In this document: positions 1-64,000 of the stretch, piece by piece
Layout: each line of letters begins with the position of its first letter
Position numbering within the stretch: position 1 is the first letter of the stretch
NCBI GenBank assembly: GCA_964057225.1
Contig: OZ059896.1
Coordinates: forward strand, 10,168,001-10,232,000
DNA from: Auanema rhodensis
Taxonomy: Eukaryota; Animalia; Nematoda
Length of the DNA stretch: 64,000 nt
Direction: 5' to 3'
The notes under the pieces: model-generated
Database searches by the model: none
Told to the model about the DNA's origin: nothing
The model's input: only the letters and a program-made list of their open reading frames with translations
Translations under genes and position numbers: made by a program

Positions 1-3000
1 GAAAGGAATTTAGATGCTACAGATAGTAGAGGACATTTTTTTGAGCAGCCCGATTGACAAAAACAGGATTTTTTCGTTTGAACTTTCAATGTCTGCCAAA
101 ATCTTAATTGAGAAGATGTGATGGATGAGTACAGAAACAAAAAAATACAGATTAACCGAAATGAGAGTAATCAGAATCAACTGTAAATTATTTCTTTAGG
201 AAACAGTTATGATGAAGGATCGTATGGTATGTTTCAATATTATTGTGGAAGCAAATGAAATTGCCAACAAAAAAAAACTGAAAAACAGTAAAGTTGTTGA
301 AAGAGACTATTAATTAGAGTTAAATAAAATAATTAATGATAGTTAGCATATAATAAACTAATTATAATTAATATAAATAAAATAATAATTGAAATAGAAA
401 GAAATATAGTTAGTTATGTATTCGTAACAATTTGTCATGAAATCTTGCCTACACTGAGGTCAGATAAAGAACAAATGTTCAATATAAATATAGTTAGTCA
501 ATTGAATATATAGTATATAGACGGAAACAAAACGATATGAATGATCATGTTCTTTGAATTCTTTTAAAAAATATATAAATAGAAGTATCCATGACAATTT
601 GTGCCGACAATGAATAAACTTTATTTGTTTAAGTCAGTACGCCTTCATGAAGTTCATAGAAAAGTTACGGAAATGTGGGTTGACAATCAAACAATGAATA
701 TTTCTTTATATGGTATAGAAGATGTTTACTATAAAAATTGAATAAAGGTTAAAAAGGAGAAGATATCATATACCATATAACTTAAATATACATTATAAAT
801 AATTTATATAAAATATCATAAACTTACTTATATTATTTCATTTTTAATTTATTTTAGAGATACTGTAGAATAATTAATATACTTAACCTCTTCTTTTAAA
901 GGTCTTGAGATAACTATGAGGTAAACCGAGAATTCACGGCTAACAACAGTCACGATATTGATGATGAAAACATAGAGCCATACGAGACGAAAGTGGGCGT
1001 GGCCAAATGGTTACGGTAGTTGGAACAGGTCTTCTGTGGACGCAGGACTGTGGCCGGTAGGTGCGGCACGCGCTTGGAACGAGCACAACACGCGACGTCG
1101 TCGTCGTCTTCGACATGAGAAATAGAATATATAGACAAGCAACGTCATAGTCTTCGAAGAAATAAGAACATGGTGAATATGTTCCACCGTAATCCAGATA
1201 GCTATAATGCATTGGACGTGACCAATGCCTCGTGATGCTGATGATGACGATCCACGTTGCAAATCATTTGTATGGTCGCAGTTAAAACACAGAAGAAAAA
1301 GGGATGGTGCTAGATCAAACGAGAACGTAAACATATAGAAGATTGACTATATTGGAAAAAGACACATTGTTAAGCATATATAAAGCATGTGAAAGTAATA
1401 ATTGTGTTAATATGACGGTATGAATCAAAAGAAATTTTTACGAAAAGAAGATATGGATAAGCGGATACCTGCAGATGGTAGCACGTGAACAGATTGCGTG
1501 AACAAACAGAAAATGACAAAGTGCTGCCATGAGGCTCAAGCATCAATGCTTACTCAGCCTTATTTACTCGTTGGCAAATAAGGTAGTTCGGACGTTTTTA
1601 CAGCAACTTAAAAGGTTTTTTTCTCATCATAAACTGTCTTGAGATCTCAAAAGGTAAATATAAAGGTATTGCTTTTGCTTCTATACAAAGTTTATTAGAA
1701 ATATAAGTATTTTTGAAATGATCTTGTGTTATAATGTCCAAATAAGTGACATTCCATAAGTATTTTCTCACATATATTTAGATTTGAAAGAAATATTCAC
1801 ATGATACTTGTAGATAATACTATATCAAGTATTAGAAAAAGATACTATATAAAGGATTATAACAAGTACTTCATAATTATACAAATTATATGAATATGAT
1901 TAATATTAGAATATATTTATAAGTTAGATTATTATTTTAAAAATTAAAAAATATACAATAAAATAGTCATATCTTATAAACTTAAGCATGAAGCTCAGGC
2001 TTATCTCATAATTAGATGTTGTCGGATATGACTTAGTCATCCGGTTGCTTTGGGCAAATATTGCCATGAGCAAGTTGCTCATTACAATATGATAACAGAC
2101 AAGTGCTAATTTAAGTGACATATAGTTAATATTTAGTTTATTTATAATAAAAAATATTAATAAAATTCATTTTTATATATAATATTAAAGATTATTATAT
2201 ATAACAGAGTACTGAATGAATGAGACAAATCGGTCATTGTACAGTATATGAAATGGTTTGTATGATCATCACCAAAATCATCATCATCGGGTCCAAAAAC
2301 GTTTTGGTCCAATCGACCTGTCAATTCGGATTATCGTTGACTTCTTTTGGCTTCGTCCCGATAGCCGCCATGAGATAAAGGTTTGAGGAGACAACTTCTT
2401 GGCAAAAGTTTGGGAAACCGAAACTTTCATACTGGAACAAGGTCATATTGTATATTCAAATATTTCTAAATTCATATGGAAGTAAGCATATTACTTTAAT
2501 CTTTCATAAAATGAAACTTAATTTCATATAATTATGGTTATTTAACTAAATTTTATATAATTTTTATTTATTTATTAGAATATTTTAGGTTATATAAACT
2601 TAATTAGAGCAAATAATTTTTTAATGAAAATAATATGAAATAAGCTTAACATGATGCTGTAAAAGCTATTGATATCATCAATAATTCTAATCATCAATAT
2701 AATTTCAAATTTAAATAACTTCTCTATCGTCAAATAAATAAATTTTCAATAAAACATTATTTATAAATTGTATTGCAATCAATGAAATCGTAATAAACTG
2801 AAGTATTTGAAAAGAAAAATTATCGACAGGGAGCCTTGTTCGTTCGACTGGGTGAAGATAGATTGAGACCATCATCGTCCTCTAGTTGAAGTATACACGG
2901 TGGTAGAGTGATCCATCACACAGCGCCGTTTGCACGAAGAAAACGAAGAATCATCATATTCGTCGTTTGTGTCGTTGTCGTCGTCATCGTCGTTGAAAAC

Positions 3001-3659
3001 GGCCACGGAAGAAATGGCCATATTCATCATTATCATCAGAGGATTGTCGTCTTCATCAGATCATCATCTATTTCGTTTTTCATACACTTAAGCAGTTACT
3101 CGTGTGCTGCGACACATCGTCGCCATCATCACCGTTATCATCATTATCATAGGTTTCTGTTATCTTTTCTTGTTTTCTCATAACATCTTTTTATATTTTT
3201 ATAATTCTCTCTATATATTCTTTGTCTTTTTCATATAAATCGTTCCTTCAATTCTTATTTCTTCGTTATCAATATATTATATGAAGTATACTTATATATA
3301 TATATATAGTTATATGTATATTATAATATATATTATTTATATTGTATGTTAATTTTATAAATTAAATATGAATAAATATTTTTACAATAGTTTAGTAATA
3401 GTAAATAGAAAAGTAAATAGTTTTTAAATTTATATATATATATATATATATAACTATATATATAGTTATTATAATTAAATCTTTACACTATTTTAGCGCA
3501 AAAACATTAACATGTACTTTATCAATGTAATGGATGTCATAAATCGCTTTTGAAACAACAAAAACGGCGCATAAAGATCTGTCTGACACTATATGCATGT
3601 AGGTGTCAGGCTATTTGTCGTTGTTAAAATAAACAATCGTTCTATATAAACTACTCTAC

Positions 3660-3660
<1 letters not shown>

Positions 3661-3697
<37 letters not shown>

Positions 3698-3748
3698 CAC
3701 TCTCTCACTCTTTCTCCTTCTCTCTCTCTGTCTCTGTCTCTTTCTCTC
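3661..3748. repeat. (CT)n microsatellite; others at 5833-5871 (TTA)n and 17884-17931 (CT)n
   Basis: Directly visible simple repeats. Confidence 0.9.
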
Positions 3749-4156
3749 TATACATATTACCTTGGTTATACACTTTGTCTAAATCGTCAACATAATTTGT
3801 TCATGGAAAAGATTGATGGCAACGATAATAATCGTCCTTCTTCATCTTCATTCTCTTTTTCTTCTTCGTCGTCAGTGTCTGTAGCTGCTGTCTTCATACC
3901 CCCAAGCAGCCAATCTCGTATGACCAAAATATAAATCTGTGAATAAGCGCGAACCCGTCTTACCCTTGCTTCGAAATCGATCTCCATGATCATAAATCGG
4001 AAGACAACCCGATTTTCTGCTATTGTTGATGAAAGTAGGAGCACTATCATCAGCAATGAATGATTTAAGAAGCAATGGAATCAAAGTCAATAATATTTGA
4101 AGCAGAAAGCTTGGATATAGAAGAAAAAGGGGAAGACGAGTAGGAGATAGAGGGAA

Positions 4157-4187
<31 letters not shown>

Positions 4188-5830
4188 TGTGAGGAGGAGA
4201 GGGCAACAAGAGATAAACTGTTACAAAATACTTGGACGAACTTGACAGATGCATTGTTCATGAATCATATCGATGGCATTCCTGTATGCATCTCCGAACT
4301 ATTAGAGTACCATTTGAGAATGCAGGGGATCAAGAGAGAATGAGAGAATAAGGGGGATGGTGTCCTTCCAATGCAATCTTTCTTACAGAAGTTTTTCGTC
4401 AGATCGTTCAACCATATTTCAATCAGATTACCTGTATGTGTCAATGTCCATACATATAAGATCTATGATAAAATCGGAAAAAAAAGTTTAATACTTCATC
4501 AGTTTAATAAGAAAAAAAAACAAAATTATAGAGGGAAATCTACCTGAATATTCAATTTCAGTCTATATAAGTCTGTTTGATTAATGATTGTCTATTATTG
4601 ATGATTACCAAACAAAGCTATAAGTGTTTCCCATGCACTTTCTGAGACCTAATTAATTGAAAATCTTTAAAAAATTAGAAATTCTTCATGAAAAGGTCAA
4701 TTTTGTCTTGTCTGAATAAGATTTTACAGTAATATATAAGATAAATGGACTAGTTGATCTGTTTCCCGCGTTTAATCATACGTATAGTATTTCTCAGTCA
4801 TTTATAATTTGTCTTGTAAGTTCATAATGAAATAAAGATTATAGAGCCATATGAAGGACATATGCTGTAAGTGCTTCTCAATCACTCATTATTCGTCTTT
4901 GTCACTTTCTTACCTCCTTTCAAACCGAATATGGGAATGTGTGTGAGAGAGAGAGAGAGAGAGGTTGAGTGAGTGAAAGAACGGCTGCTACTGTCGGATG
5001 CACTTTAGCTAGTGTATATTTGAACATCAACATCATTGCCGTTGACTGAGGAAGAAGACAACACTCAATGATCAGTAGTGGCTACTGTGTTTGGCTCATG
5101 ACTAACTAACTGACTGACTGACTGGTTGCTGTGGCTGACTAACAGACAGAAGAATGACTTACTGACTGATTGAATGACTTTGAAGACGTAACTGAGGAAA
5201 GATCAGCGGTGACAGCGACGATATACATACATGAATGTACGTAACCAATTGATAGACGATATCGTCGTGTTTCGATGGATGATTACGGTAGTCGGCAACA
5301 ATCGACGATGTCATCCTACAAAGGTCCAATCAGCTTGTGTCAATCTTTCGACGCTTAGAGTAATCAGTCAAGCTTTGAAGTGAAATGACATTTCTAGCGG
5401 GTGGTCTGTACAGTTCGTTTGAAATTTGAAAACAATTTTTTTGAAACAAAAAGTCAAAAAAAGAAGAATCGTTGAAGATATTAAAGATAAAACATATGTA
5501 AATATGTATTATATCATTGTAATTATGTATAAATATAAATAAACTCTATAATTAAAGGTCATCATGATATCGGCATATTTGTTAAAAATAAAAAAAGTGG
5601 TATAACTAAATAAGTATATAATTATAAATATTTATAAAGATTTAGATTTACGATAAAATATCTATATAACCAATGTTTCTTTTTAATTATAAATAAAGAA
5701 ACTGTTAAAAAGAACAATCAATAAACCTAAGTTTTTATAAATGTATATGCGCACGTCATATCGTATGTCATATACATAGGTACTATACTTTTATTTGTTT
5801 TTAAATCCTGGTAATTAAATAAATAAATAA

Positions 5831-5873
<43 letters not shown>

Positions 5874-5941
5874 AAAACTTTAATATGATCATTCTAAAAA
5901 TACAATTGAGATAGTTCAACCATATATTTCATTGTGGTCTT

Positions 5942-5955
5942 GTTACCATGGTTAC
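5942..5955 (-). promoter_or_regulatory. X-box (RFX/DAF-19 binding site) upstream of dyf-18
   Basis: GTTACCATGGTTAC; reverse complement GTAACC-AT-GGTAAC fits the nematode X-box consensus RTHNYY-WT-RRNRAC. It lies 330 bp upstream of the ATG of a ciliary kinase. Confidence 0.8.
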
Positions 5956-6284
5956 CATGTCATGCTAAAATATAGCATGGAAGGTTATTTACTTACGGAA
6001 TCAAAAATATTGATTAATACCCATCTTCTAATAAAGAAAATGTAATATTTCTACATATATATGTATAAATATAATTTATTTTATTTTAATTATTTCTTTA
6101 TACAAATATATAAATTTAATTTTAACTCTTTTACTATTACGTATTTTATTTAATTATTATTTTTAATAATATAATATATTTTATATTTAAATAAATAAGA
6201 AGTTTTTTATCATTTTATTTTTAGATATATCAATGCTCAAGTAATAAATCATGATATTTGGTTACCATATAGAAATAATTACAA

Positions 6285-9200
6285 ATGGAAAAATATCAAG
6301 AAGAAGGAAGAATTGGTCAAGGTGCTTATGGAGTTGTCATAAAAGCAAGATCAAAACAGGTAACATTTCATAAATAATTTGTTATATTATTTGAAATATT
6401 ATTTATTATTATTTATTATTTAAATATAAATATAATAATTTAGACTGGTCAAGTTGTAGCCATTAAGAAAATGGGATTATCAAGAGATCGTCTTCTTATT
6501 GTTCGTGAAATATGTTCATTACGTAATCTACAGCATCCTAATGTAAAATTATAATATTTTCTTTTTAAATTTAAAATATTTTTTGGTTTTAAGATTTTAA
6601 AATTAATTGATTGTTTCTCTTCACTTGATACAATATCTATAGTAACAGAGTTTGTTTCATATCATTTAAACGATATATTTATGGATTCACGTAGGCCCAA
6701 AGATGAAAATTTTGTCAGGTAAAGTCATATAGTTAATTTATATTTTAAATTAACTATATATAACTATATATATCTATAATATTTTTTATACTTTTCAGAT
6801 ATTTTTATGCTCAAATTCTAGCGGGTGTTGCTCATATGCATAGTCTCAATATAATGCATCGAGTACGCATTTTATAATAATAAAATAATTACATAAAGCT
6901 AATATTATTTTTAGGATTTAAAACCTGAAAATATTCTTGTAACTTCATTGCTCGTAGTTAAGATAGCTGATTTTGGACAAGCTTGCCTGTATTTTCCAGA
7001 TGATCCTGATATCGAATACGAAGAAAATGTAAGTTTAAATGAAAATTATTACTGTTTTCTTTTTGTTGTTTTTTTGATAGTTAGCATGATGTTAATTATT
7101 CCTAATTATATATGTATAATACATTTGTATAAATATAAATATATAAAATATATTATAATATATAATATTATTCTACTTCTTCCTCTGCTTCTTCTTTTTC
7201 TTCTTCTTCTTCTTCTTCTTTACTCGATCCCCCAACTCTCGTTCTTTCTTTCATCATTTCATTCCATCCCTCCATCTCAGAAAAAAAATCAGGAAAATAT
7301 GTTAGCAATCGTATTGAACAATAATGTTTCTTAAACTTTCAAAATATCTCTCATTAATTCTTCACAAAATATTTTAGATTCGTTCACATTGTTCTCTCTT
7401 TGTATGTTCTTTACATCACAACTACACAGACACCTGTGGCTTCTATCAATTTGCCCCCAGGCTGTTTTATTAGCTTGTTCGCTGTCAATCTTCTTCAATA
7501 GATTGAAGCATATGTTCCAACTTGCGCTTAGGTGCAAAGCCCTAAGAAAATGATGAGATTTGTATGAAAATTATTTTTAAATATCAAACATTCAAATATT
7601 ATTAAGTTCATTCAAAATATAACAAAAAAAAAGACAATTCAAAACATTTTTTAATTGTTATTGAATTTGAATTCATCAACTCTCTAGGGATTCAACCCTT
7701 TTTTCGTTTTGTTTACAAATCTAAAATTCACAATTAGGATAAGTTGAAAGAAAGCTTGTTTGAGATATTCCCATTGCTTTTTGTGTTTCAACTTTGAAAC
7801 TTTTTTAGCAATTTTCGATAAATTATCAAAACTCAAAAGAAAAATACAAAATAAAATGTTGTTTTCAAAGATTCAAAAATAAAAATTCATTTCGAATTTG
7901 TAGATTTTTTTATATTTTTCTAAATATTATATTATATCTCCTACTATATATACTTTGTATATGTACATAATATGAAAAACATATGTATACTATATGTTCA
8001 TATACATACATATAGTAAAAGGATAGAGAAAATAATCTTAAAATATTCATTTAATATTAATTTATGGATTATTCTATGATTTACAGGTCGCTACACGATG
8101 GTATCGAGCTCCAGAACTTTTATTTGGATCAAGGTTTTAAGCTACAATTGTATATTTAAATCTGTTAAACATTGATTTATAGAAAATATGGTCCGGCAGT
8201 TGATGTATGGTCATTAGGTTGTATTTTAACAGAATTTATGAATCCATCTCCTTTAATACGGGTAAGATAATTAATTATAAAATGAATTAATAAAAATAAA
8301 CTAAAATATATAATCTATATAGTATATATATATATATATATAATAATATTATAATATTATATGTATAACATAAGTTTTATATAAATTTGAAAAGCTTCAA
8401 ATATAAAAAAGTTGACAGAATTTTGTTATTTATTACTAAACTATTATAATGTCAATTATTTATAATTTCAATTGTCCATTGAAGGAAGAAAAAGTCAATC
8501 GAACTTTTCTTTTCCTTCAAAAAATTTTCTAAATTCTCCTTTCATGCCTTTTCTTTTCTATTATTCCCTTATACATAATGTCCGTCTGTTCGCTTGTCTA
8601 ATCTTTTCATTCACCGGCTTATGCTTTTCTATCCAGAACCACCGGATTCGACTATATTTGACCTCTTATTTGAAAAAAAAAGAGAAAGAGAGTAGATTGC
8701 TGAAAAGGAATAAGATCAATTATTATTAGAAAGGAAAACGCTTGAAGAACAAAGTAATTTACTATGAATTCAATTGGGCCTCTTAAGCTGACATGTGTCA
8801 ATGACATTTGCTAAACTTTTCTCTGAAATTTCGTTTAATATTGACACACAAAATATTTAATTTGTACCTTAAATCATATGTTAATGAGTGAATACTATAA
8901 TTTATATTTCAATTAATACTATATACATATACGTATATCTTATATATTTTCAGGGACGTACAGACATTGAACAAATTTCAAAAATATTCTCCTTGCTTGG
9001 TACACCATCTGAGCATAATTGGCCAACATGGTCAGCATTGCCGGATTCAAATAAATTAGTTTTCGAAGAACAGTCACCTCCTCCTTCGTTGTCAAGTTTA
9101 GGTAAATATCTGTAGTTTTTATGTAAAATTTTATATATAAATTTCAACAAAAGTTGAAGCACTTATGGAATTGTCAAAGCCATTTTAGTCCACAATCTCA

Positions 9201-9681
9201 GTCCATTTGATCAAGAAAAGTCAATTTCCGGATTTAGAGAACGGACATTAATTTGATATTTCGGGATAACTTGTCGCAAATCTATTTAACCTCACTTTAC
9301 TCTTTCTCGAAAAAAAAGTAAAAGAAAGTAGAATCAAATTGAGCAAAGAAATAAAAACGTAAAGCATAAATTAAACTTTTTTTCGTACATGTGTGTAGTT
9401 ATTGTCGTTAAAATATTCTTTATTTCGTACATTTTCCTCATACATAATGTGCATATTTCTAATTATATGCTTGCGACTTTTATACTATTTCAGTTCGAAA
9501 TGCTTCCGAATCCTTCATTCGATTTCTCTCACGTCATCTGCAGTTGGATAGTACTCGTCGCTCAACAATTCAAAACCTTCTAACACATGAATACATGCTT
9601 GGGCGTCAAGATAAGCCTTTATATCGAATCATTCGACGTCAACGTCTTCGTCGTTCTATTCCTCTTCTAGCTCGACGATGA
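6285..9681 (+). CDS. dyf-18: Cell-cycle-related kinase CCRK/CDK20 orthologue (ciliary kinase), 9 coding exons
   Basis: Exons at about 6285-6359, 6444-6542, 6594-6718, 6799-6862, 6915-7028, 8087-8132, 8183-8261, 8954-9101 and 9494-9681 splice in frame. Motifs: IGQGAYGVV, VAIKK, HRDLKPENIL, KIADFGQACLY, YEENVATRWYRAPELLFGS, DVWSLGCI, GRTDIEQISKIFSLLGTP. The DFGQACLY..YEENVATRWY signature matches DYF-18 as recalled. Confidence 0.9.
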
Positions 9682-12600
9682 TGTGATCGTGACAATTGGT
9701 TTTATTCTGTCAAAAATATCCTTGAAATATTTGTGTGAAAATTGACTTCTTTCAACAAAAAAAAATCTCTGCTACATGTCTATTATCTTTTTTTATGTAA
9801 AATTGTCAAATAATATAGATGGCATCATCATAAATCAATAGATTTGCATACATAAATGTATAGATTTTTCGATGAAAATCTCTTTTTGAAATAAGAAAAA
9901 TTATTTTAAATTACTTCAGTTTCGCTCTCAAAATTTTAATAAATCTGAATTTGAGTTAGAGGTTCTAAGTGAAGCCGTAGTCGTTGACGACCATTCTTGT
10001 TGTGACGCATGCCAACTTTGTTTACTCACTTTACCTTATTTGGAGAAATATAAACGTAAGAGAGTAAAATTGCAATATCTTTGAGTCCTCTAGCTTTCAA
10101 ACATTATTAAATATTATTTTTTCTTTATAAAAGAGGAATAATTTATATTCTGAGAGTTATTTGAAAGAATTACAAAGAAGACCTCAAAAACCGAATATAT
10201 ATATATATACTATATACTATATATTATATATTATATAATATTATATTATAATATTATTTTAAAAATAAGTTTTATATTGAAAGTTTACAAACTTTCCTTT
10301 AAACTCTTCATTTCGTGATATGAAGCATAAGAAATGCTGACCATAATGTGTATAAAATAACAAAAAATATTGAATTTTGAATTTATTGTTGTATAAATAA
10401 GTATTTTATATGAGATTATATAATTTATTTTGAATTCTTTAATATTTCTTTTTATTTCTTTTTGAAATACTGACTTCAACTATGTTTTTTCCTGACTACC
10501 CATGTTTGTTTCACATCAAACTATCGTTGTATTACTTTTTGCTTCTAGAAACTTCTTCTTAACATAAGTAAGTAGTGTTTTCATAACAGATTATAAGATT
10601 GAAATATCATTTAGTATTACATCAGTTTTTGAAATTTTAAAATAAATATTTTATTATTTTTCTCTTATTATTATTATTTTTTATTAAAAAATGATAAATT
10701 TTTAGTTTTGCAACTTCTTTTTCGAACTTTTTAAGCAATTGTTGTGTTGCATAGTCATGAACTTTTAGAATTCCTTAACTTCATTGATGTTGTATGTCGT
10801 AAATTTTCCCAATCAAGATGTGAGCTCATTGACACTTAATGAGGGACAAGCGAAAGAGGAACGAGGGTTCATTGAGAGGGACAGAAAGAGAAAGGAAGAT
10901 AAAGAGCTTGAGAGATAGAAAGAAATTTGAGAGAACATATAGATATACAGCTCTAATCTCATGCTCGTCAGCTGATTTTAACTATGCCTACACTACGGGT
11001 CGCAACTTGATGAAGGCTTCTACCATGGCTATTCCAATGGTCCAGCTATAGCCCCCTTCCCTTCTTCGCTTTCTCTTTTAATCTCCCTCTCTTCCTATTG
11101 TGTTCTTAGGGCTTGTCTCTGTGTCTTTTGCTCTCTTGCTCTTCATGTCTGTCCCTCTATATACTTCTTCATGAGTATATTCATATTTGTCTTTCTCAGC
11201 GGCCACCCTCAATAAGCTGACGAAGCGCTTCCGGGCTTGAAACAGCAGGCTCATAGTGCCCTGAGAAAATCATACTATACTTCAATTAATAAGTTATATA
11301 TCTATATATCTATATATCTATCTATATATATATATATATTAATACTGTTTTAAATATAAAACTAAAGTTGTTACATTTAACTGTCTCTGTATAGGTCAAG
11401 TGATTAATTTGTATTGTTTTCCATTTTTCTTTATATTCTTCTGAAAAGAAGAGTAATATTTCTGAAGGAAACTACACGGCAGAAGACAATAAGAAAGTGG
11501 AAAGTAGTGAAAGGAAGAAGGAGATAGCGAGAGAGAAAGGGAAAGAAAAGGAGAAAAAGAGAGGAAGAGAAGGGAAGAGAGACTAGAGATAGTTGGTGTT
11601 AGTTCTCCTTTGATCTTTCTGAAAACTTACTATTCTTTGAAACAGCTTCATCCTTTCATAAAGAAAAAAGAAGTGAAGTATAAGAGAATACTATAAAGAT
11701 GAATACAGAGAGAAAGTCGAACAAGACGCAAAGAAGCGAAGACAAGAGAAAGGAAGAAGAAGAAAGAGTTCCAGATGAACTTATAGATTTAGACATAGAA
11801 GAGAGTTTGAGCAAGTTAGTCAAACTCTGGAATCGATGTGGTCGTGGAGCTACTAAGAGAAGCAGACATGCAGAGTATGGAAAAGCTTGCCAAAACTCGT
11901 ATGAAAACCGAGAGGCCTGAGAGATGCAGAGAGCATAGAGAAGAGAGAAAGAAAGATGGAGGGAGCTTGAAAGACAACCTACTCTCCTCCCTCCTCGTCC
12001 CCTTTCCTTTTCATTCCTCCTCTTTTTCATTCTCTCTTACTCTCTTTCTTTTTTTTTCTTTTCCTCTCTTTATCTCCTTCACTATCGAAAAGCTGTGAGA
12101 AGGCTACAGCCTACTACAGAGCTAAGTTACTTTTCCATTTTTTATCAATCAATTTATCTTATAATTAAATCTTTTTTTTCTCTGTCCTTATTAAAAGTAT
12201 TAACATTGAAGTATCCAACAAATTTCCTTATATTTTTCTATTTCAACAATATTTTATTCAAGATTTATACTAAAAATACTTCATACTCTTCTCTTAGCCC
12301 ATATCTTTCCGGCATTTCGTAGATGAATTGTTCCAACATTAGACGAGATGACACCCGTAAGACTTGATTGAAAGAAGAAGAGCTTCCGAGTGAAAAAAGG
12401 ATAGGAAAATGAATAGCCGATTACTCAACTGCCAAATGTTCTTAACCGGATCGTTATTCCATTTAATCTACCCCCTCCCTCCAGTCCTCCCCTGTACTGC
12501 TTTTCATGTGTTCATCCATCCTGTTTTGTCTTTTGTTTTTACTTTCAAGTAGTGGATATTTTAAAAATATTTAAATTCAAAGAAAAATTTTTATTTTTTT

Positions 12601-13537
12601 TATAATTTAATATTTAATTTATATATATTTATATTTATATGTACAATATATAACATCATCATTCGTTTTATGATAGAAGCGATGTAACTTGCTGAATGAA
12701 GCACGCAAGGGTTTGTTGAAGTTTTTCTTAAATGTTACTTCTCGCCTATTTTATTATAAGCTTTAAGCTTATACCATGCTGCATTTTGGTTTAAAAGATG
12801 TTTACAAACTTCTTTTACATACATTATAATATAAATACCTTGTATATACATATGGTATATTGCATTATGCTGCCAACAGTTAGTTGTAAACCAAAAACTT
12901 CCTGAACAATTCTTCTATTTATATGTATTTAGCCTCTTTTAAATTCTAAATACGCATTTGTAAACTTTCAATAACAACAAAACAATGTTTTATGTTATCT
13001 GCTTTTTTCAATTCATTCGATCTGCTTCTTGTATTTTTGGACATCTCATCATTATTCCTTCAAACTAACTTCTTTGTTAATTCGTTTTCCTTTCGTTATA
13101 TTCAGTTTTTAAGCTTCCTTTTCAGTCTATTGATTCTCTTCTCTCTCTCTTTCTCTCTTATTCTGTCTTTCTATTTCTCTCTATCCAACTTCTTCTCTCT
13201 CTCTTCCCTTCTTTTTTTCTCTCTCTCTCTTTCTCTCTCTATATCTGTTTTATAGATGTATTTCGTTTTCGCCATCAACAATGACATTAAAAAACAACAT
13301 TGAGAATAAGAAAACTTAAAAAATAGTGTTTCAGAATTTTGACTTAAGCATGTGGTTGCTTGCTTGTTCTACTTCAAGATTTGAGCTGTGATTAGCATGT
13401 CTAGTTGTATCTACACATATAGACTTTACAAGTTCCTACCAATTTTCCCTATTTTCCCGTGCAACGTCGCTCGGATCTTAGCACGAGTTGAAGAGAAATA
13501 TTCATCATCTTAATCATACAGTTTCGAACAGATACTG

Positions 13538-16500
13538 ATGTTGGATGATATTGAAGCTGTGCATTATCATGATAACGTCGTCACCCAGCTAGATTGTGCA
13601 GACAATGAGCCGTCGACATCATCTAATATTCAAAAGCTAGTGTCTGCTGATTTGACAATGGCAATTGATACAAGTCGACAAATAATTCCAATTACTAATA
13701 CCATGATAACACAATTACAAATATTCTCACGCTATCGTCCAGATATCAGAATCCTATACAAACAGCTGATTCTGATTTCCTTATTAATACTACTATTCTA
13801 TCTACCTACTGCTGAATCAGTAAAATGTTATTGTACAGATGATCATTGCGTTCCATATGGAGCATGTGATGGAACAGTTTGTTTGGTTGGAATACTCCGA
13901 GAAAATAACCAAATTATACGTACATGTGGCTCACACCCGTTAGGATGTCATAGGTATGGTTTTCATTTATTATTTTTTTCTTTTTTTTTAAATAGTTATT
14001 AGTTTATGTATTTATGTATATATCTATATAAATAACAATAATAATAAGAAATATATAATATAATATATATAAATATATATATTTTTCTATATATATATAT
14101 ATATATATATAGCTAGATAGATAGAGGAATCTTTTCCGTTTTTGCTGTCAAAGGATTGACAACCGGCATATACATGGCTTTTCTACTTCATTTCAAAACC
14201 TCCTTTCTCTCTTCGCTCTTCTGTCTATCTGTCTGTTATGCAAAAAAAAATAAAAAAGAGAGAAAGAAAAGATGTTCCTTATGAATAAACTGTTCAAGTT
14301 ATTCATTTTTTGCTTTTTCCTCGTCTTCTTCTTCTTCTTCTTCTTGTCATTGAAAATGTCCATTCCTTAACTGCTGTTCGTGAATATGGATTTGTGTCCA
14401 TCCAACCAGCTTTCATAAAGAAACAAATCATTGAAGTTCGCTTTTCATAAGCATTCAGTTTATAAAATAATCGTTTTCAAATATTTTTTTATAAAAATTA
14501 TAAAAATTGCATATACTTATAATAATTTATTAAAGTAACTTGTAACAAAGAAAGCATATTTCTATTCTTCTGACGCTTTCACGATTTCTATGCCAGCCTT
14601 TTCGGCTGCTTTTCGTCATGCTGTTCTCTCCACCACCATCATTTCACATGCAATGTGATCTGGCTTCATCTCTTCTTACAAAGCAGCTCAGTTCCTTAAG
14701 CATTGTCTCTCTACATCTCATTCTGCTTCTCATGATTCTTGAAGAGAGATTCCGAATCGGTGAGTGTAAAAGCCGTAAGTTGAGCATAGAAGAGAGTCCA
14801 GCCGTATTCGGAAAAACGTTAGGGTTAGTGGAAAGCTATGTGGGTCCATCTAAAGAATCCTATTACAAACGTGTCAGTTCATCTCATACATACTAAATGA
14901 ATTGCAAAATCAATTAACCATGATAGTTTAAAGCTTCTCTTAACCACAAATGATCTTTATGTCAAAGCCTCAGTTGAGTTTTGTTGTTTACATATTGATT
15001 ATATACTTCAGAATATATTCCATATGAAAGCGTCAATCAACCGACGACGTCATATGTAATATGCACGAAATTCAGATGAATACAACCTATTCCCTCTAGA
15101 TCCCAGCTAATTTCATTTTTGTTCTAAATCTATAGAGAGGAAAAATGTTGTTAGAATGAAAAGATTCCAGATGAAAAAGACGTTGATGATGAAGCAGATT
15201 CTTGTCATCTCACATGTCGATTTGACGAGAATATAGACAAATAGCTTCATCGCTAACGTCGTCGAGCCTGCTGGTTTCCGTGGACCAATCCAATTATAGA
15301 TGGCCAGCAAAAAATGTCCGGTGGCCATGCCATTCTTTATCCTCTTCTTCTCTCAGCTTTCATCTCTTGACCTCGAATTACTTATCCATTTTCGTTCAAA
15401 TCTATTGCAAATACTTCAGATAAACATAGCGCAACAACAGTTTATTGACGGATGAAGGAGAGAAGCAAGAAGTGTTTTATAAAATTGAGAAGACGTTAAG
15501 AATCACTTCAAAACATGAAGTGTATCATAATAACATCATCCACAATTTTCCTGTAATTAAATTGAATTTTGTATATTTTTTTCCGAATTTTAACAAGACC
15601 ATTACGAAAATTCTTGAAAATTCTAAGATTTATATACTATATGTATAAAATATAAGTGATAAAATATTTCTTTATATAACAATGACATTTGAAAGTTGCT
15701 CTCATTAAGTGAAACCAACTTTTCAATATACATATATTACGCTCAAAAAGTTCAAATGACTTCCAAACTTTGAACTGAAGAACTTTTTTGTAAACTTGAA
15801 GAATGCTTATTGTTTTCACAGTTTTGGTTCATTTTGTACTATAAATAATGAAAAATTGTATGCAGTTGATTGCAATGTCTTAGAGTTTTCTTCTCTGAAA
15901 ACTTCTAAACATCTCCTAACCTCACAGCTTGACTCCTCAAAAACTAAAAACTTGAATTGACACAGAATGAAGGGGGAACAAGGGCCTCGTTTGAATAAAT
16001 CGGATGAAATCAAAGACATTTTCATTTGTTGTTTCATGAAAGAGATGGTATTACTAAATCGTTTTTCTTTTAAACAAAAGAACATTCATAAATATATCTC
16101 CTGGAATTGCATATTTCCTTTTTTGCATTCAAATTCTTTTGTTCTGGAGCTGCGAAATCTTCATATTAAACCAAAGAGCATACACATAGTGTGTCTATCT
16201 CCCTATTTCCATTTCATCTTCTCCTATCCAGTTTTTTGTTATGTAAACAATTTTTATTTACCAAAAACGTAAATCATTTATTACTTTTCAACAAAATACT
16301 TTTCGCTTTTGAAAGAAAAAAAAAATCAAATATGAGTGAAGACGACCAAATATGTTTCCGTTTTTGTGACTCCCGTTTTCTTTCTAATTGTTTTTTGAAT
16401 TACTTCACGTTGTCAGAAGCTTTCTGGTCACGCAACGAATGTACAGAACTACTCAAAACATTCAGACTTTAAGCTTTAAGCTATTTTGCTAAGTTCTAAA

Positions 16501-17880
16501 TAATTCAATCTTTATGTGGATATCAACTGAATATCGTGTACTCTATTTCAGAAAAATCGTAAATAGAATAGAATCAAAACCTAGCAATCTCTTTAATGTA
16601 TAAAGCTACGAGATTTTTGAATATAATAAATAATGACCATGTTTCCGCATAACAAATATAAAATCTTTTAGAAAAAAGTTGTAAAAATATCTTTTTTCGG
16701 TCGTGTGTTTATATGTGCATAGTTACTCTTTATCCGTAACTTATGGGACACATAGATACAGAATACAAGTATGGTTAGAATTTCAAATTTGCTTGCTTCC
16801 GGATTCTATTAATGATGACAATGACAACGGCAATTTTTAAAATGAGATATCTGATTGATTCCGGAAGAAGCACGTCAATTCAACTGACAGCCTTTGTTAT
16901 CGTCTTCGTCTTCGATGGTAGTTCTTACACATCGTCATTTCATGCGACTTGAATAAATTGATTTGACGAATACAGACTTTTACTTCATTATGCTTGAGAG
17001 AGAAGAAGAAGAAGAAGAAGAAGAAGTCGAAATTCCTATTTGTCGTTCTAATAATATGTCCAATTGGGATGAACATAACACTCTCTTATTTTCTCTTTCT
17101 CTTTCTCGATCCAGGCTCTGAACTCAAAAGGCCATGCTCTAAGATTCTAAAATCAATATTGTTGCGGCAACTCAATTAGCATGTCGTTTATCTCGGCTCT
17201 AACTTGATTATTTGTGCTCTCTGATGACTCTACCAGCCCTGAATTGTCCTATGAAACAACGACAAAGCAGTTTTCATCTGAAATCTGTTGTGAATTTATG
17301 TTTTGATCTAATTCAACTGTAAACAATGTTCAATGACATGGGAGTTGTTTCATTTGGGCGTTAACTGAAAAACTTAGGAAAAAGCTGCAAGCTAAGGGAA
17401 ATAACAATGACTCATATAGAGCTACAAAGTCCAATTCTTCTTTCTTTTTTTCTAGATGTATAAGTATGTCTTATTTAATTGCCGGAGGTCGTATGACCTT
17501 TCTATGCTCAGTTGATTATAGGTAGGATTGTTGGAGATGAATAAGTTACGGATCTTACTTTTATTCTTAAAGCTATAGTTCCTGTTCCGTTCTTTTTTCT
17601 TTTTTCTAACTCATTCTTCAGTCCTAATTTTGCTTCAACCAATTAACTTTCAAGCTAAGTTTTCAGTAAAAGTAAGAAACAGCTTTTTTCCTGCTTAAAC
17701 ATGAATGTTATCATCATTCATGTATATTCTGAATAAGTAGTAGTTATTGACTAAGAAAAACAATGAAAGTTGAAAGGAAAATAAAATAAATTAGAAAACT
17801 TTTTCATATAAATTTCAATTTTATGAACTATTCTTGTTTGAAATTCTGGTAAATATGTATATAAAGATTTGTGTTTATCC

Positions 17881-17935
<55 letters not shown>

Positions 17936-20689
17936 TTCTAACTCTTTTTGCTGTCTCAACATATTAATTTCAAGATATAAAAAGCTTTTTTCATATATAT
18001 TGCCAGAGTCTTAGTGGAAAAATATGAAATGTAGCAGAATAAGTTTTACAAAAGAGGACCATGCTCTATTTTAAAGAATAATGAATGAATTATGTCAATC
18101 TTGAATCCATGCTACTTCATGCAAAATATGATTGCAATACATTTTGATTGTAGTTTAATCATTCGGGAAATATATCATAACCATATATAATATTATTATA
18201 TAACTCATTTTATATGGTCCTACAGGGAATATATAAGATATGAATGTAGATTTTTGGCTATGCCGCCAAGCTATCGCCCTTTGTCATCTTTACTGGTTAC
18301 GGCTTCTGGTCCTGCTCATGTTACAATTGCTTAATAGATTGCTTTATGTGAAGCATATGGTCACCAACAAATTTCTGTGCCTCTATCTCTCTATCCTACA
18401 AATATTTTCTTTCTCTCTTTCTCTCTCTCTCTCAGTCTATCTCTCTCAGTCTATCTAGCTATCTCTTCTTTTCAACATTTTATTTAAAAATCTCTCTTTT
18501 TCTTTATATTCATTCTTTTCTAAGGCGGCATTCACTAAATTTGACAGCAGAATTGAAAGAACGAAGGGTGAAAGCTTAAAAAGAAACATGAAATATTCCA
18601 GGATAGTAATATTAGTCAACAGATTTTCATTTTTCAATGAAATGCTATTAGTAGTAATAACAACATGAATAATAAGCAGAAAATGAAGCTTACTGAATTG
18701 TTGTTGATTAATACAGCAAATGGCATTCTTTCATCATCTTCTTCTTCTTTTTTTGAGCAAATATGAGAAGTGAAATGATGAATTTGTTCGACGAAACATA
18801 AATTTTGACCACAATTTCAATTCGTTGTTATCTAAATAAGCCAAATATGCTAAGCATTAGGCTTGAAAGCTCTTTTTATCTCTCACTCGTTTTCTATTTT
18901 CTTTACACGCTTACTAGACTTCCAACTTAACATGCTACGCTTCAGTTTCCATCAAGAAAAAATGGTGATCATGTTTAAACATCGCTTATATACTCCATTC
19001 AGTCAATGTTAGCCAACTCACTTTGTTACTTAGTTAATGAAGAAAAAAATGAAAGGGAGAATTAGATTGAAATATAAACTTTCATCACTTTAATTAGTCA
19101 TATAAAACCAATTAGTTGTTCAAGATTTAATGATTTGAACTACATATATGTATATATGGTAACAATGATTTATATTTGATATCATTTCTTAAATAATTAA
19201 TATATTATTTTCAATTATATAAAAACTTTTATTTTATTCATATATACATACTTACTAGACCCTATTTCTACTACTGCTACTACTACCTCCTTTCACTATC
19301 TTCTTTTGAATCCTTTTGTTTCAAATTTTACATAGTAGCTTAGATTTTGGTCAATAGACTTTTATTATTAGAAATATATATATACATCAATAATGCTAAG
19401 AAAGCATATGTTAAGGAATTTGCAAAAAGTTTTAGAAAAGAAAATATATTGGAGGGGGTAGGGAGAGAATAAACTATAAGAAATAATATTCATATCTATG
19501 TGAAAGATTCCGACATTTGACTTGAATCATCTTCGACTTAAGTCTACATAGTCTAGTCAAAGTTGCCGACTTGAGCAAGTCTAATACTTCTTTACATATG
19601 TATCTAGACTTAACCCTTTGAAAAATGGCTACATACAAGATTCTTCTTCTGTGTTATTCCAGCAGTTTTCATAATATTTCAAAACTAACTGAGAGAAAAT
19701 ACATATGTAAAACCATATATATATATATATATATAAATAACTAAAATATGAAACAACTAGGGAACATTATTTATAATAAACTTTGAATAAAGAAAATCAT
19801 TGAATGAATTCATTGAATTCAATATTCGATATTCAAGGTATGGACGTTATTGGTCACTTGATATGTGGTAAGTCTAGTGGCTTATGTACATTTTTCTGTA
19901 TTAGACAGAAAATTATGTTTATTTTGAATAAAAAAAATGATAAGAATGATATGATGAAAGAAAATATCATGAATTATATGTGTGAATTAATTTGTCAAAT
20001 GCTTTGTCTTTTAATAAAAAATATAATATTATATATACAAAAAGTATGCTAAATGTAGTAGAATATGCTTATTGTTTTACTTTGTGTATCATTAGTTGAT
20101 TTAGATATGTTCAAATATTTGTAGAGTGTTTCTTAATATTATATTTATATAATTAATTTTATATTAATTTTGCAGGGATGAAGATGATAAATGGACTGAT
20201 TTATGTGCGTGTGATCAGCCACTATGCAATACATTTAGCTATTTAAGAGCTCATACAAGGTTTGTAAGATAACGATTATCGTTGACTTTTATTGAAAAAA
20301 TTATAAATTTAAAACTATTTAATATAGTTTTAATTGAATTATCGTAATAATTCATTATTTTTTAATTTATTTTCAGTCAGCAACGTCAAGAAGCACAATT
20401 TGTTCCTGATCCGGATGAAGTTCCATTAGTGTTCAATCGTATGGATCGTACAGATGATGAACCAGCTCCTCCAGCAGCACCAATTTCAACCAGAACTTCA
20501 CTCCTTACTCTATTACTTGTCGTGGTACCTCTAACAGTTGGTGGTGCTACAATTATGGTTTGTTTTAAAATTTCGAATTTTAAATTATTATTTTTTCTCA
20601 AAAAAAAATTTCTAAAGTTTGCTTTTTTTGTTTCACTAACAACAATTTTTCAGGTTGTTGCCTTCAACTACTACTGTCATTTGTGCTAA
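13538..20689 (+). CDS. Single-pass membrane protein with a 10-Cys three-finger (activin-receptor ectodomain/Ly6-like) domain and no kinase domain
   Basis: Exons 13538-13953, 20176-20259, 20377-20557 and 20654-20689 splice in frame. Hydrophobic signal (LILISLLILLFYLPTAES), then CYCTDDHCVPYGACDGTVC...RTCGSHPLGCHRDEDDKWTDLCACDQPLCN, a TM segment (LLTLLLVVVPLTVGGATIMVVAF) and tail NYYCHLC*. The true start Met is uncertain. Confidence 0.8.
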
Positions 20690-21774
20690 TCCTTGGTCTA
20701 TACTTTTAAATTGACACAAAGTTTTAATCAAATATTCATGTACTGGTATGGCTTTCAATGCGGGTCACTTACAGCACCGATATCAACGGCTTTGTGTTTA
20801 TTCTGGTGAATTCTTATGAAACTTCAACAAAAAATATTTTTTTTAAAACACCAAAAGAAGAAGAAACAAATTCTTTTTTTCTATCTCAAGAGTTACAACA
20901 CGTAAGACGTTCAAAACAATTTTTTTAACTCTTCTCGTCTCTTCAAGACTTTTCGAATTATAGCTTCTATATTTACCTTTTCTTTTGTTTAAATTTGTAT
21001 TCATAAAAATATATAATTTTAAATAATATATATTTGTTTTAAAACTTATTATATTTCATCATTTTCAGATATTTTTTTATTTAATGTATGGATGATGTGG
21101 TTCTCTGTATTTCCAATTTATTTACTAACTGAAGCTTTAATACCAAACCATTTGTGCCTTGTTAAATACAATTATACTCCAATCTCTAGATGTATATTGC
21201 TCAGATGGACCAGATATTCTTGAAAACCATGGCAAACGATAATATTTATAATATCAATACTTTTAAGTAAAAAAAACATTATTTTGAATTATTCTTCTGA
21301 AGTTGAAATTATTTTTTTAAATTGTAAATGTTGTATGTTGTAAGTCTTTGTGTTTATAAATCTTTTTTTTCTTGGTTTTCTAAGAAATATTATTTTTCTT
21401 TTATTTTTGGTTTTATACTGAGATTTTAAATGTTTTGTTATTACTCAACTTTACAATATTGAATATGTTTATATATTTAAGTAGATATCATTTCAAAATA
21501 AAATTTTTTTTTTTTAGAAAAAATTTATTTAATTTTTCAACATTTAATAATCTATATTATGCATATAAGCTGAAGGTTCAAGTGTAAGCAGAAGGTTCAA
21601 GAGTCAAGTGCATTGCCCCCCCCCCCTCCGTAATTAACCCCACCAAGCCGTAAGCCCCACCCCTTTTGCCGAATTGGACGCAGTTGCTTAAAAATAAAAT
21701 AAAATAATATACCTTTTTAAAACCATTTTACGTGGTGAAATTGCTGAATTTATGAAATGAATTTAGAATAAATA

Positions 21775-22893
21775 TTAGGTCCCGAACTAAGTCTTGCGCC
21801 CCCCCTAGTGTGACATGAAAAATCAAAAAAAAGTATGAGAGTTGCAAAAAATTTATTAAATACTGTATTGCCCTTTGTTGGCAATAACCTTCTCCCACTT
21901 TTCTTTCAGCTTTCGAATTCCGTTTCTGAAAAATAGTTTACTTTTAGTTGCAAAAAAGATTTTAACAAAATTTTCAACTTCCTCTAAGGTTTTGAAGTTT
22001 TCACCCCTTAAACTATGCTCCATTGATCTAAACAGATGGTAATCTGTTGGAGCAAGATCTGGAGAGTATGGGGGATGCTTCAAAACCGTCCATTTCATGT
22101 CCTGAAGCGTCTGTTGAGCTTTCGCACAACAGTGTGGGCGCGCGTTGTCGTGCAGTAGCGCGATGCTCCTGTTTCTGAGCCCCTCATCAGCTTCAATGGC
22201 AGCATGAAGCTTTCTGAGTTGCTCAGAATAGTAGTTCCCATCTATGGTTCTTCCATAAGGAAGAAGCTCATAGAAAAGAACACCGTTTTCGCTCCAGAAA
22301 ACGGATAGGAGCGCTTTTTTAGGCGTTTGTGGGTTTACCCTGGGGGTCATTGGAACTTCCTGCCCAGGGTTTACCCAAAACTTAAGCCTGTTTGGATTGG
22401 AGTAGAGAATCCACTTCTCGTCTCCAGTTACCAAACTTTTGAAAAAACCCCTTTTTTGGCTCATTTTCAGAAGACCCTGAGCCAAACTTATTCTCGATCT
22501 GAGATTACTCTCAGTCAGAACATGAGGGGAAAAAGGTGAAATTTTATGGATTTTACCCATTTTTTTCAACCTTTTTGAAATAGCAACATCGCTGACTTTC
22601 AGAATGTTTCCCATTTGAAGCTGAGTTGCTCCAGGATTCTCATCCAAAACATTCTGAAGGTCTGCGTTGCCGAATTTCTTACCAGCGCCAGACCTTAGAC
22701 GATCTTTTAAATCGGTTTCGCCCGCTCTAAAACGCGAATATCATCTTTTGCAGGTGCTGTAGTTTGGAGATGAATCTCCATAAACAGCTCTCATTTTTTT
22801 AAAGGGCTGCTTTCGCAGATAATCCTTCATTAAAATGATAAAATTCGAAAAACTAGGGGGGGGGGGGGGCGCAAGACTTAGTTCGGGACCTAA
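21775..22893 (-). mobile_element. Mariner (DD34D) transposon, defective
   Basis: TIR TTAGGTCCCGAACTAAGTCTTGCGCCCCCCC at both ends, with TA TSDs at 21773-21774 and 22894-22895. Length 1119 bp. Confidence 0.95.
21856..22845 (-). pseudogene. Mariner transposase pseudogene
   Basis: TGDEKW, HDNARPH and YSPDLAPTDYHLF are intact with 34 residues between the last two Asp. The N-terminal HTH has a TGA at 22741-22743 (CKR*YSRF) and a +1 frameshift near 22805. The start codon and 5' UTR are missing. Confidence 0.9.
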
Positions 22894-23221
22894 TATATTA
22901 TAATTGAATTTAATCAAAAAAAAATCAAAAAATTCAGAAAAACCTCACACAATTTGTTTATAACTTTGTCTAAGTCTAGTTCACAGATGGTTAATGAAGC
23001 AATGATGAACACAGAAAAAAAATCATATTATCAACATTGATATTCAATTTTGAAATTTATTAATTAAATGATTATATAAATGTATTATGTAGTTTTGTGT
23101 GCTGTTTTTTTTTGCTAATTAATCTTGAACAGCAAAAATGAAAAAGTATGCACCGTTTGGAAAAAAGGGCGGGGCTGACGGCGGGGGAGGGCTGCACTAG
23201 AGCCAAGCTGAATATTCGTAT

Positions 23222-23958
23222 TGTAGTAGTAACAAAGGATAAGGTACAGACTATACTCTACGATCTATATGATCTATGAAATGGTATAAGAGTAAGAAAA
23301 GAGTCCCAATTTAGTCAGTTAGGCTCTCTTGAGACTCAGGTCACTGCTTCTGTTCATTTTTGTTGCAAATTGAACTGATTGTGTTTTATTTTATCTTGTT
23401 ACTGAACTAATATCTAGACTAGAGATTTACCTCTGCAAAATAAAGTCTTATAATAATCAAAAGTTGCTTCAATCAAGGAATAGAACTGAAGAAATAGTGC
23501 GTGCATCATAAGAGAGCATTAAGGGAGAGTTCCAGAATTTTTTTAGAAATTGAAGTTCAGGAGATTGAGGAGATGAAAAGAAACTGTATGGTGCTTCGAC
23601 GAGCAAGTCATGTCCAGGAAGTGGGGGACCAAGTTATCAGTCTGATCAACGAGGCTGTCACAACAGTAAGTTCGTCACTTTATTTGGAATGTCTTAGTTT
23701 GAATATGGAAGAAAGAGTCCCCAGGCTCATTCAAAATGTTAAGTCTGTTGCAAGGGTAAAACAGAGAGAGAATGAGGCGTTGAGAGAAAAAAAACACTTG
23801 GAGAATATGAACTCAGGAAAAAAGGAGGTATTAAAAAAGAACATACAGTGTGAAAAGGTTATTATGTTTTTTGTTGTAAATTGATAGTCTTATCCTATAA
23901 ATTATGATAACCAAAGGTTGCTTCAATCGAGGAATAGAACGGGCTAACAAGCGTCACG
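23222..23958. mobile_element. Probable solo LTR (737 bp)
   Basis: Absent from the paralogous sites in units 2 and 3. Begins TGT and ends TCACG (degenerate ACA), flanked by GTAT direct repeats (23218-23221, 23959-23962). Contains AATAAA near 23438 and an internal ~40-bp repeat (about 23448-23487 and 23902-23940). Confidence 0.6.
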
Positions 23959-24170
23959 GTATATATTTAAAATATTTTCACTTTGTATATCATTTGTTTA
24001 TAACTATGTCTAAGTCTAGTTTACAGATGGTTAATGATGTAATGATGAACACAGAAAATCATATTATCATATGTAATATTCAATTTTGAAATTGATTAAT
24101 TAAATGATTATATAAATGTATTATGTAGTTTTGTGTGCTGTTTTTTTTTTGCAAATTAATCTTGAACACC

Positions 24171-26555
24171 ATGCTAAACTTTCAAAACGAATCAAAACAT
24201 TTAGTCTATAGCATGCTATACGTACAAACCGAAAAATATTTTATGGTTATTTTTTGTATTTAATAAGAGATACCAATATTCCATAAATATATTTTTTTAT
24301 AATTTTGAAGAATTGAATATATACATATATGTGTGTATATGTGTACATAAATCAAATTTTTTCCTTTTATTTTTTCCTTCTTTAGTTTGTATTTTCTTTT
24401 CTTTTGGCAAAAAAGAGAAAGTTTAAATGTAAGTATTTTAACTGTTAGCCTATTACAGACACCTATTATGGAAGCTTATGTTATAATAATGTGGAGTTTA
24501 TCTATATTTGGGTTTATTACATTAATTGTATCGTTATATTTAATATATTCTCGAAATGTAAATGGATTATCAAACGAATTTAAATTTATTATGATAGGAC
24601 AGATTATTGTGTATATTCATTTATATTTAATTATCATTTTATCATTTTTTTTCGTATTTTAAGGGCAAGCGCATCACAAATATGTTTAACAGCTGGTACT
24701 GTTCCGATGATAATTTTACCATGTATGGCAGGTTATCCTATGGGAATACTCACACATTTAGGAATTGATACCTACATGCAGCTCTGTATTCAGATTAGCT
24801 TAATATCTTGTATGAATATAATATTAAATGTAATATTTTTATATTTTAATGAATTAATTATTTTCAGTAAATGCATTCTCTATAAGTTCATTAACTTTAC
24901 ATAGAGCATTTGCTGTTGTTATTAATATTAAAAGAAAATATGAATATATCTCTAAAGGAATTAATTATACACATATAATATTTCAATGTACAGTCTTTCC
25001 TTCTTTATTATCATTATTGACTTTTTTTCATGAAGAAGGTGTTGCTGAATGTCAAAAGGTACAATATCATTGATTAACTATAAGTTTAACTATAAATTTT
25101 AATATATATTTGATTTAGATATATAAAGGACCTATTCCAACTGGTATATATCTAAAAAGAACAATTTTTCTATTTCCTTCAATAGATAAATATACTTTAT
25201 TGTTCGTTTGTGATATTTTCGTTATGATTGTGGTATATACTTCTATATTCATCACAAGCACTCTATTTTTACTTCGAACCCTTGATAAACACAAATCGTC
25301 AGTTGTTTCCCAAAGTATGATGGATCATCAAAAACGAATAACTATATCAATTTTATCTTTGGTTAGTTACTTTCTTCGGCGCTTTTTCCGTTTCTATACC
25401 CCCCGTCTTAAGCCCCGCCCCTTTTACCGTTTGGCACATACTTTTATTAAAATGTGATACCTATGTGAGATACGGTGGTATCCAGATATCCACAAATGTT
25501 CCATTTTTTTTAGAATATCCCTTCTACAGTCTTTTATGGTACATCTCCACTTATTTCGAGCAAAAGAAAGACTCATTTTTCGTTAACATCGTTCACATTC
25601 GTTAGTCTCAAAGACTATACCTTTTTCTTGCAAGAATTGAATGGCATCAGCTTCAGTAAGAAGCCGTTCTTTTGGAGCAAACATTTAGACGAAAAATGGT
25701 TGATAATGTATATGCAATAACCAATAATGATTCAGTTCTTATATCATAATATATTCAAGGTTTATTACACTTATTATAGATATCCCCATAGGGGGGGAAA
25801 CCCCCCCCCCAAACCCCCCCGTTTTAGGAAGGGAAGCCGAATGGTAGAAAAGTATGCGCCCAACGGTAAAAGGGGCGGGGCTAAAATCGGGGGGTATAGA
25901 AACGGAAAAAGAACCCTTTCTTCTAATAGTCATTCATTTCATATACTAACTATACTTATTTATTTATTTATTTGTCTTTACAAGAGAATCAAATGATATT
26001 TTTAATTTTCATTTTATTCATTTAAAATTTTATTATTATTATTAATTTTTAGGCTTTTGTAGAAATAATAGGCGTATTTATACCTGCATTTTGGATTATG
26101 TTTGCAACTCTTACTGAGATACCATATCCAAGTAATATTTTAATTTTTTATAATATTTATTAAAAAATATTAATTATCTAAACGGTTGTATGTACGTAAT
26201 ACGTAATACTACGTATACTACGTATATATACATATAATTTTTCTAACTATTAGTACCAGTTAATAGATGATGTTTTTGAAGATTTAATTAAAATTATTTT
26301 AAAATAAACTAATTATAAAAATCATATACATATCTTTAAATCTTTTTTCCCAATTTGTTTTTTAGTAATCACCAAACTTTCATTTTTGTGTTTGGCTATT
26401 GCTCCGATTTTAGGATGTACTATTCTCATTGGAGGTACACCTGCATATGCAAATGAATTTCGAAAACTTATCGCAAAAGGTTAATTTATCCTATTTGAAA
26501 AATTTTTATTTTCAAATTTATACTTCTAGTATACCCTAAAACGAGTGGAAAATAG
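24171..26555 (+). CDS. Serpentine 7TM chemoreceptor, Srh/Sri (Str superfamily), copy 1; 8 exons, ORF intact
   Basis: Spliced protein MLNFQNESKHLVYSMLY-TPIMEAYVIIMWSLSIFGFITLIVSLYLIY...LPCMAGYPMGILTHLGIDTYMQ...HRAFAV...SQSMMDHQKRITISILSL-AFVEIIGVFIPAF...GGTPAYANEFRKLIAKVYPKTSGK*. Seven hydrophobic segments; the P..AGYP.G.L..LG motif is typical of Srh/Sri. Confidence 0.85.
25378..25915 (-). mobile_element. Merlin (IS1595/IS1016-related) internal-deletion derivative in chemoreceptor intron 5
   Basis: 8-bp TSD CTTTCTTC (25370-25377, 25916-25923); single copy at the empty sites in units 2 and 3. ~70-bp TIRs start with GG. The minus strand from ATG 25684 reads MFAPKERLLTEADAIQFLQEKGIVFETNECERC*RKMSLSFARNKWRCTIKDC, the zinc-ribbon N-terminus of Merlin transposases. 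Confidence 0.88.
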
Positions 26556-27349
26556 TCAATTATATTTTATAAAATTGGTATTTAACTACTTTCATAGCCT
26601 GGAGTAGGTTGCTCTTACGATAATTTCCATATCAATTCCGTATTAATATTAATATTATGATTATGTGATAATAATGATTTTTAACATCAAAAACAGCTAT
26701 AACTGTTGTTCTTCATCTTTCTTATTTTTATTTTTCTCCGTTTTGCTCGAATATACATACTAACCATGACTATGATATAGCTATGATTTGGGTTTTGTGT
26801 TTGTATATACTGAGAAAGGCTATGATTTGAGATCTGTCAACCAAAATGTTGTTGTTGAATATTAATCAAAATATTATGTTGTAAATGAAAAATGAATAAG
26901 ATGAAATGTATATATATATACTAATATACTATATGTATATTTAATTATTTATTTATAGTTAATAAATGCTATATCACTTCGTTCCTCATGGCTCGACCAA
27001 TATATACAAACAGACAAATAATAGAGAAAATGATAAAATGTTAAAATGAACCGGGCTTTGACCAAAAAAATGAAAATTGAATGATTTGTAGGAAAAAAGT
27101 AGTTTTTTTTTGTGAATTTTCTTGTCCACATGTTTTTTTCTGTGTTTGTGAAGATCATTTAAAAGCTGTCAGAATGTAACCGGCCACCCTAAGATGAGCA
27201 CATGTTCGTAGAACACAGTATGACTGTTCGTATATGCTATTCGATGCACTCGTTTTTTGGACTGGTTTTTATGTAGATATTGGGTATGTATTGATGAACA
27301 AGATTGCGAAGTTGAGGAAAGGGAGAGAGGAAAGCGATTATAACAATGC

Positions 27350-30300
27350 TTAAATGAGTTAAAAAAGATTATAAATGAGCAAGAACATTCAAAATTAAAG
27401 AAGAAATTCATATTAATAGAAAGACAAATTGATATTCTTTTACCTGATTGCTCAGCAGATAGCCTACAGAACGATGAAGAAACTGAAGAGGAGATATCTT
27501 CCGCGTACCCATCAAAATGTGAAAGTGAAAATGTTAATGATAATCAAAGAAAACCTTGAAAAAATTTCTAAAAAAAGGTACGAACAGAGATTTTTTGAAA
27601 ATAGAATTGATATAATGATGAAAAAAGTAAACGAATTGAAGAAAAAAAATTGAGCGATATTGAATATAATATTGGCATAAGAAAACAAAAACCAAAAACC
27701 TGCAATATATCAGAAAGCAATGATGATTTGAGAGAATATAACATGTTTTCACGGACAAAAATCATTTTACATAACTTTGATAGAGATATAGCAGAATTTT
27801 TTAAATTCATTTTCGGCTCATTTTCTTCTTATTATTCAGAGAACTTTAATTATTCTGTTAAAATTTTGAGCCAGCGCATTAGCATAAGCATGCGCCACAG
27901 AGGAGGGTGGTGGCAACTACTAAACAAGCGCCTTGAATTTTATTATATAAATACAAAATTTAATCCTGCAGACTTACCTACAAGAGGTATAGAGATTCAG
28001 GACGTAGTATATGAAGCCTGGATCAAAGGTCCGCATTGGAATGTGGAAGAAAAGGAAAGAAATAAGAGAAAGTATTGTGATGAACCAGAACAAAAAATAA
28101 ATTTGAATTTGAATTTTAATCTGTTAACCAAATCTGATATCAGACATAGAAGATTTAGATCATTTAGGTAGTAAATTTTCTTCTTATTCAAAATTTACAA
28201 ACATTACTCGACAAATAATTACTTCTATAACTAGAATCAGAGGGAAACTTAATCTAATTAAAGAAACTATGTTTGAAGATATTGAGAACAGAGATATTAT
28301 GACTGAAAATAAAATTATTCAACTGATATTATTAAGGATGAACTCGGTATTTCGAGAGTGAGAGGTCGCATTAGCAACTCAGAACCAGAAAATAAAAAGT
28401 ATCCAACATTGCTTTTTTGAAAAAAGATTTTCACAAAATTATTTTTGAACTATATGCACGAAATATTTCTTCATGCACCAAAAGAAACTTTAATGGCTAG
28501 AAAAGAATTTTTCATATTCAAATTTAAATCATGGATTAATACAGTTATTCATTTTTGTGTTGAATGCAAAAAATTAAATTACAGACCATACAAATATCCG
28601 AATTTCCCACAATTACCAAAAGAAAAAGTTACTAAGTTCAAACCTTTCGAAAATATCAGAATTGATTATGCAGGACCACTGATAATCGAAACAGAAACTA
28701 ATTCTAATAAAAAAGTATGGATCATACTAATTACTTGCCTCTGTGCAAGAGCAGTATACTTAGATTTAGCCAATGATAGCTCAAGCAAACAATTAAAATT
28801 GAATCTCAGAAAGTTTTTTGCTTGTAAAAGAGTATCATCAAAAATAATATCAGACAACGGAAGTCAGTTTTCAAAAACTGACAAAATTTTGAAAGAGTTT
28901 CTAGAAAATAAGCTAATCAAATGGGAAATTACAACTCCCTACTCTCCATGAATAGATGGGTTTTATGAAAGGATGATTGGTGTAACTAAGAAATATTTGA
29001 TTAAATCAATAGGAACCAGAAAAATAGAGTATAATAAACTCTACACAGTGCTAATAGAGATAGAAAACATATTAATCGAAGACCTCTTTCATACATGAAA
29101 GGCGATTTTGACAAGATAATAACACCCAAAAGTTTGGAATTTTATCATCCCGATAACATCATTCGCGAGTTTTCAAAAACAGGAAATGAAGGTAACTTGA
29201 ATAATTTTTTGGGTAGTCTTGCCTACCACTGGATGAACTGAGAACTGTTTCAAATCAAAAATCCTCAAATAAAAACTTCAATAAAACAAAGCCTAAAATA
29301 GGCGAAATAGTATCATGCATGAACAATAATGTCAAAAGACACAAATAATCTATGGCCCTGATAGAGAGAACTTATTGTTTCTAAAGATAGCAATGTTAGA
29401 ACAGTTAAAATTAGAAATTCATAAAAGTAAAAGATTCCTGAGATCCATAAACCAGTTAATATCTAAGGAAATATCAGAAAATTTGACTGAGTCAGAAGAA
29501 AATGAAATTCCCTTCGAACAATCTTTGTTAAATAATCATGACAACATTACTACCAGTGAGATCGATGAAAGGCTCAGAAATAATAGGAAAATTGATTATA
29601 AAAATTTTTTTAAACTTTTCTCACTTGATATATTTGAGTAATTAAATATGATTTATTCCAAAAAAATAAATAAATAAGAGTTATAAAACAGTTTTTGGTT
29701 TTTTGTTTGGGGTGGAGGATTCACGCTATGCAAACGCCTCACGTGAAAGACACGTAAACGTAAAGAGTATATGAACTGCCTCGATTCATGAAAAAGTTCA
29801 TTCTCTACAATGTCACAACAAGCGGTGATGAACGATTATGAAGAATTATTGGCAAAAAAAAAGCTGAAACGACTCCGACAAAAAGATAGAAACTGAACTT
29901 GAATCCGTAAATAATAGACTTGCTTTTTTGGAAAAAAAGTGTTGTTACCATTTGTGAACTTCTTCAAGAAATGAAAGATAGTGAGAAATTAAACTGTAAT
30001 TTTACCGTAAACCCGATTTATTTAACTGAATGGAATTAAGAAAAAGGTGAAGCTTGAAGCTAAACAAAGGGAATGTTCCAAATCTAAATTGTGTGATCAG
30101 AATCATCAAACTGAAAAATGTTCAAACCATCCCACTAAGATTGCAAAGTTTACGAAAAGAGAGAAATTAAATATTTAAAATGTTGCGTTTGAAAAATATA
30201 ATATTTTGTATTCGAAGGCGGAATGTTTTGTGAATAACACCAAAAAGTAAAACTATTTACACGGTTTTCTCAAATCAGTAAAAGGTAAACAAACAATTTT

Positions 30301-30541
30301 GAATTAACTCAATTAAGAAATCATTTTTAACAATATTTCTAGGTAGAGCGGCTGAATATACGTGAAATCTAACGTGCGTGGATTCGACGTGCATTGACGC
30401 AAATGAAGCTTTTAGTTTTAACTCTGATTAACAAAAACAACGCATAGTCGCATATAAATAATTTTTATAATTAAATTAATTCATATTAATACATACCAAA
30501 AATAAATCATTTATTATTATAAAATGTTTATTTACAATACA
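27350..30541 (+). mobile_element. 5'-truncated, degenerate BEL/Pao LTR retrotransposon with 3' LTR (30224-30541)
   Basis: RNase H end motif NPADLPTRG..W..GP.W, integrase H..H/C..C, DYAGP, ISDNGSQF and P.SP*..GFYERMIG, with many stops and frameshifts. Purine tract GAAGGCGGAA directly precedes a 318-bp TG..CA LTR followed by target sequence CTAGT. RT, gag and the 5' LTR were not found. Confidence 0.9.
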
Positions 30542-30847
30542 CTAGTCCGCCAAGACCATTCAACACTAAGTTTGGAAGAGAAAAAAAGATTGTGAATGAG
30601 GAATACATGAAAGAACAAGCGTTATATATAAAAAGATGAACAAAAAACGAAGATGACATGGGCTGTGACGATTGTCCGTTAAATTTGATTTCTGGTGGTC
30701 CGAACAAAACAGCATTGTATTTTTTGAATTCAACGTTTTTCGGCGATATACAGCAGAAAGAAAGGTGCAAAAAACAGAACGTTAAACCAGAAGTATAGAG
30801 TATCCAATTAGAAAAATATGTCTTTAAAAAGATATTTATTTATTTTA

Positions 30848-31455
30848 CCTGATTTCCATTGTTTTGTCCTACTTGACAGACAGATTGTCCAGGGCATTGG
30901 TAATTTTGGTTGCATGATCCAATTTGAACACCTCCAGTACATCCACAAGCACTGTTTTGTGGAGCCTGCAGAAGCATGCATGATTGAAACTGTACTTGTT
31001 AACGATATACCTGAGTGCTAACATATGGAGCAGGGGTTGGGAGATTTCCTGGAGTTCCTTGAGTATCCCACACGCAAACTTGAGCTTGGACATCGAATAC
31101 GGTAGCTGGAGCACATGGCATGCGTTGCCAGCGTCCGCAGAAGAGATTGTTTGGAGCTGGTTGGCATTGAAGGTAGTGAGAACGAGATTGGGGATCAACA
31201 GCTAATGGATCAACCATCCATGAGCAGATTCCTTGATATTGTGCGTTCTGAACACCTTGTCCTTGTACTACAAATATAAAACGTGTTATTTGAATGAGAC
31301 GCGTGAAACAATACCAAGGGGGCAAGCTTGTGGCTGAACAACAGCTGGTTGTTGCTGTGGGCAGTATTGTTGCTGTGTGGTGGTGGTCTGGCAGTTCTTA
31401 AAATATATTCATGAGAATCTTCCGAAAAAGTGGATTAATTACAATCTGAGGAGGA
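30848..31455 (-). pseudogene. Duplicated internal fragment (exons 6-8) of the chitin-binding gene
   Basis: Near-identical to 40283-40890, with identical ORF translations. It lacks the promoter and exons 1-5, and the terminal exon is deleted near 27062. Confidence 0.85.
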
Positions 31456-31482
31456 TTTATATATATAGATAAATGGACTGAT

Positions 31483-31630
31483 GGCTCTAGTGCAGTCGTA
31501 AGACATACCTTTCAGAACGGAGGTTGGGGGGAGTTTTTTTTCACGTAAAATGGTTTTAAAAAGTTATATTATTTAATTTTTAAGCAACTGTGTGCACTTC
31601 GGCAAAAGGAGCGGGGCTTACGTCTTGGGA
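31483..31630. mobile_element. Truncated Merlin-like MITE at duplication junction 1
   Basis: Starts GGCTCTAGTGCAG (the terminus of the 21575-23204 element) and continues as the reverse complement of about 21640-21735. The right end is lost in a deletion. Confidence 0.75.
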
Positions 31631-31920
31631 GAATTTTTTTTTTTAGAAAAAATTTATTTAATTTTTCAACATTTAATAATCTATATTATGCATATAAGCT
31701 GAATATTCGTATATATTTAAAATATTTTCACTTTGTATATCATTTGTTTATAACTATGTCTAAGTCTAGTTTACAGATGGTTAATGATGTAATGATGAAC
31801 ACAGAAAATCATATTATCATATGTAATATTCAATTTTGAAATTGATTAATTAAATGATTATATAAATGTATTATGTAGTTTTGTGTGCTGTTTTTTTTTT
31901 GCAAATTAATCTTGAACACC

Positions 31921-33752
31921 ATGCTAAACTTGAAGAGGATCAAAAAACATTTAGTCTATAGCATGCTATACGTACAAACCGAAAAATATTTTATGGTTAT
32001 TTTTTGTATTTAATAAGAGATACCAATATTCCATAAATATATTTTTTTATAATTTTGAAGAATTGAATATATACATATATGTGTGTATATGTGTACATAA
32101 ATCAAATTTTTTCCTTTTATTTTTTCCTTCTTTAGTTTGTATTTTCTTTTCTTTTGGCAAAAAAGAGAAAGTTTAAATGTAAGTATTTTAACTGTTAGCC
32201 TATTACAGACACCTATTATGGAAGCTTATGTTATAATAATGTGGAGTTTATCTATATTTGGGTTTATTACATTAATTGTATCGTTATATTTAATATATCC
32301 TCGAAATGTAAATGGATTATCAAACGAATTTAAATTTATTATGATAGGACAGATTATTGTGTATATTCATTTATATTTAATTATCATTTTATCATTTTGT
32401 TTCGTATTTTAAGGGCAAGCGCATCACAAATATGTTTAACAGCTGGTACTGTTCCGATGATAATTTTACCATGTATGGCAGGTTATCCTATGGGAATACT
32501 CACACATTTAGGAATTGATACCTACATGCAGCTCTGTATTCAGATTAGCTTAATATCTTGTATGAATATAATATTAAATGTAATATTTTTATATTTTAAT
32601 GAATTAATTATTTTCAGTAAATGGATTCTTTATATGTTCATTAACTTTACATAGAGCATTAGCTGTTGTTATTAATATTAAAAGAAAATATGAATATATC
32701 TCTAAAGGAATTAATTATACACATATAATATTTCAATGTACAGTCTTTCCTTCTTTATTATCATTATTGACTTTTTTTCATGAAGAAGGTGTTGCTGAAT
32801 GTGAAAAGGTACAATATCATTGATTAACTATAAGTTTAATTATAAGTTTTAATATATATTTGATTTAGATATATAAAGGACCTATTCCAACTGGTATATA
32901 TCTAAAAAGCACAATTTTTCTATTTCCTTCATTAGATAAATATACTTTATTGTTCGTTTGTGATGCTTTCGTTATGATTGCGGTTTTCAGTTCAATATTC
33001 ACAACAAGCACTTTATATTTACTTCAAACCCTTGGTAAACACAAATCGTCAGTTGTTTCCCAAAGTAGGATGGATCATCAAAAACGAATAACTATATCAA
33101 TTTTATCTTTGGTTAGTTACTTTCTTCTAATAGTCATTCATTTCATATACTAACTATACTTATTTATTTATTTATTTGTCTTTACAAGAGAATCAAATGA
33201 TATTTTTAATTTTCATTTTATTCATTTAAAATTTTATTATTATTATTAATTTTTAGGCTTTTGTAGAAATAATAGGCTTATTTATACCTGCATTTTGGAT
33301 TATGTTTGCAAGTCTTACTGAGTTACCATATCCAAGTAATATTTTAATTTTTTATAATATTTATTAAAAAATATTAATTATCTAAACGGTTGTATGTACG
33401 TAATACGTAATACTACGTATATATACATATAATTTTTCTAACTATTAGTACCAGTTAATAGATGATGTTTTTGAAGATTTAATTAAAATTATTTTAAAAT
33501 AAACTAATTATAAAAATCATATACATATCTTTAAATCTTTTTTTTCCCAATTTGTTTTTTAGTAATCACCAAACTTTCATTTTTGTGTTTGGCTATTGCT
33601 CCGATTTTAGGATGTACTATTCTCATTGGAGGTACACCTGCATATGCAAATGAATTTCGAAAACTTATCGCAAAAGGTTAATTTATCCTATTTGAAAAAT
33701 TTTTATTTTCAAATTTATACTTCTAGTATACCCTAAAACGAGTGGAAAATAG
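31921..33752 (+). CDS. Srh-type chemoreceptor copy 2 (apparent chimera of copies 3 and 1), ORF intact
   Basis: Same 8-exon structure as copy 1; starts MLNLKRIKKHLVYSMLY and ends VYPKTSGK*. Confidence 0.85.
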
Positions 33753-34667
33753 TCAATTATATTTTATAAAATTGGTATTTAACTACTTTCATACACTGGA
33801 TTATGTAGCTCTTAACCATAACTATGATATAGCTATGATTTGAGTTTTGTGTTTGAGCAGGTTGGCGCTTGATTTGAGATCTGTCAACCAAAATGTTGTT
33901 GTTGAATATTAATCAAAACATTATGTTATAAATGAAAAATGAATAAGATGAAATATATATATATATACTAATATACTATATGTATATTTAATTATTTATT
34001 TATAGTTAATATATGCTACATCACTTCGTTCCTCATGGCTCGACCAATATATACAAACAGATAAATAATAGAGAAAATGATAAAATGTTAAAATGAACCG
34101 GGCTTTGACCAAAAAAATGAAAATTGAATGATTTGTAGGAAAAAAGTAGTTTTTTTTTGTGAATTTTCTTGTCCACATGTTTTTTTCTGTGTTTGTGAAG
34201 ATCATTTAAAAGCTGTCAGAATGTAACCGGCCACCCTAAGATGAGCACATGTTCGTAGAACACAGTATGACTGTTCGTATATGCTATTCGATGCACTCGT
34301 TTTTTGGACTGGTTTTTATGTAGATATTAGGTATGTATTGATGAACAAGATTGCGAAGTTGAGGAAAGGGAGAGAGGAAAGCGATTATAACGATGCTGCT
34401 CTATTTTCCTTATATAATAAACTCAAATACTAAAAAAAGAGAGAAAGAGATGGAGATAGAGAGAAAGAAAGGGCAAAAGCGAAAATGAAAGAGATCGGAG
34501 AAACTGGAGATAATAAGGTATTACGCCAGTGAAGAAATAAGAGTAGGAAGAACAAAAAATGTTGAAATAATGGGTTGTGTGACGAACTGTGGAGATTGCA
34601 TTTTCCTTTTATGTTTTGGCGAAGCTTCAGGTGAGCTAAGAAGTCTTGTTTGCCCTGCGCCGCTAGT

Positions 34668-34985
34668 TGTTTTGTGAATAACACCAAAAAGTAAAACTAT
34701 TTACACGGTTTTCTCAAATCAGTAAAAGGTAAACAAACAATTTTGAATTAACTCAATTAAGAAATCATTTTTAACAATATTTCTAGGTAGAGCGGCTGAA
34801 TATACGTGAAATCTAACGTGCGTGGATTCGACGTGCATTGACGCAAATGAAGCTTTTAGTTTTAACTCTGATTAACAAAAACAACGCATAGTCGCATATA
34901 AATAATTTTTATAATTAAATTAATTCATATTAATACATACCAAAAATAAATCATTTATTATTATAAAATGTTTATTTACAATACA
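34668..34985 (+). mobile_element. Solo LTR of the BEL/Pao element
   Basis: 318 bp, TG...CA, matching 30224-30541, with 5-bp TSD CTAGT (34663-34667, 34986-34990). The empty site with one CTAGT is at about 39977. Confidence 0.93.
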
Positions 34986-35437
34986 CTAGTCCGCCAAGAC
35001 CATTCAACACTAAGTTTGGAAGAGAAAAAAAGATTGTGAATGAGGAATACATGAAAGAACAAGCGTTATATATAAAAAGATGAACAAAAAACGAAGATGA
35101 CATGGGCTGTGACGATTGTCCGTTAAATTTGATTTCTGGTGGTCCGAACAAAACAGCATTGTATTTTTTGAATTCAACGTTTTTCGGCGATATACAGCAG
35201 AAAGAAAGGTGCAAAAAACAGAACGTTAAACCAGAAGTATAGAGTATCCAATTAGAAAAATATGTCTTTAAAAAGATATTTATTTATTTTACCTGATTTC
35301 CATTGTTTTGTCCTACTTGACAGACAGATTGTCCAGGGCATTGGTAATTTTGGTTGTCGGGGAGCTCTTAAAATATATTCATGAGAATCTTCCGAAAGAG
35401 TGGATTAATTGCAATCTGAGGAGGATTTATATATATA

Positions 35438-35843
35438 GATAAATGGACTGATGGCTCTAGTGCAGTCGTAAGACATACCTTTCAGAACGGAGGTTGGGGG
35501 GAGTTTTTTTTCACGTAAAATGGTTTTAAAAAGTTATATTATTTAATTTTTAAGCAACTGTGTGCACTTCGGCAAAAGGAGCGAGGCTTACGTCTTGGGA
35601 GCGTTAATTACGGGGGGAGGATGAAACTGCACTGAAACTGAGCCACTATGCAATACATTTAACTATTTAAGGGCTCATACAAGGTTTGTAAGATAACGAT
35701 TATCGTTGACTTTTATTGAAAAAATTATAAATTTATAACTATTTAATATAGTTTTAATTGAATTATCGTAATAATTCATTATTTTTTAATTTATTTTCAG
35801 TCAGCAACGTCAAGAAGCACAATTTGTTCCTGATCCGGATGAA
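35438..35843 (+). pseudogene. Duplicated, disrupted exon 2-3 fragment of the three-finger gene
   Basis: Matches 20186-20419, interrupted by a MITE and followed by a ~330-bp deletion removing the TM-coding part and last exon. Confidence 0.85.
35453..35644. mobile_element. Merlin-like MITE (~190 bp) at duplication junction 2
   Basis: GGCTCTAGTGCAG...CTGCACTGAAACTGAGCC; same family as 21575-23204 in inverted orientation. No clean TSD; adjacent exon bases are deleted. Confidence 0.75.
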
Positions 35844-37012
35844 GCTTTCAATGCGGGTCACTCACAGCACCGATATCAACGGCTTGGTCTTTATTCTGGT
35901 GAATTCTTATGAAACTTCAACAAAAAATAAAGAAAATACAAATTATAACAATATTATATTTATTATTATTTTAAAAATAAAGAAAACAACTTTGAATAAA
36001 AATAAAATAATATGTTATTTAAGAATAATTTCTAAATACATTTACATATAATTACTGTTTTCTGAAACATCAAAAGAAGAAGAAACAAATTCTTTTTTTC
36101 TATCTCAAGAGTTACAACACGTAAGACGTTCAAAACAATTTTTTTAACTCTTCTCGTCTCTTCAAGACTTTTCGAATTATAGCTTCTATATTTACCTTTT
36201 CTTTTGTTTAAATTTGTATTCATAAAAATATATAATTTTAAATAATATATATTTGTTTTAAAACTTATTATATTTCATCATTTTCAGATATTTTTTTATT
36301 TAATGTATGGATGATGTGGTTCTCTGTATTTCCAATTTATTTACTAACTGAAGCTTTAATACCAAACCATTTGTGCCTTGTTAAATACAATTATATTCCA
36401 ATCTCTAGATGTATATTGCTCAGATGGACCAGATATTCTTGAAAACCATGGCAAACGATAATATTTATAATATCAATACTTTTAAGTAAAAAAAACATTA
36501 TTTTGAATTATTCTTCTGAAGTTGAAATTATTTTTTTAAATTGTAAATGTTGTATGTTGTAAGTCTTTGTGTTTATAAATCTTTTTTTTTCTTGGTTTTC
36601 TAAGAAATATTATTTTTCTTTTATTTTTGGTTTTATACTGAGATTTTAAATGTTTTGTTATTACTCAACTTTACAATATTGAATATGTTTATATATTTAA
36701 GTAGATATCATTTCAAAATAAAATTTTTTTTTTTTTAGAAAAAATTTATTTAATTTTTCAACATTTAATAATCTATATTATGCATATAAGCTGAATATTC
36801 GTATATATTTAAAATATTTTCACTTTGTATATCATTTGTTTATAACTATGTCTAAGTCTAGTTTACAGATGGTTAATGATGTAATGATGAACACAGAAAA
36901 TCATATTATCATGTGTAATATTCAATTTTGAAATTGATTAATTAAATGATTATATAAATGTATTATGTAGTTTTGTGTGCTGTTTTTTTTTTGCAAATTA
37001 ATCTTGAACACC

Positions 37013-38847
37013 ATGCTAAACTTGAAGAGGATCAAAAAACATTTAGTCTATAGCATGCTATACGTACAAACCGAAAAATATTTTATGGTTATTTTTTGTA
37101 TTTAATAAGAGATACCAATATTCCATAAATATATTTTTTTATAATTTTGAAGAATTGAATATATACATATATGTGTGTATATGTGTACATAAATCAAATT
37201 TGTTTCCTTTTATTTTTTCCTTCTTTAGTTTGTATTTTCTTTTCTTTTGGCTAAAAAGAGAAAGTTTAAATGTAAGTATTTTAACTGTTAGCCTATTACA
37301 GACACCTATTATGGAAGCTTATGTTATAATAATGTGGAGTTTATCTATATTTGGGTTTATTACATTAATTGTATCGTTATATTTAATATATCCTCGAAAT
37401 GTAAATGGATTATCAAACGAATTTAAATTTATTATGATAGGACAGATTATTGTGTATATTCATTTATATTTAATTATCATTTTATCATTTTTTTTCGTAT
37501 TTTAAGGGCAAGCGCATCACAAATATGTTTAACAGCTGGTACTGTTCCGATGATAATTTTACCATGTATGGCAGGTTATCCTATGGGAATACTCACACAT
37601 TTAGGAATTGATACCTACATGCAGCTCTGTATTCAGATTAGCTTAATATCTTGTATGAATATAATATTAAATGTAATATTTTTATATTTTAATGAATTAA
37701 TTATTTTCAGTAAATGGATTCTTTATATGTTCATTAACTTTATATAGAGCATTAGCTGTTGTTATTAATATTAAAAGAAAATATGAATATATCTCTAAAG
37801 GAATTAATTATACACATATAATATTTCAATGTACAGTCTTTCCTTCTTTATTTTCTTTAGTAACTTTTTTTCGTGAAGAAGGTGTTGCTGAATGTCAAAA
37901 GGTACAATATCATTGAATAAGTTTAACTATAAATTTTAATATATATTTGATTTAGATATATAAAGGACCTATTCCAACTGGTATATATCTAAAAAGAACA
38001 ATTTTTCTATTTCCTTCAATAGATAAATATACTTTATTCGCTGCTTATGATATTATCCTTATGCTTGTTATATATTCTTCTATATTCACAACAAGCACTC
38101 TATATTTACTTCAAACCCTTGGTAAGCACAAATCGACAATTGTCTCCCAAAGTAGGATGGATCTTCAAAAACGAATAACTATATCAATTTTATCTTTGGT
38201 TAGTTTCTTTCTTCTAATAGTCATTCATTTCATATGCTAACTATACTTATTTATTTATTTATTTGTCTTTACAAGAGAATCAAATGATATTTTTAATTTT
38301 CATTTTATTCATTTAAAATTTTATTATTATTATTAATTTTTAGGCTATTGTAGAAATAATAGGCGTATTTATACCTGCATTTTGGATTATGTTTGCAACT
38401 CTTACTGAGATACCATATCCAAGTAATATTTTAATTTTTTATAATATTTATTAAAAAATATTAATTATCTAAACGGTTGTATGTACGTAAAACGTAATAC
38501 TACGTATACTACGTATATATACATATAATTTTTCTAACTATTAGTACCAGTTAATAGATGATGTTTTTGAAGATTTAATTAAATTATTTTAAAATAAACT
38601 AATTATAAAAATCATATACATATCTTTAAATCTTTTTTTTACCAATTTGTTTTTTAGTAATCACCAAACTTTCATTTTTGTGTTTGGCTATTGCTCCGAT
38701 TTTAGGATGTACTATTCTCATTAGAGGTACACCTGCATATGCAAATGAATTTCGAAAACTTATCGCCAAAGGTTAATTTATCCTATTTGAAAAATTTTTT
38801 TTTTCAAATTCGTACTTTTAGTTTTTCCTAAATTCCGTGGAAAATAG
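37013..38847 (+). CDS. Srh-type chemoreceptor copy 3, ORF intact
   Basis: Same 8-exon structure; TM5 region reads YTLFAAYDIILMLVIYSSIF and the protein ends VFPKFRGK*. Confidence 0.85.
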
Positions 38848-39378
38848 TCAATTATATTTTATAAAATTGGTATTTAACTACTTTCATAGCCTGGAGTAGG
38901 TTGCTCTTACGATAATTTCCATATCAATTCCGTATTAATATTAATATTATGATTATGTGATAATAATGATTTTTAACATCAAAAACAGCTATAACTGTTG
39001 TTCTTCATCTTTTTTATTTTTCTTTTTCTCCGTTTTGCTCGAATATACATACTAACCATGACTATGATATAGCTATGATTTGGGTTTTGTGTTTGTATAT
39101 ACTGAGAAAGGCTATGATTTGAGATCTGTCAACCAAAATGTTGTTGTTGAATATTAATCAAAATATTATGTTGTAAATGAAAAATGAATAAGATGAAATG
39201 TATATATATATACTAATATACTATATGTATATTTAATTATTTATTTATAGTTAATAAATGCTATATCACTTCGTTCCTCATGGCTCGACCAATATATACA
39301 AACAGACAAATAATAGAGAAAATGATCACAAATTGATTCAATATTTAGCCGGGCTTTGACTAAGTATGAATGGTACAC

Positions 39379-42300
39379 TTAAGCACGCTTGGACTTCTTG
39401 CGGAAATAACAGCAAACCATGCACTGAAAAAAATGAAAATTGAATGATTTGTAGGAAAAAAGTAGTTTTTTTCTGAATTTTCTTGTCCACATGTTTTTTC
39501 TGTGTTTGTGAAGATCATTTAAAAGCTGTCAGAATGTAACCGGCCACCCTAAGATGAGCACATGTTCGTAGAACACAGTATGACTGTTCGTATATGCTAT
39601 TCGATGCACTCGTTTTTTGGACTGGTTTTTATGTAGATATTGGGTATGTATTGATGAACAAGATTGCGAAGTTGAGGAAAGGGGAGAGAGGAAAGCGATT
39701 ATAACGATGCTGCTCTATTTTCCTTATATAATAAACTCAAATACTAAAAAAAGAGAGAAAGAGATGGAGATAGAGAGAAAGAAAGGGCAAAAGCGAAAAT
39801 GAAAGAGATCGGAGAAACTGGAGATAATAAGGTATTACGCCAGTGAAGAAATAAGAGTAGGAAGAACAAAAAATGTTGAAATAATGGGTTGTGTGACGAA
39901 CTGTGGAGATTGCATTTTCCTTTTATGTTTTGGCGAAGCTTCAGGTGAGCTAAGAAGTCTTGTTTGCCCTACGCCGCTAGTCCGTCAAGACCATTCAACA
40001 CTAAGTTTGGAAGAGAAAAAAAGATTGTGAATGAGGAATACATGAAAGAACAAGCGTTATATATAAAAAGATGAACAAAAAACGAAGATGACATGGGCTG
40101 TGACGATTGTCCGTTAAATTTGATTTCTGGTGGTCCGAACAAAACAGCATTGTATTTTTTGAATTCAACGTTTTTCGGCGATATACAGCAGAAAGAAAGG
40201 TGCAAAAAACAGAACGTTAAACCAGAAGTATAGAGTATCCAATTAGAAAAATATGTCTTTAAAAAGATATTTATTTATTTTACCTGATTTCCATTGTTTT
40301 GTCCTACTTGACAGACAGATTGTCCAGGGCATTGGTAATTTTGGTTGCATGATCCAATTTGAACACCTCCAGTACATCCACAAGCACTGTTTTGTGGAGC
40401 CTGCAGAAGCATGCATGATTGAAACTGTACTTGTTAACGATATACCTGAGTGCTAACATATGGAGCAGGGGTTGGGAGATTTCCTGGAGTTCCTTGAGTA
40501 TCCCACACGCAAACTTGAGCTTGGACATCGAATACGGTAGCTGGAGCACATGGCATGCGTTGCCAGCGTCCGCAGAAGAGATTGTTTGGAGCTGGTTGGC
40601 ATTGAAGGTAGTGAGAACGAGATTGGGGATCAACAGCTAATGGATCAACCATCCATGAGCAGATTCCTTGATATTGTGCGTTCTGAACACCTTGTCCTTG
40701 TACTACAAATATAAAACGTGTTATTTGAATGAGACGCGTGAAACAATACCAAGGGGGCAAGCTTGTGGCTGAACAACAGCTGGTTGTTGCTGTGGGCAGT
40801 ATTGTTGCTGTGTGGTGGTGGTCTGGCAGTTCTTAAAATATATTCATGAGAATCTTCCGGAAGAGTGGATTAATTACAATCTGAGGAGGAGCTTGTTGAC
40901 ACTGGCATGGCTGGGAAGCTTGAGTTTGAGTGTTGCAACATTGGGTAGATGCAAGGACCTGCTCGTTCTGAGAGTTCGTAGTAACACAGGTACAAGCTGG
41001 CTGAGCAGATGGGCAAGGACAAGACTGATATTGAGAGAATTGGATTCTCTGAAAAAAAAGTATTTTTGAATGAAATTTGCATCGAGATTCTTACAGTTGT
41101 AGTAGCCTGTGGAGAGCGACGAACTTTTCCTGAGTTGATAGGGATGTTCACTGGCTCAAGAATTTCTGGTGAGGGGCAAACACAGTTGCTTTCACCATTT
41201 GGACAGGCACATTGACGAGGAGCTTCACGAATTTCTTCTACGAGAAACTGAACAGAAAATATTATATGTATAGTTAGAAGATCATATTAACCTGTGTAGC
41301 ACGATTCTCACTAGGACAGAACTGGTAGCTGGTTGCATTTCCGGAGTCGCAAAGTTCTTGTTGACGATTAACGGAACGAATGGTTTTGCAGCGACGGGAT
41401 GAGGCAACGAATTCATATCCAGGAAGGCATTCACGAAGAAGCCAAATACCAAGATCTTTTCTGTAGAATGTATAAGATTAGAAAGATCAGAAAGAAGTGA
41501 AAACAAAATTTAAAATAAAGTTAGTAAGAATTGGATGGCTATTTTTTTGGCTACTAGTTTTGTGTTATTTGAGTTTGCTGTCCGCAGTCTTTGAGCACTT
41601 CTAATATCCAACTAGTTTTGCTATTTGGCGAAAAGTTTTAAAACATTATTTTGAAAATCAAATTTAGCAAAATTAATTGTTTGCCCTAATTGGCTAAAAA
41701 AACGCAATCGAAGGTACGATCATATTTCTTGTTCAGAGCTGTTGCAGCAGAAACGTTTCTGTTCGTTCTCTCTTTGCTTTTTTCGGAAAACAACTGTTCT
41801 AAGCTAGTCTTAACCACATAAAGTCATCGCCGATTGTGTTTTGGAGGCGAAAGACATGGGCGGATAAGAACAAAATAAGATGAAAAACGAGAAGAAAGCA
41901 GCTGATTTCTATCCATTAAAACACTTTTACATGTTTCTCTTATTCCGTAGAATATATTGGTGATCTTTGAGCGCGAACTATCGTGAGCAATCAAACTAAA
42001 AGGACAAAATGCTAAGGTCCTTCATTTTGATCAGATCATGAAGCTCTTTAAAATTTCAACAAAGCATCTGTGAGCAGCAATAAGGGCTCGTGGTCATTGT
42101 CAGATAAGTGTACTCAATTAGCTTTTCTCAGATTATATACGTGGCTGCGCAATGATTGAACGATACTATGATCTTCTTGAATTTGTTTGATCTTCATCTT
42201 GTATGATCCATCATCAATTGCATTAAATTTCACCCCGAACCCTTATTTATATCTTGAAATCTGTTCTGAAGCATCATTCTTACATGAAGGGTACTCATCG

Positions 42301-43006
42301 AAAAAATAAAAAAATATCTAAGAAGAATGATAAAAATAAAACAAAGATGATGCTCATAACAAAGTAAAAAAAGCTCGATGCTGCGATATTTTGTTGTGTA
42401 TAAAGCAAAAAAATGAGTAATGCATAGTGAACTGGTCAAATGACCACACTTTTCAAAGTTTGAACTTCTTTTGACAAGAAATACAGGAACAAGGGCAGTG
42501 TTTGTTTAACTTCTAGTTAGTTACGTAGATAGTTTTTGGAATTCAGTTGTCAACATAAACTGTTCAAAATGGGTTTTGTATAAGAACAAAAAGAAATTCA
42601 CACTCAAAAAATCATTTGCTATCCCACCCGGATATTTATGTAATTTTAATATATAAGTATAGTTAAAGATGAGAATATATACTATATGTTTTACCTGTCA
42701 GCAGCAAAACTGCTTTGACGAACACATTCAACATAACGATGTGGGTCACCAGTAGCTCTAGGGAAAGAAGGCAGTTGACAGATATCACCAAGAATGGCTC
42801 TCCAGTATTGCGGTGTTTCTTCACCAGACTTAGTATCATCAGCTAGACTCACGGCTAAAATGTTGAGAATAGAATTTTTTGTATAAATAATAATAATTGG
42901 TGTTCTCATACAATTAAAATAAATTAGTAATTATACTAAATAATAATAAATATTTACCTGTAGTGCAGGCAAGTGCCATAAGAAACAAAGCGCTCGATTT
43001 GCTCAT
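39379..43006 (-). CDS. pqn-74: Secreted Cys/Gln-rich protein with chitin-binding type-2 (peritrophin-A)-like domains, 9 exons
   Basis: Exons about 43006-42958, 42854-42695, 41460-41291, 41247-41095, 41047-40877, 40831-40750, 40702-40446, 40400-40284 and 39423-39379. Signal peptide MSKSSALFLMALACTTAVSLA; GDPHRYVEC..WLLRECLPGYEF..C; DPQSRSHYLQC..WQRMPCAPATVFDVQAQVC; ends CMVCCYFRKKSKRA*. The symbol is tentative, from recalled domain content and adjacency to fat-2 in C. elegans. Confidence 0.75.
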
Positions 43007-46000
43007 CTTTGTCGATTGTAAGATATTTAAAATGACTACAAATGAATGTGATAGATATTCGCTGGCTCTAGAAATAAAAGAATACTTCTTCCAATTGGTG
43101 TAAATGATCAAATTATAAGAATACAGTTGTAACAAAGAGTGAAAAACAATAGACTATTTTGCCGATATCAATGAAATTAGTAAAAACGTTCGTATGCTGC
43201 TTCTGCTGTAGGCTAGATGCTGCTAATGCCTTACCTGTGCTCTCAACTGTAGCTTTATATGCTCGGCTGAAGTTAGACCGGATCATCTTCCTCGTCCAAC
43301 CCTCTAGGTTGCTCCTCCCACAAACTTTCAACTACCACCCCCCCTCCATCTTCTCTCCTCCAGGTGCGGCGCCTCTATTCAAGTCTTATGCAAGTCTATC
43401 ACCTCCATGTCCTCTGTCGTTTACTCAATCTCTCTATTCAATTCTTTCAAGCCACTATATCTGCGTCTCATCAGTGCGCTAGTAGTCTCCAGCTGTTGTT
43501 TGCTTCTTTTAGTCTCTTATTTTCTCAATAGTCATTCTGGTGCATTCTTTATCGTTTTTCTACATGATCAAGCATCTGACGATAGCCTGCCTACTGCTTC
43601 AGACGTCTGAACCCTCATAATCTTCACAGGCTATCTAAATTCGGGCTCGTGCTTCAACCGTGCCTTTTGTTCTTCCACTCAAACTTTTTCTGTTAAAGAA
43701 AACCACGATCCTAAAATGGTTTCATGGCTTGAACAGATTGGTTTTTCAATGGTCTCATGAATTCTAGTCAAGCATTGTTTGTTTAAACACAAAAGAACAG
43801 AATAAAAATAGGATATTGTAAATTATATAACGATAATAAGATAATTCAATAAATTACTTTACATTCCATTCCAACATAATGATAAAACAGTGTTATCCGG
43901 GGATTATTGATGTTCACTTTTGTCATTTTCCAATACTCCACTTGTTCTCAAAGCTCTCATCAAGTCTTCCGGCTTGTTACCGTTTTCTTAGGATCACAAC
44001 AACTAGCATTTTACGTACTGCAAGTCCAGTCAGATATTCTTTATGAGTGTTCTTCGTTCTAGTCTATTCAGTTGAACCTGATTTCAACACTTTAGTAAGA
44101 AAAACGGATTGTTGTCACATAATTTACGGGAGAAGAGGGAAAAAGTTTTTTAAGCTGACTGGCAATGACAGGCCAAAGAGATATTCAAAGAGATATTCTT
44201 GAAGTACTTTCTCGTTAACGACATCTCAACTAATTTCAAACCTATTATCCATTTTTCACCTTACACTTTTACAGATTTGTTTAACTTCTTACTCCAACCT
44301 TCTCGAGCTTGCAGATTCGAAATGCTGTAAGATACTCCAGAATACCGTATAACTCTTGTAACTCTCATTAGGATTTTACTATATACCAACTCACAGGTAA
44401 ACTTGAAGATAATTAACGCAGATGGAATACTCTTGAACACTTCAGAATATAACGAAAATTTACGGAAGGCACTTAAAGTTGCTAACTATCTGTAACATTG
44501 TAGTATGTTTTGAAAAAATTGCAAAACTCTATGAAATTTACGTAAAGGAATTGTATTATTTCTCATGAAAAATTATCAAATACGAGAAAGACCTTAGCAG
44601 ATGATAGATCCTGTCTGCGAATTTTAATCAGCATGACAAACATCACTTAAGCAGCTGAATTGTGCTGATTTCATACGTTACCTTGAAACATTTCCCGTTT
44701 TCCGTTTCCACATTAGCTTTTCGACGGTCAAGTCAATCTGTCTGATGCCCAGTTCTAGCTTCTCATGGAGCCATCATCACATAAACACACATGCCGTTTT
44801 TAATAAACTCTGATTAGCCATAACGTATGAGCTTTTCCCGCTTCCGAATTTTTATTTTATGTATAATCAACCTAGAAACAAACTAGAAATAACAAATAGT
44901 TGATGCTGGTATTTATTTTTTTAAGTGAAAATATGAGTCATCATCCCTCTTTACGTCAAAAACGAGATTAAAATATTGTCTTGTTTTCTGAGTCTGAACA
45001 AATTCAGCTACAATTATCTCATAAAAACACTGAAAATATTTTCTGAAACCTGAAAATTACATGAACGATGATGAGCTTCTCTTTATCTTCCTTTTTTCTA
45101 TTCCACTCGTCTCCACAGTTCGAATTCTATATTTGGCTGGACGCTTGCCCTTTTTTCGCGCTCAAGCTCATTCTTGTCGACATAGGAAAAGCTTGTGAAC
45201 GACCGGCTCAACTCTTAGGTGCTCAGTAGAAATCGCTCCGTTTTCCCCTCTCTCTGCCGTACAGTATATTTCTTGCACTATTCATATGATCTCTCTCGAG
45301 CTCGCTCTCTATTCGAAATCCATGGTTCTATCTCTTTCTCGTTGTTAGTTGTCGCTAGCTCTAGGTGGTTGACCAGCAAATGCTTGTTTATTTCTCTGAT
45401 GTTGTCATCGCATGCATTGCACACTCTTATCTAGAGTATTCATCTGCTCTTCCGTCGACAAGATTTCAGTATCTCATTGTCCAAGGGGAAGGGCAAAGAG
45501 CTCCTGCTTGAGCAATGGACAGGATATCTTTCATGTTTCAATTTTCTCGAATCATTTGACGGAGAGAAGTGGGAGATGACTAAGCACAGCAAAGAAGATG
45601 AAGATGATGAAAACAAGTGGAAATAAGAGGATTAACAACCTCGATTGCATGTTTCAAGCTCTCCGATTCATTGAAACTAAGAATTGCTCTATAACAAAGG
45701 AAGTTTGGGACTATATCATGAAACCGGAAAGAAAAATAAACCAAGGTGGATCATCCGCAATTTAATAACGAAAGACACTCCGACTTTCAATATTTATGAT
45801 CGGAAAATACGTTCCTAGATTGTTCAGAGGACTGTTTCGTTGTCTTACAAATATCATTCGTGGCGATAAGAGCGATGACCTCTGGTCAACAGAAACCACA
45901 AGGCTTATCACTTGACCAAATAAAACAGAATCTGGAATGAAGTGCTGCTCGTTTCCAGAGTCTTACTAATCCCGTTGTTAAATGCTCTTTCAAATCCTGA

Positions 46001-46661
46001 AGACAAGATGTGAAAGTGAAAAGTGGAACAAAAGAATGAGCCCTTATGAATATATTTCTAATCTTCAAATGCATATCATCTCTCGTAAAGTACCATTCCA
46101 TGTTTTTCAAAAAATGATCAATGTACATTCAACCGTAACATTCATTTTCTTTTCCGTTCGTTGTGGTCAACCTCTTATTCGTTCATTTTTTCTGCAACAG
46201 TTCAAGAAATAAGAGGCTCTTTTGAAATATAACGGATAGGAACGTGCGGAATGTCCTTCCCAAACTAGAAACTAATCCTTGTCTTCCGGCACATTGCTCT
46301 TTGAGACATGACTAAACAAGAAAGAATCGTTTGAAACAGCTGACAAAGTCCATGAACAACTCAGCACTCTTTCAAGAAAAGCATCATAACTTATGACGCA
46401 CTTATAAGCAGAAGAGCAAATCTTATAAAACAAGGAAACGTAATTTTTTTTTATTTAACTTCAAATTGTTAGAATAGTGCAAACGATTACTCTAAGATTT
46501 GATTTTATCGTTTAAACGATCACTACCCGAGGGATGACATAAGCATGATCATAAACATGATCATAAACATGAAAACAAAATGAACATCATAACAGTAAAA
46601 CTAAACAATGTGAAAAACATGCGATGAAAATATGAGAAAGAGAAATACTGATATGAAATTC

Positions 46662-49357
46662 TTAATTTGCCTTCTGAGCAGCTTCAACTCCAACACGGTA
46701 TTGTAAAACTCCCTTGCTTTTGTGAATGAGATAATCCAAGTTGAGGTTGTATTTGAAATATTTGATCAAGAAATCATAGTTTGTCTCGTATTTATATGCA
46801 TATGGAGTATTCTTTAAGGGTTCAAGAACCTGAAGTAAAAATATTTTTCAATTTGAATACATTTTAAACAATGTATTTACCTTTTTGATACTCTCTCTAG
46901 CCTTCAAGAGGTTATAGTGAGGAATTTTGGTGAAGAAGAAGTGATGAGCAACATGGCCATCAGTAATATGATGCATGATGGTGTCAAGACCGAAACCCCA
47001 ATATCTGTCAATAGTTTGGGTCTGTCCACGAACAAAGGACCATTCATCATTCTCATAGACCTTGAAACAAATTTGTTAATTAGAATTCAACATCATTGAA
47101 ACCTCAATTTGATCGTTTTGATGTTGGAGATAAGTAATCATAACCATGAACAATCCTTGGAAAAGGAGAGGAATGTAATAGTACTTGACCCAGTTGTACA
47201 CAGAATATCCAGCAAATACAAAAGCAATGTAAGCACAGATACCACAGCAAACTCCAGAGACGACGCATTTAATGCGGTCAGTGTTGTTATTGAAAAGCTT
47301 AGACCAGGGCCAGAAGTGAGATCCGTCAGGTAATCCAACAACGGTGTAAATTGGATTCCATCTAAATAAAAACAATATTATACAATATTTAATTTAAAAT
47401 CAAATGACTATGAAGCAAAATTCAGATATGAACATTCCTGTATAACCATATTTTAATAATTTTCTATTTCCCCTTTCATTATTCTCTCGGAAATATTAAA
47501 ACACAACGCAATACTGGTCTTCTATAAGTAGCACTCTTATCTATCAATCATACAGCCTATTGTTCCTTTGTAACAAAACTGTCCGTACATTGTTCCCCTT
47601 ATCAGTTTATCCCCCCTTTACCACTAAAACAGAACCATAATGAAGGAAGAATATCAGCTGCGATAAGACTTTTAAAAAAAACGAAATATATCAAAAGACA
47701 CGTATAACTGATAAACTAAGAACAACATACCTCAACCATCCGGACAAAGGGAAGGCAGCGAAATACTTTTCAATTGTAGTTCTAGCGTCAAAATCTTCTT
47801 TTGTTACCCATGGATGTCCCATATCCTTGGTTAAATGAGAAGTATACTAAAATTAATCTTTTTTTAAATCGCTATAGAATATAGTTTTACCTGGTGATGT
47901 TGACGATGACTTCTCTGCCATGGCCAATATGGAGCGAGGATAGGAGCATGAGCAATATGTCCACAAAGATCATTCAACCATTCATATTCGGAGAAAGATC
48001 CATGTCCGCAATCATGCCCAACAATGAAGAGAGCGCTACCAACAACTCCAAAGACCCAATACCTTAAATAATTAAAAGATAATATTAATATATCAACATC
48101 TATGATATTTATTAAAATAGAAAAGAAAAGTTTTCAATTTTAAATCTAAAATTACCAAGCGAAAAGTCCCAAGAATCCAGTATATTTTTCAATTGTTGGA
48201 AGGCATAAATACATCACAGCCAAAATAGCCAAATCCTTAAAACAAAATGTTTAATACATTGGTCTATTTTTATTTTTTAAACCTGAATTAAATATCTTAT
48301 TGACTTCAATGCATCCTTTTCAAAGCATTCAGCTGGAATAGCCTTACGAATCTCATCAACCGTTGGTAGCTTTGGTACCTCCTGTAAAAATTACTCGCTT
48401 ATTTAATCAGTTATTTAATATAACAATCATATATATCTACCCAAAAGATATTTTCATTTATACAAACTTAGAAAAGTAGGGTCATAATATTATTCTATTT
48501 TTTCTTCTTTGTTAATGAATGGTTGTTTGCAAGCAAAGATTGTAAAATTCTAAATGAAAATTTGTTATTTTCTAAAGAATACAACTTTGAAATCAGGTTC
48601 ATACGGTGAAAGGTAGGATTACCAAGTTTTAAAGCATTCTTACCGCTTTGTTTTAAGAATACTAAAAATCTTTTTGATGTTGTTTTGTATACAACTAGCT
48701 TTGAACAGTTCATTGCGTACGAAACTACATTCCTGAACGATGAGTGAAAGGTTGGTATGAGAATGCAAGTTTTCACTGAACATTCTGTAAATAGGCATGA
48801 GCACAATAACCAGCCGATAAACAGTTAAAATAGAAAAGAGTTGATTGATTTAAAGAAACCTTTTCTTTTCGAAGAAAAAATAGAATAACAGAAACCCTTT
48901 ACGACATAACTTCAAAAATTAAACCATTTTAGGAGGGACAGAACTGCTTTTTTTTCATTATGTCCAAAGTATTCTCCCTATTTCCTCAAAATAACTATTT
49001 TGTAAAAATGGTCGTATTGCAATAATATGCTTCAAACATATCGAGCAAATATTCCACCTCAAAAAACGAATGAAAGAACTGATCCGATGTTGACGCAGAA
49101 ATGGCGCGATCAGTTGAATTTGCTGTGTGTACTTCAATGGCGAAAGAAGCGAAATGAACAGTACGGAAGAGAAATTTAAGAACGAGTCCGTCAACTTCGT
49201 GTAAACTTCGAAATGGTTGATAAAGAGCAAGTTAAATTTAAACAGTTTTGGGCACATATAAAAAAAAGAAACTACTAAGTTTACTACCCATGATAAAACT
49301 TACAGCTCTCTGAAGAGATTGGCCCTTTTTATGGTTCATTTTAGTAGCCACAGTCAT
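46662..49357 (-). CDS. fat-2: Delta-12 fatty acid desaturase
   Basis: Starts MTVATK; His boxes HDCGH, HRQHH and HVAHH; [20 protein letters not shown]; ends [16 protein letters not shown]. These match FAT-2 rather than FAT-1 (HDCLH, HKLHH) as recalled. Confidence 0.92.
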
Positions 49358-49955
49358 CTTCTAAAATGGAATATACATGCAACATCTATTTAACATGGAA
49401 ACTTGAAAAATTAATATTCATTATATAAAGTAGAAATGATTGAGCGTCTAACTCAAAATGATTTATGCAATGATTATATAAAAATCATTTATCTTTGTTA
49501 TATAGAAGGATTATAAATTTTTACAAACATCGAAGGTAAAATAAAAGAAGAGACTGCTCTCACTGGAGTACACGGCTGCGACGAATGTCTAGATCCTATC
49601 ACTCGCTTTAGGACCGCGATGTGGGCAGAACGAGAACTTTGCCCTGCACAGATCACGCCATTTTCTCTTCGTACGATGTAGGCGCGGATGGGAGGACAAA
49701 CGCTCTGGTACATTGTGCCTATTTTAAGCCGAACAAGCGATTTCAACTACACAACGTATCATATCGAGCAAATTTTTTTTATTATAAACTGAAGTAACCA
49801 ACAACTTATCGTGCACTCAACATTCCGAATAATATTAAAAACAATTTCAACCGAAATTAAAATATCTACCAGTTTAAAAATGAACAACTGAGAACTTATA
49901 CAATAACGGTTATGATATTATTTTTAATAAAATCTTAAATCTTAGCAACGCCTAG

Positions 49956-51658
49956 TCAGGCGATGAAATGCCATTTATCGACGTCGGTAGGGAGTTCCGA
50001 GGCGGCAGCAAAAGCAGCAGCAGAGTTAACGACTCCATCAGCAGCTTCGTTAGTTATGAGATGAGAAGCTCCTTCAACACGGCATTCCCTTAAATATATA
50101 AGTTACTTAAGAAAACAAAAACAATCTAACGTGTTCAATTTTGGAGAGGCTTCCTTGATAAGGGTCTTCCAGAAACCGTTGGTTTCATCAATAACCTTTT
50201 GGGCAAAAGCAGCATCTTTGTATTCTCCGTTGAAAGCAAACTCGTTGGCAGGCTTTCCAGCGGGGATTTTGTAAATGCGGAACCATTCAACTGTGGCTTT
50301 CAAGAGTCCTGGGAAATGTTTCTCAACATCGTTGATATCGTTAATTTGGTTAGCAACTGGGTCATTAACATCAATAGCAACAAGCTTCCAATCAGTTTCG
50401 CCTTCATCAATCAAAGCGAGAGTTCCAACAACTTTAACCTTGAAAATAAGAAGAAATTACGAAGAAATAATTAATTTATATTACTTGCACAACAGCTCCA
50501 CGCTTTTGAACTTTAGATCCAATCTCAACAACATCAATTGGGTCATTATCTCCTTTAGCTCCAGTTTCGGGAACAATGTGGTTAGGATCTTCCCAAGTCT
50601 AATAAACAATAATACTATACTATAAGGAAGAGACAACACCTGAGGAAGAGCTCCATAGTTCCAAATATATCCCTTATGAGGGAAAATATTATGAACGAAA
50701 CGAGGAACTCCTTTCTTCTCGTCCTGCTTGATAGGACTAAGAGGTTCTTTAGTAGCCATCTAAGATAGGAAATATTCAATTTTTTTTGAAATTTACAACT
50801 ACCTCCATTTTGGCATTAGTCCAGCGAGGAATTTCGACAATCATATTAAATATTTTCTTACTTTCATCGGCATATAGGGGAATATCGTGCCATGGAGAAA
50901 CAATGCCGTTAGGGCCCTCTGTTAAAATCATTAAGTTCAGATTTAGCATTATATACACTCACTAATAAATACACGGTAATCAAGAGAATAGAGAGATCCA
51001 CGCTCAACTGTTTCATATTTCACTGGTTCAGCGGACATTTTGTTGCTTGTGTGAATACTAGCAGCGGCTACCACAGATTTCGGTTCAGACCTTGAAATGA
51101 AATGTGTATTAAGAACAAATATGTATATTTAAAAATTTGATAAAAACTAAAATTTAAAATGTTAAAGGGAAATTGTAATAGTTAATTATGAGTGGAAAAA
51201 GCTCATAAGAGCAAATTTTTGAAGTATTAGTAGAGCACCAAAAATTCCATTTTTGAGCAAGCCCACAAAACAACCACATTAGATGTGCACAACTTGGAAT
51301 ACCGTCAGTTTCCGACCAATCGTTAGCTCAATTAAATCCAGAATGAGATGAGATAAGCGCGCAAAGAGCATTAAGATAGATTTATAGGGAAGCGGGAAAC
51401 TAAAAAAAATCCTCGGGGAAGTGGCATATGCTCGGGAAGGAAATTACTAATGGCTGATCTGTTGATCCTACATTCATTAGATCAAGGATTGAATGCTAAC
51501 CTTTGTTGTGAGGCACTCTTCTGAGATCGAAACATATTTGATACTGAACCTATGGAAGTTGAGGCACGATTGACTGCGAATGTTCGAAATGACTGGCTAA
51601 CGGAAGACTGGGAAGAAGCCGCACACCCCATAAAGAATGCTACCCGTGATGTCAACAT
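49956..51658 (-). CDS. pyp-1: Inorganic pyrophosphatase (family I), long and short isoforms
   Basis: [78 protein letters not shown]. Upstream exon starts at ATG 51658; a second in-frame ATG is at 51038. Confidence 0.95.
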
Positions 51659-51727
51659 CTGGATGTCCAAAAAGATTATCTTCAAAGCGAAAACATTTCC
51701 ATAGCAACCATTTCACAAAATGTATTA

Positions 51728-51761
<34 letters not shown>

Positions 51762-52684
51762 TTTTAAATAGCTCACACATATAAAATTTTTTAGATATTA
51801 AAGAATAATACCTTGAGATTATAGATAAATATAAAAGTGACACACAGAATAGAAAAATCATACAGGCAGCTCGGAATTGTTGAAATAATGTTAGCCCATT
51901 ACGCCGCTGATCGGAAACCCGCATAACATAGAACGCAAACTAACGAACTGCGACCAACCGTATTGATAACAACATACTCTCAAATACTTCATATCTATGC
52001 ACAACAATAATTATAAAAATGAAGTTTTATATATTCAATATTTTTAGAATCTTTGAAAGAATTCAAATTAATGACATAGAAAGGGGAATGGTCTCGTAGC
52101 GAATACTTAATAAGAGAAGATCTAGAACATTCATCAGATGAATTATTTCACGTTGGATAAAATACGCAATCAAACCGTATTTTATACTCAATTGGAAAAA
52201 ATATTGCCAGAAAATTGAATAATATTAGGAATATATTACGAAAGATAAATAGTGCCGTGACACGTATGTGAACTATATCATACAGGCCTTCGAACAAAGC
52301 TACCCAAATTACACTTCACGCCCCGAGTTTATCAGTACAGAAAAAACGATATTCAAGATAGTAGCTAAGTATCGATTGTCGTGAAGGTCGTCATTACTCT
52401 GCAAGGACTTCCTGCTCGTCCACGAACTGTATTTCGAAGAAAACCTAATGATGAATTGCTTTCGATTAGCAACCGACAGATTAAAACAGTTGGAGTAGAA
52501 TTTAATCATTTTAATACTCCGGAAGATAATGAACAATCTCTTTAGAAAACTAATATTTTTTGAAATATACAATAACAACAAATTTCCATATTATATTGAA
52601 GGAAAGGTTACCCGTGTGCAGTTGAGAAACTATTTGAAATTTAAGAAAGTTATAAAATCTCTGGAAAACATTGAACATCGAAAA

Positions 52685-55600
52685 CTATATGATATGACAA
52701 GTAAAGGTTTGTGCGAATTCAATATACATATCTATAACTGGAGCCAGTACATTTAGGTGATTAATATCAGACTCCTCTTTAAGAGCATTTCTAATGGAGC
52801 GAATCTGAAATAATGTTGTTGACAAGGTATTATCCATTTGATTTGCTTACATCCTCTAAAGTTCGAGAAACAATGTCAAGACTTCGTCTGTAGAACAGGG
52901 AGTCCCTTTCCAGTAAACTATATCCAACAATACATTGGAAGAACATCATCTTGCTGCATATCTCATGGATTTTAAAAGTTGAAAGATTCCTTCCCTTAGA
53001 GGTGGTTGTTTCAGCAAATAGAACGTCTAGAGCAAATGTATAAAAAACAAAAAAAAACTATGCTTACTTGTGTCCGGCACAGAAAAAGCTTCAGAGAGAT
53101 CATTAATAACAGATTCAAAGTAAAAACAGAATTCAGATCGATATCGTTCTGCGGCTTCCTTAGGCAAATTAGAGCTAGTACATGAAATTGCTAGAATCTT
53201 GTAAGACTCCAGAAGTTCAGGTGATATCTAAAATTTATCATTAAGAGCAAACAATATATTATACATACAATTATCTGGCCGTTACTGTCCATCATGAATG
53301 AAGTTTCAGTGCTAAGACACTTCTCTATATTCATTTTCTCGTCCTCAACGGTTTCCATAATAAAACTTGAAACCTGGAAAATAATAAATTAGATAATATG
53401 TACGTTGTATCATCACTTCAGTAGGTATAAACGGAACTTCTTCTTCTTCTTGAAATCTGGAATTCCAAGCCCAAGTTATTATATCCCTTTCATATTTCTA
53501 AAAAAAAACTAATAGTTATAAAATTATTATCTTTTAACGACTTCCACAAGGCAAGCTACAAGCTTTTGAACTAAGCGATCCTCTTTTAAAAACTCAAGAA
53601 GTCGCCAGGAATTTCCTAGTAGCCAAAAAATCAAAGCTTGCGGTATACATGCCTGAAAAAAAAACATTTATTTGAATGATATACTAGTTCCACAACTTTG
53701 TGATTCCAAAAAATGGTATTTAAGAACGCTTTCACCAAAACCGACCTCTCCTCTTCGGAAGCTCTTAAATCTTCATCAACATATGTACACTGCAAATTTG
53801 AATAAAGCATTTGAAATTTAAAAATAATTTACTTCGAATACTAAAGCATGTGAGAGAAGCCTCGTATAAGCTGCACATTGATTGGGATGAATGGTTTCTT
53901 GCATACACACTTTTCGGATAAGAGACCTTAAGAAACAATGTAAATTGTTTAAATCGGAAAAAAACCAACTTGATAAAGGATAAGAATATATTACCGTTGG
54001 CAAGAACATACGCCAACTCTAATACATGCTCTTCCTAAAAATAAAATATTATGTTTTTCCAAAACCATTCGGTATACTTCTTTATTGCGAATATCTTTAA
54101 TAAGCTGTTCTTGAAATGACAATTTCACCTGATGAAAGAGGTCAACATTTTTCATATTGTATACCACCTAAAATTAAAAGTACAGTATATGATTAAATGT
54201 GGTTAGAATACTTCAACTAAAACATCCCCTAAATCATCAACAGATAACTTTCGAATACTTTCCAGTTGTTCTTCAGAAAGAAATGTTTCCACAACTGAAT
54301 TGACTGCATTGTCCTTAGTAGTCTTCATATTTATCAAGTGAAGACCAGCATTTAAGAAAGCAGACTTAATTAGAACGACAACCATTGTAAATTTACAAGT
54401 ATTTAAAAAAAACCTTTCCAATCTCCCGTTCATCCAAGATATTTGAAGGTTCATGCTCAGATTTAGATTTACGTCCTCGTTTAATCGGTAGAGCAACAGG
54501 TGCTGAGGTTATGACAGCTCGTTTCCGCTAAAATTCAGTGTTTTAAAAGTAACATGAATAGTTAACATACTCCTCTCCGAGAGAGATCAGAAGATCCAGC
54601 GTCAGACTTGAACAAAACATTACTTCTAGTGGTCACAGACCTAATTCCAGAGGTAGATTCATCTTTTGTACTGGGTTTGACTTTCGCAACATTAGGAATA
54701 ACTGGTTTTGTTCTAGAACTTCTCATTAGACGTCCTCCACGACCGAGCGATTGTGTAAACTTATTCAGCATACTAATATCACAGAACTTCGATGGGCGAG
54801 CAGTTGGTTTTCTACTTTGTTTCTTATAATCTGTATCTTTTCTGAGATCATCGTCGTCATCTTCTGTCTTAGCGCAATCGATATTTTTATGATCACTAGG
54901 CCCTTCCTCGGAAACATGCTCATGTGCATTGTCCTTTGTTTTGGGCGCTGGCTTAACGGGAGCACTTTCTGTTTTGGCAATTGGTACAGTAATGACGGTT
55001 CCAGTCTCACTAGTCTTTGGTTTAACTCTTTGAGGAAACTTTCTTCTTTCCACTACAGGAGTGTGAAGTCCTTTATCAGTGGTTTTAGAGGCTGTAGGGT
55101 CAGTCTTAGTATTTGCGGCCAAAGTCGAAGCTGGTTTTACAGTATTGGTTCTAGCTGTGGCTGCTGTATGAGTCTTACATATTGTATCAGCTCTTGATAT
55201 TTTATGATTATCCACTTTTTTTGTTGTGCTCGGATCGGCAGTGAGTATTTTAGTAGGTGACGCTATCTCATCTAATGAAAAAAATAAAACAAAATAGGTG
55301 TAATTAGAAACTCACCTTTTATATCAAGAATCAAATTATCCTCTCCTTCAGATTCAGATACCAACAAATTTACAGCATTGGTTTGCACTGATACAATGGG
55401 TTGAGAAGCTTTAGAATTCTCAACTTCCTTTGTAGTACACTCCGAACTGATTTCCGACGGAAGTGGAAGATTTTCTTCAGTTGGTTTGGAGCTGCTTTCA
55501 TTTGTTGTATCCGAGTCAGGAATTGGAGCTTCAATTTGCAATGATTGTGAATCATTATCACTGTCAGTCATTTCCGCAGCAGATGGTTCTTGCACACAGG

Positions 55601-58600
55601 TCACTTCTGAAACCGACTTCTCTGGAACCACACTTGAAACATCAGAGCTAGATTTCTTCTAAAAAAAGAGCATTTTTTTTCAAAAATAGTATGAACATAC
55701 TGAGGCAGTAACCCGAGTTCTTGTATTTTTGCGTAGTCCAGAAAATTGGTCTCCTATCAGGCAATTTTGATAAATATGGAAAAAATATTAATCAATTTAC
55801 CTTCGGCAGGTAGCACAATTGCATTTGAGGGCTCAGGCTTTTTCTTTGGCACAGAAGGGGAGATTGGAACTTCAATTTGTAATGATTGGGAATCATTATC
55901 ACTGTCCGTCATTTCCGCAGCAGATGATTCTTTCACACATGAATCCACAGTTGGTAAACCAGTCACTTCTGAAACCGACTTCTCCGGAACCACACTTGAA
56001 ACATCAGAGTTGGAATTCTTCTAAAAAATACCAATTTTTTTTCAAAAATACTATAAACATACTGAAGCAGTAACACGAGTCCTTGTATTCTTGCGTAGTC
56101 CAGAAAATTCATCTCCTAACATTCAATTTTGATAAAAATAGAAAAAAATTGAACCATTTACCTTCTACAGGTAACACAATTGCATTTGAGGGCTCAGGAT
56201 TTTTCTTTGGTACAGAAGGAGAGATCGGAGCTTCAATTTGCAATAATTGGGAATCATTATCACTGTCAGTCATTTCCACAGCAGATGGTTCTTGCACACA
56301 GGTCGCATCTGAAATCGACTTCTCCGGAACCACACTTGAATCATCAGAGTTAGATTTCTTCTAAAAAAGACCAATTTGTTTTCAAAAATACTATAAACAT
56401 ACTGAGGCAGTAACACGAGTTCTTGTATTTTTGCGTAGTCCAGAAAATTCGTCTCCTAACATTCAATTTTGATAAAAACAGAAAAAAAATTGAACCATTT
56501 ACCTTCTACAGGTAACACAATTGCATTTGAGGGCTCAGGATTTTTCTTGGGCACAGAAGGGGAGATTGGAGCTTCAATTTGTAATGATTGGGAATCATTA
56601 TCACTGTCCGTCATTTCCGCAGCAGATGCTTCTTTCACACATGAATCCACAGTTGGTAAACCAGTCACTTCTGAAACCGACTTCTCTGGGACCACACTTG
56701 AAACATCAGAGCTAGATTTCTTCTAAAAAAGACCATTTTTTTTCAAAAATACTATAAACATACTGAAGCAGTAACACGAGTCCTTGTATTCTTGCGTAGT
56801 CCAGAAAATTCATCTCCTAACATTCAATTTTGATAAAAATAGAAATAAATATTAATCAATTTACCTTCGACAGGTAGCACAATTGCATTTGAGGGCTCAG
56901 GCTTTTTCTTTGGCACAGAAGGGGGTGGCATCTTATCACTATCAATAGTTCCACTAGATTTACCCTATAAAGAAATAATTAAATATGTAATAGAATCTTT
57001 AGATACAAAATGTGATTTAGGCATCGATGTTTTAGCAGCTTTATTAATCTCCATTAACTCCGTGGGCGTTAAAAGCTGAAAGTTCATAGAATATACTCAA
57101 GAATAAGATACTTCTTTACCACAATCGGATGCGCTTTAGAAATAACTTCAACAGTTGACTTTTCTCCTACATTACCTAACTTCAGAGTGCTATGCACACG
57201 TTCAATTTGATTTTTCGATTGCTTCTATAAGCAAAATTTATAAAGAGCAGCAATTTAAAAAACACACTTTATCATCAACCTTTTTAAAACTTTTTTTCGT
57301 CCGAACAATTGATTTATCAACAACTGGTTGTGGCATAACCTCGATAGCAGCTAATGGAACAGTAGATGTAGAGCTCTCAGCAAAATTATCATCGAGATTT
57401 CGACCCGCTTTAGAATTGAGATCTAGTGTTTCGGATGATACAGCATCACTGTAATTGAATAATTAATCACATTTTTCTATTAATAAATACCGCTGTTTAG
57501 GAGGTTCTCGTTCAAAAGAAGGATTTTCAAGTCTTACGAGATTTTCATCCTGAAGTTCAGATTTCTACAATACGAACGTAATCAGAAAGTATATAACAAT
57601 ATTGTTTACCTTCGAAATATCAATTGGTTTGAGACTCATTTCTATATCAGTAGCTGTTTCAGGATCATCAACAAAATCAGAGCTTTTAAATTTAGAACTG
57701 GATATTATGGGCTCTATGGGTGGTTGAAGTTCTCTACCAAACTTGCACATAATCTCTAAAGCTCTCTTTGCACCTTCCGCCCATTTAGAACTATAAGAGA
57801 TAATTTATTTTCTCATCTCTTAAAATATCTTACGTAGTTACAGGAGGTAAAGGTTTCTTAATTATTTCAACCTTTTCCTTTCTCGGAACTGCGCTTGGAG
57901 GTTTGTCCATGATTTCCAACTTAAAATTTCAAATTTTATAAGACATAAACACAAGAAAAATATAACCTTTCGAACACTTTTGATATCAGGAGATGCTTCC
58001 ACTTGCTCAACAGAACTTTTTCGCTAGAAATTTTACTTTTAATTATATTAATATAATAAATTCAGTATACTACGATAACAGGATTGGTTGAGTCTTTATT
58101 CTCCGGAGAATCGCTATTATTCGTGGGATTAGTTTTGCTCACTGCAATGGAGCTTGAAACCACTTGAGCTTCCAAGTTTGTCGAAGGAATTACTGAATCC
58201 GCAGTTGTCTCTTCAATTATAATAAATCATATATAACTTCAAGAAAAATACAGTTACCTTCAATAAGAACATTTGAATTCTCCAAAACATCATCACCCAA
58301 TACACTATCCGCATCAGAGATGCTCATATTCAAGTCATCCGCTAAAGTGTTTAACTTGGTTTCTTTTTCTATTAGAGCCTAAATACCACATTATCACAGA
58401 AAATAATATGTAAAAAAATGAACTTTTTCTAACACTCTTGTGAGAGCATCAACATTGCAAGTCGAGGTGGATGGTATAGAAGAAACCATAAGTTCACTTT
58501 TTAAATTGGTGATTTTCCTGAGATCATTATTTGGAGGAATTGGAGTAGGTATAGAAATGGGCTCGGGGAATTTTATGAAGAACTTTTTTTCATCGGCTGA

Positions 58601-60765
58601 TGCATTCATCTCTTCAGGAGGATTATTAGTTGTAGACGTTGAGGCGCTTTCGGAATTAGTCTTCGTAGCTTGTGCACTATTTCTAACCGTGAAATTTTTC
58701 CGATTCTCTCCAGTTGGAAAGGGTTCAACTGAATGAGATGTAGAAGGTGTTGATTGGAATGATTTGCAAACTAAAACCAAAAAAACATCAAATATAAAGA
58801 TGAGATGCAAACCATCTTCACTGGAAGAAGACAATTTGATACTACTTGAGACAATACTGACAGGGCCTGAATATTAATACTGATTTAAAATGAATACAAA
58901 ACAAATATTACTAGAAAAAGGAACTGATTTCGAATTTTGAAGTTCTCGGAGACGTTTCATTTCTGCAACTCTCTCTTTCACCGTTCCTTTCCCCTTCTGC
59001 TCTTCTTGGATTTCTCTGATAGTTTTGCCTTTCTTACCGTGAATCGTGCTGTAAACAAGCATATATTTCAAAAACGTATAAATAAAAACTTCATAGGTGT
59101 CGAAGGTCCTTGTTTCGCTAACTCATCATTGAGAGGAGAATTACTAACTAATTTACAATGAACTTGTTGCACTGGAATAAGAAATGTTATTTTAAAACAT
59201 AATGCCAACACACTAATTCGTTTGTCAGATTCCACAGCATCTTGTTTGACAATATTGGTGTTCGACTTATTTCGCTGAATCCGAGTATTCGTTACTTTCA
59301 TCTGTTTTGCAGAATAATTAAACTATAACTAAGTGAATAACTTGTATATGATAATCAAAACTCACTTCTGGATTAGACACTGGTGAAACAGAAGTAGAAT
59401 CCTCTTCAATGAAATCTTTAGGAACTGTAGGAGAAATAGTTAAGTTTATATTATCTGAGCATGAATATTCTGGCAATGTCTGATTTAAAATACTCTCTAG
59501 CTCCAATGCTTCTAAAACTTAAATATATCAAAATACTCCCAATATATCATACCTTCATCACTATTGTCACTAATTTTTTCCAAACCTAACAGTGTGCCTC
59601 TTTGAGGAACATTTCTAAGCTTATCAACTTTTTTAAAAAGACTAACAGGCAAATTTGTTCCCTGCGAAGCTTAATTAAAATAATGTCTATGATATTAAAA
59701 ACAAAATATCCTACCAATTTCATCCAGAATATGAAAAAAACGAGGTACATATTTCTTTGATAATATATTCCAACTCATAAGTTCTTTCTTTTCTTTCCTT
59801 AAAGCTTCACTTTGCTTCTCGCAAAACTCTTTCCTGAAAAAAATTAATTAATTCAAGTCCTTCAGAACAGTACTAACTTTCTTTTATTTCCGGCAGCAAT
59901 ATCAATGACATCTTTGAATTTTTTTTCCAAATCTATCCTTCTTTGTTGCAAGGTCTTGGCAACTTCGACAGAGTGAGAATACTTTTCTCTCCAAGTATTA
60001 GCTGCATTCGCATGTTCCTAATGAATATTTAAAAAGCATAATGATTCAGAAAAACATACCCTAGATTCTTTGGCTTTAGCTTCCAAAATACTAATTTGCT
60101 TCAACAAATCTTGTTCTCTCTGCTTAGCCTAAACAAGTTGTTGATATTTCAATATAAGATAGAAATCCAGTAACCTGGCCAGCATCAACTTTTAAAGTAC
60201 TTAGTTCAGTTTGCAATGCAAAAACATCTTTGAGTCTGTCTTCAACAAATTTGTTAGTATCTCCTAATTGACGTTTAATATGAGCATTTTCCTAAACCAA
60301 GAATCAGTTTTTTCTCATACCACCAAATACCTCTTTTATTTCTTCATAATTTGCTGATCGCTTAGCCATCAAATAAAAGCTGTCCATTATTCTTCGGCAA
60401 CTGGCTCTCATATTTTCACATAATTCACACCCAGGGGGTATTTGAGATACCTCTCCAAATAAGGAGGGTATATTCTTTAAATGTAATGGTTGAAATCAGA
60501 TGATTAGTTATAACCCACTGTCTGATCTGTGTCCGCTGTATTACTGTCATATGTTTCATAGTTGTTAGTGGAGGAAGGAAGAGGTGATAGTTCGGCATAC
60601 TGAACAAATGTTTAATTTCCTTTTTTTTTTAACACTCACTGTAGGTTCAGCGGATTGCTCAACAAATTCATTGTCATACTGAATGGCAGCTGGTATTACA
60701 GAATCATTTTCATAACCTTCTCTTGAATTCGGTATAGCTTGAGATGTTGATGGTTGATCACCCAT
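52685..60765 (-). CDS. Large multi-exon protein: N-terminal CxxC plus coiled coil, long Ser/Thr/Glu/Lys-rich disordered middle with repeated exons, helical C-terminal domain; function unknown
   Basis: Continuous chain of short GT-AG introns from MGDQPSTSQ (60765) through GCELCENMRASC..ENAHIKRQL..AKQREQDLLKQISILEAK to IRSIRNALKEE..FTCHII* (52685). Not every internal junction was verified. Confidence 0.7.
55316..56965 (-). repeat. Tandem exon+intron duplication array (~340-365 bp unit, 4 full copies plus a partial)
   Basis: Repeated exon encoding SDVSSVVPEKSVSEVT(GLPTVDS)CV.E.SAAEMTDSDNDSQSLQIEAPISPSVPKK.PEPSNAIVLPVE with a repeated intron. Confidence 0.92.
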
Positions 60766-61269
60766 GCCATCAGAACTAGAAACAACCGTTTGATCAACAT
60801 TATTTATAAAAAAAATACCAGAAAAAAAAATTTGTCATAAGTGAAAAAAAATAACATGTATTAACAATCTGGAAGACCAATCATAATACTTTGTTGATAG
60901 CAAATACTTAAACACCATGATGAAGAAAATAATACAAATTTCATTAAATGTTTTAATAAATCTTCATTTGAATAAGTTTCACTAACCTTTTTAAGCTTTG
61001 ATGAACTAACTTTTGAAATTTTAATTTTAAATTATAATAGCCGTGAGATTAAAAATGTGCTAAGCTAATAATAATAGTCTAAGCACGAACACTTTGAGTT
61101 TAGACCTTTAAAAAAATTTTGGGCCTTTTATTTCTTTTATATTCTTAACATCTGTGCACAATTTCACAGTTTCGTATATTAATCGTGTTCTTTATTTCTA
61201 GTTCGTGACTTATTTTAATTTGTCCGTTTTTTTGAACTGTGAGTAATAATTATTGTTTAGGGTATTAAA

Positions 61270-61798
61270 ATGGTTGCTGGTAAGCCCATCGCTAAGAACG
61301 CCAAGAACGTCAAGGGAACCAAGAAGGCCCTTAGAAAGAAGAAGGTTCACCTTAAGTTCAATGTTGAATGCAAGAACCCCGTTGAGGATGGTATTGTCAA
61401 GATCGAAGATTTTGTAAGTTCTTTTTATCCTACGGCCTTGTCGGGCTTAGGGCCACTTCCCTAGTCAGTCCCGATGTTTTAGGAAGTCTTCTTGAACGAG
61501 CACATCAAAATCAATGGAAAGACTGGTCAGCTCGCCAGCAACAACGTTAAGGTTGAGGTTGCTAAGACCAAGATCTCCGTTATTGCCGAGATTCCTTTCT
61601 CTAAGAGGTAAACTTTTGTCTTTTTTGCTCAAGTTATTTAACCAATTTTCTAGATACCTTAAATATCTTACCAAGAAGTACTTGAAGAGAAACTCTCTCA
61701 GAGATTGGCTTCGTGTTGTTGCTATTAACAAGAACACTTACGAGCTCCGTTACTTCCACATCAGCCAAGATGAGGATGATGGCAGTGACAACGAGTAA
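61270..61798 (+). CDS. rpl-22: 60S ribosomal protein L22 (eL22)
   Basis: Exons 61270-61413, 61483-61607 and 61654-61798; [53 protein letters not shown]. Confidence 0.97.
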
Positions 61799-61890
61799 AA
61801 TGTTGTTTGAAATAAATTTGTTATCGCTTAATGATTTATTTTATTCGAAAATATATATGACCAACAATGAGTATCAGATTAACCGGAATA

Positions 61891-63571
61891 TTAAATACAT
61901 TTTTTGCCGAAGAGAGCATCACAGAAGTTATTAACTCGTTTTACAGCGTGTCCTTTTCTGCACCCGAATGCTGAGTCGTATTCGAATAGGTTGGAGAGCC
62001 CGCTCATGACTTGACGAATGATTGAGGTGAATAATGATACATTTTGTGACGAATAGCACCAGTAGAGATTCCAATCGCACAATTCGAATGCTTCTGGTTT
62101 ATTATAAACCTAAAAAGAAAAATTTTCATTGGTCGGAATCTAAACTTTACCAGATCTATCACGGAATCTCTTAGCTGACTGCTTCCAGGAATTTGTGATT
62201 GCGAATAGAAATAGCAAAAATCGGATACTAACTGAGCACGACCAACACTTGAGAATAGGAAAGGATCACTTGTCATAAAACTGAAATATTTTCTTGGTTT
62301 TCATAATTACTATACCTATTCACCTGAATATTGAAGACCAAGTGTTTAAGTCATAGTTAACTCTAATGAAAGAGGTAAAGTTGAGATTTACAAGAATAGA
62401 ATCTGATGAATGAAGTAGGGTTTGAGTGAACATGAATTCAGGGAATGCTGTGGAGTTGGGATTTGAAACAGGTAACCTAAAATTAACAGTGTGTGGATAG
62501 TTCGAAGTTTATAAAAATTATCACCTCAATGGCCATAGTACTGTTGAATATTGAGTAATTTGGGAATTTGATCCATTATTTTGTACATATACTGATGGAA
62601 ATCCTCCGGTTGTGAACCAATATTGGTATACCTTAGAATTATTTTGATATTTCTCAAAATCATTGTTACTTACCTGGCCTAAAGTTATATTATATTCGAT
62701 GTTCACTTCATCAAAATAAGAGGTGAACACTGTGAGATTAAAATTAGGATATCGTGAAACCAAGTTTCTAATAACTGAGAGCATATACTTTTCCCCCACA
62801 ACTGATTCGAGGGATTCCAGATAAATAACTCCTTTTAAATAACAGTGTGATGATATCTTCAAATGTTAAAAGCTTAAGTCTGGATTGATTGATTTTACTA
62901 ACCATATCTTTAGTAATTTGTTCAGGCATTAGTAAAGAATGTCCCGGAGATATGAAATCTTCTGCCAACTGAATTTCGACATATTTAGAAAGTCTAAATC
63001 TTGAATAACGTTCATCGTTCCCCAGAAGAGCTCTAACAATTTTATAAGAAATATAATCAGTAATGTCTTCCTAGAAAGTTTTCACAATGTATAATTAAAT
63101 GCCTAAAGCAACATCAAACCTGAAGACAAATGTATTGCCAGCTATCTATTGTAGCCTGGTTCCCGATCCAATGATGAGCTAATTCGTGAGCTATAACATA
63201 AGTGAGATGAGCATCGTCTCCTGATGATGCAAGTTCTCTAGAGATCAGAATGTGACCCCAGTTTTCCATTCCTCCATCATAATCGGGAACTAATATGAAA
63301 TCCATCTAAATAAAATAAAATTTTCTCTTCAAAATCGAGGAGATGTTTTTTTTAAAATAAGAAATTACTATTCAAGAAGCAATTTGATTTTTGTTGTTGG
63401 TTATTTATTTATTTTATTTTAAAAATTTACTTTATTAAGAGGAAGTGGTTGTTCCATTATGTCAGCTATTAATTCGAAAGCAGATGCCGCAATATCAAGA
63501 ACTCGGAGAGCCAGAGCTCTGGAAGCAGAATGAACTCTCAAGGTAACTCCAAACGATGTTAAACGAGATAG
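61891..63571 (-). CDS. M1 family zinc aminopeptidase, 3' part (5' exons lie beyond the window)
   Basis: GGMENWG (GAMEN-type motif), HELAH-x18-E across a splice junction, distal CYLKG catalytic Tyr, WFTTGGFP, and an ERAP1-C-like tail. Confidence 0.88.
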
Positions 63572-64000
63572 CTGAAAGTAAAAAAATTAATCACTCAATA
63601 TTCAATAGATTTCATAATATTACTGAATTTTTAACAATAACCTAACAGTGTCAAAATTTCAAATGTAGATGTTACATTCAAAACGGTTTCCAAAGTTAGT
63701 TTATATTTTTATTTATAATGTAAATAATAAGTAAAAGAGATCATTTGCCTATTCCGATCTGAGGATAGTTTTGTTTTGCTTTCAAAACGTTCTTTTTTTA
63801 AACTGATGCCGATTGATTTATTAGTTTTTTCTTACTTATAAAATTTTCTATATATCCATTTTTTCAACAACATACATTTTCAACATTTCTTAAGAATAGT
63901 AGATTCATTATTGACCTTCTTTATGAGCATAAAAACTCATCAAAGCAGAATTCTATGAACGAACATTTTTGCAAACATGTTTGCCAAAACTCTACCAGTC

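Follow-up and report, generated by a model that had tools for sequence, protein, structure and literature searches.

Transposons with terminal inverted repeats (TIRs) that have captured host DNA are now documented in animals as well as in plants. A catalogue of 100 animal genomes, worm cases included, contains 370 such Pack-TIRs (Tan et al. 2021, PMC8277862); hAT and Tc/mariner elements account for 87% of the cases in its main text, and Merlin is never named there (PMC8277862). Single-copy Pack-TIRs are explained by transposition-independent gap filling with template switching, and 57% of them lie within 15 kb of the parent sequence, mostly within less than 5 kb, with a median gap of 4.6% of the element, while multicopy Pack-TIRs lie far from their parents (PMC8277862). 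The Pack-MULE, Pack-CACTA, and Pack-TYPE elements of plants are non-autonomous TIR elements with target-site duplications (TSDs), host DNA, and an autonomous relative in the genome; exon fragments are their typical content, they are often multicopy, and movement has been observed (PMC8903248, PMC6379663). In Caenorhabditis elegans, polymerase-theta end joining acts on transposon breaks, and its inserts are templated nearby; these come with small deletions and are identical to the neighbouring sequence (PMC4490562). Finally, P-element homing by regulatory fragments is on record as a measured bias of engineered P vectors (PMC3261919).

The present study describes a Merlin element that holds a copy of the DNA just 5′ of chemoreceptor (srh) genes and lies directly upstream of the first of three such genes. 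It resembles the single-copy Pack-TIRs in copy number, distance from the parent, gap size (~85 of 1,257 bp), and orientation. It differs from them in that the host is a Merlin, the captured piece is 5′ intergenic DNA up to the start codon, the parent was merely 46 bp away, and the copy is more diverged than the flanks of the element, which the simple model does not predict. It has the architecture of the plant Pack elements, but its host DNA is non-coding and it exists in a single copy. A 26-nt copy at its left end fits the polymerase-theta inserts well (sequence near a break copied into the junction), whereas a 183-bp piece at 91% identity falls outside their range. Like a homing P element, it is a transposon with regulatory DNA adjoining the source gene; however, it represents one natural event for which there is a simpler explanation. 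The first-pass annotation of this DNA, which proposed a Pack-type Merlin, knew of no such system, a view superseded by the animal Pack-TIR catalogue (PMC8277862), to which the present case adds the Merlin superfamily.

Results

One Insertion into a Known Empty Site Upstream of a Tandem srh Array

The window, the whole 64,000-nucleotide stretch that was analysed, lies on contig C4 (10.168-10.232 Mb) in a nematode genome of 181 Mb. It contains three tandem srh gene copies, at ~23.96-27.35 kb (copy 1), 31.7-34.4 kb (copy 2), and 36.8-39.7 kb (copy 3). Exons of the array match the Pfam family 7TM_GPCR_Srh (E 7e-07 and 0.004 on copy 2), as scanned one exon at a time and with no spliced model joined. 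Divergence across the copies (23959-27350, 31634-34397, and 36058-39711) is mosaic: most 100-bp windows contain 0-1 differences and short patches contain 10-19. One patch in copy 1 is a length-preserving stretch of 21 nt directly 3′ of the ATG, and another patch in the array lies within a transmembrane-coding exon. Copy 1 is nearer to copies 2 and 3 than these are to one another, and yet over 689 bp copies 2 and 3 have flanks with 100% identity.

Upstream of copy 1, a single insertion, at a site known in its empty state, makes up 21575-23204: the segment is bounded by perfect 8-bp TSDs (8/8), and the paralogous site is unfilled. Specifically, AAGCTGAA can be read from the sequence on both sides of the element, at 21567-21574 and 23205-23212, while upstream of copies 2 and 3 the sequence runs continuously through a single AAGCTGAA (31696-31703 and 36788-36795). 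The alternative that the two ends belong to independent insertions, which the first-pass annotation had put forward as a way in which its proposal might fail, does not hold. The 736 bp to the left of the element differ from the DNA upstream of srh copy 3 by four substitutions (99.2% identity by BLAST).

The Merlin with its cargo is not an assembly artefact, because public contigs, from the runs of three studies, match all of its junctions. With no differences, these contigs span the left junction (21545-21717), the junction of mariner and cargo (22867-23088), and, at 23084-23988/24149, the stretch that leads from the cargo via the right end to the native promoter. All of them derive from DNA, and none of the public runs listed for the region is recorded as RNA. 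The only joint in these contigs that might mark a Merlin-less allele runs from 21574 to 23959, with TATTC between; it was rejected as an allele, because it corresponds to the empty site in the paralogous copies 2 and 3. Within 22930-23030, contigs of runs X9 and X10 match ~60-100 bases and have unrelated sequence on both sides; the match could be to a related fragment elsewhere, or a chance A-rich one.

A second insertion, of 737 bp (23222-23958, plus strand), is present in copy 1 only and missing in copies 2 and 3. It has GTAT duplicated on both sides, starts 9 bp past the Merlin TSD, and now parts the Merlin from the native promoter. Related sequence, 71-85% identical, occurs in a segment at C8:26.590-26.594 Mb and at a few other loci, and the insertion has the look of foreign DNA arriving for a second time at the same spot. 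Exon-like open frames and an internal repeat of ~140 bp occur within it. A strain lacking the Merlin and having the 737-bp insertion was sought in the public contigs and none was found.

The Element Belongs to the Merlin Superfamily

The hallmarks of Merlin elements are an 8-bp (8- or 9-bp) TSD, 5′-GG ends, and an IS1595-type DDE transposase (Feschotte 2004, summarised in PMC8101967). Membership of 21575-23204 in this superfamily is confirmed, because its ends recur on a 1,257-bp relative that codes for a DDE transposase of the IS1595/Merlin type. This autonomous copy (L005; TSD AAATTAAT) has the GG ends of 21575-23204, and its segment L005:1692-2186, on the minus strand, matches DDE_Tnp_IS1595 (PF12762) with E 6.2e-18 and 65.7 bits (cutoff 27); the protein is intron-split, with recognisable EIDET, SDCW, and NTIEGVW motifs. 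The TIRs of 21575-23204 open with 5′-GG, the left as GGTTCAAGTG and the right, in reverse complement, as GGCTCTAGTGCAG, and the autonomous copy has the same termini. Both TIR motifs quoted in the first-pass annotation are thus present, the one as this reverse-complemented right end and the other, AAAAGGGCGGGGCT, at 23164-23177, and its description of a single, TSD-bounded, non-autonomous Merlin is upheld by the 8-bp TSDs, the GG termini, and the relative with a DDE_Tnp_IS1595 domain. The right terminus, CTGCACTAGAGCC, has an exact match at 19 places in the genome. Pairing of termini gave at least 10 independent family insertions, all with 8-bp TSDs; TSDs of this length flank the nine other family insertions found in a terminus scan and also a 538-bp MITE at 25378-25915. 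In total, 8-bp duplications and GG ends are seen in eleven TSD-bounded insertions.

Members of the family range from MITEs of ~210-350 bp up to elements of 1,257-1,283 bp. Copies of the 1,257-bp type are 97-99% identical among themselves, and the family has therefore been active recently. The TSD length, the GG ends, and the IS1595-type DDE domain of the autonomous member are those of the superfamily; departures from it are that 21575-23204 has no transposase and that L005 has a weak, sub-threshold zinc-ribbon match. The latter lies in the first exon (L005:2392-2619, minus strand; Zn_ribbon_IS1595, E 0.004, under the Pfam cutoff), and Merlin elements are said to lack the IS1595 zinc ribbon (PMC8101967). 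Elsewhere in the genome, eight 1,265-bp Merlin copies (L009-L017) lie within 55 kb at C1:18.735-18.790 Mb. All eight share the TSD TCCATGTA, so that at this place an element-bearing locus has been amplified segmentally and not via transposition.

An Internal-Deletion Derivative with a Nested Mariner

The element is a non-autonomous, internal-deletion derivative that contains a nested mariner and no transposase of Merlin type. Its left arm (21575-21772, plus strand) starts with GGTTCAAGTG and includes the subterminal motif AGCCCCACCCCTTTTGCC. This arm is 83-87% identical to other family members, including two in the window (35512-35620 and 31542-31628) and the non-autonomous element L034, its nearest relative (87% over 153 bp), and it also aligns with the autonomous 1,257-bp copy (positions 19-89). 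A 26-nt imperfect copy of the junction between flank and TIR (21585-21610, plus strand; TAAGCAGAA GGTTCAAGAG TCAAGTG) breaks the left terminal repeat, and dropping these 26 nt restores the canonical Merlin start, GGTTCAAGTGCA. Such a junction copy could only arise at the present site; it is plausibly an insert templated during polymerase-theta end joining.

To the right of this arm lies the mariner, 1,119 bp in length (21775-22893, minus strand), with perfect 34-nt terminal repeats and a TA on either side (21773-21774 and 22894-22895). Its open frame of 294 codons (21859-22740) matches Pfam Transposase_1 with E 1.6e-19, and it is 98% identical to 1.3-kb copies elsewhere, with a 189-bp deletion and 18 private substitutions. 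Merlin sequence resumes at 22896-22943 (plus strand) with an internal remnant that corresponds to the DNA just past the transposase stop codon of the autonomous copy; it aligns with positions 1069-1107 of that copy, and with L007/L023 up to ...AAATTCAGAAAAAC. The 183-bp cargo follows at 22952-23134 (plus strand), in native orientation and facing out of the right end. Six junction bases, AAAATG (23135-23140), separate it from the right arm (23141-23204, plus strand), which ends in CTGCACTAGAGCC and shares 82-90% identity with at least 20 family ends across the genome. The GG termini and a subterminal motif of the GCCCCGCCCCTTTT type are kept on both arms.

The Cargo Derives from the Resident srh Locus

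In a search of the whole genome (E ~1e-65), the cargo matches its native counterpart 5′ of srh copy 1 (23992-24171, plus strand, upstream of the putative start ATG at 24172) and the equivalents at 31742-31921 (copy 2) and 36834-37013 (copy 3). The labels "promoter" and "receptor ATG" for these features are placed by position only, and an ATG at 24469 is a second candidate for the srh start. When cargo and native sequence are aligned globally, 169 positions match, 9 are substituted, and 7 gap columns fall into 4 indels, an AAAA insertion among them; identity is 91.4% with gaps counted and 94.9% with gaps excluded. Among the three srh genes the native copies differ by 0-1 bases (99.5-100% identity over 213 bp). 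The first-pass annotation was therefore right that the element encloses a copy of the ~180 bp before the receptor ATG, and right that this copy is more diverged than the tandem promoters are mutually. The homology stops at ...TTGAACA(G/C)CA, immediately before the ATG, and includes no coding sequence. A deaminase- or RIP-like origin of the differences was considered and rejected, as transversions and transitions are mixed without bias.

Four copies of the cargo sequence occur in the 181-Mb genome: the three that are native and the cargo itself. When either the cargo or the native 512-bp 5′ region was used to search the whole genome, no further donor paralogue came up, and genome-wide there is no second Merlin carrying the 183-bp piece. 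Because no other homologue exists in the 181 Mb, the donor lineage is the present srh locus. The earlier suggestion of capture from another paralogue fails, as these searches return only the three adjacent promoters and the cargo.

Before the 737-bp insertion, the parent of the cargo started 38 bp past the TSD and 46 bp from the end of the element; the distance is now 787 bp. Within the element, the cargo replaced ~85 bp of homopolymer-rich Merlin DNA that all relatives keep (of 1,257 bp). At the corresponding position in four relatives are ~85-110 bp of mostly G, A, and C runs, the lengths of which vary from copy to copy; comparison with these four relatives gave no clear microhomology at either cargo junction.

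The locus accordingly has the structure of a Pack-type element: non-transposon DNA lies between both arms of one TIR element, within one TSD, and a parental copy exists outside transposons, upstream of the three srh genes. It holds no exon fragments, the capture of which defines a Pack-MULE in the strict sense, and the cargo-bearing element is single copy, whereas mobilisation after capture is seen as several copies with different TSDs. The Pack-type interpretation of the first-pass annotation therefore survives as a description, that of a carrier of a promoter copy, but not as capture from another paralogue or as a system that moves promoters. The proposal that the element may move chemoreceptor regulatory DNA is, in particular, unsupported: the cargo-bearing element is single copy and lies 46 bp (now 787 bp) from the parent.

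A Sister Element Contains Satellite Filler

The nearest relative of the left arm, L034 (C5:11.96 Mb, TSD AAAATCTT), is a non-autonomous Merlin that likewise holds host DNA, in this case 3.6 units of a 176-bp satellite (L034:1598-2563). A lack of host cargo in all other family members was the first half of a refuting condition set in the first-pass annotation, and L034 supplies such a cargo-bearing member. A further satellite-bearing copy, of 2.6 units (L034:6821-7610), lies 5 kb away. A history in which L034 had transposed twice was rejected, since TSD and flanks are shared by both copies, which marks the second as a segmental duplicate. Large arrays of the 176-bp satellite are found elsewhere, on contigs C80-C84 and at C5:22.3 Mb, C4:5.1 Mb, and C3:24.0 Mb, and the 48 kb sampled around L034 yielded no satellite. 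The filler adjoins the same homopolymer tract as the cargo site. The Merlin family thus does acquire filler at this tract, and a filler-bearing member may have moved.

Discussion

How the Cargo Was Acquired

On balance, we favor a model in which the cargo arose by gap filling in cis, as a single-copy Pack-TIR repair scar left by a local template switch and not as a member of a promoter-carrying family. We infer the mechanism and its timing as follows. A Merlin deletion derivative, itself later the target of a mariner, inserted into the 5′ region of the first of the three tandem srh genes. A break would then have arisen in the unstable homopolymer stretch close to the right end of the Merlin, and during its repair the extending strand would have switched to the srh upstream DNA, dozens of bases away on the same or the paired chromatid, as template. 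Some 183 bases would have been copied as far as the ATG before the right arm was rejoined, at the cost of ~85 bp of element DNA. Several observations are consistent with this course of events. The parent lies in direct orientation, as expected of a left broken end extended rightwards on a misaligned template. The replaced segment is small and coincides with the tract of variable runs, which the filler of L034 also abuts. In addition, the 26-nt copy of the TSD/TIR junction is a second local, imperfect copy, at the left end. A single local gap-repair event had been named in the first-pass annotation as an outcome that would refute its proposal; it has become the leading explanation, although the divergence of the cargo keeps a mobile element under consideration.

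That divergence is a difficulty for local repair. The cargo is ~5% substituted (9/178) and has 4 indels, whereas the flanks differ from the empty sites by 0.5%; taken at face value, the cargo thus predates the insertion, which speaks for capture before transposition. No faithful copy made at the site can account for this gap, and an in-place origin then needs either conversion of both flanks up to the insertion or a diverged template outside the assembly. Two routes would reconcile repair with the data. In the first, the event would be older than the homogenised flanks imply, the array being mosaic through gene conversion; in the second, the template would have been a diverged allele or a neighbouring copy since lost. 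Because the srh copies are mosaic and their history is not tree-like, flank identity is a poor clock, and the flanks of the insertion may have been homogenised. We considered the nested mariner as a clock (18 private substitutions vs 0-3 in the others) and rejected it, as in a cut-and-paste system private changes date a lineage and not its arrival. Two further points count against local repair, namely the lack of clear microhomology and the satellite filler of L034, which has no array within the 48 kb sampled.

A mobile Pack-type Merlin is a possibility that we advance tentatively. Such an element would have captured the fragment from an ancestor of the srh promoters, or from a lost neighbour, and would then have transposed at least once with its cargo, in a local hop; its landing upstream of copy 1 would postdate the tandem copies, and the mariner was perhaps carried along. 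A cargo with ~5% divergence and 4 indels between flanks at 0.5% and a perfect TSD is what this history would leave. A recent source of transposase existed in the form of intact autonomous copies that are 97-99% identical, both arms retain the GG termini and the GCCCCGCCCCTTTT-type subterminal motif, and L034 bears 3.6 satellite units although the 48 kb sampled around it contain no array. However, the cargo-bearing element is the only one in the genome, its left terminal repeat is broken by the 26-nt duplication, and it lay 46 bp from the sole homologues of its cargo in 181 Mb, in direct orientation, so that strong local hopping or promoter targeting would be required. The second copy of L034, with its shared TSD, is a segmental duplicate and not a second transposition, and the multicopy Pack-TIRs that have transposed in other animals sit far from their parents (PMC8277862).

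Promoter targeting could in principle be provided by homing, if the cargo were to bind the factors of the native promoter and thereby tether the transposition complex there, an idea that we consider highly improbable. The position of a cargo-bearing element 46 bp from the only homologues in the genome would be in keeping with it, and there is the precedent of P elements that home by means of regulatory fragments (PMC3261919). But only one event is at hand, templating in cis gives the same proximity with no new mechanism, homing is not known for Merlin, and the binding of factors by the cargo is purely hypothetical. There is correspondingly little chance that the element is a natural promoter carrier, one that transposed after capture and was guided to within 46 bp of its cognate promoter by factors bound to the fragment. 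The reverse direction, in which the 180 bp would be Merlin sequence and the srh "promoters" old transposon fragments, is scarcely credible, for although Merlin-type MITEs lie near the promoters of copies 2 and 3 (31483-31633 and 35453-35644), the 180 bp are missing from all other family members examined, that position is taken in all relatives by another segment, conserved and ~85 bp long, and just four copies of the sequence exist genome-wide.

Implications

The locus provides a fully bounded case of host-DNA capture by a Merlin in a nematode, with the empty site, an autonomous relative, and a filler-bearing sister in one genome, and it points to a specific, fragile homopolymer tract as the entry point of filler. 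If the cargo travelled with the element, then transposons can carry short regulatory DNA of a fast-evolving chemoreceptor family, with a bearing on the diversification of receptor expression patterns. A guided promoter carrier, if real, would be a natural counterpart of P-element homing and would give the native srh promoter a second, outward-facing partner in tandem. The functional significance of the putative promoter cargo is unproven and probably small, because there is one copy, adjoining its parent, and expression from the cargo is purely putative; srh copy 1 is in any case interrupted by another MITE.

Other Repeats in the Window

The MITE in question (25378-25915) is 538 bp long, of Merlin type, with terminal repeats of ~68 bp and the TSD CTTTCTTC. 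It interrupts a coding exon of srh copy 1 and is missing in copies 2 and 3; because it sits in a coding exon, copy 1 is probably a pseudogene. Contig depth indicates that this MITE family is high-copy. A 192-bp member of the same Merlin-type family, with no recognisable TSD, lies upstream of srh copy 3 (35453-35644), and its counterpart at copy 2 (31483-31633) has been shortened by a 1.1-kb deletion. All that copy 1 has at the corresponding position is 20 bp (20201-20220, TTATGTGCGTGTGATCAGCC), which finish with the last bases of the MITE and may represent an excision footprint. Further along the window, a tandem repeat at 55522-56924 consists of units of ~340-350 bp that are 85-93% identical to one another.

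Follow-up and report, generated by a model that had tools for sequence, protein, structure and literature searches.

Three tandem Srh-type chemoreceptor genes (A, B and C) in the window, the whole 64,000-nucleotide stretch of Auanema rhodensis DNA analysed here, are nearly identical in introns and flanks and carry short islands of dense divergence, for which we consider concerted evolution of the three copies with leftover divergence islands the best explanation, at a probability of about one half. The three genes would then be members of an older tandem array evolving in concert, in which repeated gene conversion or unequal exchange would have erased nearly all differences in the introns, the promoters, most of the exons and the dead flanks duplicated along with the genes. 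Some ten short tracts would have escaped exchange and retained older divergence, leaving each copy a mosaic of two haplotypes. The exonic islands perhaps persist through selection that removes conversions erasing functional receptor differences, and the non-coding islands would persist mostly beside insertions or deletions, which block heteroduplex formation.

Analysis of the gene models indicated that all three receptor genes are intact, each with seven exons, an open frame of 326 codons and GT..AG introns (codon counts, the frame check and a local comparison with other Srh loci were made on exons joined from window coordinates). Gene A occupies 24171..26484 on the plus strand, as judged from its open 326-codon frame, GT..AG introns and Srh profile matches, and its exons, placed by frame and splice sites, lie at 24171-24221 (exon 1, called on frame and splice sites only), 24459-24610, 24664-24809, 24868-25058, 25119-25361, 26053-26131 and 26366-26484. 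Genes B (31921..33681) and C (37013..38776) lie on the same strand and have the same seven exons. Protein identity is 92.3% between B and A, 89.9% between C and A, and 92.0% between C and B. Family-profile and database searches were run exon by exon rather than on the spliced protein, and exon 3 of gene A matched the Srh family (Pfam PF10318, profile positions 52-96) with 32.3 bits, above the curated cut-off of 26.3. Exon 5 matched collinearly at positions 164-236 with 16.7-18.1 bits across the three copies (18.1 in A). The hydropathy profile of the gene model shows seven hydrophobic transmembrane (TM) segments with approximate limits. No indel was found in 981 exon bases versus six in 771 intron bases (p ~0.007), and the probability of finding no premature stop if the same changes were placed at random is 0.04, indicating that the frames of the three genes are kept open. 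Searches across the window for Rfam families and tRNAs, including a possible RNA gene in the 3' flank, returned none.

The copies sit in units with nearly identical flanks (99.7-100% identity) and unequal spacing (7750 and 5092 bases). A complete chitin-binding (CBM_14) gene begins at 39977. Sequence comparison showed that 30542..31631 on the minus strand duplicates the 3' end of this downstream gene in truncated form, and a second, shorter truncated copy, at 34986-35601, matches the same gene. The fragment 30848-31455 matches CBM_14, and only 2 of its 608 bases differ from 40283-40890, in agreement with the earlier note, which had described this dead chitin-gene fragment as nearly identical. 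Each unit also has private structures: a Merlin element, a small transposon and a truncated retroelement in A, a solo LTR in B, and an empty site together with the complete neighbouring gene in C.

Comparison of the three copies revealed that variable sites make up 6.3% of the exons, 1.0% of the introns and 6.6% of the non-coding 3' flank. Pairwise divergence is 3.7-4.8% in exons versus 0.5-1.0% in introns, a four- to sevenfold difference. The near identity of the introns reported in the earlier note is thus confirmed, and the TM3, TM4 and TM5 peptide strings quoted there match the translations of the copies exactly; the built-in neutral control that it proposed fails, since variable sites are as frequent in the non-coding 3' flank as in the exons. 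Differences in this flank fall in dense patches, with a density matching that of the exonic patches. Clustering is far above chance, with an index of dispersion of 5.6 and 31 of 66 40-base windows invariant (11 expected), and 28 same-lineage changes fall on adjacent bases. Coding sequence outside the islands is as similar as the introns, and perfectly identical tracts of 250-355 bases occur in every pair of copies. When clusters were kept together, variable sites in the gene body preferred exons (circular-shift p = 0.011). As a counter-point, the preference for exons is no longer significant once the 3' flank is added (p = 0.095) or when only the region from exon 4 onward is considered (p = 0.058-0.17).

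Four of the islands are exonic (coordinates of all islands are given on copy A, plus strand). The first (24180..24194, codons 4-8, N-terminus) separates A from the identical B and C at 10 of 13 bases without altering length or frame. The second (24873..24911, codons 119-131, TM3) likewise separates A from B and C and includes one change private to C, while in the third (25008..25031, codons 164-171, TM4) C differs from the identical A and B. The fourth and densest (25200..25328, codons 208-250) covers TM5 and intracellular loop 3. In the TM5 core, changes private to B and to C are interleaved in eight runs, and none is private to A, an arrangement for which simple tracts are an insufficient account. 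Three non-coding islands follow. Directly 3' of the stop codon, C differs from A and B at 11 sites (26508..26544); B differs from A and C at 24 consecutive sites in 26597..26822, around gaps of 145 and 5 bases in B; and the island at 27035..27063 adjoins a 64-base insertion private to C. Searches located no donor for any of these three. The islands of 13-40 bases have sharp edges and would require very short or patchy conversion tracts, a counter-point to the concerted-evolution reading.

All 118 variable sites have two states only, and the label of the odd copy out falls in blocks, with 31 switches versus 75 +/- 5 expected and runs of 10, 24 and 13 sites (p <= 0.0008, by a permutation of the labels in the style of GENECONV, not with the GENECONV program). 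In copy B, for instance, TM3 resembles that of C and TM4 that of A. The copies form a mosaic of two states, as expected if they exchange tracts among themselves. Exchange among A, B and C accounts for their identity, not for their divergence.

We further searched for sources of the divergent patches. A DNA search of the 181-Mb assembly with all three genes and the 3' flanks of B and C, sensitive enough to recover retroelement matches of 66-75% identity, returned only the three copies, and a peptide search of the genome with exons 4 and 5 found nothing beyond them. No donor emerged when the genes were compared locally with 30 other Srh loci and with the remainder of the window; these loci are very distant, with no more than 54% of residues shared over a 41-residue stretch. 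Exact words of at least 11 bases from each patch recurred within the window only in the three copies or as low-complexity chance matches. A profile built from exon 5 of all three genes had 0 matches among 1.84 billion representative proteins, and with no outgroup match for this exon the changes among A, B and C are unpolarised. An outside donor paralogue as patch source was rejected, the whole-genome DNA and peptide searches returning the three copies alone, and donors for the coding and non-coding patches alike are absent from the assembly. The earlier note had suggested patchwise conversion from other paralogues; the patchwise recombinational origin is upheld by the blocky labels, and the donors find no counterpart in the genome.

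Mobile elements provide rough clues to the age of the array. A small non-autonomous DNA transposon (25378..25915) lies in intron 5 of copy A only, with 64-base terminal inverted repeats (92% complementary), an 8-base target duplication and nearest genomic copies of 97% identity. Between gene A and its chitin-binding fragment lies a 5'-truncated LTR retroelement (27351..30541, plus strand; 3' LTR at 30224-30541), which contains an integrase core (PF00665) and a tail collinear with its relatives. The same insertion is represented in the B unit by a solo LTR (34668..34985, plus strand) flanked by the 5-base duplication CTAGT; both units share the site and the duplication, and C has the empty site (39977-39981). 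Since the element lies between the receptor flank and the truncated fragment made by the first duplication, it was inserted after that duplication, and it has since lost its 5' end in A and been reduced to a solo LTR in B. No difference separates the two LTRs over 318 bases, or the flank over 689 bases; this identity fits a very recent split of A and B as well as it fits conversion. The A-unit element has at least four frameshifts and three in-frame stops. Its relatives still have ORFs exceeding 800 residues, and about 0.3-0.6 stops (interpolated) would be expected at the intron divergence level. This clock is rough, giving ~1-6% decay on the assumption that the element was intact at insertion. 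A higher value of 15-25%, based on 20 stops in one frame, was withdrawn after frame-aware alignment showed that most were frameshift-derived, and deaminase-type hypermutation was ruled out, the stops aligning with many different residues. In addition, the A-specific Merlin element upstream of gene A carries a copy of the receptor promoter (22952..23131, plus strand) that is ~92% identical to all three promoters; these differ from one another by at most 0.5%, and the Merlin-borne copy is 8% diverged. This copy also carries a micro-patch. From these surrogate clocks (the decayed retroelement and the 8% diverged promoter copy), used in place of an outgroup, we infer that the array is probably older than its intron similarity suggests. 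The youth of the three copies assumed in the earlier note is thus probably an illusion produced by exchange among them.

These observations also bear on the possibility that the copies are truly young and that the patches were converted in from diverged donors outside the assembly, such as deleted array members or a diverged haplotype. The high flank identity is in keeping with this, most patches are contiguous and confined to a single copy, and silent and non-coding sites are hit alike, as an imported tract predicts. However, no donor was found in the genome, at the DNA or peptide level, or in public proteins, each of the three copies would have had to import separately within one 130-base stretch of exon 5, and both the retroelement and the promoter copy in the Merlin element point to an older array. 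We consider this explanation unlikely.

It is less probable still that redundant copies drift under relaxed constraint, with the patches arising as clustered multi-base mutations from error-prone repair synthesis during array exchange. Values of omega near 1, the 28 adjacent-base changes, the replaced-in-place appearance of some patches (for example 10 of 13 bases in exon 1, a net 5-base loss in the B patch) and the micro-patch in the Merlin-borne promoter copy are what such a process might leave. Nevertheless, divergence of 20-44% over 45-130 alignable bases is far above known repair-associated density, patch templates are not found nearby, and the distribution of indels (none in exons, six in introns) with no premature stops points to frames under constraint.

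To evaluate remodelling of the ligand pocket of young duplicates by positive selection on new point mutations, we compared silent, protein-changing and non-coding differences. Whole-gene dN/dS is 1.28, 1.13 and 0.77 in the three pairs, never significantly above 1 (Fisher p 0.30-0.83), and whole-gene dS (0.031-0.053) exceeds intron divergence (0.005-0.010; p = 0.009 to 0.0002). Inside the islands omega is 0.57-1.17 and dS is 0.16-0.26 versus 0.005-0.010 in introns; in the island of TM5 and loop 3, dS reaches 0.20-0.35 with omega of 0.52-1.04, a silent divergence 20-50 times that of introns. The differences thus affect silent and non-coding sites as strongly as protein-changing ones. The earlier note had called the changes mostly non-synonymous, and 42 of 48 variable codons do alter the protein, which is about the expectation from mutation alone at an omega of 0.77-1.28 and carries no signal of selection. 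It had also placed the changes almost only at TM residues, a claim that does not hold: in a hydropathy-based topology 26 of the 42 variable residues are in TM segments, which account for 58% of the protein (p = 0.38), and the other 16 are in the N-terminus (5), loops (5) and intracellular loop 3 (6). TM5 is variable at 14 of 29 residues, of which 12 of 15 consecutive ones vary, so that no one helix face is singled out, and a test for preserved TM5 hydrophobicity was not significant (p = 0.11-0.14). Positive selection on young copies, as the earlier note proposed, could draw on the four- to sevenfold excess of exon over intron divergence, the high proportion of protein-changing codons, the variability of TM5 and the intact frames. 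The pairwise comparison with introns that the note advised does show the exon excess; dN/dS is not significantly above 1, silent and non-coding sites are equally loaded, and TM residues are not enriched. The synonymous excess largely refutes this explanation, which we regard as very improbable. An assembly artefact, in which alleles or collapsed or over-polished repeats were set in tandem, is hardly credible despite the difficulty of assembling and polishing near-identical repeats of 3-5 kb, since unit spacings differ, each unit has private structures, and polishing noise would not leave islands that are in frame and alignable.

Under concerted evolution, selection may hold the exonic islands at the N-terminus, TM3, TM4 and TM5 with intracellular loop 3, as analogy with other systems suggests; any role of selection in the islands is one that we infer. 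Only tentatively do we suggest that selection against homogenisation keeps the islands apart and that they mark residues for ligand or coupling specificity in an orphan, relative-less Srh lineage. If selection does maintain the islands, they would indicate which parts of the receptor are important for specificity, information that is difficult to gain for this class of proteins, the majority having no known function (PMC8120010), and the array would be a natural chimera series, with two haplotypes per island in different combinations, usable for specificity mapping. Exchange between the copies of a tandem array resets their introns and dead flanks, so that near identity there cannot serve as a neutral clock, and an excess of exon over intron divergence alone is therefore no proof of positive selection. 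The intron identity of tandem copies can mislead scans of gene families in the same way.

Comparison with known systems places the array among several precedents. In nematode chemoreceptors (srz, and srw and others in wild C. elegans), adaptive signals peak in extracellular and intracellular parts and TM domains are conserved (PMC8120010); these cases concern the same superfamily and the same question of diversifying residues, whereas the array has no dN/dS excess and its densest change lies inside TM5. A full-text literature search returned no paper in which nematode chemoreceptors show concerted evolution with divergence islands. The Caenorhabditis fog-2/ftr-1, hsp and zim/him-8 clusters are, like the array, nematode tandem paralogues with conversion tracts that include short introns; tracts can be as small as a few bases, and conversion-resistant regions are read as functional divergence (PMC3966223), although these reports concern non-chemoreceptor genes. 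A review describes a 'peak of divergence' around functional sites under conversion and selection (PMC3924837). In its account, human RHD/RHCE have a short, highly diverged exonic region, low divergence elsewhere and ongoing conversion (reference 43 therein), resembling the array, but are backed by population data and a fitted two-locus model of conversion with selection. Selection against homogenising conversion is the accepted mechanism for RHD/RHCE and for primate L/M opsin exons. The array also resembles the primate X-linked L/M opsins, likewise tandem seven-transmembrane receptor genes, which evolve in concert while their central exons stay different and for which the same signature is documented in gibbons: introns more alike than exons, synonymous exon divergence above intron divergence, and detectable conversion tracts (PMC3213168). 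In the array, too, exons differ more between copies than introns and flanks do, and dS exceeds intron divergence. For the opsins, unlike the array, tuning sites and duplication age are known from orthologues, while the array has three copies, non-coding islands as well, and a densest island spanning nearly every residue of one helix. On the favoured reading, the array would add to the known concerted-evolution systems such as the L/M opsins and RHD/RHCE.

Self-comparison of the window revealed three tandem units, A (23959-27350), B (31709-34397) and C (36801-39711), which are 96-98% identical over about 3.4 kb. Each unit contains one seven-exon gene on the + strand (A, 24171-26484; B, 31921-33681; C, 37013-38776), with GT..AG introns and a 326-codon frame without interruption. 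Exon 3 by itself scored above the Pfam Srh cut-off (32.3 vs 26.3 bits), exon 5 gave a further-along match to the same profile, collinear with exon 3, and hydropathy analysis indicated seven membrane segments per receptor, so that A, B and C are classed as Srh-type nematode chemoreceptor genes. Protein-level searches used single exons, and the joined model served only to check the frames, count codons and make one local comparison; the sole support for the exon 1 model is its frame and splice sites. Provided that exon 1 is coding, its divergent patch in copy A (24180-24194) introduces an N-x-S sequon, absent from B and C, into the N-terminus, which is predicted to be extracellular. The upstream flanks of A and C are about 99% identical, except for two mutually unrelated blocks, 20421-20838 (418 bases) and 35845-36057 (213 bases), which represent a replaced segment. 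Elsewhere in the window, a tandem repeat at 55519-56924 comprises three to four copies of a unit of about 350 bases that are 86-93% identical.

Comparison of the three copies confirmed several observations of the earlier note: the TM3, TM4 and TM5 peptides it quoted match what the copies encode, the exons are more diverged than the introns (pairwise 3.7-4.8% vs 0.5-1.0%), and the dead fragment of the chitin-binding CBM_14 gene is nearly identical to its source (2 of 608 bases differ). Pairwise divergence in the upstream 212 bases is 0-0.5%. The variable sites are extremely clustered (index of dispersion 5.6), forming dense islands of divergence in exon 1, TM3, TM4, TM5 with intracellular loop 3, and the 3' flank. 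The proposal that the copies diverge almost only at transmembrane residues did not hold, as 26 of the 42 variable residues lie in transmembrane segments, which make up 58% of the protein length (p = 0.38); the variable residues instead cluster in TM5, where 14 of 29 residues vary, and in the loop that follows it. Nor is the supposed built-in neutral control clean, since the non-coding 3' flank varies as much as the exons (6.6% vs 6.3% variable sites), likewise in dense patches.

Analysis of the variable sites indicated that all of them (118/118) are two-state, so each can be labelled by the copy that differs from the other two. These labels fall into blocks, with A the odd one out in exon 1 (10 sites) and TM3, C in TM4, B and C interleaved in the TM5 core, and A and C in loop 3, followed in the 3' flank by C (11 sites), B (24) and C (10). 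The label switches 31 times, compared with 75 +/- 5 in permutations, and every pair of copies contains perfectly identical tracts of 250-355 bases. Each island holds two haplotypes, combined differently in A, B and C; the middle gene B, for example, resembles C in TM3 but A in TM4. This blockwise mosaic has the look of copies that exchange tracts. Variation affects 20 of the 45 bases of the TM5 core, 11 private to C and 9 private to B in an interleaved pattern, with none private to A; in loop 3 the intermediate copy is B. Such an intermediate copy could be a fine-scale mosaic produced by patchy repair, or could still show the ancestral state, with rapid change in both other copies. The most likely reading, to which we give roughly even odds, is that this locus is a case, of a known kind, of an array evolving in concert, in which the divergence islands would be left over.

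The transposable elements of the array bear on its age. A 5'-truncated LTR retroelement with an integrase domain lies 3' of gene A (27351-30541), and its LTR (318 bases, TG..CA) adjoins the truncated CBM_14 fragment of the A unit. A solo LTR of the same element, with the 5-base duplication CTAGT on both sides, is located 3' of gene B (34668-34985), and an empty insertion site (39977-39981) followed by the complete CBM_14 gene is located 3' of gene C. A single insertion is thus common to the A and B units, and it postdates the first duplication because the adjoining fragment could only have arisen by that duplication. Since then, the retroelement has lost its 5' end in the A unit, been reduced to a solo LTR in the B unit and acquired at least 4 frameshifts and 3 in-frame stops; its relatives on other contigs retain frames that are open over more than 800 residues, and the number of stops expected at intron-level divergence is, by interpolation, well below one. 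Within a Merlin element located upstream of A lies a promoter copy (22952-23131) that is 8% diverged, compared with at most 0.5% among the three promoters. This copy ends right before the receptor start codon and has a dense micro-patch of its own, with about 5 changes in 7 bases amid scattered differences. Intron 5 of copy A only contains a non-autonomous DNA transposon of 538 bases (25378-25915), bounded by 64-base terminal inverted repeats and flanked by an 8-base target duplication; the genome has dozens of copies of this transposon, the nearest 97% identical (3% away). The inner part of this transposon is amplified many times, at 83-84% identity, over about 80 kb of the same contig (7.90-7.98 Mb). 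Although these clocks are rough and the retroelement is assumed to have been alive at insertion, all age markers suggest that the array is older than its introns would imply. The LTRs of the A and B units are identical over 318 bases (689 with flank), as would be expected from a very recent split between A and B or from recent conversion.

Conversion from other paralogues, as the earlier note proposed, would require donors, and none was found. A DNA search of the whole AT-rich assembly (181 Mb) with the three genes and the B and C 3' flanks returned nothing beyond the three copies and low-complexity scraps, and is considered sensitive enough because the same tool recovered retroelement matches of 66-75% identity. 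Peptide searches with exons 4 and 5 gave no further matches. The family profile detected 31 other Srh-like places; the best of them has 54% of residues in common with exon 3 over a stretch of 41, and none matches the TM5 region at more than 29%. No template for any patch was found across the rest of the window, and an exon 5 profile had no match at E <= 0.001 among 1.84 billion representative proteins. The receptor lineage is isolated, and there is no recorded donor.

Positive selection on young copies is likewise unsupported. Nei-Gojobori counts gave omega values of 1.28 (A-B), 1.13 (A-C) and 0.77 (B-C), and Fisher's test found omega > 1 for none of the three pairs. The silent sites are more informative: over the whole gene, dS is 0.031-0.053, which is above the divergence of the introns (p = 0.009-0.0002), a test independent of island delimitation. 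In the TM5/loop-3 island, dS reaches 0.20-0.35 with omega of 0.52-1.04; the island limits were set post hoc from the data, which inflates both dN and dS and leaves the ratio unaffected. Coding sequence beyond the four coding islands is as similar as the introns, and no single TM5 helix face is singled out because 12 of 15 consecutive residues vary. Point mutation with selection on protein changes cannot explain the 20-50-fold patchwise rise in silent-site and non-coding divergence.

Within an array evolving in concert, the exonic islands may nevertheless be held by selection. In its favor, variable sites in the gene body prefer exons even in a test that preserves the clusters (p = 0.011), the reading frames have stayed open, indels number 0 in exons and 6 in introns, and the same changes placed at random would leave no premature stop with a probability of 0.04. 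However, the exon enrichment is no longer significant once the 3' flank is added (p = 0.095), and most non-coding islands adjoin indels, which on their own block exchange. The array is a caution on neutral controls within tandem arrays, and its islands are a possible pointer to regions determining receptor specificity. As far as full-text search shows, concerted evolution with divergence islands would be new for nematode chemoreceptors. In Caenorhabditis, conversion tracts take in the short introns and may span just a few bases (PMC3966223), and reviews describe a "peak of divergence" maintained by selection against conversion (PMC3924837). In the L/M opsins of gibbons, exons are more diverged than introns, and most conversion tracts are found in the introns (PMC3213168); the array described here resembles these opsins in that its exon divergence stands above that of its introns.
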